Source of the DNA: a plasmid
Length of the DNA: 64,000 nt
Direction: 5' to 3' (one strand)
NCBI RefSeq assembly: GCF_058153355.1
Contig: NZ_JBLWLY010000002.1
This document shows, piece after piece, positions 1-64,000 of this stretch. How positions within the stretch are numbered: the stretch's first letter is position 1; each line of letters opens with the position of its first letter. Made by a program: the position numbers and the translations under genes. The notes beneath the pieces are model-generated. The model was not told the origin of the DNA, made no database searches, and was given only the letters and a program-made list of their open reading frames with translations.

Positions 1-2
1 AG

Positions 3-383
3 AATGTAAGTAATGCACTGGCTATGATACGAATGACTGAGTCATATCATTTGGTTCTTTATCTTCTGAGAACTATTGAGAAAGAAAAGGAGGTAAGAAT
101 AAAGAGTCTGACAGAGCATTATGGTGTGTCGGAGGCTTATTTTAGATCTTTATGTAGAAAAGCTTTAGGGGCAAAAGTCAAAGAACAACTGAACACTTGG
201 CGGTTAGTAAATGGTTTATTAGATGTATTTTTGCACAATCAAACAATCACTTCTGCTGCCATGAATAATGGGTATGCATCAACATCCCATTTCTCAAATG
301 AGATAAAAACACGATTAGGCTTTTCTGCAAGAGAATTATCGAATATTACTTTTTTAGTGAAAAAAATAAATGAAAAAATTTAA
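3..383 (+). CDS. mxiE: AraC-family T3SS transcriptional activator MxiE, C-terminal part; ORF runs off the 5' end of the window
   Basis: No in-frame stop between position 3 and the ATG at 24; C-terminal HTH-like region; lies directly upstream of the secretin gene as in mxi-spa. Confidence 0.75.
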   Translation, partial: NVSNALAMIRMTESYHLVLYLLRTIEKEKEVRIKSLTEHYGVSEAYFRSLCRKALGAKVKEQLNTWRLVNGLLDVFLHNQTITSAAMNNGYASTSHFSNEIKTRLGFSARELSNITFLVKKINEKI

Positions 384-2070
384 TATTAAATCTTTGACTC
401 TCTTGATTGTATTGTTACCATTGATAGTTAATGCTAATAATATTGACTCTCATTTATTAGAACAAAATGACATAGCGAAATATGTTGCTCAAAGTGATAC
501 GGTAGGATCTTTTTTTGAACGTTTTTCTGCATTATTAAATTATCCTATTGTTGTTAGCAAACAAGCTGCAAAAAAGAAAATATCTGGGGAGTTTGATTTA
601 TCTAATCCAGAAGAAATGCTTGAAAAACTGACATTACTTGTGGGACTCATATGGTATAAAGATGGAAATGCATTATACATATATGACTCTGGAGAATTAA
701 TAAGCAAAGTTATTTTGCTGGAGAATATATCACTTAATTATCTTATTCAGTATCTGAAGGATGCTAACCTTTATGATCACAGATATCCTATAAGAGGAAA
801 CATTAGTGATAAAACATTCTATATATCTGGTCCTCCGGCATTGGTTGAACTGGTAGCTAATACAGCAACTTTGCTTGATAAGCAGGTTTCTTCTATTGGG
901 ACAGATAAAGTTAATTTTGGGGTTATAAAATTAAAAAATACATTTGTTAGTGACAGAACTTATAATATGAGAGGGGAGGATATTGTCATCCCAGGGGTGG
1001 CTACTGTTGTAGAACGTTTATTAAATAATGGTAAGGCTCTGAGTAACAGACAAGCCCAAAATGATCCGATGCCACCCTTTAATATTACACAGAAAGTATC
1101 TGAGGATAGTAATGACTTTTCATTTAGTTCAGTTACCAATAGTTCTATATTAGAGGATGTATCACTTATTGCATATCCAGAAACCAATTCTATATTAGTC
1201 AAAGGTAATGATCAGCAAATACAGATTATTCGCGATATTATCACTCAGTTAGATGTAGCCAAACGACATATAGAATTATCATTATGGATAATCGATATTG
1301 ATAAATCTGAATTAAATAACCTTGGTGTTAATTGGCAAGGAACGGCTTCATTTGGTGATTCGTTTGGTGCGTCATTTAATATGAGCTCATCAGCATCGAT
1401 AAGCACTTTGGACGGCAATAAGTTTATTGCTTCAGTTATGGCATTAAATCAGAAAAAGAAAGCAAATGTAGTTTCAAGGCCGGTGATTTTGACACAAGAG
1501 AATATTCCGGCTATATTTGATAATAACAGGACTTTTTATGTGTCATTAGTTGGTGAGCGCAATTCTTCGTTGGAGCATGTTACGTATGGAACATTGATAA
1601 ATGTTATACCTCGCTTTTCATCTCGGGGACAAATTGAGATGTCTTTAACGATAGAGGATGGAACAGGAAATAGTCAGTCAAATTACAATTATAATAATGA
1701 AAATACATCTGTCCTTCCAGAAGTTGGAAGGACCAAAATCAGTACAATAGCGAGAGTTCCACAAGGCAAAAGTTTGTTGATAGGTGGTTATACGCATGAA
1801 ACGAACTCTAACGAAATAGTATCTATTCCTTTTCTCTCCTCTATTCCTGTAATCGGTAATGTGTTCAAGTATAAAACAAGTAATATCAGTAATATTGTAA
1901 GGGTTTTTCTGATTCAACCCCGTGAGATAAAGGAGTCAAGTTATTATAATACTGCAGAATATAAGAGCCTCATATCTGAAAGAGAAATACAAAAGACTAC
2001 ACAAATAATCCCATCTGAAACTACTTTGCTGGAAGACGAAAAATCATTGGTTTCATACTTAAATTACTAA
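370..2070 (+). CDS. mxiD: T3SS outer-membrane secretin (SctC; InvG/MxiD family)
   Basis: 566 aa with signal peptide; conserved secretin segments (VSGPP, DVAKRH, VVSRPV.LTQEN.PAIFDNNRTFY, PEVGRT.ISTIARVP.GKSLL.GGYT). Confidence 0.9.
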   Translation: MKKFNIKSLTLLIVLLPLIVNANNIDSHLLEQNDIAKYVAQSDTVGSFFERFSALLNYPIVVSKQAAKKKISGEFDLSNPEEMLEKLTLLVGLIWYKDGNALYIYDSGELISKVILLENISLNYLIQYLKDANLYDHRYPIRGNISDKTFYISGPPALVELVANTATLLDKQVSSIGTDKVNFGVIKLKNTFVSDRTYNMRGEDIVIPGVATVVERLLNNGKALSNRQAQNDPMPPFNITQKVSEDSNDFSFSSVTNSSILEDVSLIAYPETNSILVKGNDQQIQIIRDIITQLDVAKRHIELSLWIIDIDKSELNNLGVNWQGTASFGDSFGASFNMSSSASISTLDGNKFIASVMALNQKKKANVVSRPVILTQENIPAIFDNNRTFYVSLVGERNSSLEHVTYGTLINVIPRFSSRGQIEMSLTIEDGTGNSQSNYNYNNENTSVLPEVGRTKISTIARVPQGKSLLIGGYTHETNSNEIVSIPFLSSIPVIGNVFKYKTSNISNIVRVFLIQPREIKESSYYNTAEYKSLISEREIQKTTQIIPSETTLLEDEKSLVSYLNY

Positions 2071-2088
2071 CTATAAAGTAGGTGATGT

Positions 2089-3156
2089 ATGCTTGATGTT
2101 AAAAATACAGGAGTTTTTAGCTCTGCATTCATTGATAAGTTGAATGCAATGACAAATTCAGATGATGGAGATGAGACTGCTGATGCAGAGCTTGATTCTG
2201 GCTTGGCTAATAGCAAGTATATTGACTCATCTGATGAGATGGCTTCCGCTCTTTCGTCATTCATAAACAGAAGAGACCTTGAGAAACTGAAAGGAACAAA
2301 TAGTGATAGTCAGGAGCGTATTTTAGATGGGGAAGAAGATGAAATTAATCACAAGATTTTTGATTTAAAGAGAACTTTAAAAGATAACCTTCCTCTAGAT
2401 CGGGATTTTATAGACAGACTAAAGAGATATTTTAAAGATCCAAGTGATCAAGTCTTAGCATTAAGGGAACTTTTGAATGAAAAAGATCTTACTGCTGAAC
2501 AAGTCGAATCATTAACTAAAATTATTAATGAGATAATATCAGGTAGTGAAAAAAGTGTTAATGCTGGAATAAATTCAGCTATACAGGCTAAATTATTTGG
2601 CAACAAAATGAAACTTGAACCACAGCTTTTGCGTGCATGTTATCGTGGTTTTATCATGGGGAACACATCAACAACAGATCAGTATATAGAATGGCTTGGT
2701 AATTTTGGTTTTAATCACAGGCATACAATTGTGAATTTTGTAGAGCAGTCACTGATTGTAGACATGGATTCTGAGAAACCGAGCTGTAATACTTATGAGT
2801 TTGGTTTTGTGTTATCTAAATTAATTGCAATTAAGATGATTAGAACTTCAGACGTAATTTTTATGAAGAAACTGGAATCCTCAAGCTTGCTAAAAGATGG
2901 CAGTTTAAGTGCAGAGCAGCTATTGCTAACTTTATTATATATTTTTCAATATCCAAGTGAAAGTGAGCAAATTCTTACTTCTGTTATAGAAGTATCACGA
3001 GCCAGTCATGAGGATTCTGTAGTGTATCAAACATATCTATCTTCTGTTAATGAAAGTCCTCATGATATATTTAAAAGTGAAAGTGAAAGAGAAATTGCGA
3101 TCAATATTCTACGAGAGCTTGTCACAAGTGCATACAAGAAAGAGCTTTCTAGATAA
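2089..3156 (+). CDS. mxiC: T3SS gatekeeper (SctW; InvE/MxiC family)
   Basis: 355 aa between secretin and SctV genes; size and position match MxiC. Confidence 0.85.
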   Translation: MLDVKNTGVFSSAFIDKLNAMTNSDDGDETADAELDSGLANSKYIDSSDEMASALSSFINRRDLEKLKGTNSDSQERILDGEEDEINHKIFDLKRTLKDNLPLDRDFIDRLKRYFKDPSDQVLALRELLNEKDLTAEQVESLTKIINEIISGSEKSVNAGINSAIQAKLFGNKMKLEPQLLRACYRGFIMGNTSTTDQYIEWLGNFGFNHRHTIVNFVEQSLIVDMDSEKPSCNTYEFGFVLSKLIAIKMIRTSDVIFMKKLESSSLLKDGSLSAEQLLLTLLYIFQYPSESEQILTSVIEVSRASHEDSVVYQTYLSSVNESPHDIFKSESEREIAINILRELVTSAYKKELSR

Positions 3157-3162
3157 CAGGAG

Positions 3163-5229
3163 ATGAAAGTGATCCAGTCTTTTCTTAAGCAAGTAAGTAC
3201 TAAGCCTGAATTAATTATATTAGTGCTTATGGTTATGATCATTGCTATGTTGATCATACCATTACCTACATACCTTGTTGATTTTTTAATAGGGCTTAAT
3301 ATTGTACTTGCTATTCTCGTTTTTATGGGATCATTTTATATTGAAAGAATATTGAGTTTTTCTACATTCCCTTCGGTTTTGTTGATAACGACATTATTTC
3401 GTCTCGCTTTATCAATAAGTACTAGTCGGCTAATTTTAGTTGATGCGGATGCGGGTAAAATTATTACTACATTTGGCCAGTTTGTCATTGGTGATAGTCT
3501 GGCTGTAGGTTTTGTTATTTTTTCAATAGTAACTGTTGTGCAGTTCATTGTTATAACAAAAGGATCTGAAAGGGTTGCGGAGGTAGCTGCTCGCTTTTCT
3601 CTTGACGGTATGCCGGGGAAACAAATGAGCATTGATGCGGATTTAAAGGCTGGAATTATTGATGCCGCAGGAGCTAAAGAAAGACGCAGTATTCTGGAAC
3701 GTGAGAGTCAATTGTATGGTTCATTTGATGGAGCAATGAAGTTCATTAAAGGTGATGCAATTGCTGGCATCATTATTATTTTTGTCAATTTAATAGGAGG
3801 TATTTCTGTTGGTATGAGTCAACATGGAATGTCCCTATCTGGTGCATTATCTACTTATACCATACTAACTATTGGTGACGGATTGGTCTCTCAGATTCCT
3901 GCTCTGTTAATTTCTATAAGTGCAGGATTTATCGTTACAAGAGTTAATGGTGATAGCGATAATATGGGACGTAACATAATGTCCCAGATATTTGGGAATC
4001 CTTTTGTTCTCATTGTTACATCAGCTCTTGCCTTGGCGATAGGGATGTTGCCAGGTTTTCCGTTTTTTGTTTTTTTCCTGATAGCAGTTACTTTGACGGC
4101 TTTATTCTATTATAAAAAGGTCGTAGAAAGAGAAAAAAGTCTGTCTGAGTCTGATTCTAGTGGCTATACTGGTACATTTGATATTGATAATAGCCATGAC
4201 TCATCTTTGGCAATGATAGAAAATCTGGATGCTATTAGTTCAGAAACCGTTCCTTTAATTTTATTATTTGCCGAAAATAAGATAAATGCAAATGATATGG
4301 AAGGGCTTATTGAAAGGATAAGAAGTCAGTTCTTTATTGATTATGGTGTCAGGCTTCCAACTATTTTATATAGAACAAGCAATGAGCTTAAGGTTGACGA
4401 TATTGTTTTGTTAATAAATGAGGTGCGTGCCGATAGTTTTAATATATACTTTGACAAAGTATGTATTACAGATGAAAATGGAGATATAGATGCTCTAGGT
4501 ATTCCTGTTGTTCCAACTTCATATAATGAACGTGTTATTTCTTGGGTAGACGTTTCATATACAGAAAATCTAACTAATATTGATGCTAAAGTTAAAAGCG
4601 CTCAAGATGAATTTTATTACCAGTTGTCACAAGCTTTATTAAACAACATAAATGAGATTTTTGGCATACAAGAAACAAAAAATATGTTAGATCAGTTTGA
4701 AAATCGGTATCCTGATCTTTTAAAGGAAGTCTTCCGACATGTGACTATACAGAGAATATCTGAGGTATTACAAAGATTGCTTGGAGAAAATATTTCTGTT
4801 CGCAATTTAAAACTTATTATGGAGTCTTTGGCGCTTTGGGCTCCCAGAGAAAAAGATGTCATAACATTAGTTGAACATGTCCGTGCATCACTTTCTAGGT
4901 ATATTTGTAGTAAAATAGCCGTTTCTGGTGAGATTAAAGTTGTGATGCTTTCCGGATATATTGAGGATGCAATAAGAAAAGGGATAAGGCAAACCTCTGG
5001 TGGCTCTTTCTTGAATATGGACATAGAGGTTTCGGATGAGGTAATGGAAACTTTAGCACATGCTTTGAGAGAATTGAGAAATGCAAAAAAAGATTTCGTT
5101 CTTTTGGTATCAGTAGATATACGTAGGTTTGTTAAAAGACTTATAGATAACAGATTTAAGAGTATACTCGTTATATCGTATGCTGAGATTGATGAAGCAT
5201 ATACCATTAATGTATTGAAGACTATTTAG
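3163..5229 (+). CDS. mxiA: T3SS export apparatus major subunit (SctV; InvA/MxiA)
   Basis: 688 aa; N-terminal polytopic membrane domain; FSLDGMPGKQMSIDADLKAG motif typical of the FlhA/SctV family. Confidence 0.92.
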   Translation: MKVIQSFLKQVSTKPELIILVLMVMIIAMLIIPLPTYLVDFLIGLNIVLAILVFMGSFYIERILSFSTFPSVLLITTLFRLALSISTSRLILVDADAGKIITTFGQFVIGDSLAVGFVIFSIVTVVQFIVITKGSERVAEVAARFSLDGMPGKQMSIDADLKAGIIDAAGAKERRSILERESQLYGSFDGAMKFIKGDAIAGIIIIFVNLIGGISVGMSQHGMSLSGALSTYTILTIGDGLVSQIPALLISISAGFIVTRVNGDSDNMGRNIMSQIFGNPFVLIVTSALALAIGMLPGFPFFVFFLIAVTLTALFYYKKVVEREKSLSESDSSGYTGTFDIDNSHDSSLAMIENLDAISSETVPLILLFAENKINANDMEGLIERIRSQFFIDYGVRLPTILYRTSNELKVDDIVLLINEVRADSFNIYFDKVCITDENGDIDALGIPVVPTSYNERVISWVDVSYTENLTNIDAKVKSAQDEFYYQLSQALLNNINEIFGIQETKNMLDQFENRYPDLLKEVFRHVTIQRISEVLQRLLGENISVRNLKLIMESLALWAPREKDVITLVEHVRASLSRYICSKIAVSGEIKVVMLSGYIEDAIRKGIRQTSGGSFLNMDIEVSDEVMETLAHALRELRNAKKDFVLLVSVDIRRFVKRLIDNRFKSILVISYAEIDEAYTINVLKTI

Positions 5230-5241
5230 TGAGGTTTAAAT

Positions 5242-5643
5242 ATGAGTAACATTAATTTAGTTCAATTAGTTAGAGATAGTCTTTTCACGATTGGTTGTCC
5301 TCCATCAATTATTACAGATTTAGACAGCCATTCAGCGATTACCATTTCGTTGGATAGTATGCCTGCTATTAACATAGCTCTTGTCAATGAGCAGGTTATG
5401 TTATGGGCTAATTTTGATGCACCAAGTGATGTAAAACTTCAGTCATCTGCTTATAACATATTAAATTTAATGTTAATGAACTTTAATTATAGCATTAATG
5501 AGCTGGTAGAACTTCATCGTTCTGATGAGTATTTACAGTTAAGAGTTGTTATTAAAGATGACTACGTTCACGATGGGATTGTTTTTGCAGAGATTCTGCA
5601 TGAGTTTTATCAGAGGATGGAAATCTTAAATGAGGTCTTATAA
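5242..5643 (+). CDS. spa15: T3SS class I chaperone (Spa15/InvB family)
   Basis: 133 aa acidic protein between sctV and sctN, the arrangement specific to mxi-spa. Confidence 0.8.
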
Positions 5644-5646
5644 TCA

Positions 5647-6939
5647 ATGAGCTATACAAAATTGCTCACTCAATTATCTTTTCCTAATAAAATCTCGGGG
5701 CCAATCTTGGAAACAAGTCTTAGCGATGTTTCGATTGGTGAGATTTGTAACATTCAGGCTGGAATTGAAAGTAATGAAATTGTTGCAAGAGCTCAGGTTG
5801 TAGGATTTCATGATGAAAAAACGATATTAAGCTTGATTGGAAATTCTCGTGGGCTTTCACGGCAAACGTTGATTAAGCCCACTGCCCAGTTTCTTCATAC
5901 GCAAGTCGGCCGAGGATTATTGGGAGCAGTAGTCAATCCTTTAGGGGAGGTTACTGATAAGTTTGCTGTTACGGATAACAGTGAAATCCTTTATCGACCT
6001 GTAGATAATGCTCCTCCGCTATATAGTGAAAGGGCTGCAATTGAGAAGCCTTTTTTAACAGGTGTTAAGGTTATTGATTCTTTACTCACGTGTGGTGAAG
6101 GACAGCGAATGGGGATTTTTGCGTCAGCTGGTTGTGGCAAAACTTTTCTCATGAATATGCTCATTGAACATAGTGGTGCTGATATATATGTTATTGGGTT
6201 AATTGGTGAGCGAGGTCGAGAGGTTACAGAAACGGTTGATTATTTGAAAAACTCTGAGAAAAAAAGCAGGTGTGTTTTAGTATATGCAACTTCGGATTAC
6301 TCTTCGGTTGATCGTTGTAATGCTGCATATATAGCCACTGCTATAGCCGAATTTTTTAGGACTGAAGGACATAAAGTAGCGCTTTTTATTGATTCATTAA
6401 CAAGGTATGCCAGAGCATTACGTGATGTGGCCTTAGCCGCTGGAGAATCACCTGCTAGAAGAGGCTATCCGGTTTCGGTTTTTGATAGCTTACCCAGACT
6501 TCTTGAAAGGCCAGGAAAGTTAAAGGCAGGTGGCTCTATTACTGCATTTTATACTGTTCTTTTGGAGGATGATGATTTTGCTGATCCATTGGCTGAAGAG
6601 GTAAGATCCATTTTAGATGGACATATATATTTGAGCAGAAATCTAGCCCAAAAAGGACAATTTCCTGCAATTGATTCCTTAAAAAGTATAAGCAGAGTAT
6701 TTACACAGGTTGTTGATGAAAAACATCGTATTATGGCCGCTGCATTTCGGGAGCTACTTTCTGAAATAGAAGAGCTAAGGACAATTATTGACTTTGGTGA
6801 ATACAAACCGGGGGAGAATGCCTCTCAGGATAAAATCTACAACAAAATATCTGTTGTTGAGAGTTTTCTGAAGCAAGATTATCGACTCGGTTTTACTTAT
6901 GAGCAGACAATGGAGCTTATTGGTGAAACAATTAGATAA
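5647..6939 (+). CDS. spa47: T3SS ATPase (SctN; Spa47/InvC)
   Basis: 430 aa; Walker A GCGKT; F1/FliI-like ATPase core. Confidence 0.92.
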   Translation: MSYTKLLTQLSFPNKISGPILETSLSDVSIGEICNIQAGIESNEIVARAQVVGFHDEKTILSLIGNSRGLSRQTLIKPTAQFLHTQVGRGLLGAVVNPLGEVTDKFAVTDNSEILYRPVDNAPPLYSERAAIEKPFLTGVKVIDSLLTCGEGQRMGIFASAGCGKTFLMNMLIEHSGADIYVIGLIGERGREVTETVDYLKNSEKKSRCVLVYATSDYSSVDRCNAAYIATAIAEFFRTEGHKVALFIDSLTRYARALRDVALAAGESPARRGYPVSVFDSLPRLLERPGKLKAGGSITAFYTVLLEDDDFADPLAEEVRSILDGHIYLSRNLAQKGQFPAIDSLKSISRVFTQVVDEKHRIMAAAFRELLSEIEELRTIIDFGEYKPGENASQDKIYNKISVVESFLKQDYRLGFTYEQTMELIGETIR

Positions 6940-7019
6940 GGTTTTAAAAATCAAAGATAAATATCAACGGTCTGTTAAACTAATTGAAGCACACATATTA
7001 ACACTAAAAAAAAAACTCT

Positions 7020-7370
7020 TTGTATCGAGATGTGGAGGCATTAGATAAAAGGATTATATACTTCCTGCAGCTGGAGAATGACTTGGAACCTGTAGGCGCT
7101 CAGAGTGTTAGTCAGCTTTTCAATACAAGACGTAAGATCGCTATAGTAAAAAAGCATATTATCCAATATCAGTCTGAACGAATTCTTCTAAATGGAAGAA
7201 TTGAAGAAATTCAAAAAGATATTGATGAGGCAAATGCTTCTAAAAGAAAACTGCTTCATAAAGAGAGTAAAATATGTAAACGGATTGGCTTGATTAAAAG
7301 AAATAACTTTGCCAAACAGTTGATACTTGATGAGTTATCACAAGAGGATATGAAGTATGGCATTAGATAA
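7020..7370 (+). CDS. spa13: T3SS stalk protein (SctO; Spa13/InvI)
   Basis: About 116 aa, coiled-coil-like, immediately downstream of the ATPase gene; start codon uncertain. Confidence 0.7.
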
Positions 7371-8235
7371 TATAAACTTAAATTTTAGTAGTGACAAACA
7401 GATAGAAAAATGTGAGAAACTATCTTCAATAGATAATATTGATAGTCTCGTTTTGAAGAAGAAGAGGAAGGTTGAAATTCCTGAGTACTCTTTAATTGCA
7501 TCTAACTATTTTACTATTGATAAGCACTTTGAACATAAGCATGATAAAGGAGAAATTTATAGTGGCATTAAAAATGCGTTCGAACTTAGAAACGAACGAG
7601 CGACATATTCTGATATTCCAGAATCAATGGTCATTAAAGAAAATATTTTGATACCAGAGCAAGATATCAAAGCAAGGGAAAAAATAAATATCGGCGATAT
7701 GAGGGGGATCTTTTCATATAATGAGAGTGGAAATGCAGACAAGAACTTCGAAAGAAGTCATACTTCTTCTGCAAACCCTGATAATCTGCTAGAACCTGAT
7801 AATAGAAATGGTCAAATTGGTTTAAAAAATCATAGCTTATCTATTGATAAGAATATTGCTGACATCATTTCTTTGCTAAATGGAAGTGTTCCTAAGTCAT
7901 TTGATCTGCCTGTAATGAAAAAAAATACTTCAGACATAACCCCATCCATGTCATTGCAAGAAAAATCAATAGTTGAAAATGATAAAAATGTTTATCAAAA
8001 AAATAGTGAAATGACTTACCACTTTAAACAGTGGGGGGCTGGACATTCTGTTAGTATTTCAGTGGAGTCTGGTTCTTTTGTTCTAAAACCGTCAGATCAA
8101 TTTGTAGGAAATAAACTTGACTTAATTTTGAAACAAGATGCTGAGGGTAATTACAGATTTGATAGCAGTCAACATAATAAGGGGAATAAAAATAATAGTA
8201 CAGGATATAATGAACAGAGTGAAGAAGAATGCTAA
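7357..8235 (+). CDS. spa32: T3SS needle-length regulator (SctP; Spa32/InvJ)
   Basis: 292 aa, poorly conserved, in the SctP position; overlaps neighbouring genes as in the spa operon. Confidence 0.7.
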
Positions 8236-9110
8236 GACTTAAACATTTTGACGCTAACGAAAAATTACAGATTTTATATGCCAAGCAACTCTGCGAGCGT
8301 TTTGCGATTCAGACATTCAAAAATAAATTTACAGGCAGTGAAAGTTTAGTCACTCTTACTTCCGTGTGTGGTGATTGGGTGATTCGTATTGATACATTAT
8401 CTTTTTTGAAAAAAAAATACGAGGTATTTTCAGGATTTTCTACACAAGAATCTTTACTGCATTTATCAAAATGTGTCTTTATAGAGTCGTCATCTGTATT
8501 TTCGATTCCAGAACTGTCGGATAAGATTACTTTCCGGATCACGAATGAAATCCAGTTTGCAACTACTGGGAGTCATTTATGCTGTTTTTCCTCTTCTTTA
8601 GGTATTATTTATCTTGACAAGATGCCTGTATTACGTAATCAAGTTTCTCTTGATTTATTGCATCATCTTTTAGAGTTTTGCTTAGGTTCATCTAATGTGA
8701 GGCTGGCTACTTTAAAAAGAATTCGCACTGGTGATATAATCATAGTTCAGAAACTTTATAATTTATTATTGTGTAATCAAGTTATTATTGGGGATTATAT
8801 TGTGAATGATAATAATGAGGCAAAAATTAATCTGTCAGAAAGTAATGGTGAGTCAGATCACACAGAAGTTTCTTTGGCATTATTCAATTATGATGATATC
8901 AATGTAAAAGTGGACTTTATCCTTTTAGAAAAAAAGATGACAATCAATGAACTAAAAATGTATGTAGAAAACGAATTATTCAAGTTTCCCGATGACATAG
9001 TTAAACATGTAAATATTAAAGTAAATGGTTCTTTGGTTGGGCATGGGGAACTTGTTTCTATTGAGGATGGTTATGGTATCGAGATTAGTTCTTGGATGGT
9101 AAAGGAGTAA
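8229..9110 (+). CDS. spa33: T3SS cytoplasmic sorting platform protein (SctQ; Spa33/SpaO)
   Basis: 293 aa; SpoA-like C-terminal region; position between SctP and SctR. Confidence 0.8.
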
Positions 9111-9114
9111 TCTC

Positions 9115-9765
9115 ATGCTGAGTGATATGTCCCTCATCGCTACACTTTCTTTTTTTACGCTATTACCATTTTTAGTTGCTGCTGGTACTTGTTATATAAA
9201 GTTTTCTATTGTTTTTGTAATGGTACGAAATGCACTTGGTTTGCAGCAGGTTCCATCAAATATGACTCTCAATGGTATTGCATTGATTATGGCTTTGTTC
9301 GTGATGAAACCCATTATTGAAGCTGGTTATGAAAATTATCTAAATGGCCCGCAAAAATTTGATACAATATCAGATATTGTCCGTTTTTCTGATTCTGGCT
9401 TGATTGAATACAAGCAATACTTGAAAAAGCATACAGATCTTGAGTTGGCACGTTTTTTCCAAAGGTCTGAAGAAGAAAATGCTGATTTAAAGAGTGCAGA
9501 GAATAATGATTATTCATTGTTTTCCCTCTTGCCTGCATATGCGCTAAGTGAAATTAAAGATGCGTTCAAAATAGGTTTTTATTTATATTTGCCATTTATT
9601 GTTGTTGATCTTGTTATTTCAAGCATTTTACTTGCACTTGGTATGATGATGATGAGTCCAATCACAATATCAGTACCAATAAAACTTGTATTATTTGTTG
9701 CGCTTGATGGGTGGGGGATCCTGTCTAAGGCCTTGATTGAACAATATATCAATGTTCCTGCTTAG
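9115..9765 (+). CDS. spa24: T3SS export apparatus protein (SctR; Spa24/SpaP)
   Basis: 216 aa polytopic membrane protein; FliP family size and position. Confidence 0.9.
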
Positions 9766-9779
9766 ATGATGGAGGTAAT

Positions 9780-10040
9780 GTGTCTGATATAGTTTATATG
9801 GGTAATAAGGCTCTTTATTTAATCCTTATCTTTTCCTTATGGCCAGTAGGTATAGCTACGGTTATTGGATTAACTATTGGTTTATTACAGACAGTGACTC
9901 AACTCCAAGAGCAGACACTTCCTTTTGGTATAAAGCTTATAGGTGTCTCAATATCTTTGCTACTTCTTTCTGGATGGTATGGTGAGGTTTTATTGTCTTT
10001 TTGTCATGAAATAATGTTTTTAATTAAGAGTGGGGTTTGA
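9780..10040 (+). CDS. spa9: T3SS export apparatus protein (SctS; Spa9/SpaQ)
   Basis: 86 aa, two hydrophobic helices; FliQ family. Confidence 0.88.
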
Positions 10041-10810
10041 TGGACATTTCAAGCTGGTTCGAAAGTATTCATGTGTTTTTAATACTCCTGAACGGCGTTT
10101 TTTTTAGATTGGCTCCATTATTTTTCTTTCTTCCATTTTTAAATAACGGTATAATTTCTCCATCTATTAGAATACCTGTGATTTTTCTTGTTGCATCAGG
10201 ATTAATTACTTCTGGTAAGGTAGATATAGGTTCTTCTGTTTTTGAACATGTTTATTTCCTTATGTTCAAGGAAATAATTGTTGGCCTCCTTCTCTCTTTT
10301 TGCTTGTCTCTTCCCTTTTGGATATTTCATGCTGTTGGTAGCATTATTGACAACCAGCGTGGGGCAACGCTTAGTAGTTCAATTGATCCTGCCAATGGTG
10401 TTGATACGTCTGAGTTGGCAAAATTTTTCAATCTTTTTTCTGCAGTTGTATTTCTATACAGTGGTGGTATGGTCTTTATTTTAGAATCCATACAATTGTC
10501 TTATAATATATGCCCGTTATTTTCTCAATGTTCTTTCCGTGTCTCAAATATCTTAACATTTCTGACTTTATTGGCAAGTCAGGCTGTTATTTTAGCCAGT
10601 CCTGTTATGATAGTATTGTTACTATCAGAAGTATTACTTGGTGTATTATCGAGATTTGCTCCGCAGATGAATGCTTTTTCCGTATCATTAACTATTAAAA
10701 GTTTACTTGCAATATTTATTATTTTCATCTGCTCTTCTACTATTTACTTTTCTAAAGTTCAATTTTTCCTCGGTGAACATAAATTTTTCACAAATCTATT
10801 TGTTAGATAA
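10037..10810 (+). CDS. spa29: T3SS export apparatus protein (SctT; Spa29/SpaR)
   Basis: 257 aa polytopic membrane protein; FliR family; start overlaps spa9 stop. Confidence 0.88.
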
Positions 10811-10816
10811 AATATT

Positions 10817-11845
10817 ATGGCAAATAAAACAGAAAAGCCGACACCTAAAAAACTAAAGGATGCCGCAAAAAAAGGACAGTCATTTAAATTTAAGGATTTA
10901 ACGACTGTTGTTATTATTCTGGTAGGGACATTTACTATAATATCATTCTTTTCCTTAAGTGATGTAATGCTCTTATACAGATATGTAATAATTAATGACT
11001 TCGAAATTAATGAGGGTAAATACTTTTTTGCAGTGGTTATTGTCTTTTTTAAGATAATTGGCTTCCCACTTTTTTTCTGTGTTCTTTCGGCTGTGTTGCC
11101 AACATTGGTTCAAACAAAGTTTGTTCTTGCGACTAAAGCTATCAAGATTGATTTTTCAGTATTAAACCCTGTTAAAGGGTTAAAAAAAATATTTAGTATA
11201 AAGACAATAAAAGAATTTTTCAAAAGCATTCTGCTTCTTATTATTCTAGCATTAACAACCTATTTCTTTTGGATTAATGACCGAAAAATAATTTTTTCTC
11301 AGGTGTTTTCTAGTGTTGATGGCTTATATCTTATTTGGGGGGGGCTGTTTAAGGATATAATATTATTTTTCTTGGCATTTTCTATTTTTGTTATTATTCT
11401 TGACTTTGTGATTGAGTTCATTTTATACATGAAAGATATGATGATGGATAAACAGGAGATAAAAAGAGAATATATAGAGCAAGAGGGACACTTTGAGACA
11501 AAGTCGAGAAGGCGTGAGTTGCATATCGAGATTCTTTCAGAGCAGACTAAATCTGATATACGTAATTCAAAATTAGTGGTAATGAACCCGACTCATATTG
11601 CAATTGGTATTTATTTTAATCCAGAAATAGCGCCTGCACCTTTTATTTCTCTCATTGAAACTAACCAGTGTGCCTTGGCTGTCAGAAAATATGCAAATGA
11701 AGTTGGTATACCAACTGTGCGTGATGTGAAATTAGCTAGAAAACTATATAAAACACATACAAAATATAGTTTTGTTGATTTTGAACACTTGGATGAAGTC
11801 CTACGTCTTATTGTTTGGCTTGAGCAGGTTGAAAACACTCATTAA
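10817..11845 (+). CDS. spa40: T3SS autoprotease/substrate-specificity switch (SctU; Spa40/SpaS)
   Basis: 342 aa; N-terminal membrane domain; NPTH autocleavage motif (..VVMNPTHIAIG..). Confidence 0.9.
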   Translation: MANKTEKPTPKKLKDAAKKGQSFKFKDLTTVVIILVGTFTIISFFSLSDVMLLYRYVIINDFEINEGKYFFAVVIVFFKIIGFPLFFCVLSAVLPTLVQTKFVLATKAIKIDFSVLNPVKGLKKIFSIKTIKEFFKSILLLIILALTTYFFWINDRKIIFSQVFSSVDGLYLIWGGLFKDIILFFLAFSIFVIILDFVIEFILYMKDMMMDKQEIKREYIEQEGHFETKSRRRELHIEILSEQTKSDIRNSKLVVMNPTHIAIGIYFNPEIAPAPFISLIETNQCALAVRKYANEVGIPTVRDVKLARKLYKTHTKYSFVDFEHLDEVLRLIVWLEQVENTH

Positions 11846-11866
11846 TAAGTAAAGGAGATGTGTTAT

Positions 11867-12100
11867 ATGGGAGTTAATTTCTGTAATAAAATAGGTATTG
11901 ATCAGTCTGAATTTGAAATAGAATCTTCCATCATTAACTCCATTGCTAATGAGGTATTGAACCCAATATCTTTCCTTAGCAACAAGGATATAATAAATGT
12001 TTTACTCAGAAAGATTTCATCTGAATGTGACCTGGTTAGAAAAGACATTTATCGTTGTGCTCTGGAGTTGGTCGTTGAAAAAACACCTGATGATTTATAA
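11867..12100 (+). CDS. Small hypothetical protein downstream of spa40
   Basis: ORF with AAGGAG Shine-Dalgarno about 8 nt upstream of the second ATG; AT-rich like the T3SS locus; no recognisable motif. Confidence 0.4.
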   Translation: MGVNFCNKIGIDQSEFEIESSIINSIANEVLNPISFLSNKDIINVLLRKISSECDLVRKDIYRCALELVVEKTPDDL

Positions 12101-12216
12101 TCATTCATAATAACTCTTTTGCTGATATAAATATTGTTGTTGAAGATATTTATGTAGTCACAGGATCAATTGTAGAAAATTGTTATGTTTTTGTTAGGAA
12201 CTGCACTAAATAATAT

Positions 12217-12486
12217 ATGATAAGACAGCAAAAACGACTGACCATAATCCTTCTTTTATTAGGAGTTGATAAGAGAGACTATTCATCCTGTAATGTTATA
12301 ACTCTGTTATATAGTATTCGCGATTATGCAAAGTCTGTAAATGATTATGAGATACTAACCGAGAGTAATCGTTTATTATCTCATTGCATTTCAGATAGTA
12401 ACGGAGCTTTCTTTAAAAGTAGTAAATACGTTCCCCTTAAGTACTTACGTAAAAGGAGAATAGCACGAAAGATACCAAATGATTAG
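12217..12486 (+). CDS. Hypothetical protein
   Basis: 89-aa ORF in AT-rich DNA; no recognisable domain. Confidence 0.3.
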   Translation: MIRQQKRLTIILLLLGVDKRDYSSCNVITLLYSIRDYAKSVNDYEILTESNRLLSHCISDSNGAFFKSSKYVPLKYLRKRRIARKIPND

Positions 12487-12609
12487 CACTTTGCTAGTAA
12501 GCTTGCTGGCAAACTATATTGACCGTTGGGTTTGTTTTGAGACTGTAATTTAAATTGTGTAATTGCCTGTTTTTGATATGTTTACTCCAACAACGGAGAC
12601 AGGTAAATT

Positions 12610-13147
12610 ATGGACGAAAAGAAGCTTAAAGCCCTTGCGGCTGAACTGGCTAAAGGCCTCAAAACTGAGGCCGACCTCAATCAGTTTTCCCGTATGCTGA
12701 CGAAATTAACTGTCGAAACGGCGCTTAATGCGGAACTAACTGACCATCTCGGGCATGAAAAAAATGCGCCAGAACAGGCTCAAACACCCGCAATGGCTAC
12801 TCGTCAAAAACGGTATTGTGCGATGACGGCGAGACAGAACTGAAGACGCCACGTGACCGTGAAAACACCTTCGAACCGCAACTGATTAAGAAGCATCAAA
12901 CGCGCATCACCCAGATGGACAACCAGATTTGTCCCCATATGCCAAAGGTATAACTACGCGGGAAATCGTCTCGACCTTCAAAGAGATGTACGATGCTGAC
13001 GTGTCGCCCACGCTGATATCTAAAGTCACCGATGCGGTTAAAGAACAGGTCTCTGAATGGCAAAACCGACCGTTGGGTGCGCTGTATCCCATTGTTTATC
13101 GACTGTATCGTGGTGAAAGTTCGTCACAATGGCAGCGTAATTAACAA
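12610..13147 (+). pseudogene. IS256-family (Mutator-type) transposase, 5' remnant with frameshift, cut by the IS21 insertion
   Basis: Two ORF pieces (..LTKLTVETALNAELTDHLGHEKN.. and ..TTREIVSTFKEMYDADVSPTLISKVTDAVKEQVSEWQNRPL..) resembling the N-terminal region of IS256-family transposases; ends at the IS21 terminus at 13148. Confidence 0.6.
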
Positions 13148-13248
13148 TGTTAGCGCCAGTGATATAAGACGGTAATTCACCATTTGGATTGTCCGCTCCA
13201 CCCAACATGTTGTTTCCTTAAGGTTCTCACACCAGAAAGGACATCAAC

Positions 13249-15218
<1,970 letters not shown>

Positions 15219-15278
15219 CGAAAGTATCTTAGCGGGCATGAAAATGGCAAATAACGGTTAAAAATCGTGGCGTTGACA

Positions 15279-15560
15279 CTGCTGACGAGGGCTTATCCCT
15301 GTCCGCCGCTGACACCACGTATACCAGCCGCTGTGGGCCACCCGGAGCACGCGGCACATTGCCTTGATGCTGAACCCAGCCTGATGTTTTTCAATAAAGA
15401 CATACTTCATTTCAGGCGCTTCGTAAAGTATGTCGCGGCCTTTTGGAGGATAGCCAGTTCCTCTGCCTGCTCCGCCAGTTGCCGCTTCAGGCGGGCATTT
15501 TCAGCGGCCAGTTCACTTTCACGCTCAGACGAGGTCATCTGTTGCTGCAGTTTGCTGCGC
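15279..15560 (-). pseudogene. IS3 fragment (orfA 3' end plus orfB 5' start), bounded by the IS21 and IS66 insertions
   Basis: Minus-strand translation ..[50 protein letters not shown] followed by [25 protein letters not shown].. Confidence 0.7.
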
Positions 15561-15679
15561 GTAAGCGTCTTATCAGGACCGTCTGGCAAATTCCCGATGC
15601 TTTGGACAAAGTATCCACCACTAAATTAATAGTGGGTGATAAAAATGTCAGATATACAAAAAAATGCCTCTCCGGGAAG

Positions 15680-17105
15680 TAATGCCAGTCAGTTAAGCAA
15701 CTGACTGGCTCTTTTTCGGGGCTGTGGGGTATTTCCAGGGCCTCTCCTTTACCACTCTCGGGAAGGCCCTTTCCCTTCTTGTCGGTAATTTCACAAGTTG
15801 TCCCATACTTGCAAGATCGCGCATCAGCTCCGGTATACGTCCCGGTGAAGCGCCCTGCAATGTCATCAGCATTCTCATCACCATTCCGCATGATTCTGAG
15901 AAACTCAGTTGATTCGGCCAGTAACCTTTCAGATGTTCCGCCATTTTAATCATCTGATATCTCACCAGATTATAAGCCAGTAAGACACCCCACAGCTCTT
16001 GCTCCACAAGCTCCGGCTTTTTACTTCTCAGCGTCAGCCTGCTCAGTTGCATCGTCTGTTTTATCTCCCTGTATCCCAGTTCGATTTCCCAGCGATGACT
16101 GTACAGATCCGCCATTTCTCCTCCGGGGAAGCGCATGGCGTCCGTCATCGACGTCAGCAGATGGCAGACTTTTCCTTTGCGCGTCACGGTCAGCAGGCGG
16201 GCTGTCACTTCATTTCCCAGTCCCGGCCACTTTTTTCGTGCCTGCGGGCTGGTTTTCAGCTTCACCAGATGATCGCCTTTACCCAGTTTTCTGATCTCTT
16301 CATATTGCGCTCCCTTTCTGAGAGGTATCATCCAGTGGCGGTGTTCTCCCGCCAGGCTCCAGGCATTTAACAGTCCCAGTGAGTAATAACCTTTATCCAT
16401 TAACGTCAGAGTGTTATCGCCGGTTTGTTCTATAAGTTGCTCAGCAAGCTCATTTTCGCTGTTCTTCATCGTGCCGAAGGCTGCAGCCGTCAGCAGATGG
16501 CTGGTCAGTTCCATCTGGCAGACCATTTTGACCTGCGGGTAGAGCGCCGGGTTCCCGGCATGTGTCTGGCGGGGGAAGGCTGCATCGTTCTCTGGTGTAT
16601 CCGGTGTGCGCCAGAACACACCATCGATGGCCAGCAGGGTCAGGCCGCACCAGTGCGGATGCGGCGTGGCGTTATGCCAGAGCTGCGCTGTTTTCGTGAA
16701 CACGCGGCGGACAGCCTCACTTCCCAGGCGCTGGCGGGCCTGAATAACGGCACTGGGGGCAACGAAGGGGCGATTGCCCGGCAGCATGATGTCCAGGCGA
16801 TTCACAATCTGGTGAAGAGGTTCTTTACGCTCAAGCGCCATGCCAACAATACACCAGACCATCATTTCGAGGGGAAGACGGCGCTTGCGTAGCGTTACAG
16901 TACCTGATTCGGCAAGGCAACGAGAGATGAGTTCGGGGTCGAGGTAATCCCCCAGAGAAGTCAGTGGGTTACGCAGAGAATCGTAACGGGATACCAGATC
17001 AAGAGCCTGTCCAATGTGCATAAAAAAATCCGGAAACAAGTGAGCGTTTCCGGATTCTTACACAGCCACTGGATCGGTCAACTGATCCTTAACTGATCGG
17101 CATTA
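15680..17105 (-). mobile_element. IS4, 1426 bp, flanked by a 12-bp direct duplication CTCTCCGGGAAG (15668..15679 and 17106..17117)
   Basis: Terminal inverted repeats TAATGCC(A/G)..CAGTTAAG at both ends; perfect 12-bp TSD; length equals canonical IS4. Confidence 0.9.
15693..17039 (-). CDS. IS4 transposase
   Basis: 448-aa ORF (from the first ATG) matching the IS4 transposase as I recall it. Confidence 0.9.
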
Positions 17106-17498
17106 CTCTCCGGGAAGGCCTAAAGGGTGCCTGAATTATCCTCCTGAATTCAAACAACGACTCATAGAAGCATCATTCCAGCCAGGTGTTTCAATTTCCA
17201 GACTGGCCCTGGACAATGGTATTAATGCCAATCTGTTGTTCAAATGGCGTCAGAAATGGCGGCAGGGGAAGATAAAATTGCCATCATCAGAATCAGGCAG
17301 AGAATCTCAGTTAATTCCTGTCACTATTGATGCCCAACTCCCAACTGCTCCGGCTAATGAGCCACTGACCGCAAGACCGTCAGTAACACCGGAAATACAC
17401 AGCATCTCCTGTGAGATTACGTTCAGAAACGGCACCCTTCGGTTGAACGGGGCAGTGAATGAAAATCTGCTGTCCTTGCTTATACAGGAGCTGAGACG

Positions 17499-17846
17499 GT
17501 GATATCTCTCCCTGCAGGTTCGCGTATCTGGCTGGTTGCAGGTATCACCGATATGCGAAATGGCTTTAACGGCCTGGCCTCAAAAGTTCAGAACGTCCTG
17601 AAGGATGACCCGTTCTCCGGACACCTGTTCATCTTCCGCGGACGCCGGGGTGACCAGATAAAAGTGCTGTGGGCTGACAGCGACGGACTGTGCCTCTTCA
17701 CCAGACGCCTGGAACGGGGCCGCTTCGTCTGGCCGGTCACCCGTGACGGCAAGGTGCACCTTACTCCGGCCCAGTTATCCATGCTTCTTGAGGGCATCGA
17801 CTGGAAACACCCGAAACGAACGGAACGCGCTGGCATCCGCATATAA
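17499..17846 (+). CDS. tnpB: IS66-family TnpB (orf2)
   Basis: 115 aa; near-identical to the TnpB of the intact copy at 22228..22575. Confidence 0.85.
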   Translation: MISLPAGSRIWLVAGITDMRNGFNGLASKVQNVLKDDPFSGHLFIFRGRRGDQIKVLWADSDGLCLFTRRLERGRFVWPVTRDGKVHLTPAQLSMLLEGIDWKHPKRTERAGIRI

Positions 17847-17865
17847 CCCGTTGTAAAGTGAGGAT

Positions 17866-19254
17866 ATGGACACCTCACTTGCTCATGAGAATGCCCGCCT
17901 GCGGGCACTGTTGCAGACGCAACAGGACACCATCCGCCAGATGGCGAAATACAACCGCCTGCTCTCACAGCGGGTGGCGGCTTATGCTTCCGAAATCAAC
18001 CGGCTGAAGGCGCTGGTTGCAAAACTGCAGCGCATGCAGTTCGGTAAAAGCTCAGAAAAACTTCGTGCAAAAACCGAACGGCAGATACAGGAAGCACAGG
18101 AGCGAATCAGCGCTCTTCAGGAAGAAATGGCGGAAACGCTGGGTGAGCAATATGACCCGGTACTGCCATCTCCCCTGCGCCAGTCTTCAGCCCGTAAACC
18201 GTTACCTGCCTCACTTCCCCGTGAAACCCGGGTCATCCGTCCGGAAGAGGAATGCTGCCCGGCCTGTGGTGGCGAACTCAGTTCTCTGGGATGTGATGTG
18301 TCAGAGCAACTGGAGCTTATCAGCAGCGCCTTTAAGGTTATCGAAACACAACGTCCGAAACTGGCCTGTTGCCGGTGCGACCATATCGTGCAGGCTCCGG
18401 TGCCTTCAAAACCCATTGCACGCAGTTATGCCGGAGCGGGGCTTCTGGCCCATGTTGTCGCTGGAAAATATGCAGACCATCTGCCGTTATACCGCCAGTC
18501 AGAAATATACCGTCGTCAGGGCGTGGAGCTGAGCCGTGCCACACTGGGGCGCTGGACAGGTGCTGTTGCTGAACTGCTGGAACCGCTGTATGACATCCTG
18601 CGCCAGTATGTGCTGATGCCCGGTAAAGTCCATGCCGATGATATCCCCGTTCCGGTCCAGGAGCCGGGCAGCGGTAAAACAAGGACTGCCCGGCTGTGGG
18701 TCTACGTTCGTGATGACCGTAACGCCGGTTCGGAAATGCCTCCGGCGGTCTGGTTCGCGTACAGCCCGGACCGGAAAGGTATCCATCCACAGAATCATCT
18801 GGCCGGTTACAGCGGAGTGCTTCAGGCCGATGCTTACGGTGGTTACCGGGCGTTGTACGAATCCGGCAGAATAACGGAAGCCGCATGTATGGCTCATGCC
18901 CGGAGAAAAATCCACGATGTGCATGCAAGAGTGCCCACCGACATCACCACGGAAGCCCTGCAGCGTATCGGTGAACTGTATGCCATCGAGGCAGAGGTCC
19001 GGGGCTGTTCAGCAGAACAGCGTCTGGCGGCAAGAAAAGCCAGAGCCGCGCCACTGATGCAGTCACTGTATGACTGGATACAGCAACAGATGAAAACACT
19101 GTCGCGTCACTCGGACACGGCAAAAGCGTTCGCATACCTGCTGAAACAGTGGGATGCACTGAACGTGTACTGCAGTAATGGCTGGGTGGAAATCGACAAC
19201 AACATCGCAGAGAACGCCTTACGGGGAGTGGCCGTAGGCCGGAAAAACTGGCTC
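17866..19254 (+). pseudogene. tnpC: IS66-family transposase TnpC, 5' exon, interrupted after ..GRKNWL by the group II intron
   Basis: Identical to residues 1 to about 463 of the intact 523-aa TnpC at 20637..22208; continuation found at 23557..23738. Confidence 0.8.
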
Positions 19255-19766
19255 TGTGTGTCACGAAGGAGTACTTATGGCAACAATGTGAAAATTGCAG
19301 CATAAGTTATCCATGCTCTGAGGTGGGTGGAGGTGGGCCCTCCGGTCAGGGTTTACAGGAGCACTGACCAAACGACCCGGTGCTGCTTCATTCTAAGGAA
19401 TGAGGTGGTGAGCGACTCGGGAAAAGGCAGAGATCTACTGTCACGTGGGGTTCGGGAAGCTGAACGAAAGTAAACTGTCCGATGAAGCATCGAAATCTTA
19501 GATGATGTCAAAATGGGGCCGTACAGCCGTCCCCTGATAAGCGCAGAAGACACCTGCTTACTGACTGCGCGGCATCCGGTGTGAAGGCAGCAGGATCCCG
19601 GGCCAGACCATCTCAGGGAACGTGAGAACCTGTTTCCGGCACGTATCGGGAAACAGGGGCGGACCCATTCGTAGTAGTGATGAAAGATCTGTAATGGGTC
19701 TGGAGCGAAGGGATGGGGATCACATTCATTGCAGAAGACACAACCCAAAAGGGGATGACGTAACTG

Positions 19767-20606
19767 ATGCAACGAAAATCATTTGAAATACCAAAAGCAC
19801 TGGTCTGGGCATCATATCTGGATGTGCGTCGCAACAAGGGAGCCCCCGGATGCGACGGGCAGACTTTGAAAATGTTCGACCAGCAACGTGATGGCAATCT
19901 ATACAAGATCTGGAACCGGCTATGTTCGGGAACATGGTTTCCGCCACCAGTGCTGGAAAAACGGATCCCGAAGTCGAATGGCAAGGAACGCATTCTGGGG
20001 ATCCCAACAGTATCCGATCGAATTGCTCAGGGAGCGATAAAACTTTTCATGGAAGAAAAGCTTGACCCGATTTTCCATGCTGATTCATATGGTTACCGAC
20101 CAGGCAAATCAGCTCATGACGCTCTGAAACAATGTGCCATCCGGTGCTGGCGTTATAGCTGGATACTGGAAGTGGACATCAGTGCGTTTTTCGACCATGT
20201 GAGACATGATCTGGTGCTCAAAGCTCTGGAACACCACGGGATGCCTAAATGGGTCATCCTGTACTGTCGACGCTGGATGGAAGCGCCAATGCAGAGTTGT
20301 GAAAATGGAGAATTAATAACCCGAACACGAGGCACTCCGCAGGGCGGGGTCATTAGTCCACTACTTGCTAACTTGTTCCTTCACTATGCATTTGATTTGT
20401 GGATGGAAAGAGAATATCGGGGGGTACCGTTTGAGAGGTACGCTGACGATATTGTAGTACATTGTTCACGAATGAGTGATGCAACAAGGCTGAAGAACAG
20501 GTTATCGGAGCGCTTCTCGGAAGTCGGGCTGGTCCTGAATGCAGGGAAAACGAATATCGCCTACATTGACACGTTTAAAAGGAGAAACGTCGCAACGAGT
20601 TTCACC
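19767..20606 (+). pseudogene. Group II intron reverse transcriptase/maturase, interrupted by IS66 copy 2; C-terminal part resumes at 23083..23476
   Basis: RT motifs (..PQGGVISPLLANLFL.., ..YADD..) identical to the intact 410-aa copies at 36768..38000 and 60598..61830 up to ..VATSFT. Confidence 0.8.
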
Positions 20607-20636
20607 GTAAGCGGCTCGCCAGAACCGTATTGATAT

Positions 20637-22208
20637 TTACTGAGAGCTCAGATCAACTTTCCAGGGCAACAGATCGCGTACCCGGTTTGCCGGCCAGTCC
20701 TGGATATGTTCAATGACGTAACGCAGCCACTTTTCTGGCTCCACATTGTTCAGACGGCATGTGCCGATCAGCGAGTACAACACCGCAGCATGTTCACCAC
20801 CGCTGTCAGAACCCGCGAAGAGCCAGTTTTTCCGGCCTACGGCCACTCCCCGTAAGGCGTTCTCTGCGATGTTGTTGTCGATTTCCACCCAGCCATTACT
20901 GCAGTACACGTTCAGTGCATCCCACTGTTTCAGCAGGTATGCGAACGCTTTTGCCGTGTCCGAGTGACGCGACAGTGTTTTCATCTGTTGCTGTATCCAG
21001 TCATACAGTGACTGCATCAGTGGCGCGGCTCTGGCTTTTCTTGCCGCCAGACGCTGTTCTGCTGAACAGCCCCGGACCTCTGCCTCGATGGCATACAGTT
21101 CACCGATACGCTGCAGGGCTTCCGTGGTGATGTCGGTGGGCACTCTTGCATGCACATCGTGGATTTTTCTCCGGGCATGAGCCATACATGCGGCTTCCGT
21201 TATTCTGCCGGATTCGTACAACGCCCGGTAACCACCGTAAGCATCGGCCTGAAGCACTCCGCTGTAACCGGCCAGATGATTCTGTGGATGGATACCTTTC
21301 CGGTCCGGGCTGTACGCGAACCAGACCGCCGGAGGCATTTCCGAACCGGCGTTACGGTCATCACGAACGTAGACCCACAGCCGGGCAGTCCTTGTTTTAC
21401 CGCTGCCCGGCTCCTGGACCGGAACGGGGATATCATCGGCATGGACTTTACCGGGCATCAGCACATACTGGCGCAGGATGTCATACAGCGGTTCCAGCAG
21501 TTCAGCAACAGCACCTGTCCAGCGCCCCAGTGTGGCACGGCTCAGCTCCACGCCCTGACGACGGTATATTTCTGACTGGCGGTATAACGGCAGATGGTCT
21601 GCATATTTTCCAGCGACAACATGGGCCAGAAGCCCCGCTCCGGCATAACTGCGTGCAATGGGTTTTGAAGGCACCGGAGCCTGCACGATATGGTCGCACC
21701 GGCAACAGGCCAGTTTCGGACGTTGTGTTTCGATAACCTTAAAGGCGCTGCTGATAAGCTCCAGTTGCTCTGACACATCACATCCCAGAGAACTGAGTTC
21801 GCCACCACAGGCCGGGCAGCATTCCTCTTCCGGACGGATGACCCGGGTTTCACGGGGAAGTGAGGCAGGTAACGGTTTACGGGCTGAAGACTGGCGCAGG
21901 GGAGATGGCAGTACCGGGTCATATTGCTCACCCAGCGTTTCCGCCATTTCTTCCTGAAGAGCGCTGATTCGCTCCTGTGCTTCCTGTATCTGCCGTTCGG
22001 TTTTTGCACGAAGTTTTTCTGAGCTTTTACCGAACTGCATGCGCTGCAGTTTTGCAACCAGCGCCTTCAGCCGGTTGATTTCGGAAGCATAAGCCGCCAC
22101 CCGCTGTGAGAGCAGGCGGTTGTATTTCGCCATCTGGCGGATGGTGTCCTGTTGCGTCTGCAACAGTGCCCGCAGGCGGGCATTCTCATGAGCAAGTGAG
22201 GTGTCCAT
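20637..22208 (-). CDS. tnpC: IS66-family transposase TnpC (intact, 523 aa)
   Basis: Full-length ORF; zinc-finger-like CxxC pairs and DDE-type C-terminal region typical of IS66 TnpC. Confidence 0.9.
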
Positions 22209-22227
22209 ATCCTCACTTTACAACGGG

Positions 22228-22575
22228 TTATATGCGGATGCCAGCGCGTTCCGTTCGTTTCGGGTGTTTCCAGTCGATGCCCTCAAGAAGCATGGATAAC
22301 TGGGCCGGAGTAAGGTGCACCTTGCCGTCACGGGTGACCGGCCAGACGAAGCGGCCCCGTTCCAGGCGTCTGGTGAAGAGGCACAGTCCGTCGCTGTCAG
22401 CCCACAGCACTTTTATCTGGTCACCCCGGCGTCCGCGGAAGATGAACAGGTGTCCGGAGAACGGGTCATCCTTCAGGACGTTCTGAACTTTTGAGGCCAG
22501 GCCGTTAAAGCCATTTCGCATATCGGTGATACCTGCAACCAGCCAGATACGCGAACCTGCAGGGAGAGATATCAC
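22228..22575 (-). CDS. tnpB: IS66-family TnpB
   Basis: 115 aa; conserved IS66 orf2 arrangement. Confidence 0.88.
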   Translation of the reverse strand: MISLPAGSRIWLVAGITDMRNGFNGLASKVQNVLKDDPFSGHLFIFRGRRGDQIKVLWADSDGLCLFTRRLERGRFVWPVTRDGKVHLTPAQLSMLLEGIDWKHPKRTERAGIRI

Positions 22576-23000
22576 CGTCTCAGCTCCTGTATAAGCAAGG
22601 ACAGCAGATTTTCATTCACTGCCCCGTTCAACCGAAGGGTGCCGTTTCTGAACGTAATCTCACAGGAGATGCTGTGTATTTCCGGTGTTACTGACGGTCT
22701 TGCGGTCAGTGGCTCATTAGCCGGAGCAGTTGGGAGTTGGGCATCAATAGTGACAGGAATTAACTGAGATTCTCTGCCTGATTCTGATGATGGCAATTTT
22801 ATCTTCCCCTGCCGCCATTTCTGACGCCATTTGAACAACAGATTGGCATTAATACCATTGTCCAGGGCCAGTCTGGAAATTGAAACACCTGGCTGGAATG
22901 ATGCTTCTATGAGTCGTTGTTTGAATTCAGGAGGATAATTCAGGCACCCTTTAGGCCTTCCCGGAGAGGCATTTTTTTGTATATCTGACATTTTTATCAC
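22572..23000 (-). CDS. tnpA: IS66-family TnpA (orf1)
   Basis: 142 aa; HTH-containing N-terminus; overlaps tnpB start. Confidence 0.85.
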   Translation of the reverse strand: MIKMSDIQKNASPGRPKGCLNYPPEFKQRLIEASFQPGVSISRLALDNGINANLLFKWRQKWRQGKIKLPSSESGRESQLIPVTIDAQLPTAPANEPLTARPSVTPEIHSISCEITFRNGTLRLNGAVNENLLSLLIQELRR

Positions 23001-23768
23001 CCACTATTAATTTAGTGGTGGATACTTTGTCCAAAGCATCGGGAATTTGCCAGACGGTCCTGATAAGACGCTTACGTTTCACCTTTCTCGGATATGACTT
23101 CAAAGTGCGTACGCTGAAGAATTTCAAAGGCGAACTGTACCGAAAATGCATGCCGGGTGCGTCAAATGCAGCAATGCGCAAAATAACAGAAACAATCAAG
23201 AAGTGGCGTATACATCGCTCAACAGCTGAGAGTTTGCTGGATTTTGCGAGGCGCTACAATGCGATAGTGAGAGGCTGGATCGAGTACTACGGAAAGTTCT
23301 GGTCCAGAAATTTCAACTATCGACTGTGGAGTGCAATGCAGTCACGTCTGCTCAAGTGGATGCAGTCTAAATACAGACTTTCGAACCGGAAGGCTCAGCG
23401 AAAGCTGACGCTGGTAAGGAAGGAGTATCCGAAGCTATTTGTTCACTGGTATTTACTACGTGCATCAAATGAGTGATCAAGAGCCGTATGACGCGAGAGT
23501 GTCACGTACGGTTCCGTGAGCAGCCGGGGAGTGAAATTCTCTCCGGCTGACTCGACTCGCAGGTTCCGACAGCGGTGGCGAACATGCGGCGGTGTTGTAC
23601 TCGCTGATCGGCACATGCCGTCTGAACAATGTGGGGCCAGAAAAATGGCTGCGTTACGTCATTGAGCATATCCAGGACTGGCCGGCAAACCGGGTACGCG
23701 ATCTGTTGCCCTGGAAAGTTGATCTGAGCTCTCAGTAAATATCAATACGGTTCTGGCGAGCCGCTTAC

Positions 23769-24109
23769 GCACTAACTGTAGTCTGAGTAGATAAAGACGG
23801 AGTAAGAGCAGCCACCGGTTCTTTCGGCTCATCCGGCGTTATCTCCACAGGTAATAATTCAACGCCAGTGTCAGAAGAGGTTGTTACCGGAAGACGCCGC
23901 GATATGCGCCCTTCGTTCTGCCAGAGCCTGAGCCATTTGAACAGCAGATTGGCGTTAATGCCATTTTCAAGAGCAAGTTTTGAGATGGATACCCCGGATT
24001 CACAGGAGGCAGAAACGAGCTGCTGTTTAAATTCGGGAGGATCATTAGGGCAGCCTTTTCGCCTGCCGGGAGTCACATTTTTCTGCATATCTGACACTTT
24101 GGTTCCCAC
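23769..24109 (-). pseudogene. IS66-family TnpA (type B) fragment, truncated by the right end of IS66 copy 1
   Basis: Translation ..[69 protein letters not shown].. parallels the tnpA at 57452..57871. Confidence 0.6.
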
Positions 24110-24298
24110 TACTTATTTGGTGGACACCACTTTGTCTAATTCGTCAGATTCTGACCAGACGGTTCAGGCTGTACGCTTCCCCATGTGATTTGCCTCGCCA
24201 CTTCACCGGGCTCAGGACCCCGTAGGATCTTCACCGAAAAAAATGCATCACCAGTTGCTTTATTATTTGTTTTAGGTAGACCTGTTACTAATTTATAC

Positions 24299-24556
24299 CT
24301 ACTCTGACCAGGTCTGGATAAGAAAGGCACACCTGCACATTTCTACTTGGAAATGTTTTCTTTTACCATTTTTCTCAAAAATTTCAACATCCAATATTCC
24401 TCGTACAGAACTACTCAAGTCCTGAATAGAAAAAGTTCCAGCTGGTACAGTAGGGTCATATATTACTCGACCTTGTTGAGATACAACAACACGTGCATTA
24501 GTTTCTGCAATACCAGTAATCTGAGGCGCATAACCACGAATATTTGGCGGTAGCAT
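24299..24556 (-). pseudogene. Fimbrial usher (FimD/PapC family) internal fragment
   Basis: 85-aa ORF ..RGYAPQITGIAETNARVVVSQQGRVIYDPTVPAGTFSIQDLSSSVRGILDVEIFEKNGKRKHFQV.. resembles the conserved usher middle region; no complete gene present. Confidence 0.45.
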
Positions 24557-24665
24557 TCGTTCATCGCATTTCTAATGCAATTCCTGTGTAACGCCAAGCA
24601 ACAGCGCATTCTGGCGCATGATCCGGTAAACACGTTTGGCATTGATCGCAGGCATACCATCATGT

Positions 24666-24698
24666 GCACAAAAACCCACCGAGCTTTTACACGGTGGG
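24666..24698 (-). terminator. Putative rho-independent terminator downstream of icsA
   Basis: Minus-strand hairpin CCCACCGTGTAAAAGCTCGGTGGG followed by TTTTTGTG, about 45 nt after the icsA stop. Confidence 0.5.
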
Positions 24699-24742
24699 TC
24701 CCAGAGAAATGCAGGACATCAACACGCCCTGCATTTTTATTA

Positions 24743-36687: not shown

Positions 36688-38511
36688 GTCGAGTCAGCCG
36701 GAGAGAATTTCACTCCCCGGCTGCTCACGGAACCGTACGTGACACTCTCGCGTCATACGGCTCTTGATCACTCATTTGATGCACGTAGTAAATACCAGTG
36801 AACAAATAGCTTCGGATACTCCTTCCTTACCAGCGTCAGCTTTCGCTGAGCCTTCCGGTTCGAAAGTCTGTATTTAGACTGCATCCACTTGAGCAGACGT
36901 GACTGCATTGCACTCCACAGTCGATAGTTGAAATTTCTGGACCAGAACTTTCCGTAGTACTCGATCCAGCCTCTCACTATCGCATTGTAGCGCCTCGCAA
37001 AATCCAGCAAACTCTCAGCTGTTGAGCGATGTATACGCCACTTCTTGATTGTTTCTGTTATTTTGCGCATTGCTGCATTTGACGCACCCGGCATGCATTT
37101 TCGGTACAGTTCGCCTTTGAAATTCTTCAGCGTACGCACTTTGAAGTCATATCCGAGAAAGGTGAAACTCGTTGCGACGTTTCTCCTTTTAAACGTGTCA
37201 ATGTAGGCGATATTCGTTTTCCCTGCATTCAGGACCAGCCCGACTTCCGAGAAGCGCTCCGATAACCTGTTCTTCAGCCTTGTTGCATCACTCATTCGTG
37301 AACAATGTACTACAATATCGTCAGCGTACCTCTCAAACGGTACCCCCCGATATTCTCTTTCCATCCACAAATCAAATGCATAGTGAAGGAACAAGTTAGC
37401 AAGTAGTGGACTAATGACCCCGCCCTGCGGAGTGCCTCGTGTTCGGGTTATTAATTCTCCATTTTCACAACTCTGCATTGGCGCTTCCATCCAGCGTCGA
37501 CAGTACAGGATGACCCATTTAGGCATCCCGTGGTGTTCCAGAGCTTTGAGCACCAGATCATGTCTCACATGGTCGAAAAACGCACTGATGTCCACTTCCA
37601 GTATCCAGCTATAACGCCAGCACCGGATGGCACATTGTTTCAGAGCGTCATGAGCTGATTTGCCTGGTCGGTAACCATATGAATCAGCATGGAAAATCGG
37701 GTCAAGCTTTTCTTCCATGAAAAGTTTTATCGCTCCCTGAGCAATTCGATCGGATACTGTTGGGATCCCCAGAATGCGTTCCTTGCCATTCGACTTCGGG
37801 ATCCGTTTTTCCAGCACTGGTGGCGGAAACCATGTTCCCGAACATAGCCGGTTCCAGATCTTGTATAGATTGCCATCACGTTGCTGGTCGAACATTTTCA
37901 AAGTCTGCCCGTCGCATCCGGGGGCTCCCTTGTTGCGACGCACATCCAGATATGATGCCCAGACCAGTGCTTTTGGTATTTCAAATGATTTTCGTTGCAT
38001 CAGTTACGTCATCCCCTTTTGGGTTGTGTCTTCTGCAATGAATGTGATCCCCATCCCTTCGCTCCAGACCCATTACAGATCTTTCATCACTACTACGAAT
38101 GGGTCCGCCCCTGTTTCCCGATACGTGCCGGAAACAGGTTCTCACGTTCCCTGAGATGGTCTGGCCCGGGATCCTGCTGCCTTCACACCGGATGCCGCGC
38201 AGTCAGTAAGCAGGTGTCTTCTGCGCTTATCAGGGGACGGCTGTACGGCCCCATTTTGACATCATCTAAGATTTCGATGCTTCATCGGACAGTTTACTTT
38301 CGTTCAGCTTCCCGAACCCCACGTGACAGTAGATCTCTGCCTTTTCCCGAGTCGCTCACCACCTCATTCCTTAGAATGAAGCAGCACCGGGTCGTTTGGT
38401 CAGTGCTCCTGTAAACCCTGACCGGAGGGCCCACCTCCACCCACCTCAGAGCATGGATAACTTATGCTGCAATTTTCACATTGTTGCCATAAGTACTCCT
38501 TCGTGACACAC
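36688..38511 (-). mobile_element. Group II intron copy 2 (1824 bp) inserted in IS66 tnpC
   Basis: Boundaries GTGTG...CTCGAC on the minus strand; flanking exon sequence identical to the other copies. Confidence 0.85.
36768..38000 (-). CDS. Group II intron-encoded reverse transcriptase/maturase (intact, 410 aa)
   Basis: RT domains including PQGGVISPLLANLFL and YADD; no obvious endonuclease domain at this size. Confidence 0.9.
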   Translation of the reverse strand: MQRKSFEIPKALVWASYLDVRRNKGAPGCDGQTLKMFDQQRDGNLYKIWNRLCSGTWFPPPVLEKRIPKSNGKERILGIPTVSDRIAQGAIKLFMEEKLDPIFHADSYGYRPGKSAHDALKQCAIRCWRYSWILEVDISAFFDHVRHDLVLKALEHHGMPKWVILYCRRWMEAPMQSCENGELITRTRGTPQGGVISPLLANLFLHYAFDLWMEREYRGVPFERYADDIVVHCSRMSDATRLKNRLSERFSEVGLVLNAGKTNIAYIDTFKRRNVATSFTFLGYDFKVRTLKNFKGELYRKCMPGASNAAMRKITETIKKWRIHRSTAESLLDFARRYNAIVRGWIEYYGKFWSRNFNYRLWSAMQSRLLKWMQSKYRLSNRKAQRKLTLVRKEYPKLFVHWYLLRASNE

Positions 38512-39943
38512 AGAGCCAGTTTTTCCGGCCTACGGCCACTCCCCGTAAGGCGTTCTCTGCGATGTTGTTGTCGATTTCCACCCAGCCATTACTGCAGTAC
38601 ACGTTCAGTGCATCCCACTGTTTCAGCAGGTATGCGAACGCTTTTGCCGTGTCCGAGTGACGCGACAGTGTTTTCATCTGTTGCTGTATCCAGTCATACA
38701 GTGACTGCATCAGTGGCGCGGCTCTGGCTTTTCTTGCCGCCAGACGCTGTTCTGCTGAACAGCCCCGGACCTCTGCCTCGATGGCATACAGTTCACCGAT
38801 ACGCTGCAGGGCTTCCGTGGTGATGTCGGTGGGCACTCTTGCATGCACATCGTGGATTTTTCTCCGGGCATGAGCCATACATGCGGCTTCCGTTATTCTG
38901 CCGGATTCGTACAACGCCCGGTAACCACCGTAAGCATCGGCCTGAAGCACTCCGCTGTAACCGGCCAGATGATTCTGTGGATGGATACCTTTCCGGTCCG
39001 GGCTGTACGCGAACCAGACCGCCGGAGGCATTTCCGAACCGGCATTCCTGTCATCCCGGACATACGTCCAGATATATCCTGTTTTCGCCTTCTTCCTGCT
39101 CGGTGCCAGCACTTTTACTGGTGTGTCATCAGTGTGAACCTTGCGGGTGTTCATCACATAACGGTACAGGGCATCATTCAGCGGAGTCATTAACTGGCAG
39201 CACGCGTCAACCCAGTTGGAGAGTAACGTACGGCTCAGTTCGACCCCCTGACGGGCAAAGATTTCACTCTGACGATACAGTGGCAGGTGTTCGCAGTATT
39301 TTCCCGTTAACACGCGGGCAAGTAACCCCGGGCCCGCGATACCACGCTCTATCGGACGGGACGGTGCCGGAGCTTCAACGATGCAGTCACATTTTGTACA
39401 GGCTTTTTTTACCCGTTCTGTGCGGATCACTTTCAGAGCGCTGCTCACCAGTTCCAGTTGTTCTGCGCTGACTTCCCCCAGATAATCCAGCTCACCGCCA
39501 CACTCCGGGCAACAGCTTTCTTCTGGCTCCAGGCGATTTATTTCGCGGGGCAGATGCTCCGGTAACGGGCGACGATGACGAGACTGTCGTAACTGGCGGG
39601 GAACCCGGAACTCCACCTTGCAGGAGTTTGCACTGACAGTTGTCTGAGTAGATAGAGACGGAGTAAGAGCCGCCACCGGTTCTTTCTGCTCATCCGGCGT
39701 TATCTCCACAGGTAATAATTCAACGCCAGCGTCAGAAGGGGTTGTTACCGGAAGACGCCGTGATATACGCCCTTCGTTTTGCCAGAGTCTGAGCCATTTG
39801 AAAATAACATTATCATTAACGCCATTTTCTCGTGCAATCTGGGCCACACAAGCTCCGGGTTGTGATGCCAGTTCAACCATACGAAGTTTGAATTCATTCG
39901 AATGCTTTTTACGAGGTTCTTTTCGCCAGTCCTGTAATTCCAT
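38512..39943 (-). pseudogene. IS66-family tnpA-tnpC fusion left by an internal deletion that removed tnpB and the tnpC 5' end; 3' end interrupted by the intron
   Basis: ORF begins as TnpA ([30 protein letters not shown]..) and continues directly into TnpC (..[37 protein letters not shown]..). Confidence 0.7.
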
Positions 39944-40028
39944 ACTCAGGTGTCCGTCTGTGTCAGATGGGCGTCTAAGTTACCAATTCTTGTCTAATGG
40001 CTACATACGGCAGTTGGTTTACGCTTAC

Positions 40029-40311
40029 CAACTACACCTTTCAGTTCGGTAAAATCCGACAGGCCCCGCAGACCGGGCTGATGCCGCTGGCGGAACATGA
40101 CCTCCTGCTCTGCACCATACTGTAGCTTCCATTCGCGAACCCGCCGTTGCATTGTTCTTCGAAGGCTGTTGGGGTACTGACCGGGATATTTATCCTGTAG
40201 CATCTCCAGCAGAGTTGTTGGTGTTAGAGCAGGCCTCTCTTTCAACAGAGGAACAAGCATGCTGTCCCACACAGCTTCAGTAATAATGCCGGTATCAGTT
40301 TTTATCATCAC
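40029..40311 (-). pseudogene. Transposase-like N-terminal fragment of unassigned family, cut by the IS66 copy 3 end
   Basis: ORF MMIKTDTGIITEAVWDSMLVPLLKERPALTPTTLLEMLQDKYPGQYPNSLRRTMQRRVREWK.. runs into the IS66 terminus; family not determinable by eye. Confidence 0.4.
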
Positions 40312-40701
40312 TCTGTTTGCTGTTTAACCAGACTGGTGTGATTACTGATGCAGTGAAGACCTTCCCGCATCCTGACTCACACAGCGATCGACCCTTTGTG
40401 TCCTGCCCTGGACCTGTCGGTTGCCGGAAGCGCCTTCATGCGAGGTGTCTCCTCACCGATGCGCGTGACTCAAGAAGGGCCTGACGGCTTGTCTCGTTAC
40501 TGTCCTGTCCGGGTTATCTGTCTGGAGATTCAACTCTGTTTCCTCACAGGAGAATGAGATGAACGCATCCCCCAACATTAAATCCGGAGCACAGTGATGA
40601 ATAAAGGGGGAAATCAGAGAGGTGTGGAGCCTCGCAGATTTCCGGCATCATTGTGCCCAATACGGGATGCATAAAGCTCCCTCAGACTGGAGACTCCACA
40701 A

Positions 40702-41721
40702 ATGAAATATACACCGGTTGGCGTTGATATCGCAAAACATCTGATTCAGGTTCACTTCATTGATGAGAACACAGGTGAAGTGGTGGATAAGCAACTTCGC
40801 GGCAGAGATTTTCTTGAATATTTCAGCAACCGGGAACCCTGCCTGATTGGTATGGAGGCCTGTGGAGGCTCTCAGCACTGGGCACGGGAGCTGACAAAGC
40901 TGGGGCATAAAGTCCGCTTGTTACAGGCCCGCTTCGTTAAGGCATTCGTCATGGGAAACAAGAACGACGTGATGGATGCCCGGGCTATCTGGATGGCGGT
41001 TCAGCAGCCCGGTAAAGAAATTGCCGTCAAAACAGAAGAACAGCAGTCGGTACTGGTTCTGCATCGTACCCGCATGCAACTGGTGAAGTTCCGGACCGCA
41101 CAAATTAACGCCCTACACGGGACGTTACTGGAGTTTGGTGAAACCATCCACAAAGGTCGGGCAGCGATGGAGCGGGAGTTCCCAGAAGCACTGGAACGAA
41201 TGAAAGAGAGACTGCCACCGTATCTCATCACGGTACTGGAAAACCAGTATAAGCGGTTGAATGAGCTGGACTCCCTGATAGAAGACATCGAAAAACAGCT
41301 TGCCAGCGTGGCGAAACAGAATGAGACCTGTAAGCGGTTGCTGGATATTTCTGGCGTTGGGCCACTTATTGCGACGGCAGCGGTGGCCACCATGGGGGAA
41401 GCATCAGCGTTTAAATCAGGGCGAGAGTTCGCGGCTTATGTTGGTCTGGTGCCCAAACAGACTGGCTCAGGAGGGAAAATCCGCCTGCTGGGGATAAGCA
41501 AACGTGGTGATACATATCTGCGAACCCTGTTTATTCATGGCGCAAGGGCGGCAGCATTACTGACCAAAGAACCTGGTCCGTGGATAACCGAACTGAAAAA
41601 ACGTCGTCCAGCCAGTGTGGCTATCGTCGCCATGGCAAACAAGCTGGCACGAACAGTATGGGCGATAGCTGCCCATGACCGTAAGTATGACAGGAACCAT
41701 GTCAGTATCAGACCATATTAA
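40702..41721 (+). CDS. IS110-family transposase (339 aa)
   Basis: N-terminal ..VGVDIAK.. motif and C-terminal ..LVPKQTGSGGKIRLLGISKRGDTYLRTLFIHGARAA.. typical of the IS110 family. Confidence 0.8.
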   Translation: MKYTPVGVDIAKHLIQVHFIDENTGEVVDKQLRGRDFLEYFSNREPCLIGMEACGGSQHWARELTKLGHKVRLLQARFVKAFVMGNKNDVMDARAIWMAVQQPGKEIAVKTEEQQSVLVLHRTRMQLVKFRTAQINALHGTLLEFGETIHKGRAAMEREFPEALERMKERLPPYLITVLENQYKRLNELDSLIEDIEKQLASVAKQNETCKRLLDISGVGPLIATAAVATMGEASAFKSGREFAAYVGLVPKQTGSGGKIRLLGISKRGDTYLRTLFIHGARAAALLTKEPGPWITELKKRRPASVAIVAMANKLARTVWAIAAHDRKYDRNHVSIRPY

Positions 41722-41936
41722 TCGCTGATACCGATAAACAATGAACTCTTAACAAAAGGGTGAATGCTGAAAGGTTGCTCTGGCGGCCCGAGTGATGACA
41801 ACGACAGGTAAGACCGTGACCTGATAAACCTGAATAACAGCCGGGATATAAAGTCCGTAAGGAGAATAAGGCTCAGGTCAGCGAATCTCATAGTGGCCCG
41901 CAGCCCTGGCTGCAATAAGGCCGGAGTTACCGGCAG

Positions 41937-42434
41937 ATGCTGGCATGGATGACTTCGTTTGGGGCATTAAAGCGAATTGGTGTTGAGTGTACAGGCACCT
42001 ATGGATCAGGTCTGCTTCGCTATTTACAGAATGCCGGGTTAGAAGTTCTTGAGGTGACTGCGCCAGATCGGATGGAGCGACGCAAACGGGGTAAAAGTGA
42101 CACGATTGATGCTGAATGTGCCGCTCACGCCGCATTCTCCGGAATAAGAACCGTCACACCCAAAACGCGCAATGGCATGATTGAGTCTCTGCGAGTATTA
42201 AAAACTTGCCGAAAAACAGCAATATACCGCAATGTTACCAACGTTTATCGTATTTCATTAAAGTCCCTTGCCCGACGCTATCTCGAGTTACATGACGAAA
42301 TCGCTGATTTGGATGTCATGATTGCGGCAATTGTCGATGAGCTGGCGCCTGAACTGATTAAACGTAATGCTATTGGATACGAAAGCGCTTCGCAGTTGCT
42401 GATTTCTCAAGTCGCTGATTTCAAAAAACTGTAG
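41937..42434 (+). pseudogene. IS110-family transposase N-terminal fragment (165 aa)
   Basis: ..GVECTGTYGSGLLRYLQNAGLEVLEV.. resembles the N-terminal catalytic region; no C-terminal half follows. Confidence 0.55.
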
Positions 42435-42478
42435 TATCCTCTGCGAAACGATCCCTGTTTGAGTATTGAGGAGGCGGG

Positions 42479-42739
42479 ATGTCGCAGATCGAAAATGCAG
42501 TAACTTCCTCACCGAAACGCATTTACAGAAAAGGTAATCCGTTAACCGGAGCCGAGAAACAACGCATATCTGTTTCCCGGAAAAAGGGGACACATAAAGC
42601 GATTAATGTTTTCATCCAGAGTGAACTCAAAGATGATTTGACACAGCTTTGTAAAGATTCGGGCTTAACTCAAAAAGAAATGATAGAGCACTGGATTTTG
42701 AAAGAAAAAGCTGCGGTGGATGATGCGAATAGAAGGTAA
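42479..42739 (+). CDS. copB: IncFII replication control protein CopB (RepA2)
   Basis: 86 aa MSQIENAVTSS..; close to my memory of R1/R100 CopB; directly upstream of repA1. Confidence 0.85.
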   Translation: MSQIENAVTSSPKRIYRKGNPLTGAEKQRISVSRKKGTHKAINVFIQSELKDDLTQLCKDSGLTQKEMIEHWILKEKAAVDDANRR

Positions 42740-42799
42740 CTAAGTTACTTTCTTGAACATTTGAATCGCGGATGCTAGATTACTGATCGTTTAAGGAAT

Positions 42800-42950
42800 T
42801 TTGTGGCTGGCCACGCCGTAAGGTGGCAGGGAACTGGTTCTGATGTGGATTTACAGGAGCCAGAAAAGCAAAAACCCCGATAATCTTCTTTAACTTTGGC
42901 GAGTGAGAAAGATTACCGGGGCCATCTAAAAACCGTATAGCCAACAATCA
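42800..42950 (-). ncRNA. copA: Expected location of the CopA antisense RNA / repA1 leader (tap) region of an IncFII replicon
   Basis: Placed by gene order between copB and repA1 from established IncFII organisation; exact ends not determined from sequence. Confidence 0.35.
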
Positions 42951-43040
42951 AGCTATGCGGGGAGTATAGTTATATGCCCGGAAAAGTTCAAGACTTCTTT
43001 CTGTGCTCACTCCTTCTGCGCATTGTAAGTGCAGGATGGT

Positions 43041-43898
43041 GTGACTAATCTTCAACAAACTTATTACCGCCAGGTAAAGAACCCGAATCCGGTGTTCACA
43101 CCCCGTGAAGGTGCCCGGACGCTTCCGTTCTGCGGGAAACTGATGGAAAAGGCGGTGGGCTTCACCTCCCGTTTTGATTTCGCCATTCATGTGGCACATG
43201 CCCGTTCGCTTGGTCTGCGTCGGCGCATGCCACCGGTACTACGTCGCCGGGCCATTGATGCGCTGCTGCAGGGGCTGTGTTTCCACTATGACCCGCTGGC
43301 CAACCGCGTTCAGTGCTCCATCACCACGCTGGCCATTGAGTGCGGACTGGCGACGGAGTCTGATGCCGGAGTACTCTCCATCACCCGAGCCACCCGTGCC
43401 CTGACCTCCCTGGCTGAGCTGGGGCTGATTACCTACCAGACGGAATATGACCCGCTTATCGGGTGCTACATTCCGACCGATATCACGTTCACACCAGCAC
43501 TGTTTGCCGCTCTCGATGTGTCTGAGGTGGCGGTGGCTTCCGCACGCCGCAGTCGTGTGGAATGGGAAAACAGACAGCGCAAGAAGCAGGGACTGGATAC
43601 CCTGGGTATGGATGAACTGATGGCGAAAGCCTGGCGTTTTGTGCGTGAGCGTTTCCGCAGTTACCAGACAGAGCTTAAGTCCCGTGGAATGAAGCGTGCC
43701 CGTGCGCGTCGTGATGCGGACAGGCAGCGTCAGGATATTGTCACCCTGGTGAAACGGCAACTGACGCGTGAAATCTCGGAAGGGCGCTTCACTGCCAGTC
43801 GTGAGGTGGTAAAACGTGAAGTGGAGCGTCGTGTGAAGGAGCGCATGATTCTGTCACGTAACCGTAATTACAGCCGGCTGGCCACAGCCTCCCCCTGA
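43041..43898 (+). CDS. repA1: IncFII replication initiator RepA1 (probable GTG start)
   Basis: ..[66 protein letters not shown].. matches RepA1 of R100/R1-type plasmids as I recall it. Confidence 0.88.
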
Positions 43899-43929
43899 AA
43901 GTGACCTTCTCTGAATAATCCGGCCCGCG

Positions 43930-44200
43930 CCGGAGGCATCCGCGCGCCTGAAGCCCGTCAGTACACAAAAAAGCAGCACCACATACAAAAAACAACCTCA
44001 CCATCCACCTTCCGGTGCATCCGGTTTCCCCTGTTTTTGATACAAAACACGTCTCACAGACGGGCAATTTTGCTTATCCACATTAAACTGCAAGGGACTT
44101 CCCCATAAGGTTACAACCGTTCATGTCATAAAGCGCCAGCCGCCAGCCTTACAGGGTGCAATGTATCTTTTAAACACCTGTTTATATCTCCTTTAAACTA
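43930..44200 (+). other. Probable oriR region of the IncFII replicon with a consensus DnaA box TTATCCACA (44074..44082)
   Basis: Perfect DnaA box immediately downstream of repA1 in AT-rich DNA. Confidence 0.5.
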
Positions 44201-44872
44201 CGTAATTACATTCATTTAAAAAGAAAGCCTATTCACTGCCTGTCCTGTGGACAGACAGATATGCACCTCCCACCGCAAGCGGCGGGCCCCGACCGAAGCC
44301 ATCTTAGTTACAACACTCAAACACAACCACCAGAAAAACCCAAGTCCAGCGCAGAACTGAAACCACAAAGCCCCTCCCTCATAACTGAAAAGCGCCGCCG
44401 CCCCGGCCCAAAGGGCCGGAACAGAGTCGCTTTTAATTATGAATGTTGTAACTAAGCATCATCATCGCTGTCAGTCTTCTGGCTGAAAGTCCTCAGTACA
44501 CGCTCGTAAGCGGCCCTCACGGCCCGCTAACGCGGAGATACGCCCCGACTTCGGGTAAACCCTCGTCGGGACCACTCCGACCGCGCACAGAAGCTCTCTC
44601 ATGGCTGAAAGCGGGTATGGTCTAGCAGGGCTGGGGATGGGTAAGGTGAAATCTATCAATCCGTACCGGCTTACGCCGGGCTTCGGCGGTTTTACTCCTG
44701 TGCCATATGCAACAACGGAGTGCCGCCTTCCATGCCGCTAACGCGGCATCAAAAAATCCCTCTTCTCCAGTGCCCCCCTCCGAACTCAGAGTGTATTTTC
44801 ATTTATTGATGAAATTTACTGTTTGCGCAATTTTCCTGTTTTAGTGTATTTTGTCATTCTGGAGGCTATAAT

Positions 44873-45184
44873 ATGTTTAATGTGATTACTCACCCGGCCG
44901 CACTGGATGAACTTCTGGAATTACCAGACAATCTGCGTGGTCGTATGACCAGACTGATTGAACGGCTGGAACAGGAAGGTAACAAAATGAAAATGCCTCA
45001 CAGCCGTGTAATTGGCGGAGGGCTTTTTGAACTGAGAGTCGGGGATAAAAATATCGCAAGGACACTGTACGCTTATGCAACGGGTAACGAAATCTATCTG
45101 CTGCATGCATTTGTGAAAAAAACGCAAAAGACACCAACGAAAGCTATTGAAATTGCCAGGATGCGTCTGAAGGAGATGAACTGA
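44873..45184 (+). CDS. Type II toxin, HigB/RelE-like (Gp49-like family)
   Basis: 103 aa; toxin-first gene order with a 1-bp overlap to an HTH antitoxin gene. Confidence 0.6.
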   Translation: MFNVITHPAALDELLELPDNLRGRMTRLIERLEQEGNKMKMPHSRVIGGGLFELRVGDKNIARTLYAYATGNEIYLLHAFVKKTQKTPTKAIEIARMRLKEMN

Positions 45185-45471
45185 TGAAAGTAAAAGGTGT
45201 TCCATTCAGCCAGGTAAAGCAAAAACTACTCAGTACTCCAGAAGCTGTCAAAGGGTATGAGGATGCTGACAAAGAACTGGAGATGGTGGAAATGTTATAC
45301 GAAATGAGAGAAAAAGCGGGATTAACAAAGTCAGCACTGGCCGAACGAATGGGGTTACGCCCGTCAGCCATCAGTCGCCTGGAAAGTAACCCTTTAGGGG
45401 CCAGCATGAAAACTTTGACAAAATATGCTCATGCCTGTGGCGCAACCATCGATATTCACGCTGTCTATTGA
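45184..45471 (+). CDS. HTH (XRE-family) antitoxin, HigA-like
   Basis: 95 aa with helix-turn-helix segment ..LTKSALAERMGLRPSAISRLE.. Confidence 0.6.
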   Translation: MKVKGVPFSQVKQKLLSTPEAVKGYEDADKELEMVEMLYEMREKAGLTKSALAERMGLRPSAISRLESNPLGASMKTLTKYAHACGATIDIHAVY

Positions 45472-45756
45472 GGGGGCCGCTTGGAATTCGGAAAATAAAC
45501 CACGTTAAGACTATTTTTTAGACAAATGACTTTCAGGAATCGCCAAGATGGCGGGATAACAGCGGTTTTGGTGTCCGAAATCGTACAATTCTGTACATCC
45601 ACGAAAGGGAATGTACGGAAGTAAGCCAGACGGTTATCGGACGGTAAGAACATTTCGTACAGCCTTTACGTTCAGTGAGTTAGCTGGCCTGGACGTAACC
45701 ACTCGTTAACTCAATTCTCTTAGCGTGGGAAAATTTCCGAATTCCAAGCGGACCCC
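45472..45756. mobile_element. Tn3-family-derived miniature inverted-repeat element (TIME-like), 285 bp, bounded by two 38-bp Tn3-type IRs
   Basis: GGGGGCCGCTTGGAATTCGGAAAATAAACCACGTTAAG at 45472..45509 and its near-perfect inverted copy at 45719..45756; no ORF inside; no 5-bp TSD. Confidence 0.6.
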
Positions 45757-46029
45757 TTTATCCTTGCCCCGCTGAATGAGGAAACGCTGTTCCGGGGGAT
45801 TATGCTGAACGTCTTCCGTTCACGGTACTGCTGGACGATGTGGCTGGGTGCGCTGATAACGTCGTTGTTGTTCGTCGCCGCGCACAGCCAGTATCAGAAC
45901 CTGCTGACCCTGGCAGAACTGTTCCTGGTGGGGGTGATTACATCAGCGGCCAGGATCAGAAGTGGTGGCCTGCTGCTGCCGGTATTGCTGCATATGGAAG
46001 CAACCGCGCTGGGTTTACTGTTTGGTTGA
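45757..46029 (+). pseudogene. CPBP-family (CAAX/Abi-like) membrane protease, 3' fragment
   Basis: ..EETLFRGIMLNVFRSRY..AAHSQY.. motifs; gene begins abruptly at the miniature element boundary. Confidence 0.55.
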
Positions 46030-46121
46030 CAGTTATATTTTTATTAAACATTGCGCGTTAAAGCCTGGTGTGTTTTTTTAGTGGATGTTATATTTAAATA
46101 TAACTTTTATGGAGGTGAAGA

Positions 46122-46379
46122 ATGCATACCACCCGACTGAAGAAGGTTGGCGGCTCAGTTATGCTGACCGTCCCACCGGCACTGCTGAACGCGCTGTCTC
46201 TGGGTACAGATAATGAAGTTGGCATGGTCATTGATAATGGCCGGCTGATTGTTGAGCCGCACAGACGCCAGCAATATTCACTGGCTGAGCTACTGGCACA
46301 GTGTGATCCGAATGCTGAAATATCAGCTGAAGAACGAGAATGGCTGGATGCACCGGCGACTGGTCAGGAGGAAATCTGA
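46122..46379 (+). CDS. pemI: PemI/Kis antitoxin (copy A)
   Basis: 85 aa MHTTRLKKVGGSVMLTVPPALLNALSLG..; matches R100 PemI as I recall it. Confidence 0.85.
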   Translation: MHTTRLKKVGGSVMLTVPPALLNALSLGTDNEVGMVIDNGRLIVEPHRRQQYSLAELLAQCDPNAEISAEEREWLDAPATGQEEI

Positions 46380-46380
46380 C

Positions 46381-46713
46381 GTGGAAAGAGGGGAAATCTG
46401 GCTTGTCTCGCTTGATCCTACCGCAGGTCATGAGCAGCAGGGAACGCGGCCGGTGCTGATTGTCACACCGGCGGCCTTTAATCGCGTGACCCGTCTGCCT
46501 GTTGTTGTGCCCGTAACCAGCGGAGGCAATTTTGCCCGCACTGCCGGCTTTGCGGTGTCGTTGGATGGTGTTGGCATACGTACCACAGGTGTTGTGCGTT
46601 GCGATCAACCCCGGACAATTGATATGAAAGCCCGGGGCGGAAAACGACTCGAACGGGTTCCGGAGGCTATCATGAACGAAGTTCTGGGCCGCCTGTCCAC
46701 TATTCTGACTTGA
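46381..46713 (+). CDS. pemK: PemK/Kid (MazF-family) toxin (copy A, GTG start)
   Basis: 110 aa (V)ERGEIWLVSLDPTAGHEQQGTRPVLIV..; start is GTG here but ATG in copy B. Confidence 0.85.
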   Translation: MERGEIWLVSLDPTAGHEQQGTRPVLIVTPAAFNRVTRLPVVVPVTSGGNFARTAGFAVSLDGVGIRTTGVVRCDQPRTIDMKARGGKRLERVPEAIMNEVLGRLSTILT

Positions 46714-46978
46714 ACATGGGGGGGTGCCCCTATTAAGTTGTCAAGCATGTTATGACCCCTGCGGGGTATAAAAAGTCCCGTCGCGCATCATGGCGAACAG
46801 AACGTCGCAGCGTCGTCTCGCCAGGGCGATAAGCGCCTGATTGTGTCGTTTTCCCTGACTCATTTTGCGGGTGTAGTAAGCCCTGGAGAGCGGATCCCTG
46901 AGCGCGGCGAAGGCCGACTGTCAACGCCACGATTTTTAACCGTTATTTGCCATTTTCATGCCCGCTAAGATACTTTCG

Positions 46979-48948
<1,970 letters not shown>

Positions 48949-49288
48949 GTTGATGTCCTTTCTGGTGTGGGAACCTTAAGGAAACAACATGTTGGGTGGA
49001 GCGGACAATCCAAATGGCGAATTACCGTCTTATATCACTGGCGCTGACACACAGCCAGTATCAGAACCTGCTGACACTGGCAGAACTGTTCCTGGTGGGG
49101 GTGATTACATCAGCGGCCAGGATCAGAAGTGGTGGCCTGCTGCTGCCGGTATTGCTGCATATGGAAGCAACCACGCTGGGTTTACTGTTTGGTTGAAAGT
49201 TATATTTTTATTAAACATTGAGCGTTAAAGCCTGGTGTGTTTTTTTAGTGGATGTTATATTTAAATATAACTTTTATGGAGGTGAAGA

Positions 49289-64000: not shown

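Follow-up and report, generated by a model that had tools for sequence, protein, structure and literature searches.

A complete IS4 element was found inside tnpA of an IS66-family element on plasmid DNA of the pINV type, within the stretch of 64,000 nucleotides that was analyzed here (the window). We conclude with high confidence that IS4 entered the 5' end of this tnpA by direct transposition. The target in the 5' end of the gene is of the kind that IS4 prefers, consisting of an A-run and a GC-rich pseudo-palindrome. It was cut at positions staggered 12 bp apart, and repair produced the perfect duplication of CTCTCCGGGAAG. The sequence before insertion is preserved in an identical, paralogous copy of the host element (copy 2).

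The initial annotation had described a 1426-bp IS4, a perfect 12-bp duplication on its two sides, an interrupted tnpA reading frame, and hence an insertion of one IS into another. All of this held up on closer analysis: the IS4 is complete, it lies within an IS66-family tnpA, and its duplication is intact. The parts are all of known kinds, namely IS4, an IS66-family element, a group II intron, a nest of IS within IS on pINV, and a target preference. The event is an ordinary, textbook one on an IS-saturated Shigella/EIEC invasion plasmid, and raises no new question. Its use is modest and lies in providing a clean pair of empty and filled IS4 sites that illustrates sequence-directed target choice. 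It also aids annotation, in that the region is to be read as a set of nested elements and not as separate 'pseudogenes'.

The IS4 element

The insert at 15680..17105 is exactly 1426 bp long and was identified as a complete IS4, of the IS4 subgroup of the IS4 family, by its match to E. coli IS4 records and to the IS4 of MG1655. By its transposase gene, it lies on the minus strand. Among the matches listed, E. coli elements annotated as 'IS4-like element IS4 family transposase' covered 100% of the insert with 99.9% identity. A full-length IS4 was the best match, at 99% identity or more, in 1826 complete E. coli records.

Alignment with a reference IS4 had been proposed as a check in the initial annotation. 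Compared with the MG1655 element (NC_000913.3 4502090-4503515, 1426 bp), the insert contained three substitutions and no indels (99.8% DNA identity). The terminal inverted repeats were TAATGCCAGTCAGTTAAG at the end beside the transposase stop codon (15680..15697, plus strand) and, in minus-strand reading, TAATGCCGATCAGTTAAG beside the transposase start (17088..17105). They matched at 16 of 18 positions, started with TAATGCC, and were identical to the ends of the K-12 element.

The sole ORF of the element was intact and encoded an InsG-type transposase of 442 aa from its ATG (15693..17021, minus strand). The open frame reached a TTG at 17039, from which the product would be 448 aa. The Pfam domains Nterm_IS4 (3e-33) and DDE_Tnp_1 (9e-32) were both present. 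The amino acid sequence was identical to that of WP_000483766.1, a protein widespread in E. coli, as encoded by the IS4 copies of strain SCU-387 (L002) and plasmid pDC71-3 (L003), and differed from K-12 InsG at two residues. There was no sign of defect, and this copy of IS4 is apparently functional.

The K-12 IS4 shares with the one in the window its length of 1426 bp, the terminal sequences, a single DDE transposase of 442 aa and a duplication of 12 bp. Unlike the K-12 element, the one studied here sits within another IS on a pINV-type plasmid.

The IS66-family host element and its intron

The host element (copy 1) lies on the plus strand in separated pieces. Its left inverted repeat (GTAAGCGTC...) and tnpA codons 1 to 15 occupy 15561..15679 and are 100% identical to positions 1-119 of copy 2. 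Beyond IS4, 17118..19255 contains the remainder of tnpA (to 17502), tnpB (17499-17846) and tnpC from 17866 to the point of the intron, again 100% identical to copy 2. The 3' end at 23557..23768 comprises the last part of tnpC with the right inverted repeat, and is 96.7% identical to copy 2. On its left, copy 1 adjoins a remnant of IS3H.

Copy 2 is an intact element of 2469 bp (20607..23075, minus strand), with tnpA at 22572-23000, tnpB at 22228-22575 and tnpC at 20637-22208. It sits in the intron ORF and is flanked by an 8-bp duplication, GTTTCACC, at 20599-20606 and 23076-23083. The order is tnpA-tnpB-tnpC, with overlapping ORFs. TnpA (142 aa) contained HTH_Tnp_1, TnpB contained TnpB_IS66, and TnpC (523 aa) contained DDE_Tnp_IS66, zf-IS66, LZ_Tnp_IS66 and the C-terminal element of Pfam. 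The Pfam families for the products of copy 1 were taken from the identical products of copy 2. The inverted repeats of both copies started with GTAAGCG.

The host element was compared with known elements. Its tnpB and tnpC were about 97% identical to elements that PGAP labels ISCro1. Also like the ISCro1 and IS679-type elements of Shigella and EIEC pINV, the host element has three ORFs, GTAAGCG... repeats and, in copy 2, an 8-bp duplication. On the other hand, its TnpA is 142 aa long, compared with 225 aa in ISCro1. Of the 5,426 complete genomes of E. coli, only 14 had this variant of tnpA, at no more than 95.5% identity, and its best plasmid match (97.6%) was in E. albertii plasmids. The host element is an IS66-family mosaic, in which tnpB and tnpC of the ISCro1 type are joined to a rare 142-aa tnpA.

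A left end and tnpA of a third, more divergent IS66-family element (114 aa, with HTH_Tnp_1) were seen at 23765-24180 on the minus strand. It breaks off at its junction with the right end of copy 1.

At 19255/19256, the tnpC of copy 1 is split by a group II intron (19256..23556, plus strand, sense orientation), which is 1824 bp long without the nested IS66. It was recognized by Rfam, by Pfam and by its boundaries, 5' GTGTG...GAC 3', which fit the 5' GUGYG and 3' AY expected. Rfam matched group-II-D1D4-2 (RF01999, 91.9 bits) at 19329-19445 and Intron_gpII (RF00029, 57.1 bits), covering domains V/VI, at 23479-23556. The intron ORF is itself interrupted by copy 2, and its two halves carry RVT_1 and GIIM.

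When copy 2 and one GTTTCACC were removed, this intron was 100% identical to those at 36688-38511 (minus strand) and 60087-61910 (plus strand). The latter two lie in other IS66 remnants and have intact RT/maturase ORFs of 410 aa. Each of the three introns interrupts an IS66-family tnpC in the sense orientation, at IS66 coordinate 2257/2258.

The intron E.c.I3 homes into IS679, a member of the IS66 family, and fragments of it occur on the Shigella virulence plasmid (Leclercq & Cordaux 2012, PMC3522654). The fixed position in an IS66-family tnpC, with three copies on pINV-type DNA, is E.c.I3-like, and the intron is probably of the E.c.I3 type, a name given here from the homing target alone. A similar arrangement was found in EIEC pCFSAN029787_01 (L001), where ISCro1 (with the 225-aa tnpA) lies between fragments of a group II intron maturase and an RT pseudogene; the likeness is one of arrangement.

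Copy 1 has no 8-bp duplication in its flanks, which read TGCTGCGC (15553-15560) and GCACTAAC (23769-23776). The missing duplication suggests a later recombination. Over its 5' 3.7 kb, IS4 excluded, copy 1 is 100% identical to copy 2, and over the final 212 bp the identity is 96.7%. This indicates a mosaic, formed by recombination between copies of IS66 or of the intron.

A recombinant copy 1 bears on the route by which IS4 arrived. IS4 might have entered an ancestral or sister copy of IS66 and reached the present locus through homologous recombination or gene conversion. Both the lack of the 8-bp duplication and the change from 100% to 96.7% identity with copy 2 would fit such a route, and the window offers partners for recombination in its IS66-related segments, of which there are at least four. 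However, the other IS66 copies in the window carry no IS4. The IS66/IS4 junction was also absent from 5,426 complete E. coli genomes, from 72,556 PLSDB plasmids (about 130 of them from Shigella) and from a JGI metagenome scan. We regard this route as very unlikely. Either way, the original event would be unchanged, being a transposition of IS4 into this tnpA sequence with a 12-bp duplication.

The target-site duplication and the empty site

The reading that we prefer, direct transposition into tnpA, rests mainly on the sequences next to IS4. Exact copies of CTCTCCGGGAAG were found at 15668..15679 and 17106..17117 (both plus strand), immediately outside the two ends of the element. A search of the 64-kb window, allowing up to one mismatch, gave a third and last occurrence at 22957..22968 on the minus strand. 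This is the paralogous empty target, a single 12-mer within the intact tnpA of copy 2 (22572-23000), which bears out the second check proposed in the initial annotation.

At the empty site, C stands before the 12-mer and G after it, whereas the IS4 ends are ...A and T.... The duplication is thus exactly 12 bp and its boundaries are unambiguous, because the flanking bases of the empty site differ from the end bases of IS4.

Removal of IS4 and one repeat restored the match to copy 2. The reconstructed sequence, 15560-15679 joined to 17118-19255, was aligned with 23076-20819 of the minus strand and gave 100% identity without gaps over 2258 bp. Because copy 2 matches the reconstruction completely and contains the 12-mer once, CTCTCCGGGAAG is a true target-site duplication.

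The IS4 target duplication is 11-13 bp long, about one helical turn, in the older IS4 literature. Among the other IS4 copies examined, the duplications were 12 bp in K-12 and at L020, and 13 bp at L002, L003 and L026. Since these copies show 12-13 bp, the 12 bp observed here is in the normal range. The figure given at the family level is about 10 bp (PMC2266710).

No record in PLSDB or among the complete E. coli genomes covered an orthologous empty site, that is, the IS3H/IS66 junction without IS4. The empty site described above comes from the paralogous copy only.

The identity between the two copies also bears on whether the assembly is correct. A genuine IS4 might have been assigned to copy 1 instead of copy 2, which is identical around the site, or joined to its flank as a chimera. 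The flanks are 100% identical to copy 2, the left one over 119 bp and the right one over 2138 bp, and short reads would be unable to distinguish copies 1 and 2. However, both junctions are clean, the duplication is perfect and has the canonical length, and the site scores highly as an IS4 target (see below); a chimeric join would create no duplication. An artefact of assembly is highly improbable, and a misplacement would leave the biology the same, with IS4 in this tnpA sequence.

That the 12-bp repeat arose by chance or existed beforehand can be dismissed with near certainty: the 12-mer is single in the intact tnpA, 0.12 matches were expected by chance and three were reached in none of 100 shuffles, the repeats abut the IS4 ends exactly with a length within the 12-13 bp of other IS4 copies, and the restored sequence matches gaplessly over 2258 bp.

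Target preference of IS4

The site taken by IS4 was not random and resembles its other targets. Megablast matches of other IS4 copies extended about 20 nt beyond the element, into the window flank. Two terminator-like insertion sites in E. coli have almost the flank of the window. One lies in the lpxM-pyk intergenic region of strain SCU-387 (L002), with the flank AAAAAATGC followed by the duplication CTCTCGCGAGGAG. Another lies downstream of finO on the F-type plasmid pDC71-3 (L003), with the flank AAAAAAAGC and the duplication CTCCCTCAGGGAG. At the window site, the flank is AAAAAAATGC and the duplication CTCTCCGGGAAG.

At all three sites, the same IS4 end abuts an A-run and then GC/CTC...GAG, the slash marking the border between flank and duplication. 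The sites of L002 and L003 have 13-bp duplications and strong hairpins (-7.3 and -7.9 kcal/mol), whereas the window site has 12 bp, lies in coding sequence and forms a weak palindrome.

An unbiased sample of IS4 flanks was obtained with a 30-mer confined to the element itself, run against one genome of each species. This gave 67 loci from many Enterobacterales. In almost all of the flanks, positions -23 to -16 formed an A-run, -12 to -9 were rich in C, and both -4 and -1 were G. This pattern is one arm of a terminator-like hairpin.

A weight matrix was built from 58 non-redundant left flanks of IS4 in other Enterobacterales. The window site scored 14.27 bits, and its paralogue in copy 2 scored the same. 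With both strands of the window counted, 125,054 positions were scored and only 3 reached this value, namely the window site, the paralogue and 58443, which placed the occupied site second to third. In a leave-one-out comparison, the window site outscored 81% of genuine IS4 sites. The homologous stretch of the third IS66-like tnpA in the window scored 7.8 bits. Unlike the present tnpA, that of ISCro1 has no comparable IS4 target at its start; the best score was 5.8 bits.

Judged by the matrix, the site is a near-best match to the preference of IS4, with an A-run, a GC-rich pseudo-palindrome about 3 nt later, and G as the last base of the latter before the IS4 end. Because its score is near the top of the window, the insertion point is explained by the target preference of IS4.

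The one position in the window that scored above the occupied site was at 58409-58443 (plus strand, 15.10 bits). It is unrelated and unoccupied.

A hairpin was also considered as the basis of the choice. The window target DNA folded at -2.3 kcal/mol (z = 0.22), compared with -7.3 to -14.9 kcal/mol at three other IS4 sites. The target folded no better than shuffled sequences, and this explanation was rejected. Because the window target makes a poor hairpin, the argument for target choice rests on sequence consensus, not on structure. Strong specificity of the target arms has been described for the IS4 subgroup (De Palmenaer et al. 2008, PMC2266710).

IS4 or near-identical elements were seen in Kosakonia, Budvicia, Silvania, Buttiauxella, Rosenbergiella and Yersinia, among other genera (L004-L070). 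These copies were almost always beside an A-run and a GC-rich hairpin resembling an intrinsic terminator, and many of the contigs ended at IS4.

It is a speculative and rather unlikely idea that the start of tnpA mimics the terminator-like target of IS4 and acts as a recurrent hot spot, and that the 8.2-kb unit 15561-23768 might move as a composite. If so, IS4 would repeatedly knock out this lineage of IS66, and the unit, which keeps both IS66 ends, would use the proteins of the inner copy.

Effect of the insertion on copy 1

IS4 splits tnpA at codon 15/16, with the break inside an Arg codon (AG/G). The product of intact tnpA reads MIKMSDIQKNASPGRPKGCLNYPPEFKQ across the target. The left stub is 19-22 aa long; tnpA has a GTG at 15636 and an ATG at 15645. 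The break lies upstream of the HTH_Tnp_1 domain (TnpA residues 22-72), and IS4 lies in antisense orientation relative to tnpA. The residual tnpA ORF of 88 aa had no match in an exact look-up.

A terminator-like hairpin with an 11-bp stem and a T tail was detected by a consensus scan and as an inverted repeat at 15684..15719 on the plus strand (hairpin, 15684-15709). It lies just within the IS4 end and faces transcription from the left end of IS66. Because this hairpin and its T-run should stop transcripts from the left end, polarity on tnpB and tnpC is predicted. The insertion is probably polar, with tnpB and tnpC of copy 1 silenced in cis.

All three ORFs are reportedly required for transposition of IS679; a text search of the literature found no equivalent statement on the requirement for tnpA. 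For copy 1 to move, the intact copy 2 would have to provide the proteins in trans.

The initial annotation had also attributed the inactivation of this IS66 copy to IS4. The break in tnpA was confirmed, but IS4 is not the whole cause, since tnpC is independently broken by the group II intron. With the intron in tnpC, and with copy 1 also lacking its own 8-bp duplication, IS4 is only one of several lesions.

Distribution and surrounding elements

The start of the window (1-12000) contains mxi-spa type III secretion genes, which are at most 99.4% identical to those of any pINV in PLSDB, with S. dysenteriae the closest. A large autotransporter gene lies at 24743-28051. It is an icsA-like candidate by position, since icsA flanks a matching cluster of IS and intron in EIEC pINV. 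By its sequence, we assign the window to pINV-type DNA, that of a Shigella/EIEC invasion plasmid.

Because the IS66/IS4 junction was absent from the collections searched, it could be used as a lineage marker, and the insertion appears to be specific to the lineage of the window. Two candidates for the same junction, in E. marmotae pEM76 and in the pINV of S. dysenteriae NCDC 599-52, were rejected. In both, IS4 and ISCro1 are neighbors, and IS4 lies outside tnpA.

Other IS elements were seen in the window. There are two istA/istB pairs of the IS21 type, at 13249-15218 (plus strand) and 46979-48948 (minus strand), with ORFs of equal sizes (390 and 266 aa). Two transposase genes of the IS110 family also occur, at 40702-41721 (plus strand) and 56376-57266 (minus strand), one of which is truncated at its N terminus. 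These IS21 and IS110 copies add to the very high density of IS between mxi-spa and the remainder of the plasmid.

Follow-up and report, generated by a model that had tools for sequence, protein, structure and literature searches.

The locus examined here raises the question of how a complete IS66-family element came to lie inside the reverse transcriptase (RT) gene of a group II intron, which itself interrupts another IS66, and how far such a nest records the order of its insertions. We analyzed the surrounding window, a stretch of 64,000 nucleotides from a Shigella/EIEC pINV invasion plasmid (NCBI RefSeq assembly GCF_058153355.1, contig NZ_JBLWLY010000002.1). The insertion of a complete IS66 into the RT gene of an E.c.I3 intron is real, and its borders are exact. 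The best explanation for the locus as a whole, which we consider very probably correct, combines the transposition of a functional IS66 into an E.c.I3 copy on the invasion plasmid with a hybrid host element and an inversion.

The inner IS66 is complete and occupies positions 20607-23075 on the minus strand (2469 bp), beginning with GTAAGCG at 20607 and terminating with CGCTTAC at 23075. Both termini start with GTAAGCG (first 7 bases the same) and form imperfect inverted repeats in which ∼19 of the first 26 bases agree. The element is flanked by a perfect 8-bp target-site duplication, GTTTCACC, at 20599-20606 (intron positions 1344-1351) and 23076-23083. Virtual excision of 20607-23083 joins 19256-20606 to 23084-23556 and restores an intron of 1824 bp, identical at 1824/1824 positions to the copies at 60087-61910 (plus strand) and 36688-38511 (minus strand), in which the RT ORF is continuous; the first-pass annotation, made from the sequence alone, had proposed this comparison. 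It had also described a complete IS66 with a perfect 8-bp direct repeat in the intron RT ORF, and the three intact ORFs and the exact restoration of the intron bear this out. Its length of 2468 bp, its right junction at 23074/23075 and its second repeat at 23075-23082 are to be corrected: the element measures 2469 bp, the right border lies at 23075/23076 and the repeat sits one base further right.

The boundaries of the inner element are fixed independently, since two copies elsewhere have the same ends, each with its own 8-bp duplication. A copy on an E. albertii plasmid (95.8% identical) carries CCTTATTC on each flank, and a copy in assembly GCA_047897835.1 (2469/2469 identical) carries CACCGGAC. 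Given ends that are fixed independently, chance alone would yield two identical 8-bp flanks in about one of 65,536 cases (simple arithmetic).

Three consecutive genes are encoded on the minus strand of the inner element: tnpC (20637-22208), an IS66 DDE transposase of 523 amino acids (NF033517, 479 bits, cut-off 180), tnpB (22228-22575), an accessory protein of 115 amino acids (NF033819, 127.8 bits, cut-off 50), and tnpA (22572-23000), a second accessory protein (NF047595, 88.8 bits, cut-off 74). TnpA has 142 amino acids when read from a GTG start and is annotated elsewhere with 139; tnpA and tnpB overlap by 4 bp. None of the three differs in length from its counterpart in the E. albertii copies. 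Precomputed Pfam matches on a protein identical to the inner TnpC comprise LZ_Tnp_IS66, zf-IS66, DDE_Tnp_IS66 and DDE_Tnp_IS66_C. The succession of three ORFs, the DDE TnpC, the GTAAGCG termini and the 8-bp duplication are shared with the IS66 family (IS679/ISCro1 group), whose features were reportedly described by Han et al. 2001 (J Bacteriol 183:4296). PMC6778807 cites the same study.

Full-length relatives are rare. Our search returned four E. albertii plasmid records in PLSDB (95.7-95.8% identity) and the one identical copy in GCA_047897835.1, and there was none among complete E. coli genomes. Elements annotated as ISCro1 family are ∼97% identical to the inner IS66 over the tnpB-tnpC part (positions 1-1968 from the tnpC end), whereas their tnpA end (∼500 bp) is unlike that of the inner element.

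The host intron begins at 19256 with GTGTG, and its 5' part (19256-20606, plus strand) contains a match to domains D1-D4 at 19329-19445. The 3' part (23084-23556, plus strand) holds the last 130 codons of the ORF together with domains V-VI, with a match to RF00029 at 23479-23556. The boundaries GTGTG...AC fit the GUGYG...AY consensus of such introns, and the Rfam scores are 57.1 bits for RF00029 (cut-off 40) and 91.9 bits for RF01999 (cut-off 36). Two intact copies are present in the window, one at 36688-38511 (minus strand, RT ORF 36768-38000), the inversion partner discussed below, and one at 60087-61910 (plus strand, RT ORF 60598-61830), which lies in an IS66 remnant. Both encode a protein of 410 amino acids (TIGR04416, 393.9 bits, cut-off 300) with an RVT_1 domain at residues 67-285 and a GIIM (maturase) domain at 311-385. 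Over the 307-bp segment that was compared (NC_008253, 4008425-4008731), the intron is 99.3% identical to an E. coli 536 copy. This segment falls within E.c.I3-2b (4007952-4009775), which Table S3 of PMC3522654 lists with the same length of 1824 bp, and that survey reports that E.c.I3 targets IS679. Judged by these sequence features, the window intron is classified as E.c.I3, a group II intron of bacterial class D.

The inner IS66 lies in domain IV, antisense to the intron ORF, and cuts it after codon 280 of 410. What remains is a truncated ORF of 288 amino acids (19767-20633, plus strand), in which 280 RT codons are followed by 8 codons from the IS end and which is without the maturase domain. 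The interrupted intron can thus no longer encode its maturase, as had been claimed from the sequence. Its RNA need not be unspliceable for that reason, because the protein could come in trans from either of the two intact, identical copies.

The intron sits in sense orientation in a second IS66 copy, where it splits tnpC between positions 212 and 213 of the element (from the tnpC end), and all three E.c.I3 copies have an identical 5' exon flank (-40 to -1). The tnpC of the inner element contains an unoccupied homing site at 20779-20858 (minus strand, insertion point 20818/20819), which from -40 to +40 is identical to the exon flanks of the introns at 36688-38511 and 60087-61910.

Analysis of the outer element, whose 5' part belongs to an insertion that we term copy A, revealed a more complicated host. 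Its left end (15561-15679, plus strand) matches the inner copy with 100% identity and is preceded by TGCTGCGC and an IS3H fragment (15278-15560). An IS4 of 1426 bp (15680-17105, minus strand; NF033592, 304 bits, cut-off 115) with ends TAATGCC...GGCATTA interrupts its tnpA, flanked by the 12-bp duplication CTCTCCGGGAAG at 15668-15679 and 17106-17117. Target duplications of IS4 measure 11-13 bp. Both the intron within the outer tnpC and the IS4 within the outer tnpA had been recognized in the first-pass annotation. The remainder of tnpA, followed by tnpB and codons 1-463 of tnpC, forms the 5' exon of the intron (17106-19255, plus strand) and is 100% complementary to 20819-22968, resulting in a perfect inverted repeat of 2150 nt with a 1563-nt spacer. 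The composite from 15561 to 23768 amounts to 8208 bp, the sum of IS66 (2469), IS4 (1426), its duplication (12), the intron (1824), the inner IS66 (2469) and the 8-bp duplication. We considered a flip of the 1563-bp spacer between the 2150-nt arms as the primary structure and rejected it by reasoning, as it would leave the halves of the intron pointing in opposite directions.

No matching duplication borders the outer element, with TGCTGCGC on its left flank and GCACTAAC on its right. Its 3' exon and right end (23557-23768, plus strand) show 7 mismatches over 212 bp when compared with the inner copy, and therefore come from a different IS66 insertion (type B). This segment adjoins an ISEc8-like fragment (23769-24178) and lacks a matching duplication. 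The true right end of copy A is located at 36476-36687 on the minus strand, is identical to the inner copy at 212/212 positions and is followed by TGCTGCGC and the rest of IS3H (36257-36475). TGCTGCGC and IS3H sequence thus flank both 15561 and 36475, and in S. flexneri FDAARGOS_535 no insertion interrupts the orthologous IS3H at the TGCTGCGC site. A single insertion into this IS3-family element (annotated IS3H) supplied both the left end of the outer IS66 and the right end of the intron-bearing copy at 36476. The outer IS66 is a hybrid in which the 5' part of copy A is joined to the final 212 bp of type B.

The mismatch of TGCTGCGC and GCACTAAC led us to the finding of an inversion. When compared with the S. 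flexneri FDAARGOS_535 plasmid, window positions 23086-36475 are inverted relative to the spa side, and the icsA-virA segment was inverted by recombination between inverted intron/IS66 copies, which accounts for the hybrid. The recombination interval runs through the intron, with 532 bp of the 5' exon on one side and 4 bp of the 3' exon on the other, and contains the insertion site of the inner IS66. At the other end of the type B copy (40028/40029) no matching duplication was found, so further rearrangements exist.

These results suggest the following history, the order of which we infer. A functional IS66 encoding TnpA, TnpB and a DDE TnpC transposed as DNA into a genomic E.c.I3 copy on the invasion plasmid, leaving an 8-bp duplication from a staggered cut, as is typical of the family. 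By landing antisense in the domain IV ORF, after codon 280 of 410, it parted the RT from the maturase domain. The intron occupies its usual homing site in the tnpC of a sister IS66, copy A, which had inserted into IS3H and is also disabled by IS4 in its tnpA. Two inverted, intron-bearing IS66 copies then recombined homologously, which produced the icsA-virA inversion. The proposal that the nesting gives the insertion order thus holds only in part, as the outer IS66 is a hybrid and the nest fixes neither the host IS66 at the arrival of the inner element nor the date of IS4.

The strongest competing reading accepts the insertion and changes its place or time: the inner IS66 may have entered the type B intron on the far side of icsA, or have arrived before copy A gained its intron, and the inversion then juxtaposed it with the IS4-bearing copy A, so that the levels are not stacked in the order in which they are read. 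Because the recombination interval includes the insertion site, either side of the crossover may have carried the IS. Copy A and the inner copy are identical, and copy A cannot have served as donor once IS4 and the intron were present; a local hop from copy A before its disablement would fit. The identical intact copy at a third site in the related assembly GCA_047897835.1 is, however, an equally possible donor, and the window content does not separate the scenarios. We regard this reading as a serious contender that falls somewhat short of an even chance. The intron (three copies) and IS66 (two or more) are repeats of 1.8-2.5 kb, and both the intron copy that holds the inner IS66 and the direction of the inverted segment are given as placed by the assembly.

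Both junctions between the inner IS66 and the intron are absent from the 72,556 plasmids in PLSDB, and the left one was not found in 5,426 complete E. coli genomes either. The IS3H/IS66 junction at the left end of the outer element is likewise absent from PLSDB. No independent assembly confirms the left inner junction, as the chimeric 288-amino acid ORF that spans it has no exact match on record in other public assemblies. An artefact, in which repeats were misjoined and no intron copy contains an IS66, would account for junctions missing from all database records searched in a region built from repeats, with three identical introns and a 2150-nt perfect inverted repeat around a 1563-nt spacer. 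A misjoin would, however, yield neither a complete IS with both terminal repeats and an 8-bp duplication of unique intron sequence nor the exact restoration of the intron upon removal, and the ends match independent copies to the base while the 8208-bp sum closes. We therefore consider an artefact very unlikely. Arrival of an intron already loaded with its IS66, by retrohoming with protein provided in trans from an intact copy, is scarcely credible despite intact ribozyme domains, intact homing-site flanks and two intact protein-coding copies, as the 2477-nt cargo exceeds the ∼1,000 nt in domain IV above which intron mobility drops drastically according to PMC3898094, the 5' exon of the pre-mRNA would pair with the antisense cargo over 2150 nt, and no second IS-bearing intron was found in the window or in the databases searched.

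An exact look-up of IcsA returned only 8-kb short-read contigs ending at about window position 23770 (by coordinate conversion). They are uninformative on the nest, because they end at the boundary with the IS66 repeat.

We return to the transposition of a functional IS66 into E.c.I3 as the preferred explanation. The junctions appear to be lineage-specific, and the element is apparently still active, as suggested by its intact ORFs, the 100% identity between copies and these junctions. The earlier suggestion that this IS66 type was recently active is similarly supported by the 100% identity of the inner copy to the split copy and by the absence of its junctions from the databases searched. The nest is a genuine yet ordinary accumulation of mobile elements. 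Structures of this kind are known, no new type of element or mechanism is revealed, and the value of the nest lies mainly in annotation and plasmid history. On a Shigella-type invasion plasmid, it records an IS66 variant that is lineage-specific and apparently still active. Filled, disrupted and empty E.c.I3 sites on one molecule form a natural test case for the mobility of this intron, and intron-bearing IS copies, acting as long repeats, drove the inversion of the segment that carries icsA and virA. Such rearrangements were predicted by Leclercq and Cordaux (PMC3522654). As the inner IS66 lies antisense in an intron of its sister, a transcript of the outer element would be perfectly self-complementary over 2150 nt (5' exon versus cargo). 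It is a long shot that this pairing blocks splicing, or acts as antisense or dsRNA that dampens active IS66 copies in trans, making the nest an accidental self-silencing locus, and that the free homing site beside intact E.c.I3 makes class D retrohoming measurable. If true, natural retrohoming of an uncharacterised class D intron could be followed directly at the free site.

Comparison with known systems places the locus among E.c.I3 insertions in IS679-type tnpC as described by Leclercq and Cordaux 2012 (PMC3522654), who cite Dai and Zimmerly 2002. The common features are the length of 1824 bp, the kind of homing site and a protein (410 amino acids in the window) without an endonuclease domain. 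The survey scored only fragments on the Shigella virulence plasmids covered and recorded no free IS679 site in genomes with full-length copies, whereas our window has two intact copies, one IS-disrupted copy and one free site. A plasmid of S. dysenteriae ATCC 12039 (NZ_CP026830.1) carries an ISEc8-type IS66 (2441 bp, 8-bp duplication AATGCAGC) that likewise interrupts the E.c.I3 ORF, at a point 89 bp downstream of the insertion site in the window. The two elements are distinct IS66 species (∼70-77% identical), lie in opposite orientations and reside on different plasmids, and the IS66/intron junction of the S. dysenteriae plasmid was found in that record only. E.c.I3-tr1 on a plasmid of E. coli E24377A, as listed in Table S3 of PMC3522654, is also a split E.c.I3 on a virulence plasmid. 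Its pieces are diverged (96-98%) and incomplete, whereas the window intron is restored exactly by removal of the IS. Targetrons, the engineered group II introns treated in PMC3898094, likewise carry foreign DNA in the domain IV loop, with the protein possibly coming from another copy; the natural 2.5-kb antisense cargo in our window is much larger than what is tolerated, and its sequence is complementary to the 5' exon of the intron itself.

An IS66 element occupies 20607–23075 inside a group II intron of the E.c.I3 type. It opens with GTAAGCG, closes with CGCTTAC and, on sequence reading, is bracketed by GTTTCACC as an 8-bp target-site duplication (20599–20606 and 23076–23083). The first-pass annotation had described an apparently complete IS66 of 2468 bp with a perfect 8-bp repeat; the repeat stands, and the length is corrected to 2469 bp, because the earlier right border lay one base too far left. 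Its three genes, all on the minus strand, are intact as claimed, each passing the curated IS66 NCBIfam cut-off: tnpA (22572–23000), tnpB (22228–22575, overlapping tnpA by 4 bp) and tnpC (20637–22208; 523 amino acids). Comparison with the two uninterrupted introns of the window shows that excising 20607–23083 restores the intron exactly, giving 1824 bp that equal the copies at 60087–61910 (+) and 36688–38511 (−) at all positions. Independent copies fix the element ends: one on Escherichia albertii plasmid pESA134_1 is 95.8% identical, with equal termini, genes of equal length and a separate 8-bp duplication (CCTTATTC), and an intact copy in GCA_047897835.1 (ABXYKR010000031.1, 5016–7485), with CACCGGAC on either side, is identical at 2469/2469 positions and lies downstream of a gene for a 1363-amino acid Peptidase_S6 protein (serine-protease autotransporter), near traM/traJ. 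With the ends fixed, a perfect 8-bp flank match has by arithmetic a chance of ∼1 in 65,536, and we therefore regard it as a genuine transposition signature. The chimeric ORF across the left junction was found by exact look-up in no other public assembly. We consider the insertion of IS66 into the intron secure from the logic of the sequence; its placement in this one of three identical introns, and the direction of the inverted segment described below, are as assembled and depend on long-read support.

The interrupted intron (19256–23556) starts with GTGTG and finishes with AC. Its 1824 bp match the length of E.c.I3-2b from E. coli 536 (NC_008253, 4007952–4009775; Table S3, PMC3522654), to which it is 99.3% identical in a comparison covering 307 bp inside that copy. 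IS679, of the IS66 family, is the specific homing target reported for E.c.I3 (PMC3522654). The intact introns encode a 410-amino acid RT/maturase (TIGR04416, 394 bits; RVT_1, 67–285; GIIM, 311–385), in which domain annotation finds no endonuclease domain. The IS cuts this ORF after codon 280, and the truncated 288-residue product keeps a nearly complete RT domain and loses the whole GIIM (maturase) domain, in agreement with the earlier view that the intron can no longer encode its own maturase. The ribozyme domains on both sides of the IS are untouched, as judged by Rfam matches (group-II-D1D4-2 at 19329–19445 and the domain V-VI model at 23479–23556), and the two identical intact introns could supply maturase in trans. 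Efficient splicing or mobility would be disfavored by an insert of 2477 nt within domain IV, and also by 2150 nt of complementarity between the 5′ exon (17106–19255) and the antisense cargo (20819–22968). These segments are perfect inverted repeats separated by 1563 nt; the spacer could flip by inversion, and any read-through transcript could fold into a long RNA hairpin.

The inner tnpC itself contains a free E.c.I3 homing site (20779–20858, minus strand), which from −40 to +40 matches exactly the sequence flanking the introns at 36688–38511 and 60087–61910, both apparently functional. An unoccupied site and two intact introns are thus present on one molecule; a 2012 survey saw no free site in genomes with full-length E.c.I3 (PMC3522654). 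The intron at 60087–61910 lies within an IS66 remnant (59941–62122) whose 5′ exon is reduced to ∼146 bp; the 3′ exon differs from the inner copy at 6 positions and from the outer at 9, making it a third variant, and beyond it 62144–63494 is ISEc8-like. Next to the minus-strand intron, on its 5′ exon side, the first 544 bp of 38512–40028 show 99.4% similarity to the inner IS66; the sequence then changes to another IS66 relative, with a CGCTTAC end at 40028, only 1517 bp from the intron. This element is mosaic or has undergone deletion, and it shows no matching duplication.

The host of the interrupted intron is a second IS66, starting at 15561, with the intron between positions 212 and 213 from its tnpC end and sense to tnpC. 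IS4 (15680–17105; 1426 bp) sits just inside its tnpA, with a 12-bp duplication (CTCTCCGGGAAG) at outer-element positions 108–119, and 15561–23768 comprises 8208 bp, the exact total of the four elements plus duplications. The intron thus does lie in tnpC of an IS4-bearing IS66, as first annotated, but this outer IS66 is not a single element: it is a hybrid whose last 212 bp are foreign. Its 5′ parts (118 and 2150 bp) match the inner copy at 100%, the last 212 bp (23557–23768) carry 7 mismatches, and the 212 bp at 36476–36687, adjoining the minus-strand intron, are identical to the inner copy. Matching flanks of the outer element were not found (left, TGCTGCGC; right, GCACTAAC). The left flank lies within an IS3-family element annotated IS3H (15278–15560), and TGCTGCGC with the rest of IS3H (36257–36475) also adjoins 36476 in opposite orientation, the halves lying 21 kb apart. 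The outer IS66 would in any case be dead through IS4, if tnpA is required; Han et al. (2001) are said to have found it required for IS679.

By sequence similarity we assign the window to a Shigella/EIEC invasion plasmid (pINV): 1–12000 matches plasmids from S. dysenteriae and EIEC in their mxi-spa type III secretion region (99.3–99.4%), 24162–36000 matches the icsA-virA region (up to 99.5%), and stacked mobile elements lie between. In the S. flexneri FDAARGOS_535 plasmid, IS3H is uninterrupted at the orthologous place, with the 8 bp TGCTGCGC present once; the counterpart of 36248–36475 continues into the reverse complement of 15560–15278, and the block equivalent to 23086–36475 (icsA, virA) points the other way with respect to the spa genes. 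Relative to that plasmid the icsA-virA segment is inverted, which is best explained by recombination between inverted E.c.I3-bearing IS66 copies. Copy A (left end 15561, right end 36476–36687) inserted into IS3H; its intron and exon would then have recombined with those of an inverted, intron-bearing IS66 of a different insertion (type B) beyond icsA, inverting the intervening segment. For the crossover, perfect identity was available over the intron together with 532 bp on its upstream side and 4 bp on its downstream side. Because the point at which the inner IS inserted falls in this interval, the window by itself fits entry into intron A, intron B or the post-inversion hybrid. The nesting had been read as an order of insertions, and locally that logic holds: the inner IS entered an intron that was already present, as DNA, in the tnpC of an IS66; IS4 is not datable relative to the others. 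That an intron already carrying the 2.5-kb IS retrohomed to the present site is unlikely, because cargo above ∼1 kb drastically lowers intron mobility (PMC3898094).

Two IS21-type elements (istA/istB; 13148–15278 and 46919–49049; 2131 nt, 100% identical, inverted, 31.6 kb apart) form another pair through which inversion could occur; the second is bracketed by direct repeats (45883–46182 and 49050–49349, 98%). FDAARGOS_535 has ushA in the interval separating its IS66/intron remnant from icsA (10522–14000 compared). The counterpart interval in the window (23769–24161) contains nothing but the end of an ISEc8-like element, a 410-bp fragment, so ushA is missing here.

Copy A and the inner copy show no difference at any base compared. 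Neither junction of the inner copy, nor the IS3H/IS66 junction of copy A, occurs among 72,556 plasmids (>100 pINV records included), and the left junction is absent from 5,426 complete E. coli genomes. Identical copies and private junctions support the suggestion that this IS66 type was recently active. Full-length relatives are rare, with four E. albertii plasmid records in PLSDB (95.7–95.8%) and none in the complete E. coli genomes; most other matches cover only the tnpB-tnpC part (∼97%, annotated ISCro1 family), and the exact TnpC is recorded on only one other contig. Copy A in its present state cannot have been the donor of the inner IS, which leaves copy A before its disabling or another intact copy; that of GCA_047897835.1 is a possible donor, if of the same lineage.

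Overall, the first-pass observation is confirmed and its interpretation supported, with the caveats given. There are precedents. In the S. dysenteriae ATCC 12039 plasmid (NZ_CP026830.1, 5224–7664), the same intron ORF carries an IS66 element of a different, ISEc8 type (2441 bp, duplication AATGCAGC), lying 89 bp further downstream than the insertion in the window; its junction with the intron was found in no other record, and the 5′ end of that intron is also abnormally joined to IS66 sequence. A split E.c.I3 copy is likewise listed for the E24377A plasmid (PMC3522654). IS insertion into E.c.I3 is therefore sporadic, strain-specific and of a known kind, and the structure in the window is a fresh instance of this kind of nested mobile element.

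Follow-up and report, generated by a model that had tools for sequence, protein, structure and literature searches.

A probable dead composite IS66 remnant with a tnpA-tnpC fusion at an icsA-virA inversion junction of a Shigella/EIEC invasion plasmid

An open reading frame of 493 codons that begins like one gene of the IS66 family, tnpA, and ends like another, tnpC, raises the question of whether it represents a new kind of insertion element or the residue of several accidents, and, in the latter case, which accidents these were. The frame lies in a stretch of 64,000 nucleotides of plasmid DNA (NCBI RefSeq assembly GCF_058153355.1, contig NZ_JBLWLY010000002.1), which is called the window throughout and to which all coordinates refer. 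The window comes from an invasion plasmid of Shigella/EIEC (pINV), a virulence plasmid: Rfam identifies RnaG at 28070-28189, adjoining a minus-strand ORF of 1,102 aa that aligns with the annotated icsA of reference plasmids, and virA, the spa operon (370-11845) and the replication-control RNA CopA are also present. About half of the ORFs of pINV belong to insertion sequences, and these drive rearrangements of the plasmid (Pilla et al. 2017, PMC5629016).

The analysis indicates that the locus probably carries a dead composite IS66 remnant, the scar of at least four separate events. It is plasmid scar tissue of an ordinary sort and no new kind of element. Its main value lies in annotation and in the history of the plasmid, while knowledge of IS biology is unchanged.

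Anatomy of the element and the in-frame fusion

The chimeric element, hereafter the chimera, and the duplication beside it consist of the following parts:

36476..40028, minus strand: the whole composite IS66 remnant, 1,729 bp of IS plus a 1,824-bp intron, with IRL at 40028, IRR at 36476 and GTAAGCG/CGCTTAC termini
38462..39943, minus strand: the fused ORF of 493 aa, comprising TnpA residues 1-113, a TnpC segment, 16 intron-encoded codons and the stop
39606..40028, minus strand: IRL and tnpA-derived segment of a pUMNK88_K88-like lineage, ending at the deletion joint 39606|39605
39044..39605, minus strand: tnpC segment, B/C-like (zinc-finger region and first part of the DDE domain), with 96.6% identity to type B 58554..59164
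39035..39043, minus strand: lineage switch interval GCCGGTTCG, coding for a conserved TnpC stretch and bounded by the informative sites 39044 (B/C) and 39034 (A)
38512..39034, minus strand: tnpC 5' exon, type A, exactly matching both the intron-less type A copy (20819..21341) and the partner IS66 described below
36688..38511, minus strand: group II intron with an intact RT/maturase ORF of 410 aa (36768..38000), identified by Rfam, Pfam and the intron-less allele
36476..36687, minus strand: tnpC 3' exon and IRR, type A, with 100% identity to 20607..20818
36468..36475, minus strand: one half of a target-site duplication, TGCTGCGC, beside IRR and matching 15553..15560

The ORF listing places the 493-aa frame at 38462..39943 on the minus strand, in agreement with a first-pass annotation made from the letters of the window. 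The start that had been given there for the feature, 38512, is in reality the boundary between exon and intron, past which the frame runs on for 16 codons, and the whole element extends from 36476 to 40028. The first 113 codons derive from tnpA and pass in frame into tnpC from about codon 103 of TnpC, and the absence of tnpB between them, as annotated, is evident at the joint 39606|39605. About 764 bp are missing at this position, namely the 3' end of tnpA, the whole of tnpB and the 5' end of tnpC; microhomology was looked for at the joint, and none was found. Compared with the canonical element, the fusion has thus cost tnpB and the leucine-zipper region of TnpC.

In the fused ORF, Pfam recognizes HTH_Tnp_1 (in the TnpA part), zf-IS66 and DDE_Tnp_IS66, and the E value of the last (5.7e-104) shows that the match is not due to chance. 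Splicing of the intron would extend the frame to a product of 537 aa with complete DDE and C-terminal domains, which is matched by PF03050 (E = 5.7e-104), PF13005 and PF13817. The leucine-zipper family PF13007 (LZ_Tnp_IS66) stays below the Pfam threshold in the product of the chimera because the region that encodes it is deleted.

Canonical IS66 elements of the ISEc8/IS679 type (tnpA-tnpB-tnpC, about 2.5 kb, 8-bp target duplication) are exemplified in the window by the type A copy at 20607..23075, the end of which had been set one base short, at 23074. With these elements the chimera shares the terminal inverted repeats that begin with GTAAGCG (IRL GTAAGCGTAAACC... at 40028, IRR GTAAGCGGCTCGCC... 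at 36476), the TnpA helix-turn-helix, zf-IS66, DDE_Tnp_IS66 and the C-terminal domains, and its 3' 744 exon bp are identical to the copy just named. In contrast to them, it has no tnpB, its tnpA is truncated and fused to tnpC, the leucine zipper is lost, its two ends come from different lineages and its tnpC is interrupted by an intron. Its flanks are unlike each other (5' TGTAGTTG, 3' TGCTGCGC), and there is no 8-bp direct duplication of its own. The chimera is, therefore, a derivative of IS66 and not an intact member of the family. Transposition of IS679 reportedly requires all three genes. Judged from its gene content, the element is very unlikely to be autonomous, because tnpB is absent and both TnpA and the N-terminal region of TnpC are truncated. 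The fused ORF is most likely a pseudogene, and a pseudogene fusion is the proper annotation for the 493-aa "transposase".

Parental lineages and the switch within tnpC

Sliding-window identity of the chimera was computed against type A (20607..23075), type B (57366..59870) and pUMNK88_K88-type elements, the last represented by the IS66 copies on pUMNK88_K88 and pMTY9757_IncFII (L001/L002). The plots against types A and B had been proposed together with the annotation; the identities resolve three zones, and informative sites narrow the switch to 9 bp (39035..39043). The first zone (40028-39760) is 95-98% identical to the UMNK88-type element and 53-83% to the type B copy of the window, the second (39760-39044) is 93-100% identical to both of these lineages, and in the third (39043..36476, intron left out) every one of the 744 exon bp agrees with type A 20607..21350, as had been stated for the 3' part.

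The start of the fused frame had been described as a type B TnpA. It is indeed TnpA-like, but the assignment to type B is only approximate, and a third lineage is closer. The tnpA-derived segment (39606..40028) is 81% identical to type B of the window, and its identity to the copies on pUMNK88_K88 and pMTY9757_IncFII amounts to 95-98% over the first ~270 bp and to 88-97% nearer the deletion joint; at the protein level, codons 1-113 are 80.5% identical to the TnpA of the window's type B copy and 93.8% to that of pUMNK88_K88. The difference over the first ~270 bp, 53-83% against 95-98%, argues that the 5' parent is a B/C-related third lineage of the pUMNK88_K88 type and not the type B copy of the window.

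The last base specific to B/C is 39044, and the first specific to A is 39034. The longest exact identity between A and B/C anywhere in the ~2.5-kb elements, 21 bp at 39009..39029, lies 5 bp off the switch interval, within a 35-bp stretch of homology common to both lineages, although the apparent joint falls in a 9-bp identity block and not in the neighbouring block of 21 bp. That the switch adjoins the longest shared exact match indicates that recombination was guided by homology rather than occurring at a random joint. Taken together, the sliding-window identities, the joint and the informative sites agree with the annotated combination of an internal deletion and recombination between two IS66 lineages.

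Public data contain many mosaic TnpC proteins of both lineages in which the switch lies elsewhere. The closest case is a TnpC of 533 aa (P0001) encoded by an intact, intron-less mosaic IS66 at three loci (L007-L009, assemblies GCA_028616835.1 and GCA_036923535.1). It is 96% identical to the TnpC part of the chimera, and the element likewise combines a B/C-like 5' part with an A-like 3' part and has its transition in the same conserved TnpC region, the DNA switch being located 20-60 bp upstream of that of the chimera. In P0002 and P0003 the switch lies further downstream, and P0004 has an internal A-type patch. These natural elements lend some weight to the reading that the switch was inherited, i.e. 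that a competent natural mosaic IS66 inserted here and only deletion and inversion happened on this plasmid: intact tnpA-tnpB-tnpC mosaics occur in E. coli, P0001 being encoded in elements that are C-like over the first ~1,800 bp and A-like over the last ~720 bp, and P0002-P0004 illustrate further switch points. Nevertheless, we consider this reading unlikely, since the nearest natural mosaic switches upstream of the chimera and is 2-3% divergent in its A-like part, whereas the chimera is 100% identical to resident copies over 744 exon bp, and the switch is spanned by no record in 72,556 plasmids and 5,426 complete E. coli genomes. By its sequence, the P0001 element is a parallel event and not the parent.

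As a direct parent of the chimera, the P0001 element was tried and rejected, because it is A-like at 39086-39044, a stretch in which the chimera has B/C-like bases. In the full-length TnpC proteins P0001-P0014, a list biased towards query-like mosaics, the A lineage is combined with two or more others at many different switch points.

It had also been asked whether a natural IS66 member with exactly this architecture exists. Intact mosaics with a B/C-like 5' and an A-like 3' part do, but none was found with the exact switch or the tnpA-tnpC fusion, save one draft contig that contains the fusion. A 171-bp probe across the switch found no place at which at least 80% of it was covered in the 5,426 complete E. 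coli genomes or the 72,556 plasmids (PLSDB), the deletion junction had no match in the plasmid collection, and for both junctions between IS and flank only the flank or only the IS was matched there. No complete E. coli genome matched window 38900-40100 at ≥99%, the exact 493-aa product is absent from a collection of 15 billion proteins, and the literature on IS66, group II introns and Shigella, and on IS679, yielded nothing specific. The draft contig (2,218 bp, assembly GCA_015332025.1, L006) encodes a partial protein of 299 aa (P0011) and matches window 41262..39045 with 100% identity. Left flank, IRL and deletion joint are thereby confirmed, and the contig ends at 39045, 2 bp short of the switch interval and at the margin of the multi-copy type A repeat. 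Thus, beyond the window, the deletion junction was found in this one draft assembly only, and the switch junction had no second occurrence in any other sequence searched.

It should be noted that a wrong resolution of repeats longer than 2 kb with 100% identity might generate an apparent chimera or an apparent inversion. The switch is situated exactly at the edge of a multi-copy repeat, the independent contig breaks off 2 bp before it, and neither junction is contained in the collections of complete genomes and plasmids. Such an assembly artefact is, however, hardly to be expected: the window resolves several nested repeats coherently and with exact target duplications, the independent contig carries the IRL flank and the deletion joint, and if the inverted repeats were flipped, the inversion would disappear while the switch would persist.

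The group II intron in tnpC

The intron at 36688..38511 has a length of 1,824 bp and ends that match the GUGYG...AY pattern (GTGTG...GAC). Rfam detects domains D1-D4 (RF01999, 91.9 bits, 38322-38438) and D5/D6 (RF00029, 57.1 bits, 36688-36765), both above the gathering scores, and the RT/maturase ORF of 410 aa (36768..38000) contains RVT_1 (5.3e-41) and GIIM (1.7e-14) according to Pfam. Together with the precise insertion relative to an intron-less allele, the ribozyme domains and the RT/maturase identify it as a group II intron. Its exons join exactly as 20818|20819 in the intron-less type A copy, which is continuous at this point, and its annotation as residing at the type A homing site thus stands. 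Group II introns in other bacterial mobile elements likewise have an RT/maturase ORF and D1-D4 and D5/D6 motifs, and the intron itself shows nothing unusual in comparison; its importance lies in the 1.8 kb of perfect portable homology that it supplies.

One defined site in tnpC carries the intron in three copies of the window. Introns and 5' exons are identical in the three copies, and the 3' exons (36476..36687, 23557..23768 and 61911..62122) differ at 6-7 of 212 positions; the divergence of ~3% concerns two copies and starts 5 bp and 80 bp past the intron, and most of the variants are common to the natural mosaic L007. Both this pattern and the type A tract in the chimera might be traces of exon co-conversion as the intron moved between IS66 alleles in enterobacteria, in that an intron arriving from a pure type A donor would have carried 532 bp of upstream exon along. 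It would be in line with this that the variants in the 3' exons of two copies are shared with the natural mosaic lineage and that the A-type patch of P0004 is centred on the intron site. If true, the intron would spread its preferred tnpC 3' module, creating IS66 mosaics. We regard this as distinctly improbable, because ordinary recombination within identical introns of 1.8 kb, which the inversion described below shows to occur, is expected to leave the same pattern, the B/C-type tnpC has a different sequence at the corresponding intron site, and only two or three cases are available, with a list of top protein hits that favours query-like mosaics.

Two further intron-related features were observed. 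A second, different group II intron match to D1-D4 (RF01999, 116.9 bits) lies at 31481..31599, between virA and the chimera. The third intron-bearing IS66 remnant (59871..62122) consists of a TnpB-like fragment (GDGLCLLTKRLERG...) joined to the last 145 bp of the tnpC 5' exon with a 1-bp indel, followed by the same intron; its IRR is mutated to CGTTTAC and abuts an ISEc22-like tnpC fragment (62144-62840). It is the second internal-deletion derivative in the window.

Inversion of the icsA-virA segment and the proposed order of events

Two further features are involved in the rearrangement of the region:

15553..23768, plus strand: partner inversion-junction element, consisting of the target duplication half TGCTGCGC, a type A IS66 (IRL at 15561), the same intron as in the chimera from 19256, a variant 3' exon and IRR at 23768
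23769..36475, no strand assigned: inverted icsA-virA segment of 12.7 kb, from RnaG/icsA and synteny with L003, L004 and L005

The octamer TGCTGCGC is present both at 15553-15560, directly before the left end of the IS66 at 15561, and at 36468-36475, so that the right flank of the chimera pairs with the end of the other element. In pWR501 and pBS512_211 the site is empty: 15560|36475 is continuous with a single TGCTGCGC, and 15278..15560 is contiguous with 36475..35626. In these two plasmids and in the pINV of EIEC O121, i.e. in three reference pINVs, icsA-virA has the opposite orientation relative to spa to that in the window. A target duplication that is split across two opposed elements, an empty site in relatives and the reversed orientation together show that the 12.7-kb segment 23769..36475 is flipped and that the chimera is one of the inversion junctions, which acquired the 3' end of the type A element. 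The nested type A copy has its own perfect 8-bp duplication, GGTGAAAC, which shows that these elements regularly produce 8-bp duplications here. For the other flanks at IS66 ends (TGTAGTTG, GCACTAAC, TCAGAAAG, CCAATAAG and GGTGACGG), partners were sought within the window and none were found.

The partner carries an IS4-family insertion (15680..17105, 1,426 bp) and the nested intact type A IS66 20607..23075. When the nested IS66 and its duplication are removed, partner and chimera are identical over 2,356 bp (39043..36688), made up of 532 bp of exon and the 1,824-bp intron. The exchange that produced the inversion most likely fell within this tract of perfect identity, although no marker within the 2,356 bp shows where.

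The first-pass annotation had suggested that the chimera may mark the crossover of the inversion. That it is a junction is borne out by the shared TGCTGCGC and the empty site; the switch itself, however, cannot be the reciprocal crossover, because the partner (15561..23768) is pure type A through the position equivalent to the switch and thus lacks the complementary switch. Therefore, the 5' parent already carried the switch, whatever the point of crossover. The possibility that a B/C-like element and the type A IS66 at 15561 recombined at the interval 39035..39043 itself, producing the inversion, accords with the chimera being one of the two junction elements, with all sequence 3' of the switch being type A and with a right flank that has the target duplication of that element. 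It is nevertheless very improbable, as such an exchange would leave an A-to-B/C hybrid at 15561..23768, where the partner is pure type A up to the intron and has an A-like 3' exon, and as 2,356 bp of perfect identity offer recombination a much better substrate than do blocks of 9 bp or 21 bp.

The partner is not fully accounted for by a single exchange. In its 3' exon, 7 of 212 positions depart from type A, and at five of these it agrees with the natural mosaic lineage; its right end abuts a truncated IS66 tnpA and not the IS21-family fragment found at the left end of the chimera. Neither the 3' exon nor the right flank fits a simple exchange, and therefore, further events must have occurred.

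The favoured history, that of a composite remnant scarred by several events, would run as follows. A pUMNK88_K88-like (B/C-related) IS66 residing in an IS21-family transposase fragment would have lost ~764 bp by illegitimate deletion without microhomology, which eliminated tnpB and happened to bring codon 113 of tnpA into frame with the middle of tnpC. Its tnpC would then have recombined with the resident type A lineage at the 35-bp homology island, leaving the element type A from 39043 on, and a group II intron would have occupied the type A site in the 3' region of tnpC. Finally, homologous recombination with the inversely oriented type A IS66 inserted at 15561, 21 kb away, would have inverted icsA-virA, so that each element received the 3' exon and the right-hand flank of the other. 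The anatomy with its two joints, the pairing of the target duplication, the empty site in other pINVs and the inverted segment are all directly visible in the DNA and support this history, while we infer the order of the events and the guidance of the second one by homology. That second step may have taken place either on the spot, if a deletion fused two copies of the same orientation, or prior to the arrival of the element at its site; one simple possibility would be that the switch represents a deletion between directly oriented IS66 copies.

The demonstrable effect of the element is that of a recombination substrate, i.e. of portable homology for rearrangement. As the two IS66 copies share 2.36 kb of perfect identity, the orientation of icsA-virA may be reversible, and the same identity is a trap for assemblers. 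IS66 lineages appear to exchange modules at a specific conserved patch in tnpC, to which the resident intron adds 1.8 kb of portable homology. Recombination between insertion sequences that reshuffles virulence regions is shared with the rearrangements described for pINV (Pilla et al. 2017, PMC5629016), but that work concerns mainly deletions and integration between other IS copies and does not mention IS66, whereas here a pair of IS66 elements flips icsA-virA and the homology includes a group II intron.

Several other IS-related features of the region were noted. The IS4-family insertion at 15680..17105 encodes a transposase of 448 aa, has the 12-bp direct repeat CTCTCCGGGAAG on either side and interrupts the tnpA of the IS66 at 15561. 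The type A copy 20607..23075 is nested within an intron (19256..23556) that is itself inside another type A IS66, and it is 100% identical to the 5' 2,150 bp of its host and to the 3' exon of the chimera. The truncated minus-strand IS66 tnpA at 23769..24182 is a hybrid, the 5' half of which is ISEc22-like (97% to pBS512_211) and the 3' half 99.5% identical to type B 57584..57765. The type B IS66 at 57366..59870 has no target duplication (CCAATAAG versus GGTGACGG), and a frameshift divides its tnpC into two ORFs, of 424 and 93 aa. Another potential substrate for inversion is formed by two IS21-family elements (istA/istB) in opposite orientation at 13148..15278 and 46919..49049, which are 99.8% identical over 2,131 bp and bracket ~32 kb. 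In S. boydii pBS512_211 (L005), inverted ISEc22 copies (6846..9157 and 28233..30741 of that plasmid) bracket ushA-icsA-virA, and thus IS66-family pairs around this segment are not unique to the window.

Follow-up and report, generated by a model that had tools for sequence, protein, structure and literature searches.

A conserved hairpin module downstream of an IncFII-type origin is very likely a leading-strand priming region, fused to a separate, probable toxin-antitoxin control segment

Introduction

In the complementary-strand origin of the ssDNA phage G4, three stem-loops are followed on their 3' side by a CTG, and primase begins synthesis at its T (PMC6783573). The origins of St-1 and alpha3 carry a mini-hairpin in their Hairpin I, GCGTTAGC, and G4 has GCGAAAGC (PMC13037366). 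Among plasmids, R1 has two Ter sites between its minimal origin (oriR) and the point where the leading strand starts, and replicates unidirectionally, away from the Ter sites (review, PMC10331603). The repA4 region was found by transposon mutagenesis to be needed for plasmid maintenance in the IncF plasmid pEC958 (PMC4398462).

Here, we analyzed a 417-bp region (44456-44872) of a plasmid-borne stretch of DNA of 64,000 nucleotides (contig NZ_JBLWLY010000002.1 of assembly GCF_058153355.1), which we refer to in its whole length as the window. A first-pass annotation, made from the letters alone, had presented these 417 bp as one GC-rich, structured intergenic region located between a replicon and a HigBA-like toxin-antitoxin (TA) module, and had considered that it could encode a small RNA, a protein-binding array or the promoter/operator of the TA module. 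We find it very likely that 44457-44749 is the leading-strand priming region (G site, repA4 region) of an IncFII-type replicon, and that 44750-44872 is a separate, acquired segment, presumably the control region of the TA module.

Results

Comparing the window with R100, we observed ~95% identity from the end of repA up to position 44749, where the homology ended abruptly (44749/44750), just after the hairpin ATGCCGC-TAAC-GCGGCAT. The 296-bp block to the left of this point was matched by at least 5000 PLSDB plasmids (BLAST), and most of the matches ended at the same junction. The block was present in 4111 of 5426 complete E. coli genomes, 8321 of its 8401 places being on plasmids. Since homology with R100 and several thousand plasmids ends at 44749/44750, the 417 bp are not a single unit, but consist of two pieces, i.e., a conserved repA4/G-site block (44457-44749) and a TA upstream segment (44750-44872). 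Thus, while all the features described at first pass are present, the intergenic region that was thought to hold them is split by a homology break. In some records, the block bears the PGAP/RefSeq label 'replication-associated protein RepA4'.

Beyond the junction, R100 continues with the promoter of a CPBP/Rce1-like gene, whereas the window has the TA module instead. A remnant of the CPBP/Rce1-like gene was detected in the window at 45802-46029, and the joining of the TA module replaced the promoter and the 5' part of the gene found in R100. In pBS512_211, the TA module and its upstream segment are accompanied by the right half of the conserved block only (from about 44633), and the module adjoins ospE2, away from any replicon. 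The TA segment is therefore separable from the replicon, indicating that the two were joined at 44749/44750; the junction marks where accessory genes, in this case the TA module, attach to the replicon.

Upstream of the structured region, the window contains a complete IncFII-type replicon. This comprises the CopA antisense RNA (42866-42956; Rfam RF00042, 98.6 bits), an IncFII-type RepA (43029-43898; PF02387, E = 1.8e-26) and an oriR spanning about 44070-44260 (~190 bp), with a DnaA box, TTATCCACA, at 44076-84 that is followed by the AT-rich origin; the assignment is further supported by the R100 alignment. The supposition that the region sits where IncF replicons carry auxiliary replication sequences was therefore well placed, as it lies downstream of an IncFII replicon and corresponds to the repA4/G-site region of R100.

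Two Ter-like sites were identified past the origin. The left one (terRL equivalent; 44303..44319, - strand) falls outside 44456-44872 and is the inverted partner of the right one (terRR equivalent; 44440..44456, + strand), which adjoins the left edge of the structured region. The pair forms an inverted repeat of 17 nt that is 94% complementary. The Ter core GTTGTAACTA occurs in two inverted copies, at 44305-14 (-) and 44445-54 (+), as in a Tus-Ter trap, and these are its only 2 copies in the 64 kb (0.05 expected). Read from left to right, the order is RepA, the DnaA box, both Ter sites, block A/B, the CTG and stem-loops SL1-3 (see below); this puts the G-site position past both oriR and the Ter pair, on the strand that is the leading-strand template.

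As near-identical matches filled the at least 5000 PLSDB records, sequence diversity was taken from the E. coli collection and from species-representative genomes. A 26-nt core pattern from inside block A was searched for in a single genome of each species, which yielded 43 loci, in Pantoea, Erwinia, Yersinia pestis, Serratia, Edwardsiella, Klebsiella, Enterobacter, Mixta, Izhakiella and some contaminated MAGs. The 40 non-identical copies aligned as one ordered module, composed of Ter, block A, block B, a spacer, an invariant CAG, a purine-rich spacer, SL1, SL2 and SL3. Most of these 40 relatives keep the right Ter site as ATGNATGTTGTAACTA. In 17 loci, an IncFII-type RepA is encoded in the same orientation ~570-750 bp upstream of the module; in other loci, the upstream protein is either a very divergent member of RepA's Pfam family or a protein without a Pfam match.

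Block A (44497..44537) reads ACACGCYC-GTAAGCGGCCC-loop-GGCCCGCTAAC-GCGGAG, or, in a longer reading, ends in GGCCCGCTAAC-GCGGAGATAC. It consists of an imperfect hairpin (44506-44531) that overlaps a small hairpin, CCGC-TAAC-GCGG (44524-44535), the latter reading GCGTTAGC on the - strand. Block A is invariant in the 40 sequences (Pantoea, Erwinia, Yersinia, Serratia, Klebsiella and others), a near-invariance that partly reflects retrieval by a pattern inside the block, though the flanks outside the pattern are invariant as well. Block B (44533..44579) is a composite hairpin, with an invariant outer stem, CGGAG/CTCCG, that pairs in 40/40 sequences, and a variable inner hairpin. The inner hairpin is CCCGAC...GGG-TAAA-CCC...GTCGGG in the window, and some relatives have swapped it for an unrelated, perfect one (ATTCCGGC-TAT-GCCGGAAT or CCGGTC-TTC-GACCGG). 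With a mean identity to the window of 94% for block A and 82% for block B, as compared to 64% for SL1-3, block A/B (44497-44579) appears to be the best-conserved part of the module. Some contigs carry second copies of the module elsewhere, and in these block A/B is still linked to the G site.

To the right of the CAG lie the three stem-loops, all assigned to the - strand. SL1 (44666..44679), CCGGC-TTAC-GCCGG, has the - strand loop GTAA (GCGTAAGC); its stem covaries to GCGGC...GCCGC in Erwinia and Serratia, and its - strand loop is G(N)NA in most relatives. SL2 (44685..44727) is a long hairpin with a closing stem, GGCGG/CCGCC, and an inner stem, ACTCC/GGAGT, the closing stem taking the forms GGCGCC/GGCGCC, GGCGAC/GTCGCC, GGTGCC/GGCACC and GGCGCT/AGCGCC in other copies. 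SL3 (44732..44749), ATGCCGC-TAAC-GCGGCAT, is the last conserved element before the junction; its stem is found as ATGACGC/GCGTCAT, ATGCGCC/GGCGCAT or ATGCGC/GCGCAT, and its loop varies freely.

Several observations made at first pass were reproduced in this analysis. The motif CCGCTAACGCGG indeed occurs twice, as exact copies at 44524-44535 (the small hairpin of block A) and 44735-44746 (within SL3), the inverted repeats CCCGAC/GTCGGG and CCGGC/GCCGG are located at 44544-49/44565-70 and 44666-70/44675-79, respectively, and the absence of a convincing ORF was confirmed, as only short overlapping ORFs of 62 aa (-) and of 46 and 45 aa (+) are present. The repeat itself turned out to be a matter of lineage. 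In R100, the SL3 loop is TGAT, so that the second site reads CCGCTGATGCGG, whereas in the window it is TAAC, which creates the exact 12-mer repeat. Given that the loop is TGAT in R100 and freely variable elsewhere, the exact repeat is a lineage accident, and a block whose repeat is exact in this lineage only is not an array of repeated protein sites, as had been suggested. Accordingly, of the features expected to be conserved in R100/pINV-type plasmids, the structure was retained and the exact 12-mer repeat was not.

We then folded 44457-44752 as ssDNA, and found it to be more stable than shuffled sequences on both strands, in line with the structure proposed at first pass (- strand, z = -3.2, 0/200 shuffles as stable; + strand, z = -2.9, 2/200 as stable). 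Independent folds of the - strand showed three hairpins followed by an unstructured, CTG-bearing tail in most of the 40 sequences. Since the MAFFT columns were out of register at the stem-loops, they were replaced by per-sequence hairpin extraction and a covariance-model alignment. In this alignment of 43 copies, 91.4% of the cells pair, as compared to 27-47% with slid partners, changes on both sides of a pair were found in 40 cells, as compared to 11.6 +/- 2.6 in shuffles (0/500 as high), and the covariation score was 0.150, as compared to 0.047 for shuffled and at most 0.022 for slid partners; being fitted to the model, the alignment yields pairing figures that favour structure, yet the same picture emerges from the independent folds and from the raw lists of stems. 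Thus, folds and covariation against controls both place three stem-loops on the strand of the CTG, to its 5' side. Covariation alone does not separate ssDNA structure from RNA structure. An asymmetry between G.T and A.C pairs was also considered as a strand indicator, and was set aside because it is confounded by the variable-length stem.

The predicted primase start block (44618..44631, - strand) reads CCCTGCTAGACC, with its CTG at 44628-44626. This CTG (CAG at 44626-28 on the + strand) is invariant (36/36 and 42/43 homologous copies) and, on the - strand, is set in CCCTGC(T/A)A(A/G)(G/A)CC, 3' of the three stem-loops. The spacer to its left (44580..44617) is variable in sequence and conserved in length: the end of hairpin B is 46-47 nt from the CAG in 33 of the 38 relatives scored, and 4 of the 5 outliers are wrong script picks or a deletion. 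The spacer to its right (44632..44665, - strand), between the CTG and SL1, contains the conserved TTGATAGRTTYCACC and places SL1 39-43 nt from the CAG in nearly all relatives. In the main group, SL1 and the CTG are separated by 37-42 nt, with Klebsiella-type variants alone having a hairpin ~11 nt from the CTG. These fixed distances, from block B to the CTG and from the CTG to SL1, define a hairpin-free stretch of ~87 nt with the CTG near its middle. Another CAG, at 44494-96 to the left of block A, was rejected as a start site, as it is absent in divergent relatives.

The T of the CTG lies opposite A44627, which is ~370 bp to the right of where the ~190-bp origin ends; the stop codon of the R100 RepA4 frame follows ~20 nt later. 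The primary papers on the R1/R100 G site are reportedly those of Masai & Arai 1989, Bernander et al. 1992 and Jiang et al. 1993. We take the start mapped in R1/R100 to lie inside repA4 and close to its 3' end, ~380-400 bp past oriR, and the position of A44627 fits this assumption.

A 16-nt position weight matrix (PWM), built from the plasmid start blocks only, was used to scan both strands of four whole phage genomes. In G4, alpha3, St-1 and phiK alike, the single top match was the known primase start, on the viral (template) strand: at 3992 in G4 (13.1 bits, next 7.5; annotated primer 3970-3997), at 5063 in alpha3 (15.4 bits, next 5.8), and with 15.4 bits in both St-1 and phiK (next 11.9). 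The covariance model gave a weak match at the alpha3 origin (E = 0.25), and local alignment of the whole region detected no significant similarity to the G4 or alpha3 origin with either strand; what phage and plasmid have in common is limited to the start block (10-16 nt) and the general architecture. The 12-mer reads CC-GCGTTAGC-GG on the - strand, exactly the Hairpin I mini-hairpin of St-1/alpha3, and, with the SL1 loop included, 3 copies of the motif class GCGNNAGC are present within 296 nt of the - strand (~0.14 expected). We also considered a mirror-image G site on the + strand, featuring the 9-mer CGGAGATAC common to stem-loop II of G4/alpha3. This candidate was rejected, as + strand CTGs are missing from the expected interval in several relatives, and the 9-mer match is within chance (334/1000 shuffles).

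To the right of the junction, the TA module encodes a Gp49/HigB-like toxin of the RelE/ParE family (44873-45184, + strand; PF05973, E = 1.3e-28) and an HTH_3 antitoxin (45184-45471, + strand; PF01381, E = 3.6e-12), the two genes being adjacent with a one-base overlap, as in a type II TA system. The segment upstream of them (44750..44872, + strand) is AT-rich and absent from R100. It contains direct repeats (AGTGTATTTT at 44790 and 44843; AAATTTACTGTTT/AATTTTCCTGTTT at 44812 and 44829) and a dyad, TTTCAT-N6-ATGAAA, at 44797-44814, all within 44790-44855, as well as a Shine-Dalgarno sequence, GGAGG (44861-65), 7 nt before the ATG. In a search in which 107 records covered at least 80% of the query, the segment was contiguous with the TA genes, with 99.5-99.7% identity among the matches listed (including Shigella and large E. 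coli plasmids), and the two remain linked even when the TA module is not located next to the replicon. A sigma-70 consensus scan of 44750-44872 detected no strong + strand promoter, the best -35/-10 pairs matching 7-8 of 12 positions. HTH antitoxins commonly autoregulate. Considering this, and that the segment always accompanies the TA genes, a role in their control is likely, and 44750-44872 is presumably the promoter/operator of the TA operon. The promoter/operator originally suggested for the whole region is hence plausible for this segment, which travels with the TA genes, and does not apply to 44457-44749.

Other explanations of the conserved block were weighed against a priming region. 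An RNA, whether small or cis-acting, with the hairpins as its structure, is very improbable in our assessment. The covariation of the three helices and the strong folding would fit an RNA as well, and the + strand has one terminator-like hairpin with a T-run (44674-44688), yet this T-run is missing in most relatives and no promoter-like site was found within or upstream of 44457-44749 on either strand. The Rfam scan proposed at first pass produced no family in the region: no Rfam 15 family was detected in 44200-44900 at E <= 1, the only hits being CopA and weak, overlapping pseudoknot models upstream, which, together with the lack of a predicted promoter, speaks against the small RNA once suggested for the main 295-bp block. 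Moreover, the start block matches the DNA priming sites of ssDNA phages, and the - strand loops favour G(N)NA, a feature of DNA mini-hairpins. Still harder to sustain is the view suggested by the R100 and PGAP annotations, in which repA4 is a genuine protein-coding gene with its 3' part in this region. R100 does have an open frame of 133 codons, running from the equivalent of 44261 through the hairpins, and some RefSeq records name its product 'replication-associated protein RepA4'; in the window, however, a TAA within the Ter site ends the frame after 64 aa (ORF 44261-44455). Across 48 homologous copies, the longest core frame ranges from 32 to 133 codons in differing frames, the indels are not multiples of three, and the product has no Pfam match. 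The RepA4 frame is thus not conserved, which points to cis-acting DNA rather than a protein.

We give as little credence to the idea that the whole 417 bp is a HigBA-like promoter/operator, or a protein-binding repeat array defined by CCGCTAACGCGG. Its position directly upstream of the TA operon would suit such a role, and an exact direct repeat of 12 nt was reached in only 10/2000 mononucleotide shuffles, but thousands of plasmids have 44457-44749 without this TA module, the 12-mer at the second site differs in R100 and varies freely elsewhere, and 44750-44872 alone accompanies the TA genes as an upstream segment belonging to them. A further alternative concerns block A/B, which could be a separate, phiX174-type site for PriA-dependent primosome assembly on the + strand (the lagging-strand template), beside the G site. 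PriA-type sites classically lie on the lagging-strand template just downstream of an origin, and block A/B occupies this very position. In addition, the stem of hairpin A, AGCGG/CCGCT, is preceded by GTAAGCGG on the + strand, which resembles the AAGCGG hexamer that we take to be common to n'-type sites, and block A/B is better conserved than the stem-loops of the G site (94% vs 64% mean identity to the window). Nonetheless, the apical loops of hairpin B and GCGTTAGC look like DNA mini-hairpins on the - strand, not on the +, and the fixed spacing of 46-47 nt to the CTG argues for one integrated unit. We therefore regard a PriA site as improbable, though less so than the explanations above.

Somewhat better, while still doubtful, are the chances that block A/B goes beyond the published G site and is a distinct, uncharacterised ssDNA element read by a host factor. 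Phage origins have nothing comparable in this place, 3' of the CTG on the - strand. As a structural 'bookend', block A/B may phase SSB about the point where primase starts; alternatively, it may serve for protection or loading on the part of the leading-strand template that is not made double-stranded until the replication round ends. A distinct element, if there is one, would explain the near-constancy of block A/B across replicons whose initiators are ~24% identical.

Discussion

The structured block is very likely already-known biology, i.e., the G site of IncFII/IncI-type replicons, here fused to an acquired TA control region. Based on the arrangement of the module, we propose that RepA, with DnaA, DnaB and DnaC, opens oriR, and that unwinding would spread rightward past both Ter sites, exposing the - strand, which is the leading-strand template. 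On the exposed strand, the three GC-rich stem-loops (44749-44666) would fold, leaving the invariant CTG ~40 nt 3' of them, inside a G4/alpha3-like start block. The host primase DnaG, with SSB, would then start an RNA primer opposite the T of the CTG. Because a rightward leading strand uses the - strand as its template, this primer should begin at A44627; it would run rightward (AGGGCUGGGG...), into and past SL1-3, and Pol III would extend it as the leading strand. Both priming by primase alone and the exact start nucleotide are what we infer from these comparisons. Block A/B and SL1-3 would bracket the start, phasing SSB and keeping the CTG accessible. To the left of the start, the - strand would have no partner before the return of the fork; stable hairpins would be favoured in this stretch for that reason too, and the two structured blocks may also help to stabilise it.

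Annotations of thousands of IncF, IncI and related plasmids usually skip this 250-300-bp block, or call it a hypothetical or RepA4 protein. It would be better described as a functional, non-coding part of the replicon, comprising two Ter sites and a primase start signal. As the module is common to replicons with unrelated initiators, it should serve as a good marker of the direction and start point of replication in plasmids of Enterobacterales, and it flags a conserved interface between host and plasmid (DnaG/SSB).

In its core, the module resembles the origins of G4, alpha3, St-1 and phiK, with which it has in common a template-strand CTG start in the block CTGC(A/T)AAGCC, a set of three stem-loops on the 5' side of this CTG, and mini-hairpins of the GCGNNAGC/GCGNAGC type in the loops. 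In the phages, however, Hairpin I is 3-6 nt from the CTG, whereas the nearest stem-loop of the plasmid is 37-42 nt away; a Hairpin I directly adjoining the CTG, as in the phages, is thus not found here, which sets the module apart from phage origins but not from the plasmid G site. Furthermore, the plasmid module alone has the extra, invariant hairpin block 3' of the CTG. The ssiA and ssiB signals of RSF1010 are likewise hairpin-based signals for single-strand initiation in a plasmid origin, with a mini-hairpin, yet they are 40 nt long, are paired on opposite strands and are read by the plasmid's own primase, RepB' (PMC13037366). Here, a + strand CTG is not conserved, meaning that the start block has no twin on the opposite strand, unlike in RSF1010.

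The G site/repA4 region of R1/R100 (NR1) is the homologous locus, with the same order of oriR, inverted Ter pair and leading-strand start; it differs in R100 in that the RepA4 frame is open, whereas in the window the frame is cut by the stop codon in the Ter site. The same module, with Ter, block A/B, the CTG and SL1-3, is also found in the IncI1 plasmid R64, ~530 bp downstream of the rep gene; the R64 copy has 93% identity to the window and a covariance-model score of 115 bits. Presumably, it is the published ssi of the IncI1 plasmid ColIb-P9. By contrast, the initiators of the two plasmids have only 24% identity (over 113 aa), and the stretch of origin that separates the rep gene from Ter shows no relationship. 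The DNA of the module is therefore far better conserved than the initiator encoded next to it, as would fit a signal that is read not by the initiator of the plasmid but by host proteins, namely DnaG, SSB and Tus.

A module common to different replicon families

The IncI1 plasmid R64 (locus L054, 2016-2330) carries, at 93% identity, the window's module of Ter site, hairpin block and G site, which takes in the primase-start region at 44457-44749. Across 113 aa, the initiators of the two plasmids share just 24% identity, and their origins are unrelated in sequence. The G-site module behaves as a cassette common to different replicon families.

Some contigs hold a second copy of the module, full or partial, a few kb from the first (L023, 4012-4340; L032, 3621-3950; L036, 986-1119; L045, 8124-8222), and the one in L023 retains the near-invariant hairpin block A/B (44497-44579 in the window), apparently without a Ter site. 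Hairpin A (44506-44531) was also observed alone in Escherichia coli p36C_1_p1 (L006, 1600-1650), as an isolated 40-nt copy in a different context, close to genes for a 3'-5' exonuclease and a DUF6404 protein. As its left flank is common to L036, this copy looks like a truncated remnant.

Surroundings of the module

To the left of the module, the RepA4-like ORF of the window (44261-44455, + strand) encodes just 64 aa, because a TAA within the right Ter site ends the frame. In R100, a 2-bp difference leaves 133 codons open, across the hairpins. The RepA4 frame showed no conservation across relatives.

To the right, the toxin-antitoxin (TA) module (44873-45471) is followed by the 75-aa C-terminal remnant of a CPBP-family gene (PF02517, Rce1-like; 45802-46029, + strand; compared with L001, 40609-41262) and then, as in R100, by pemI/pemK (46122-46713). 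In R100, the CPBP-family gene follows the replicon; in the window, the TA module has taken the place of its promoter and 5' part. The same TA module, with the same 120 bp upstream, occurs in Shigella boydii pBS512_211 (L050, 2880-3780), where the G site is reduced to its right half, beginning at window position ~44633. This segment, which adjoins ospE2 and IS elements away from any replicon, is what is left of a replicon-TA junction formed earlier.

Variation around the primase start block

Copies from Pantoea stewartii and Klebsiella pneumoniae (L007, at ~11090; L011; L048, 6320-6500) carry an insertion directly after the invariant CAG of the start block (44626-44628 in the window). All three insertions open with identical sequence (CTACCGTGTT...); that of the Klebsiella copy L048 is ~190 bp long and is followed by a second start block. 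The insertion may be a small element targeting the CAG site.

In two Klebsiella-type loci with IncFII(K)-like replicons (L005 and L047), which score only 23-25 bits with the covariance model of the module, block A/B is preserved, as is the CTG start block (CTG being the - strand reading of CAG), but the set of stem-loops is different. One of their hairpins, ATTACGGC-TTCA-GCCGTAAT, stands only ~11 nt from the CTG, a spacing nearer to the layout of phage origins.

Follow-up and report, generated by a model that had tools for sequence, protein, structure and literature searches.

The window analyzed here is a stretch of 64,000 nucleotides from a plasmid contig (NZ_JBLWLY010000002.1, assembly GCF_058153355.1). 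Its start carries mxi-spa genes, and at 24743-28051 it has an ORF of 1102 aa with a match to annotated icsA; judged by its sequence, the window is a segment of a Shigella/EIEC-type invasion plasmid. Beyond an IncFII replicon lie two short plus-strand genes, a predicted toxin gene (ORF1) followed by a predicted antitoxin gene (ORF2), and further downstream are two copies of pemIK (Table 1). A preliminary description of this DNA had reported a toxin-first order with a 1-bp overlap, and this arrangement is present: the stop codon of the toxin gene (TGA, 45182-45184) and the start codon of the antitoxin gene (ATG, 45184-45186) share a single base (TGATG). Each gene has its own Shine-Dalgarno sequence, located 7 nt 5′ of the toxin ATG and 8 nt 5′ of the antitoxin ATG. 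Because of the TGATG overlap and these separate Shine-Dalgarno sequences, the two genes are probably cotranscribed and translationally coupled.

Table 1. Features of the toxin-antitoxin locus and the adjoining replicon (positions in the window)
Feature	Position	Strand	Details
RepB/CopB	42479-42739		Part of the IncFII replicon
CopA RNA	42866-42956	-	Rfam, 98.6 bits
IncFII replicon, upstream of the pair	42866-44260	+	
repA	~43041-43898		IncFII_repA Pfam match and homology to annotated repA
DnaA box of oriR, TTATCCACA	44074-44082		An AT-rich stretch follows, up to ~44230; sequence read
Insertion relative to canonical IncFII backbone	44750-45756		1 kb; in place of 469 bp that take in the 5′ portion of CPBP (tir)
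Dyad TTTCAT-N6-ATGAAA, putative operator	44797-44814		5′ of the promoter-like site; alignment of nine upstream sequences
Weak sigma-70-like promoter candidate, TTGCGC-18 nt-TATTTT	44823-44852	+	Sequence reading and conservation
Shine-Dalgarno sequence of toxin gene, GGAGG	44861-44865		Sequence read
Toxin gene (ORF1)	44873-45184	+	312 bp, 103 aa, ATG start; ORF list
Shine-Dalgarno sequence of antitoxin gene, GGAG	45172-45175		Sequence read
Antitoxin gene (ORF2)	45184-45471	+	288 bp, 95 aa, ATG start; ORF list
TIME-like miniature element, terminal inverted repeats of Tn3-family type	45472-45756		285 bp
Duplicated block, copy 1	45883-46721		839 bp
pemI, copy 1	46122-46379	+	
pemK, copy 1	46381-46713	+	GTG start
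Duplicated block, copy 2	49050-49888		839 bp
pemI, copy 2	49289-49546	+	
pemK, copy 2	49548-49880	+	ATG start

Family and predicted fold of the toxin

Among Pfam models, ORF1 matched PF05973 (Gp49) with 99.3 bits (cut-off, 23.9; E = 1.3e-28) across the entire profile (positions 1 to 90 of 90), and this was its only match at E ≤ 0.1. At that threshold, it matched neither PF05015, which covers Rts1 HigB-like proteins, nor PF09907, which covers E. coli HigB. In NCBIfam, neither ORF1 nor ORF2 scored above the cut-off of any model. A sequence search against solved structures retrieved HigB of S. pneumoniae (6af3_A, E = 1e-5) and HigB1 of M. tuberculosis. The protein is 100% identical to WP_000483533.1, which RefSeq labels generically as a "RelE/ParE family toxin."

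An AlphaFold (AF2) model, computed from an alignment of 64 homologs, reached a pLDDT of 90.6 and a pTM of 0.84. Its elements follow the order beta-alpha-alpha-beta4-alpha, with a long C-terminal helix. The best Foldseek matches were HigB (6af4; E = 1e-6, TM = 0.81) and ribosome-bound HigB1 (7nbu_Y; TM = 0.77), followed by RelE and YoeB. HMMER alignments to HigB1, read with the residue numbering of PMC9098466, placed R45, E53, R55, N60, F80, K82, Q85, and K86 of ORF1 at the catalytic positions K58, E66, R68, N73, F93, K95, Q98, and K99 of HigB1, respectively; R63 likewise aligned with R77, given a one-residue alignment shift in a loop. In the 64-sequence alignment, E53, R63, F80, and K82 are invariant and R55 is present in at least 90% of sequences, while K86 is the majority residue only. 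The Gp49-type proteins HigB2 and HigB3 of M. tuberculosis, which are nontoxic, are without catalytic residues that ORF1 has (PMC9098466). Profile, sequence, and fold searches thus all place the first gene in a toxin family of the RelE superfamily, rather than in a nontoxin family.

Antitoxin and the HigBA designation

The XRE-type helix-turn-helix (HTH) antitoxin of the preliminary description was recovered as well. ORF2 matched HTH_3 with 46.6 bits (E = 3.6e-12) and HTH_31 with 33.7 bits. HTH_37 (PF13744, HigA family), the antitoxin family of the Tn3-borne Gp49 modules, was matched with only 23.8 bits, below the Pfam cut-off of 27, and the HTH_37 match is likewise flagged as weak in several orthologs. 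The protein consists of a 35-residue N-terminal extension and an XRE-type HTH at residues ~36 to 90. With a profile of 20 ORF2 sequences, the best PDB match was HigA of S. pneumoniae (6af3_B; E = 3.6e-6, residues 11 to 91), so that ORF1 and ORF2 match the two chains of one solved toxin-antitoxin (TA) complex, S. pneumoniae HigBA (6af3). ORF2 is 100% identical to WP_000865087.1, which RefSeq names "helix-turn-helix transcriptional regulator."

The initial reading of the pair as HigB/HigA-like is supported, with a refinement as to type. A RelE-superfamily toxin is paired with an XRE-HTH protein, as in HigBA. The HigBA systems of E. coli K-12 and of the Proteus vulgaris plasmid Rts1 are similar in their toxin-first order, HTH antitoxin, RelE-superfamily toxin, and plasmid-stabilizing role. 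However, the toxins of Rts1 and K-12 belong to other Pfam families, whereas ORF1 falls with the Gp49/Tad-Ata group (PF05973), the family that also holds the "HigB" proteins of S. pneumoniae and M. tuberculosis and gp49 of phage N15. The best sequence and fold matches, S. pneumoniae HigBA (6AF3/6AF4) and HigB1 from the TAC system of M. tuberculosis (7AWK, 7NBU), share with ORF1 the long C-terminal helix of Gp49-like toxins and the catalytic E/R/R/K positions, but identity to them is only ~25%. Unlike TAC and S. pneumoniae HigBA, the pair is found in a gammaproteobacterial mobile-element context and has no SecB-like chaperone gene.

Upstream regulatory region

Homology to phage-plasmid DNA starts at 44796, 77 bp 5′ of the toxin ATG, and takes in a dyad whose half-sites differ among relatives (TTTCAC/GTGAAA in N15, TTTCTC/GAGAAA in Xenorhabdus, and TTAACT/AGTTAA in Yersinia). 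Across nine related sequences, 87% of the cells at the dyad are paired, compared with 21 to 51% in controls in which the partner columns were slid. Four of the seven pairs change on both sides, and 0 of 500 shuffles reached the observed pairing. These figures are suggestive of compensatory pairing. The N15 record annotates the dyad as a terminator, a reading that we did not adopt, as the stem is A+T-rich and lies within a divergent promoter region. Because of this stem composition and the position between the divergent N15 genes 50 and 49, the better reading of the dyad is a putative operator for the dimeric HTH antitoxin.

The weak sigma-70-like promoter candidate is retained in relatives as TTG...TAT(A)TT (alignment of nine regions); a strict promoter scan returned no canonical sigma-70 site on the plus strand upstream of the toxin gene. 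A perfect TATAAT at 44867-44872 was ruled out as the -10 element of the toxin gene, as it abuts the ATG.

Insertion beside the IncFII origin

We compared the region with two ordinary IncFII plasmids, pL37-4 and pCROD1. Homology to the IncFII backbone extends from 42900 to 44749, returns at 45756 inside CPBP (tir), and continues through pemI-pemK to 46721; because it breaks and resumes in this manner, 44750-45755 is an insertion. The toxin gene starts ~0.6 kb downstream of oriR, inside this 1-kb insertion in the canonical IncFII ori-CPBP(tir)-pemIK backbone, in agreement with the original placement of the pair beside the replication origin. The insertion comprises 46 bp, a cassette of N15 type (44796-45471), and the 285-bp element. 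The neighboring CPBP gene is truncated, and the surroundings are heavily rearranged by IS elements.

The two duplicated blocks downstream are 98% identical (17 differences by self-BLAST) and have an IS21 element between them. All four pemI and pemK ORFs are intact when their translations are compared with the annotated PemI and PemK of pL37-4. The two pemIK copies previously noted are therefore both confirmed (46122-46713 and 49289-49880), as is the reported density of at least three type II modules over some 5 kb: three lie within 44873-49880 (5.0 kb).

The miniature element lies directly 3′ of the antitoxin stop codon, which its outer inverted-repeat end (GGGG) faces, and it contains no ORF of ≥60 aa. 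Its inverted repeats measure 38 to 45 nt, with 82% complementarity over the 45-nt repeat, and the repeat motif occurs at these two sites only in the window (0 expected by chance). No 5-bp target duplication (direct repeats) is present at its junctions. We found the element, unannotated, in 2150 plasmid records; it resembles the TIMEs described previously (PMC4133298). On the IncI-gamma/K plasmid pRHB10-C19_3, the cassette retains 52 bp of 3′ flank, followed by an internally deleted copy of the element. By this comparison, cassette and element have traveled together, although the way they are joined varies.

Tn3-family transposons are known to carry Gp49-HTH modules as passengers (PMC7157771). 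Those of Tn4662a, TnDsu1, TnPosp1, and others, together with Tad-Ata of pAMI2, resemble the present pair: the toxin is of the Gp49 family and is encoded first, the antitoxin is of XRE type, and the module is physically associated with sequences of the Tn3 family (PMC7157771, PMC4133298). The Tn3-borne modules sit inside the transposon beside res and tnpR, whereas the present pair lies outside a 285-bp element that has no transposase. Neither res nor tnpR accompanies the pair, and no resolvase or transposase ORF adjoins it in the ORF list of the window. We therefore rejected the reading of the pair as a passenger of the kind described by Lima-Mendez et al. (2020), inside a Tn3-family transposon beside res, tnpR, and tnpA. 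At the left junction, a sequence at ~44737-44778 that might be a second, degenerate inverted repeat of Tn3 type was also dismissed, being in the wrong orientation and partly ordinary IncFII backbone.

Relationship to the N15 gp49-gp48 module

The Pfam family Gp49 takes its name from gp49 of phage-plasmid N15, whose gp49-gp48 module is a near-ortholog of the pair. DNA homology to N15-type phage-plasmids spans 44796-45471, with 76% identity to N15 and 83% to YDC107_1 by blastn; identity to N15 in the coding regions is 75 to 79%. In a translated search of phage genomes, ORF1 was 91.3% identical in amino acid sequence to N15 gp49 and 95% identical to its counterparts in Ravinvirus YDC107_1 and PhiR46_1. 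ORF2 is 86.3% identical to N15 gp48 and 86 to 88% identical to the Ravinvirus antitoxins. From these comparisons and the predicted structure, we assign ORF1 as a Gp49/Tad-type toxin of predicted RelE fold, orthologous to N15 gp49, and ORF2 as an XRE-HTH antitoxin orthologous, by sequence comparison, to N15 gp48.

The two modules are alike in gene length (312 and 288 bp), 1-nt overlap, homologous 77-bp upstream region, dyad position, and Shine-Dalgarno sequences. They differ in the dyad half-site (TTTCAC in N15, TTTCAT here) and in setting: the N15 pair is flanked by genes 50 and 47 in a linear prophage, whereas the present pair lies 0.6 kb from oriR of an IncFII virulence plasmid, with its 3′ flank replaced by the Tn3-type miniature element. 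Overexpressed toxin of the N15 type is said to be bactericidal in E. coli, and a second promoter reportedly precedes the antitoxin gene in these cassettes. According to papers citing Dziewit et al. (2007), N15 gp49-gp48 is a validated plasmid-stabilizing TA system (PMC2654960, PMC5906591, PMC2701414, PMC3581621), and those authors reported its homology to tad-ata of Paracoccus plasmid pAMI2.

For the toxin gene, dN/dS is 0.034 versus N15 and 0.018 versus YDC107_1, and for the antitoxin gene it is 0.056 versus YDC107_1; the antitoxin comparison with N15 is saturated at synonymous sites, which are at or near saturation in the other comparisons. Both genes are under strong purifying selection by this measure, and because dN/dS falls at 0.02 to 0.06, both have been kept functional since the split from the phage-plasmid lineage.

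Distribution and decay of the cassette

The full 1-kb segment is present in only 35 PLSDB records, mainly plasmids of EIEC, S. boydii, and S. dysenteriae. Proteins identical to ORF1 and ORF2 are encoded by EIEC pCFSAN029787_01 and S. boydii pSB4_227, in which IS elements have cut the cassette off from the replicon. The intact repA-ori-TA arrangement, with the same spacing of 972 to 975 bp, is shared by the EIEC plasmid VL7S7 and an E. coli O166:H15 plasmid that carries aap (dispersin). Among complete E. coli genomes, 94 of 5426 carry the full cassette, almost always on plasmids. A further ~210 E. coli genomes have an antitoxin fragment only, beside IS91; one example lies next to tsh on a plasmid of turkey E. 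coli. Loss of the toxin with retention of antitoxin sequence is the pattern of decay that an active toxin predicts.

The toxin-first, two-gene unit also occurs in N15-like phage-plasmids of Klebsiella and Serratia, on an IncI-gamma/K plasmid, and on the chromosomes of Buttiauxella, Yersinia, and Xenorhabdus, where it lies between unrelated housekeeping genes. All nine related loci examined (9/9) have the toxin gene first, with an overlap of 1 or 4 nt. By its sequence distribution, the unit behaves as a mobile TA cassette.

Judged by hit counts only, the pair was not seen in the invasion plasmids (pINV) of S. flexneri and S. sonnei. In these species, the regions collinear around icsA hold mxi-spa genes in an arrangement unlike that of the window.

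Proposed function and alternatives

Taken together, these data make it highly probable that the locus is an intact Gp49-HTH (Tad-Ata, HigBA-like) type II operon that derives from the gp49-gp48 addiction module of N15-type linear phage-plasmids and was captured beside the IncFII origin of a virulence plasmid of the Shigella/EIEC type. Its kind is well known, a near-identical N15 module has already been characterized, and the pair is an ordinary member of this group. We infer its toxicity, neutralization, operator binding, and contribution to plasmid stability from relatives. Given its RelE fold and conserved catalytic residues, the toxin would act as a ribosome-dependent mRNA endonuclease that halts translation. 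Judged by its homology to N15 gp48 and to the HigA chain of 6AF3, the antitoxin would bind and neutralize the toxin; as a dimer, it may also repress the operon at the conserved dyad that precedes the promoter. Under the type II model and the reported behavior of N15, loss of the plasmid would lead to loss of the labile antitoxin and then to arrest or death. The pair, with the two pemIK modules, would thereby bias inheritance toward cells that keep the replicon.

Other readings of the toxin are hard to reconcile with the data. The fold shared across the RelE/ParE superfamily and the generic RefSeq name would accommodate a ParE-like DNA-gyrase poison in place of an RNase. Yet ParE structures ranked below ~25 HigB, RelE, and YoeB matches to the ORF1 model and were weak (E = 0.03 to 0.24, TM = 0.44 to 0.57, versus E = 1e-6 to 1e-3 for HigB and RelE). 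Moreover, the basic and acidic residues of the HigB1 mRNA pocket are conserved in ORF1, and its Pfam match is to Gp49 only, not to ParE_toxin; we consider a gyrase poison extremely improbable. It is also very unlikely that the locus is an inactive relic, in which phage-derived ORFs are open by chance or through recent arrival and the toxin is no longer toxic. Full-length ORFs, identical proteins in many plasmids, dN/dS of 0.02 to 0.06, conservation at all catalytic positions, and a mode of decay elsewhere in which the toxin is lost while antitoxin sequence partly survives all speak against a relic, despite the IS-rearranged surroundings with their truncated CPBP neighbor, the weak promoter match, and the precedent of nontoxic Gp49-type proteins (PMC9098466).

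A more substantial alternative grants that the TA pair is functional but gives it no measurable role in plasmid maintenance; it might be a selfish hitchhiker with the Tn3-type element, an abortive-infection defense, or an anti-addiction module. Functional TA systems need not measurably stabilize their carriers, since deletion of the homologous pair s044/s045 of SXT caused no rise in loss of the element (PMC2654960). The self-contained cassette moves among phage-plasmids, IncFII and IncI-gamma/K plasmids, and chromosomes; the Tn3-type miniature element accompanies it in two junction configurations; the adjoining pemIK modules are potentially redundant with it; and an antitoxin 86 to 88% identical to those of Ravinvirus modules could conceivably cross-neutralize. 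As for defense, PADLOC matches to defense models were weak and partial: the toxin partly matched "NsnC" and the HTH matches were generic, and neither was accepted as indicating a defense system. The absence of any maintenance role nevertheless seems unlikely to us. Against it stand the repA-ori-TA spacing kept in EIEC, in S. boydii/dysenteriae remnants, and in an EAEC-type plasmid, the strong purifying selection on the coding sequence, and the N15 homolog, which the title of Dziewit et al. (2007) describes as stabilizing.

Implications for virulence plasmid maintenance

Loss of the invasion plasmid renders Shigella and EIEC avirulent. Studies of pINV maintenance in S. flexneri and S. sonnei have centered on VapBC, CcdAB, and GmvAT (PMC10383432). 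Like VapBC/MvpAT, CcdAB, and GmvAT (and RelBE in S. sonnei), the present pair is presumed to act by postsegregational stabilization, but those systems belong to unrelated protein families (PMC10383432). The pINV maintenance literature that we found covers VapBC, CcdAB, GmvAT, and RelBE in S. sonnei and does not mention the pair, and our literature search found no paper naming WP_000483533.1 or WP_000865087.1. Other pINV lineages, as the window shows, carry a different replicon-side set, consisting of an N15-type Gp49-HTH pair and two pemIK copies, which is a candidate cause of any differences in plasmid stability between lineages. The locus also documents that F-type virulence plasmids have taken up a phage-plasmid addiction module, at a fixed position beside oriR. 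Beyond correct annotation, its importance is small.

A more speculative and rather improbable idea, prompted by sequence similarity, is that the antitoxins of the virulence plasmid and of N15-type (Ravinvirus) phage-plasmids, which share its hosts, cross-neutralize each other's toxins, resulting in mutual addiction interference. If so, the plasmid could serve as an anti-addiction element that lets its host shed N15-type prophages or, conversely, this stabilizer of the virulence plasmid could be disarmed by an N15-type prophage resident in the cell. The change of operator half-site between TTTCAT and TTTCAC could then reflect two regulatory circuits that are partly insulated from each other.

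Variation in and around the toxin-antitoxin cassette

At the left edge of the 1-kb insertion in the IncFII backbone, 46 bp (window 44750-44795) separate the end of IncFII backbone homology from the start of N15-type homology. This stretch matches neither the IncFII backbone nor the N15-type source and is also present in the IncI-gamma/K plasmid copy of the cassette. When the cassette (window 44873-45471) is compared with that copy (L008 1996-2594), the toxin genes are 98.7% identical at the DNA level and the antitoxin genes only 91.9%, a difference in sequence that suggests a recombination breakpoint within the cassette.

The dyad 5' of the toxin gene (window 44797-44814) keeps its symmetry across relatives through paired substitutions (aligned positions in loci L006, L007, L013, and L014), the half-site variants being TTTCAT/ATGAAA, TTTCAC/GTGAAA, TTTCTC/GAGAAA, and TTAACT/AGTTAA. 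In the GenBank record of phage-plasmid N15, the dyad at the equivalent site is labeled a terminator.

Orphan antitoxin-gene fragments adjoin IS91 in the E. coli plasmid NZ_CP059918.1 and in ∼210 other E. coli genomes. Complete E. coli genomes carry a fragment of this kind roughly twice as often as they carry the intact pair. The single plasmid examined, NZ_CP059918.1 from a turkey isolate, carries tsh beside the fragment.

Mobile elements and duplicated segments

The Tn3-type element is flanked on one side by the stop codon of the antitoxin gene and on the other by the truncated CPBP gene, and it has no target duplication. The element is present, unannotated, in 2150 PLSDB plasmid records (nearly full length in 552), and the Citrobacter rodentium plasmid pCROD1 carries a copy 3' of pemK.

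The two CPBP-pemIK copies are separated by the IS21 copy at 46919-49049. Because these copies have diverged (17 differences in 839 bp), a recent tandem duplication is disfavored, and the divergence argues instead that two related segments of IncFII type were joined. In copy 1, the start codon of pemK is GTG rather than ATG.

The inverted IS21 copies flank ∼31.6 kb containing icsA/virA, the IncFII replicon, and the toxin-antitoxin pair, and are a ready substrate for inversion. Relative to spa40, the icsA/virA block is reversed in the window versus Shigella flexneri and Shigella sonnei pINV records.

Features of the window and of an E. coli plasmid
Feature	Location	Strand	Remarks
IS21, two copies	window 13148-15278 and 46919-49049		inverted relative orientation; 99.8% identical
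Orphan antitoxin-gene fragment	L016 (NZ_CP059918.1) 2524-2736		corresponds to window 45158-45394
3' CPBP remnant and pemI-pemK, two copies	window 45883-46721 and 49050-49888
Transposase-less element	window 45472-45756		285 bp; Tn3-family-type terminal inverted repeats (GGGGGCCGCTTGGAATTCGGAAAATAAACCACGTTAAG)
StbB/ParR-like gene	window 50959-51318	-	adjoins StbA/ParM-like ORF
StbA/ParM-like ORF	window 51350-52114	-

Partition genes

The StbA/ParM-like partition ATPase may be truncated, judging from its length (253 amino acids) and an N-terminal domain profile matched only at positions 79-157. The StbB/ParR-like gene looks intact.

Follow-up and report, generated by a model that had tools for sequence, protein, structure and literature searches.

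A probable 285-bp TIME of the ISSba14 family at a rearrangement junction in an IncFII plasmid backbone

We report that a 285-bp segment of plasmid DNA, lying between a toxin-antitoxin module and a truncated CPBP protease gene, is in all probability (we put it at about 80%) a Tn3-derived inverted-repeat miniature element (TIME), non-autonomous and descending from a Tn3 transposon of the ISSba14 family; it would be moved in trans, and the copy studied here sits at a rearrangement junction. It occupies positions 45472-45756 of the window, by which we mean the whole stretch of 64,000 nucleotides that was analysed (contig NZ_JBLWLY010000002.1 of NCBI RefSeq assembly GCF_058153355.1), and its inverted repeats, length, and homologues mark it as a complete element, to which no strand was assigned. 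For TIMEs we applied a size of about 50-500 bp and the lack of a transposase or resolvase gene; the segment is 285 bp long without a TnpA or TnpR gene, is bounded by Tn3-type inverted repeats (IRs) of ~38 bp (GGGG...ACGYTAAG), has an autonomous relative with matching ends, and occurs in multiple copies in unrelated contexts. The kind of element is already known and no new kind of mechanism is revealed by it, while this particular member appears to be unnamed.

The left repeat (IRL, 45472-45509, plus strand; GGGGGCCGCTTGGAATTCGGAAAATAAACCACGTTAAG) was recognised by its terminus pattern and its match to the ISSba14 IR and is presumed to be an end for TnpA binding and cleavage, and the right repeat (IRR, 45719-45756, minus strand; GGGGTCCGCTTGGAATTCGGAAATTTTCCCACGCTAAG as reverse complement) was placed by inverted-repeat comparison and coincides, at its tip, with the exact breakpoint against the IncFII backbone. 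The two are identical at 32 of 38 positions and enclose 209 bp, and an inverted-repeat search gave longer arms of 45 nt that are 82% complementary, with a gap of 197 nt. A degenerate Tn3-type terminus pattern was matched once within the 64-kb window, where 100 shuffles gave an expectation of 0.00. Just inside IRL lies a subterminal segment, ACTATTTTTTAGACAA (45510-45525, plus strand), which is 85% conserved across genera and aligns with the subterminus of ISSba14. The sole open reading frame is a minus-strand frame of 62 aa in a region with indels among homologues, and tblastn detected zero similarity to Tn3-family TnpA or TnpR anywhere in the 64-kb window. These results bear out a first-pass annotation, made from the sequence, that had described two facing 38-bp Tn3-type IRs with no transposase or resolvase and had placed them at the right coordinates. 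It had further ascribed the termini to the Tn3/Tn21 family, of which the Tn3-family type stands, but the repeats are nearest to the ISSba14 family and not to Tn3 or Tn21 themselves.

Relatives were sought with a degenerate IR pattern in one representative genome per species, which yielded 27 loci, almost all in Enterobacterales. Seven of these (six distinct, two being duplicate assemblies) carry full-length or nearly full-length homologues of 275-289 bp at 69-75% identity, hosted by Xenorhabdus (two), Cedecea, Citrobacter, and uncultured Enterobacterales. Matching termini were also found on an autonomous transposon in Pantoea, Vibrio furnissii, and Xenorhabdus bovienii; a partial one was present in an Enterobacteriaceae MAG, and the copies of Symbiopectobacterium are degraded. 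Beyond the IR of the Pantoea sp. IMH transposon come a 994-aa transposase (DDE_Tnp_Tn3) and a divergent 197-aa resolvase, and TnpA segments from V. furnissii, X. bovienii, and the MAG are 96-99% identical to the Pantoea TnpA. The named relative is ISSba14 (a PGAP product name and ISfinder name) on Shewanella baltica pSBAL11703, which measures 3,815 bp, is bounded by perfect IRs of 38 bp, and is arranged as IR-tnpA(reverse)-res-tnpR-IR.

Across this family, the element's IRs agree at 31-35 of 38 positions (31 and 35 for the Pantoea copy, the latter being IRR), with 32/38 for IRL and 34/38 for IRR against ISSba14 itself, while no named TIME has an IR that matches at more than 30/38. Besides the termini, the subtermini are homologous and the res is collinear: element positions 1-92 correspond to ISSba14 1-100, positions 101-202 to 3064-3165 (the tnpA-tnpR intergenic region), and positions 200-285 to 3729-3815. 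This collinear mapping therefore points to a double-deletion derivative that keeps both ends and res, and the difference lies in what it lacks, since ISSba14 is autonomous with a 994-aa TnpA and a TnpR of ~196 aa and the element has neither gene. Judged from these alignments, the closest autonomous relative is the ISSba14 family, which probably served as the source lineage and is probably also the helper.

The interior is a putative res on grounds of homology and architecture. When aligned with the intergenic region of each of three autonomous copies, it gave Smith-Waterman scores of 117, 120, and 154, whereas shuffles averaged ~56 (sd ~9) and 0 of 500 scored as high; against unrelated Tn3-type res, the score was at noise. 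Six miniatures and three parent res regions could be aligned without internal gaps over ~120 columns. A Tn3-family res should comprise three subsites for resolvase binding, each of them an imperfect dyad, with non-conserved spacers in between. Three plus-strand blocks stand out within this alignment. Block I (45572-45597) was recognised by symmetry, conservation, and alignment and is a 26-bp dyad, TGTCCGAAATCG-TA-CAATTCTGTACA, whose centre at 45584-45585 is the putative crossover site; 8/12 arm positions are symmetric in the element, the autonomous relatives reach 9-10/12 (mean for random 26-mers 3.0, P(>=8)=0.003 per sequence), and in three transposons the tnpA-tnpR intergenic region aligns with this block ungapped. 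Block II (45612-45643) is a 32-bp site that was recognised by arm symmetry and 74% conservation, its dyad being partly decayed, with 5/12 symmetric positions in the E. coli-type element, 7-8/12 in diverged miniatures, and 9/12 in parent transposons. Block III (45650-45674) is a conserved 25-bp segment (75%) that is collinear with the block adjoining the tnpR start codon in the parents; in the arm-symmetry test it had no clear dyad, and half-sites were not discerned. When conservation was taken as identity between E. coli-type and diverged miniatures, the segments scored 0.90 (IRL), 0.85 (left subterminal), 0.76 (block I), 0.23 (I-II spacer), 0.74 (block II), 0.75 (block III), 0.55-0.56 (other interior), and 0.84 (IRR), i.e., the three interior blocks are kept across genera and the spacers between them are not.

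The res of E. coli-type copies may be partly decayed, because block II symmetry is weak in them and block III is without half-sites. In ISSba14 itself, the intergenic region is called res because it lies between tnpA and tnpR and because of how it is built, and we found no experimental mapping of it. Traces of crossover at site I were looked for in SNP mosaics and in the breakpoints of partial copies. In one locus (L089), the change of parent falls at the tip of IRL or inside the first 57 bp and not at site I, and the mosaic formed by a pair with a common right flank (L050 and L100), which differ at 7 sites in positions 1-97 and at 2 in 98-285, is compatible with, if hardly diagnostic of, a site I crossover. 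A few partial copies end at 115-119, near the site I centre, with others scattered, and those downstream of pemK that end near this centre are fusions to a gamma-delta-type IR.

The presence of known full-length ends together with a res interior had been put forward in the first-pass annotation, with the transposon simply deleted in situ, as what would speak against a miniature. The ends and the res are indeed there, and deletion in situ is not borne out (see below); the objection holds only by half because ends plus res are also the design of accepted miniatures such as IS101 and TIME244 (PMC13367494). We compared the element with the reference TIMEs IS101, IMU, MITESen1, and TIME244/MITEEc2, as given in Table S2 of Gomi and Yano 2026 (PMC13367494), which are the only four covered by the enterobacterial TIME survey. 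Identity with any of them was rejected, with IRs matching at 18-30 of 38 positions and interiors at shuffle level.

Among known TIMEs, the closest analogue is IS101, the 209-bp TIME of pSC101 derived from gamma-delta/Tn1000, which likewise consists of two 38-bp Tn3-family IRs around res and is gene-less. Its transposase and resolvase are supplied in trans by the parent (PMC13367494), and the likeness extends to this presumed mode of action, with IS101 related to gamma-delta by design as the element is to ISSba14. The two differ in sequence and descent: IS101 IRs match at 18-20/38, its interior is at shuffle level, and its parent is gamma-delta and not the ISSba14 family. TIME244/MITEEc2 (244 bp) is also an enterobacterial plasmid TIME with IRs of the same broad type (23-29/38) and has a putative res of Tn21 type, inferred from likeness to the parent res (PMC13367494), but its interior is unrelated and its parent belongs to another subgroup. 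TIME244 is known from resistance-gene composites with direct repeats, while no copy of the element was seen bracketing resistance genes and direct repeats were almost never seen. IMU, the 288-bp integron mobilisation unit, is of almost equal length and gives the top IR match among named TIMEs (IMU IRL, 30/38), and its parent, ISSod9, is likewise a Tn3-family element of Shewanella; its interior is unrelated to that of the element, however, and no res was detected in it (PMC13367494).

The element is widespread. A megablast search of PLSDB matched 2,150 records, 552 of them near full length, mostly plasmids of Escherichia, Klebsiella, Shigella, and Salmonella. Among 5,426 complete E. coli genomes, 1,491 (27%) have some match and 528 (~10%) have a copy at a coverage of at least 80%; IMU is reported from 0.06% of RefSeq Enterobacteriaceae genomes (PMC13367494), and the element's prevalence lies above the figures reported for any of the four named TIMEs, the counting criteria being different. 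A metagenome scan contributed 67 further loci, and plasmids and metagenomes together gave 22 distinct flank combinations; among the contexts are the ColV region, colicin Ia on pO113, a Col plasmid of 5.6 kb, and a plasmid of IncP type. The earlier proposal of a non-autonomous Tn3-family miniature is thus upheld by the recurrence of the ~285-bp form in 22 flank combinations and of diverged copies in other genera. Miniature Tn3 derivatives are rarely annotated, and at the sampled copies in RefSeq and PLSDB there was nearly always no annotation, a few carrying only a hypothetical protein. The enterobacterial MITEs of ISfinder, as PMC13367494 lists them, do not include the element, no occurrence of its IR strings turned up in the literature that can be searched, and the papers that mention ISSba14 describe no miniature derivative, although it could figure unnamed in large MITE catalogues.

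Mechanistically, an ISSba14-family transposon would have lost the bodies of tnpA and tnpR and kept one IR with ~55 bp of subterminus, the ~105-bp tnpA-tnpR intergenic res, and ~45 bp with the other IR. A helper TnpA of ISSba14 type, acting in trans, would recognise both 38-bp IRs and drive replicative transposition into A+T-rich pentanucleotides, and the kept res would allow the cointegrate to be resolved by the cognate serine resolvase. Where the helper resolvase is missing, or where transposition is intramolecular, the expected products would be replicon fusions, deletions, and inversions, in which each copy would join two DNA segments that had never been contiguous. Helpers do occur in the relevant hosts: a near-complete helper (coverage of at least 80%) is present in 59 of the 5,426 complete E. 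coli genomes, and further helper copies are found on many Klebsiella and Enterobacter plasmids, so mobilisation in trans is plausible. The miniature is, however, ~9 times more frequent than the helper in E. coli, and most copies are orphans without a helper.

The same scarcity of helpers is one ground for the strongest competing explanation, namely that the miniature derivative is immobile now in Escherichia and Shigella and that ancient insertions were spread by plasmid transfer, homologous recombination, and IS-mediated deletions. We regard this as possible though rather unlikely. Copies in differing contexts diverge by 5-12%, so most insertions are old, which fits such a history, as do the decayed symmetry of site II, the many copies cut off by other elements, and the L050/L100 mosaic, which is consistent with homologous recombination. 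The target sites can be read in its favour as well. Simple insertion of a Tn3-family element produces a 5-bp target duplication, and Tn3-family targets are A+T-rich. A search for 5-bp duplications and empty sites in related plasmids, suggested in the first-pass annotation, came back without either for E. coli-type copies: a 5-bp duplication is absent from all 22 E. coli-type flank combinations, and the window copy has ATTGA on one side and TTTAT on the other. For the ColV context, only occupied sites or single flanks were found, and the two flanks come from different modules (IncF backbone on the left, the cvi module on the right). Seven empty sites predicted from left and right flanks of different contexts with a common 5-mer were absent from the collected loci and from PLSDB, and the shared 5-mers are therefore attributed to chance among A+T-rich pentamers. 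That target duplications are almost wholly absent is unusual and has only a partial explanation.

Other observations bear the marks of transposition. One Xenorhabdus copy has a 5-bp duplication, ATTTA, at both sides. In the 22 E. coli-type flank combinations, A+T makes up 84% of the 5 nt next to the element's ends, compared with 44% of the following 10 nt, so that the junctions have the A+T-rich target signature expected of Tn3-family transposition. Two loci with a common left flank and elements only 1 SNP apart (L054 and L073) have right flanks that part exactly at the IRR tip, and in L089 a ColV-type copy is joined, at the IRL tip, to a left flank from another context; such terminus-precise joins indicate fairly recent events, are typical of transposase action, and speak against immobility. 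In addition, the IRs and res blocks are far better conserved across genera than the spacers, and helpers are present in E. coli, Klebsiella, and Enterobacter plasmids. We infer that the copies mostly lie at junctions left by non-simple replicative products (unresolved fusions, intramolecular deletions, and inversions) and by later recombination.

The locus in the window is such a junction. On the left, outside the element, lie a Gp49-family toxin gene (44873-45184) and an HTH antitoxin gene (45184-45471), both on the plus strand and identified by Pfam (PF05973, E 1.3e-28; HTH_3/HTH_37), and the antitoxin stop codon TGA (45469-45471) directly adjoins IRL. On the right, IRR is followed by the 3' remnant of a CPBP (Rce1-like) protease gene cut by rearrangement (45757-46029, plus strand), which encodes the C-terminal 90 aa (PF02517, E 1.6e-16). 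Both abutments had been noted before and are confirmed. Compared with the intact CPBP gene of pNDM5-IBAC and R100-type plasmids, in which the canonical order is repA-CPBP-pemI-pemK, the remnant aligns with the canonical IncFII gene from about nt 380 on, with the IRR tip at about codon 127, and canonical repA-CPBP-pemIK homology resumes exactly at that tip. The segment at 44750-45755 (Gp49 toxin, HTH antitoxin, and element) replaces 469 bp of IncFII backbone, i.e., ~90 bp upstream of CPBP and the first 380 nt of CPBP, and the same junctions are found in EIEC/Shigella-type plasmids. With the breakpoint at the IRR tip, 469 bp gone, and no target duplication, the suggestion that arrival of the element or a deletion had shaped the locus is supported. 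The window copy is an inert orphan at this rearrangement junction, because the 64 kb encode no TnpA or TnpR.

Gp49/HTH pairs occur inside Tn3-family transposons next to res (PMC7157771), and we considered whether the toxin-antitoxin module is a passenger of the element. This was rejected: the module lies outside the IRs, and in other IncFII plasmids it is present without the element, 91-92% identical up to the same stop codon and followed by unrelated DNA. An ancestral simple insertion in CPBP was searched for with a chimeric query of CPBP...TTTAT joined to IRL, and no match spanned the joint among 4,475 matching records; no PLSDB plasmid keeps such an intact junction.

A function for the host plasmid (as a multimer-resolution site, a regulatory RNA, or a promoter or terminator of pemIK) is very improbable. 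It would accord with the res-like interior, with an RNA fold z-score of -9.2, and with partial copies lying ~1 kb upstream of a serine recombinase gene in some IncFII plasmids. The fold energy, however, stems from the pairing of the terminal IRs, and as Rfam gave no match and the element has neither a promoter-like nor a terminator-like site, an RNA or regulatory role was rejected; as for multimer resolution, the window has no resolvase gene, and the interior scores at noise against the res beside the IncFII recombinase, to which it is unrelated. Nor would a backbone site be expected to be bounded by Tn3-type IRs or to occur in many unrelated contexts.

Least credible of all is that a full-length Tn3-family transposon between the antitoxin and CPBP lost its interior at this locus, as the earlier mention of collapsed ends of a deleted transposon had implied: the IRs and interior do come from a transposon like ISSba14, and a target duplication is absent at the window copy, but the same 285-bp form with the same deletion junctions recurs in 22 flank combinations, and homologues of 275-289 bp at 69-75% identity are found in Xenorhabdus, Cedecea, Citrobacter, and uncultured Enterobacterales, so the deletions are older than the locus and collapse in situ is refuted, even if the element is, historically, a deletion derivative of an ISSba14-like transposon.

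Taking the element as an ISSba14-family TIME, we raise, tentatively and as a somewhat doubtful extension, the idea that it is a major overlooked maker of junctions in IncF, ColV, and pINV-type plasmids, whose transposition products, with the helper resolvase usually absent, would stay unresolved and be kept as fusions, deletions, and inversions. If so, copies would systematically mark boundaries between backbone and accessory DNA, e.g., between the toxin-antitoxin module and the pem region or between the IncF backbone and the colicin V operon, and this would account for the lack of target duplication in E. coli-type copies. With the element recognised, odd breakpoints in plasmids of IncF, ColV, and Shigella/EIEC virulence type find an explanation, the truncated CPBP gene among them, and annotators gain a marker for module boundaries; the element also offers a candidate res/IR substrate for work on ISSba14-type transposases.

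Related remnants occur elsewhere in the window. An isolated 27-nt copy of element positions 91-117, comprising the left arm and centre of block I and 10 upstream nt, lies downstream of parR at 50722-50748 (plus strand) with 26/27 identity; the motif had been noted in the first-pass annotation, correctly as to its kinship and one base off in position (50721-50747). This copy lies at a homology breakpoint, and the adjacent backbone matches other plasmids exactly from 50749. A second, weaker match to the motif (23/27) lies on the opposite strand at 49913-49939, within a minus-strand chimera just downstream of the second pemK (49885-49953), in which an IR of gamma-delta/IS101 type (49885-49922) is fused to a diverged piece of the element (~81-115). 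A longer form of this chimera, with element positions 7-115 and the gamma-delta-type IR, is found downstream of pemK in canonical IncFII plasmids, and its left-interior segment has a match at ~82% identity in roughly 1,900 PLSDB records. Both remnants, at 49885-49953 and 50722-50748, are scars of other copies.

The region from repA to the antitoxin gene of the Gp49 toxin/HTH antitoxin module is common to three IncFII lineages at 91-92% identity, and homology among them stops exactly at the antitoxin stop codon (45471 in the window, 2425 in comparison locus L014, and 3179 in L015). Past this codon, the DNA differs in each lineage, with the 285-bp element present in the window lineage only; the precise breakpoint is also seen in IncFII plasmids that lack the element (L014 and L015). 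At a different site, a yacB gene, which encodes a RelE/ParE-family toxin, contains the right end of the element (right flank of L057; PLSDB matches H312 and H319-H324), making this a second case in which the element adjoins a toxin-antitoxin module, an association that may be a coincidence.

To the right of the element, the window holds two 98% identical copies of a segment with the CPBP tail, pemI, and pemK (45883-46721 and 49050-49888), between which lies an IS21 copy (istB/istA, 46979-48948). The sequences downstream of the two pemK copies part at 46721 and 49888, where the initial G's of an inverted repeat (IR) of the gamma-delta type are located. In canonical IncFII plasmids, including pNDM5-IBAC (L011 3963-4112) and R100 (NC_002134.1), a chimeric mini-structure of ~150 bp is located 7 bp past pemK, and consists of a diverged left terminal IR (IRL) and element-family positions 7-115 joined to a gamma-delta/IS101-type IR. 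The left-interior segment of this chimera had matches at ~82% identity in roughly 1,900 PLSDB records.

Ends of various Tn3-family elements were nested or fused around copies of the element at six comparison loci (L007, L083, L068, L091, L078, and L009). For example, in the IncFII plasmid pHNEC46 (L007 4160-4260), a MITESen1-like IR and a second fragment of the right terminal IR (IRR) follow immediately past a truncated copy of the element. Hybrid copies carry a different left IR (GGGGAAATGCTTAGGAAAAGG...), the left ends of L083, L068, and L091 being among the nested or fused loci. Among these loci, which also include the right flank of L078 and the left flank of L009, one copy of the element sits inside a gamma-delta IR, 15 bp in, and an IS101-type IR directly adjoins one copy. 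The element's IRs also exist on their own (L003 7940-8038 in NZ_CP146683.1, and L002 8001-8045): at these loci, one solo IRR is flush with the end of an IS21 copy, and one solo IRL, with ~7 more bp, is annotated within a hypothetical protein gene that neighbors a ProQ/FinO gene.

On metagenome contig Ga0192273_1084 (L054 2696-7284), two family members in direct orientation, which share 91.6% and 78% identity with the window copy, flank ~4 kb. Genes of the colicin-like and ParA-like types lie in this stretch, together with a gene for a 214-aa serine recombinase that stops 7 bp short of the second copy, an arrangement that is composite-like (TIME-COMP-like). Separately, the Citrobacter freundii IncHI1B plasmid CP078021.1 carries a 746-bp relative (L012 5439-6184) with the element's IR type and a res-to-IRR part that is 71% identical. 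A 122-aa ORF between its IRL and res had no match in a Pfam search, and this relative is possibly a passenger-bearing intermediate.

Elsewhere in the window, parM (51350-52283, minus strand) is split into two overlapping ORFs of 254 and 100 aa, both matching ParM/StbA Pfam domains; the split reflects either a frameshift that has made parM a pseudogene or an error in the sequence.
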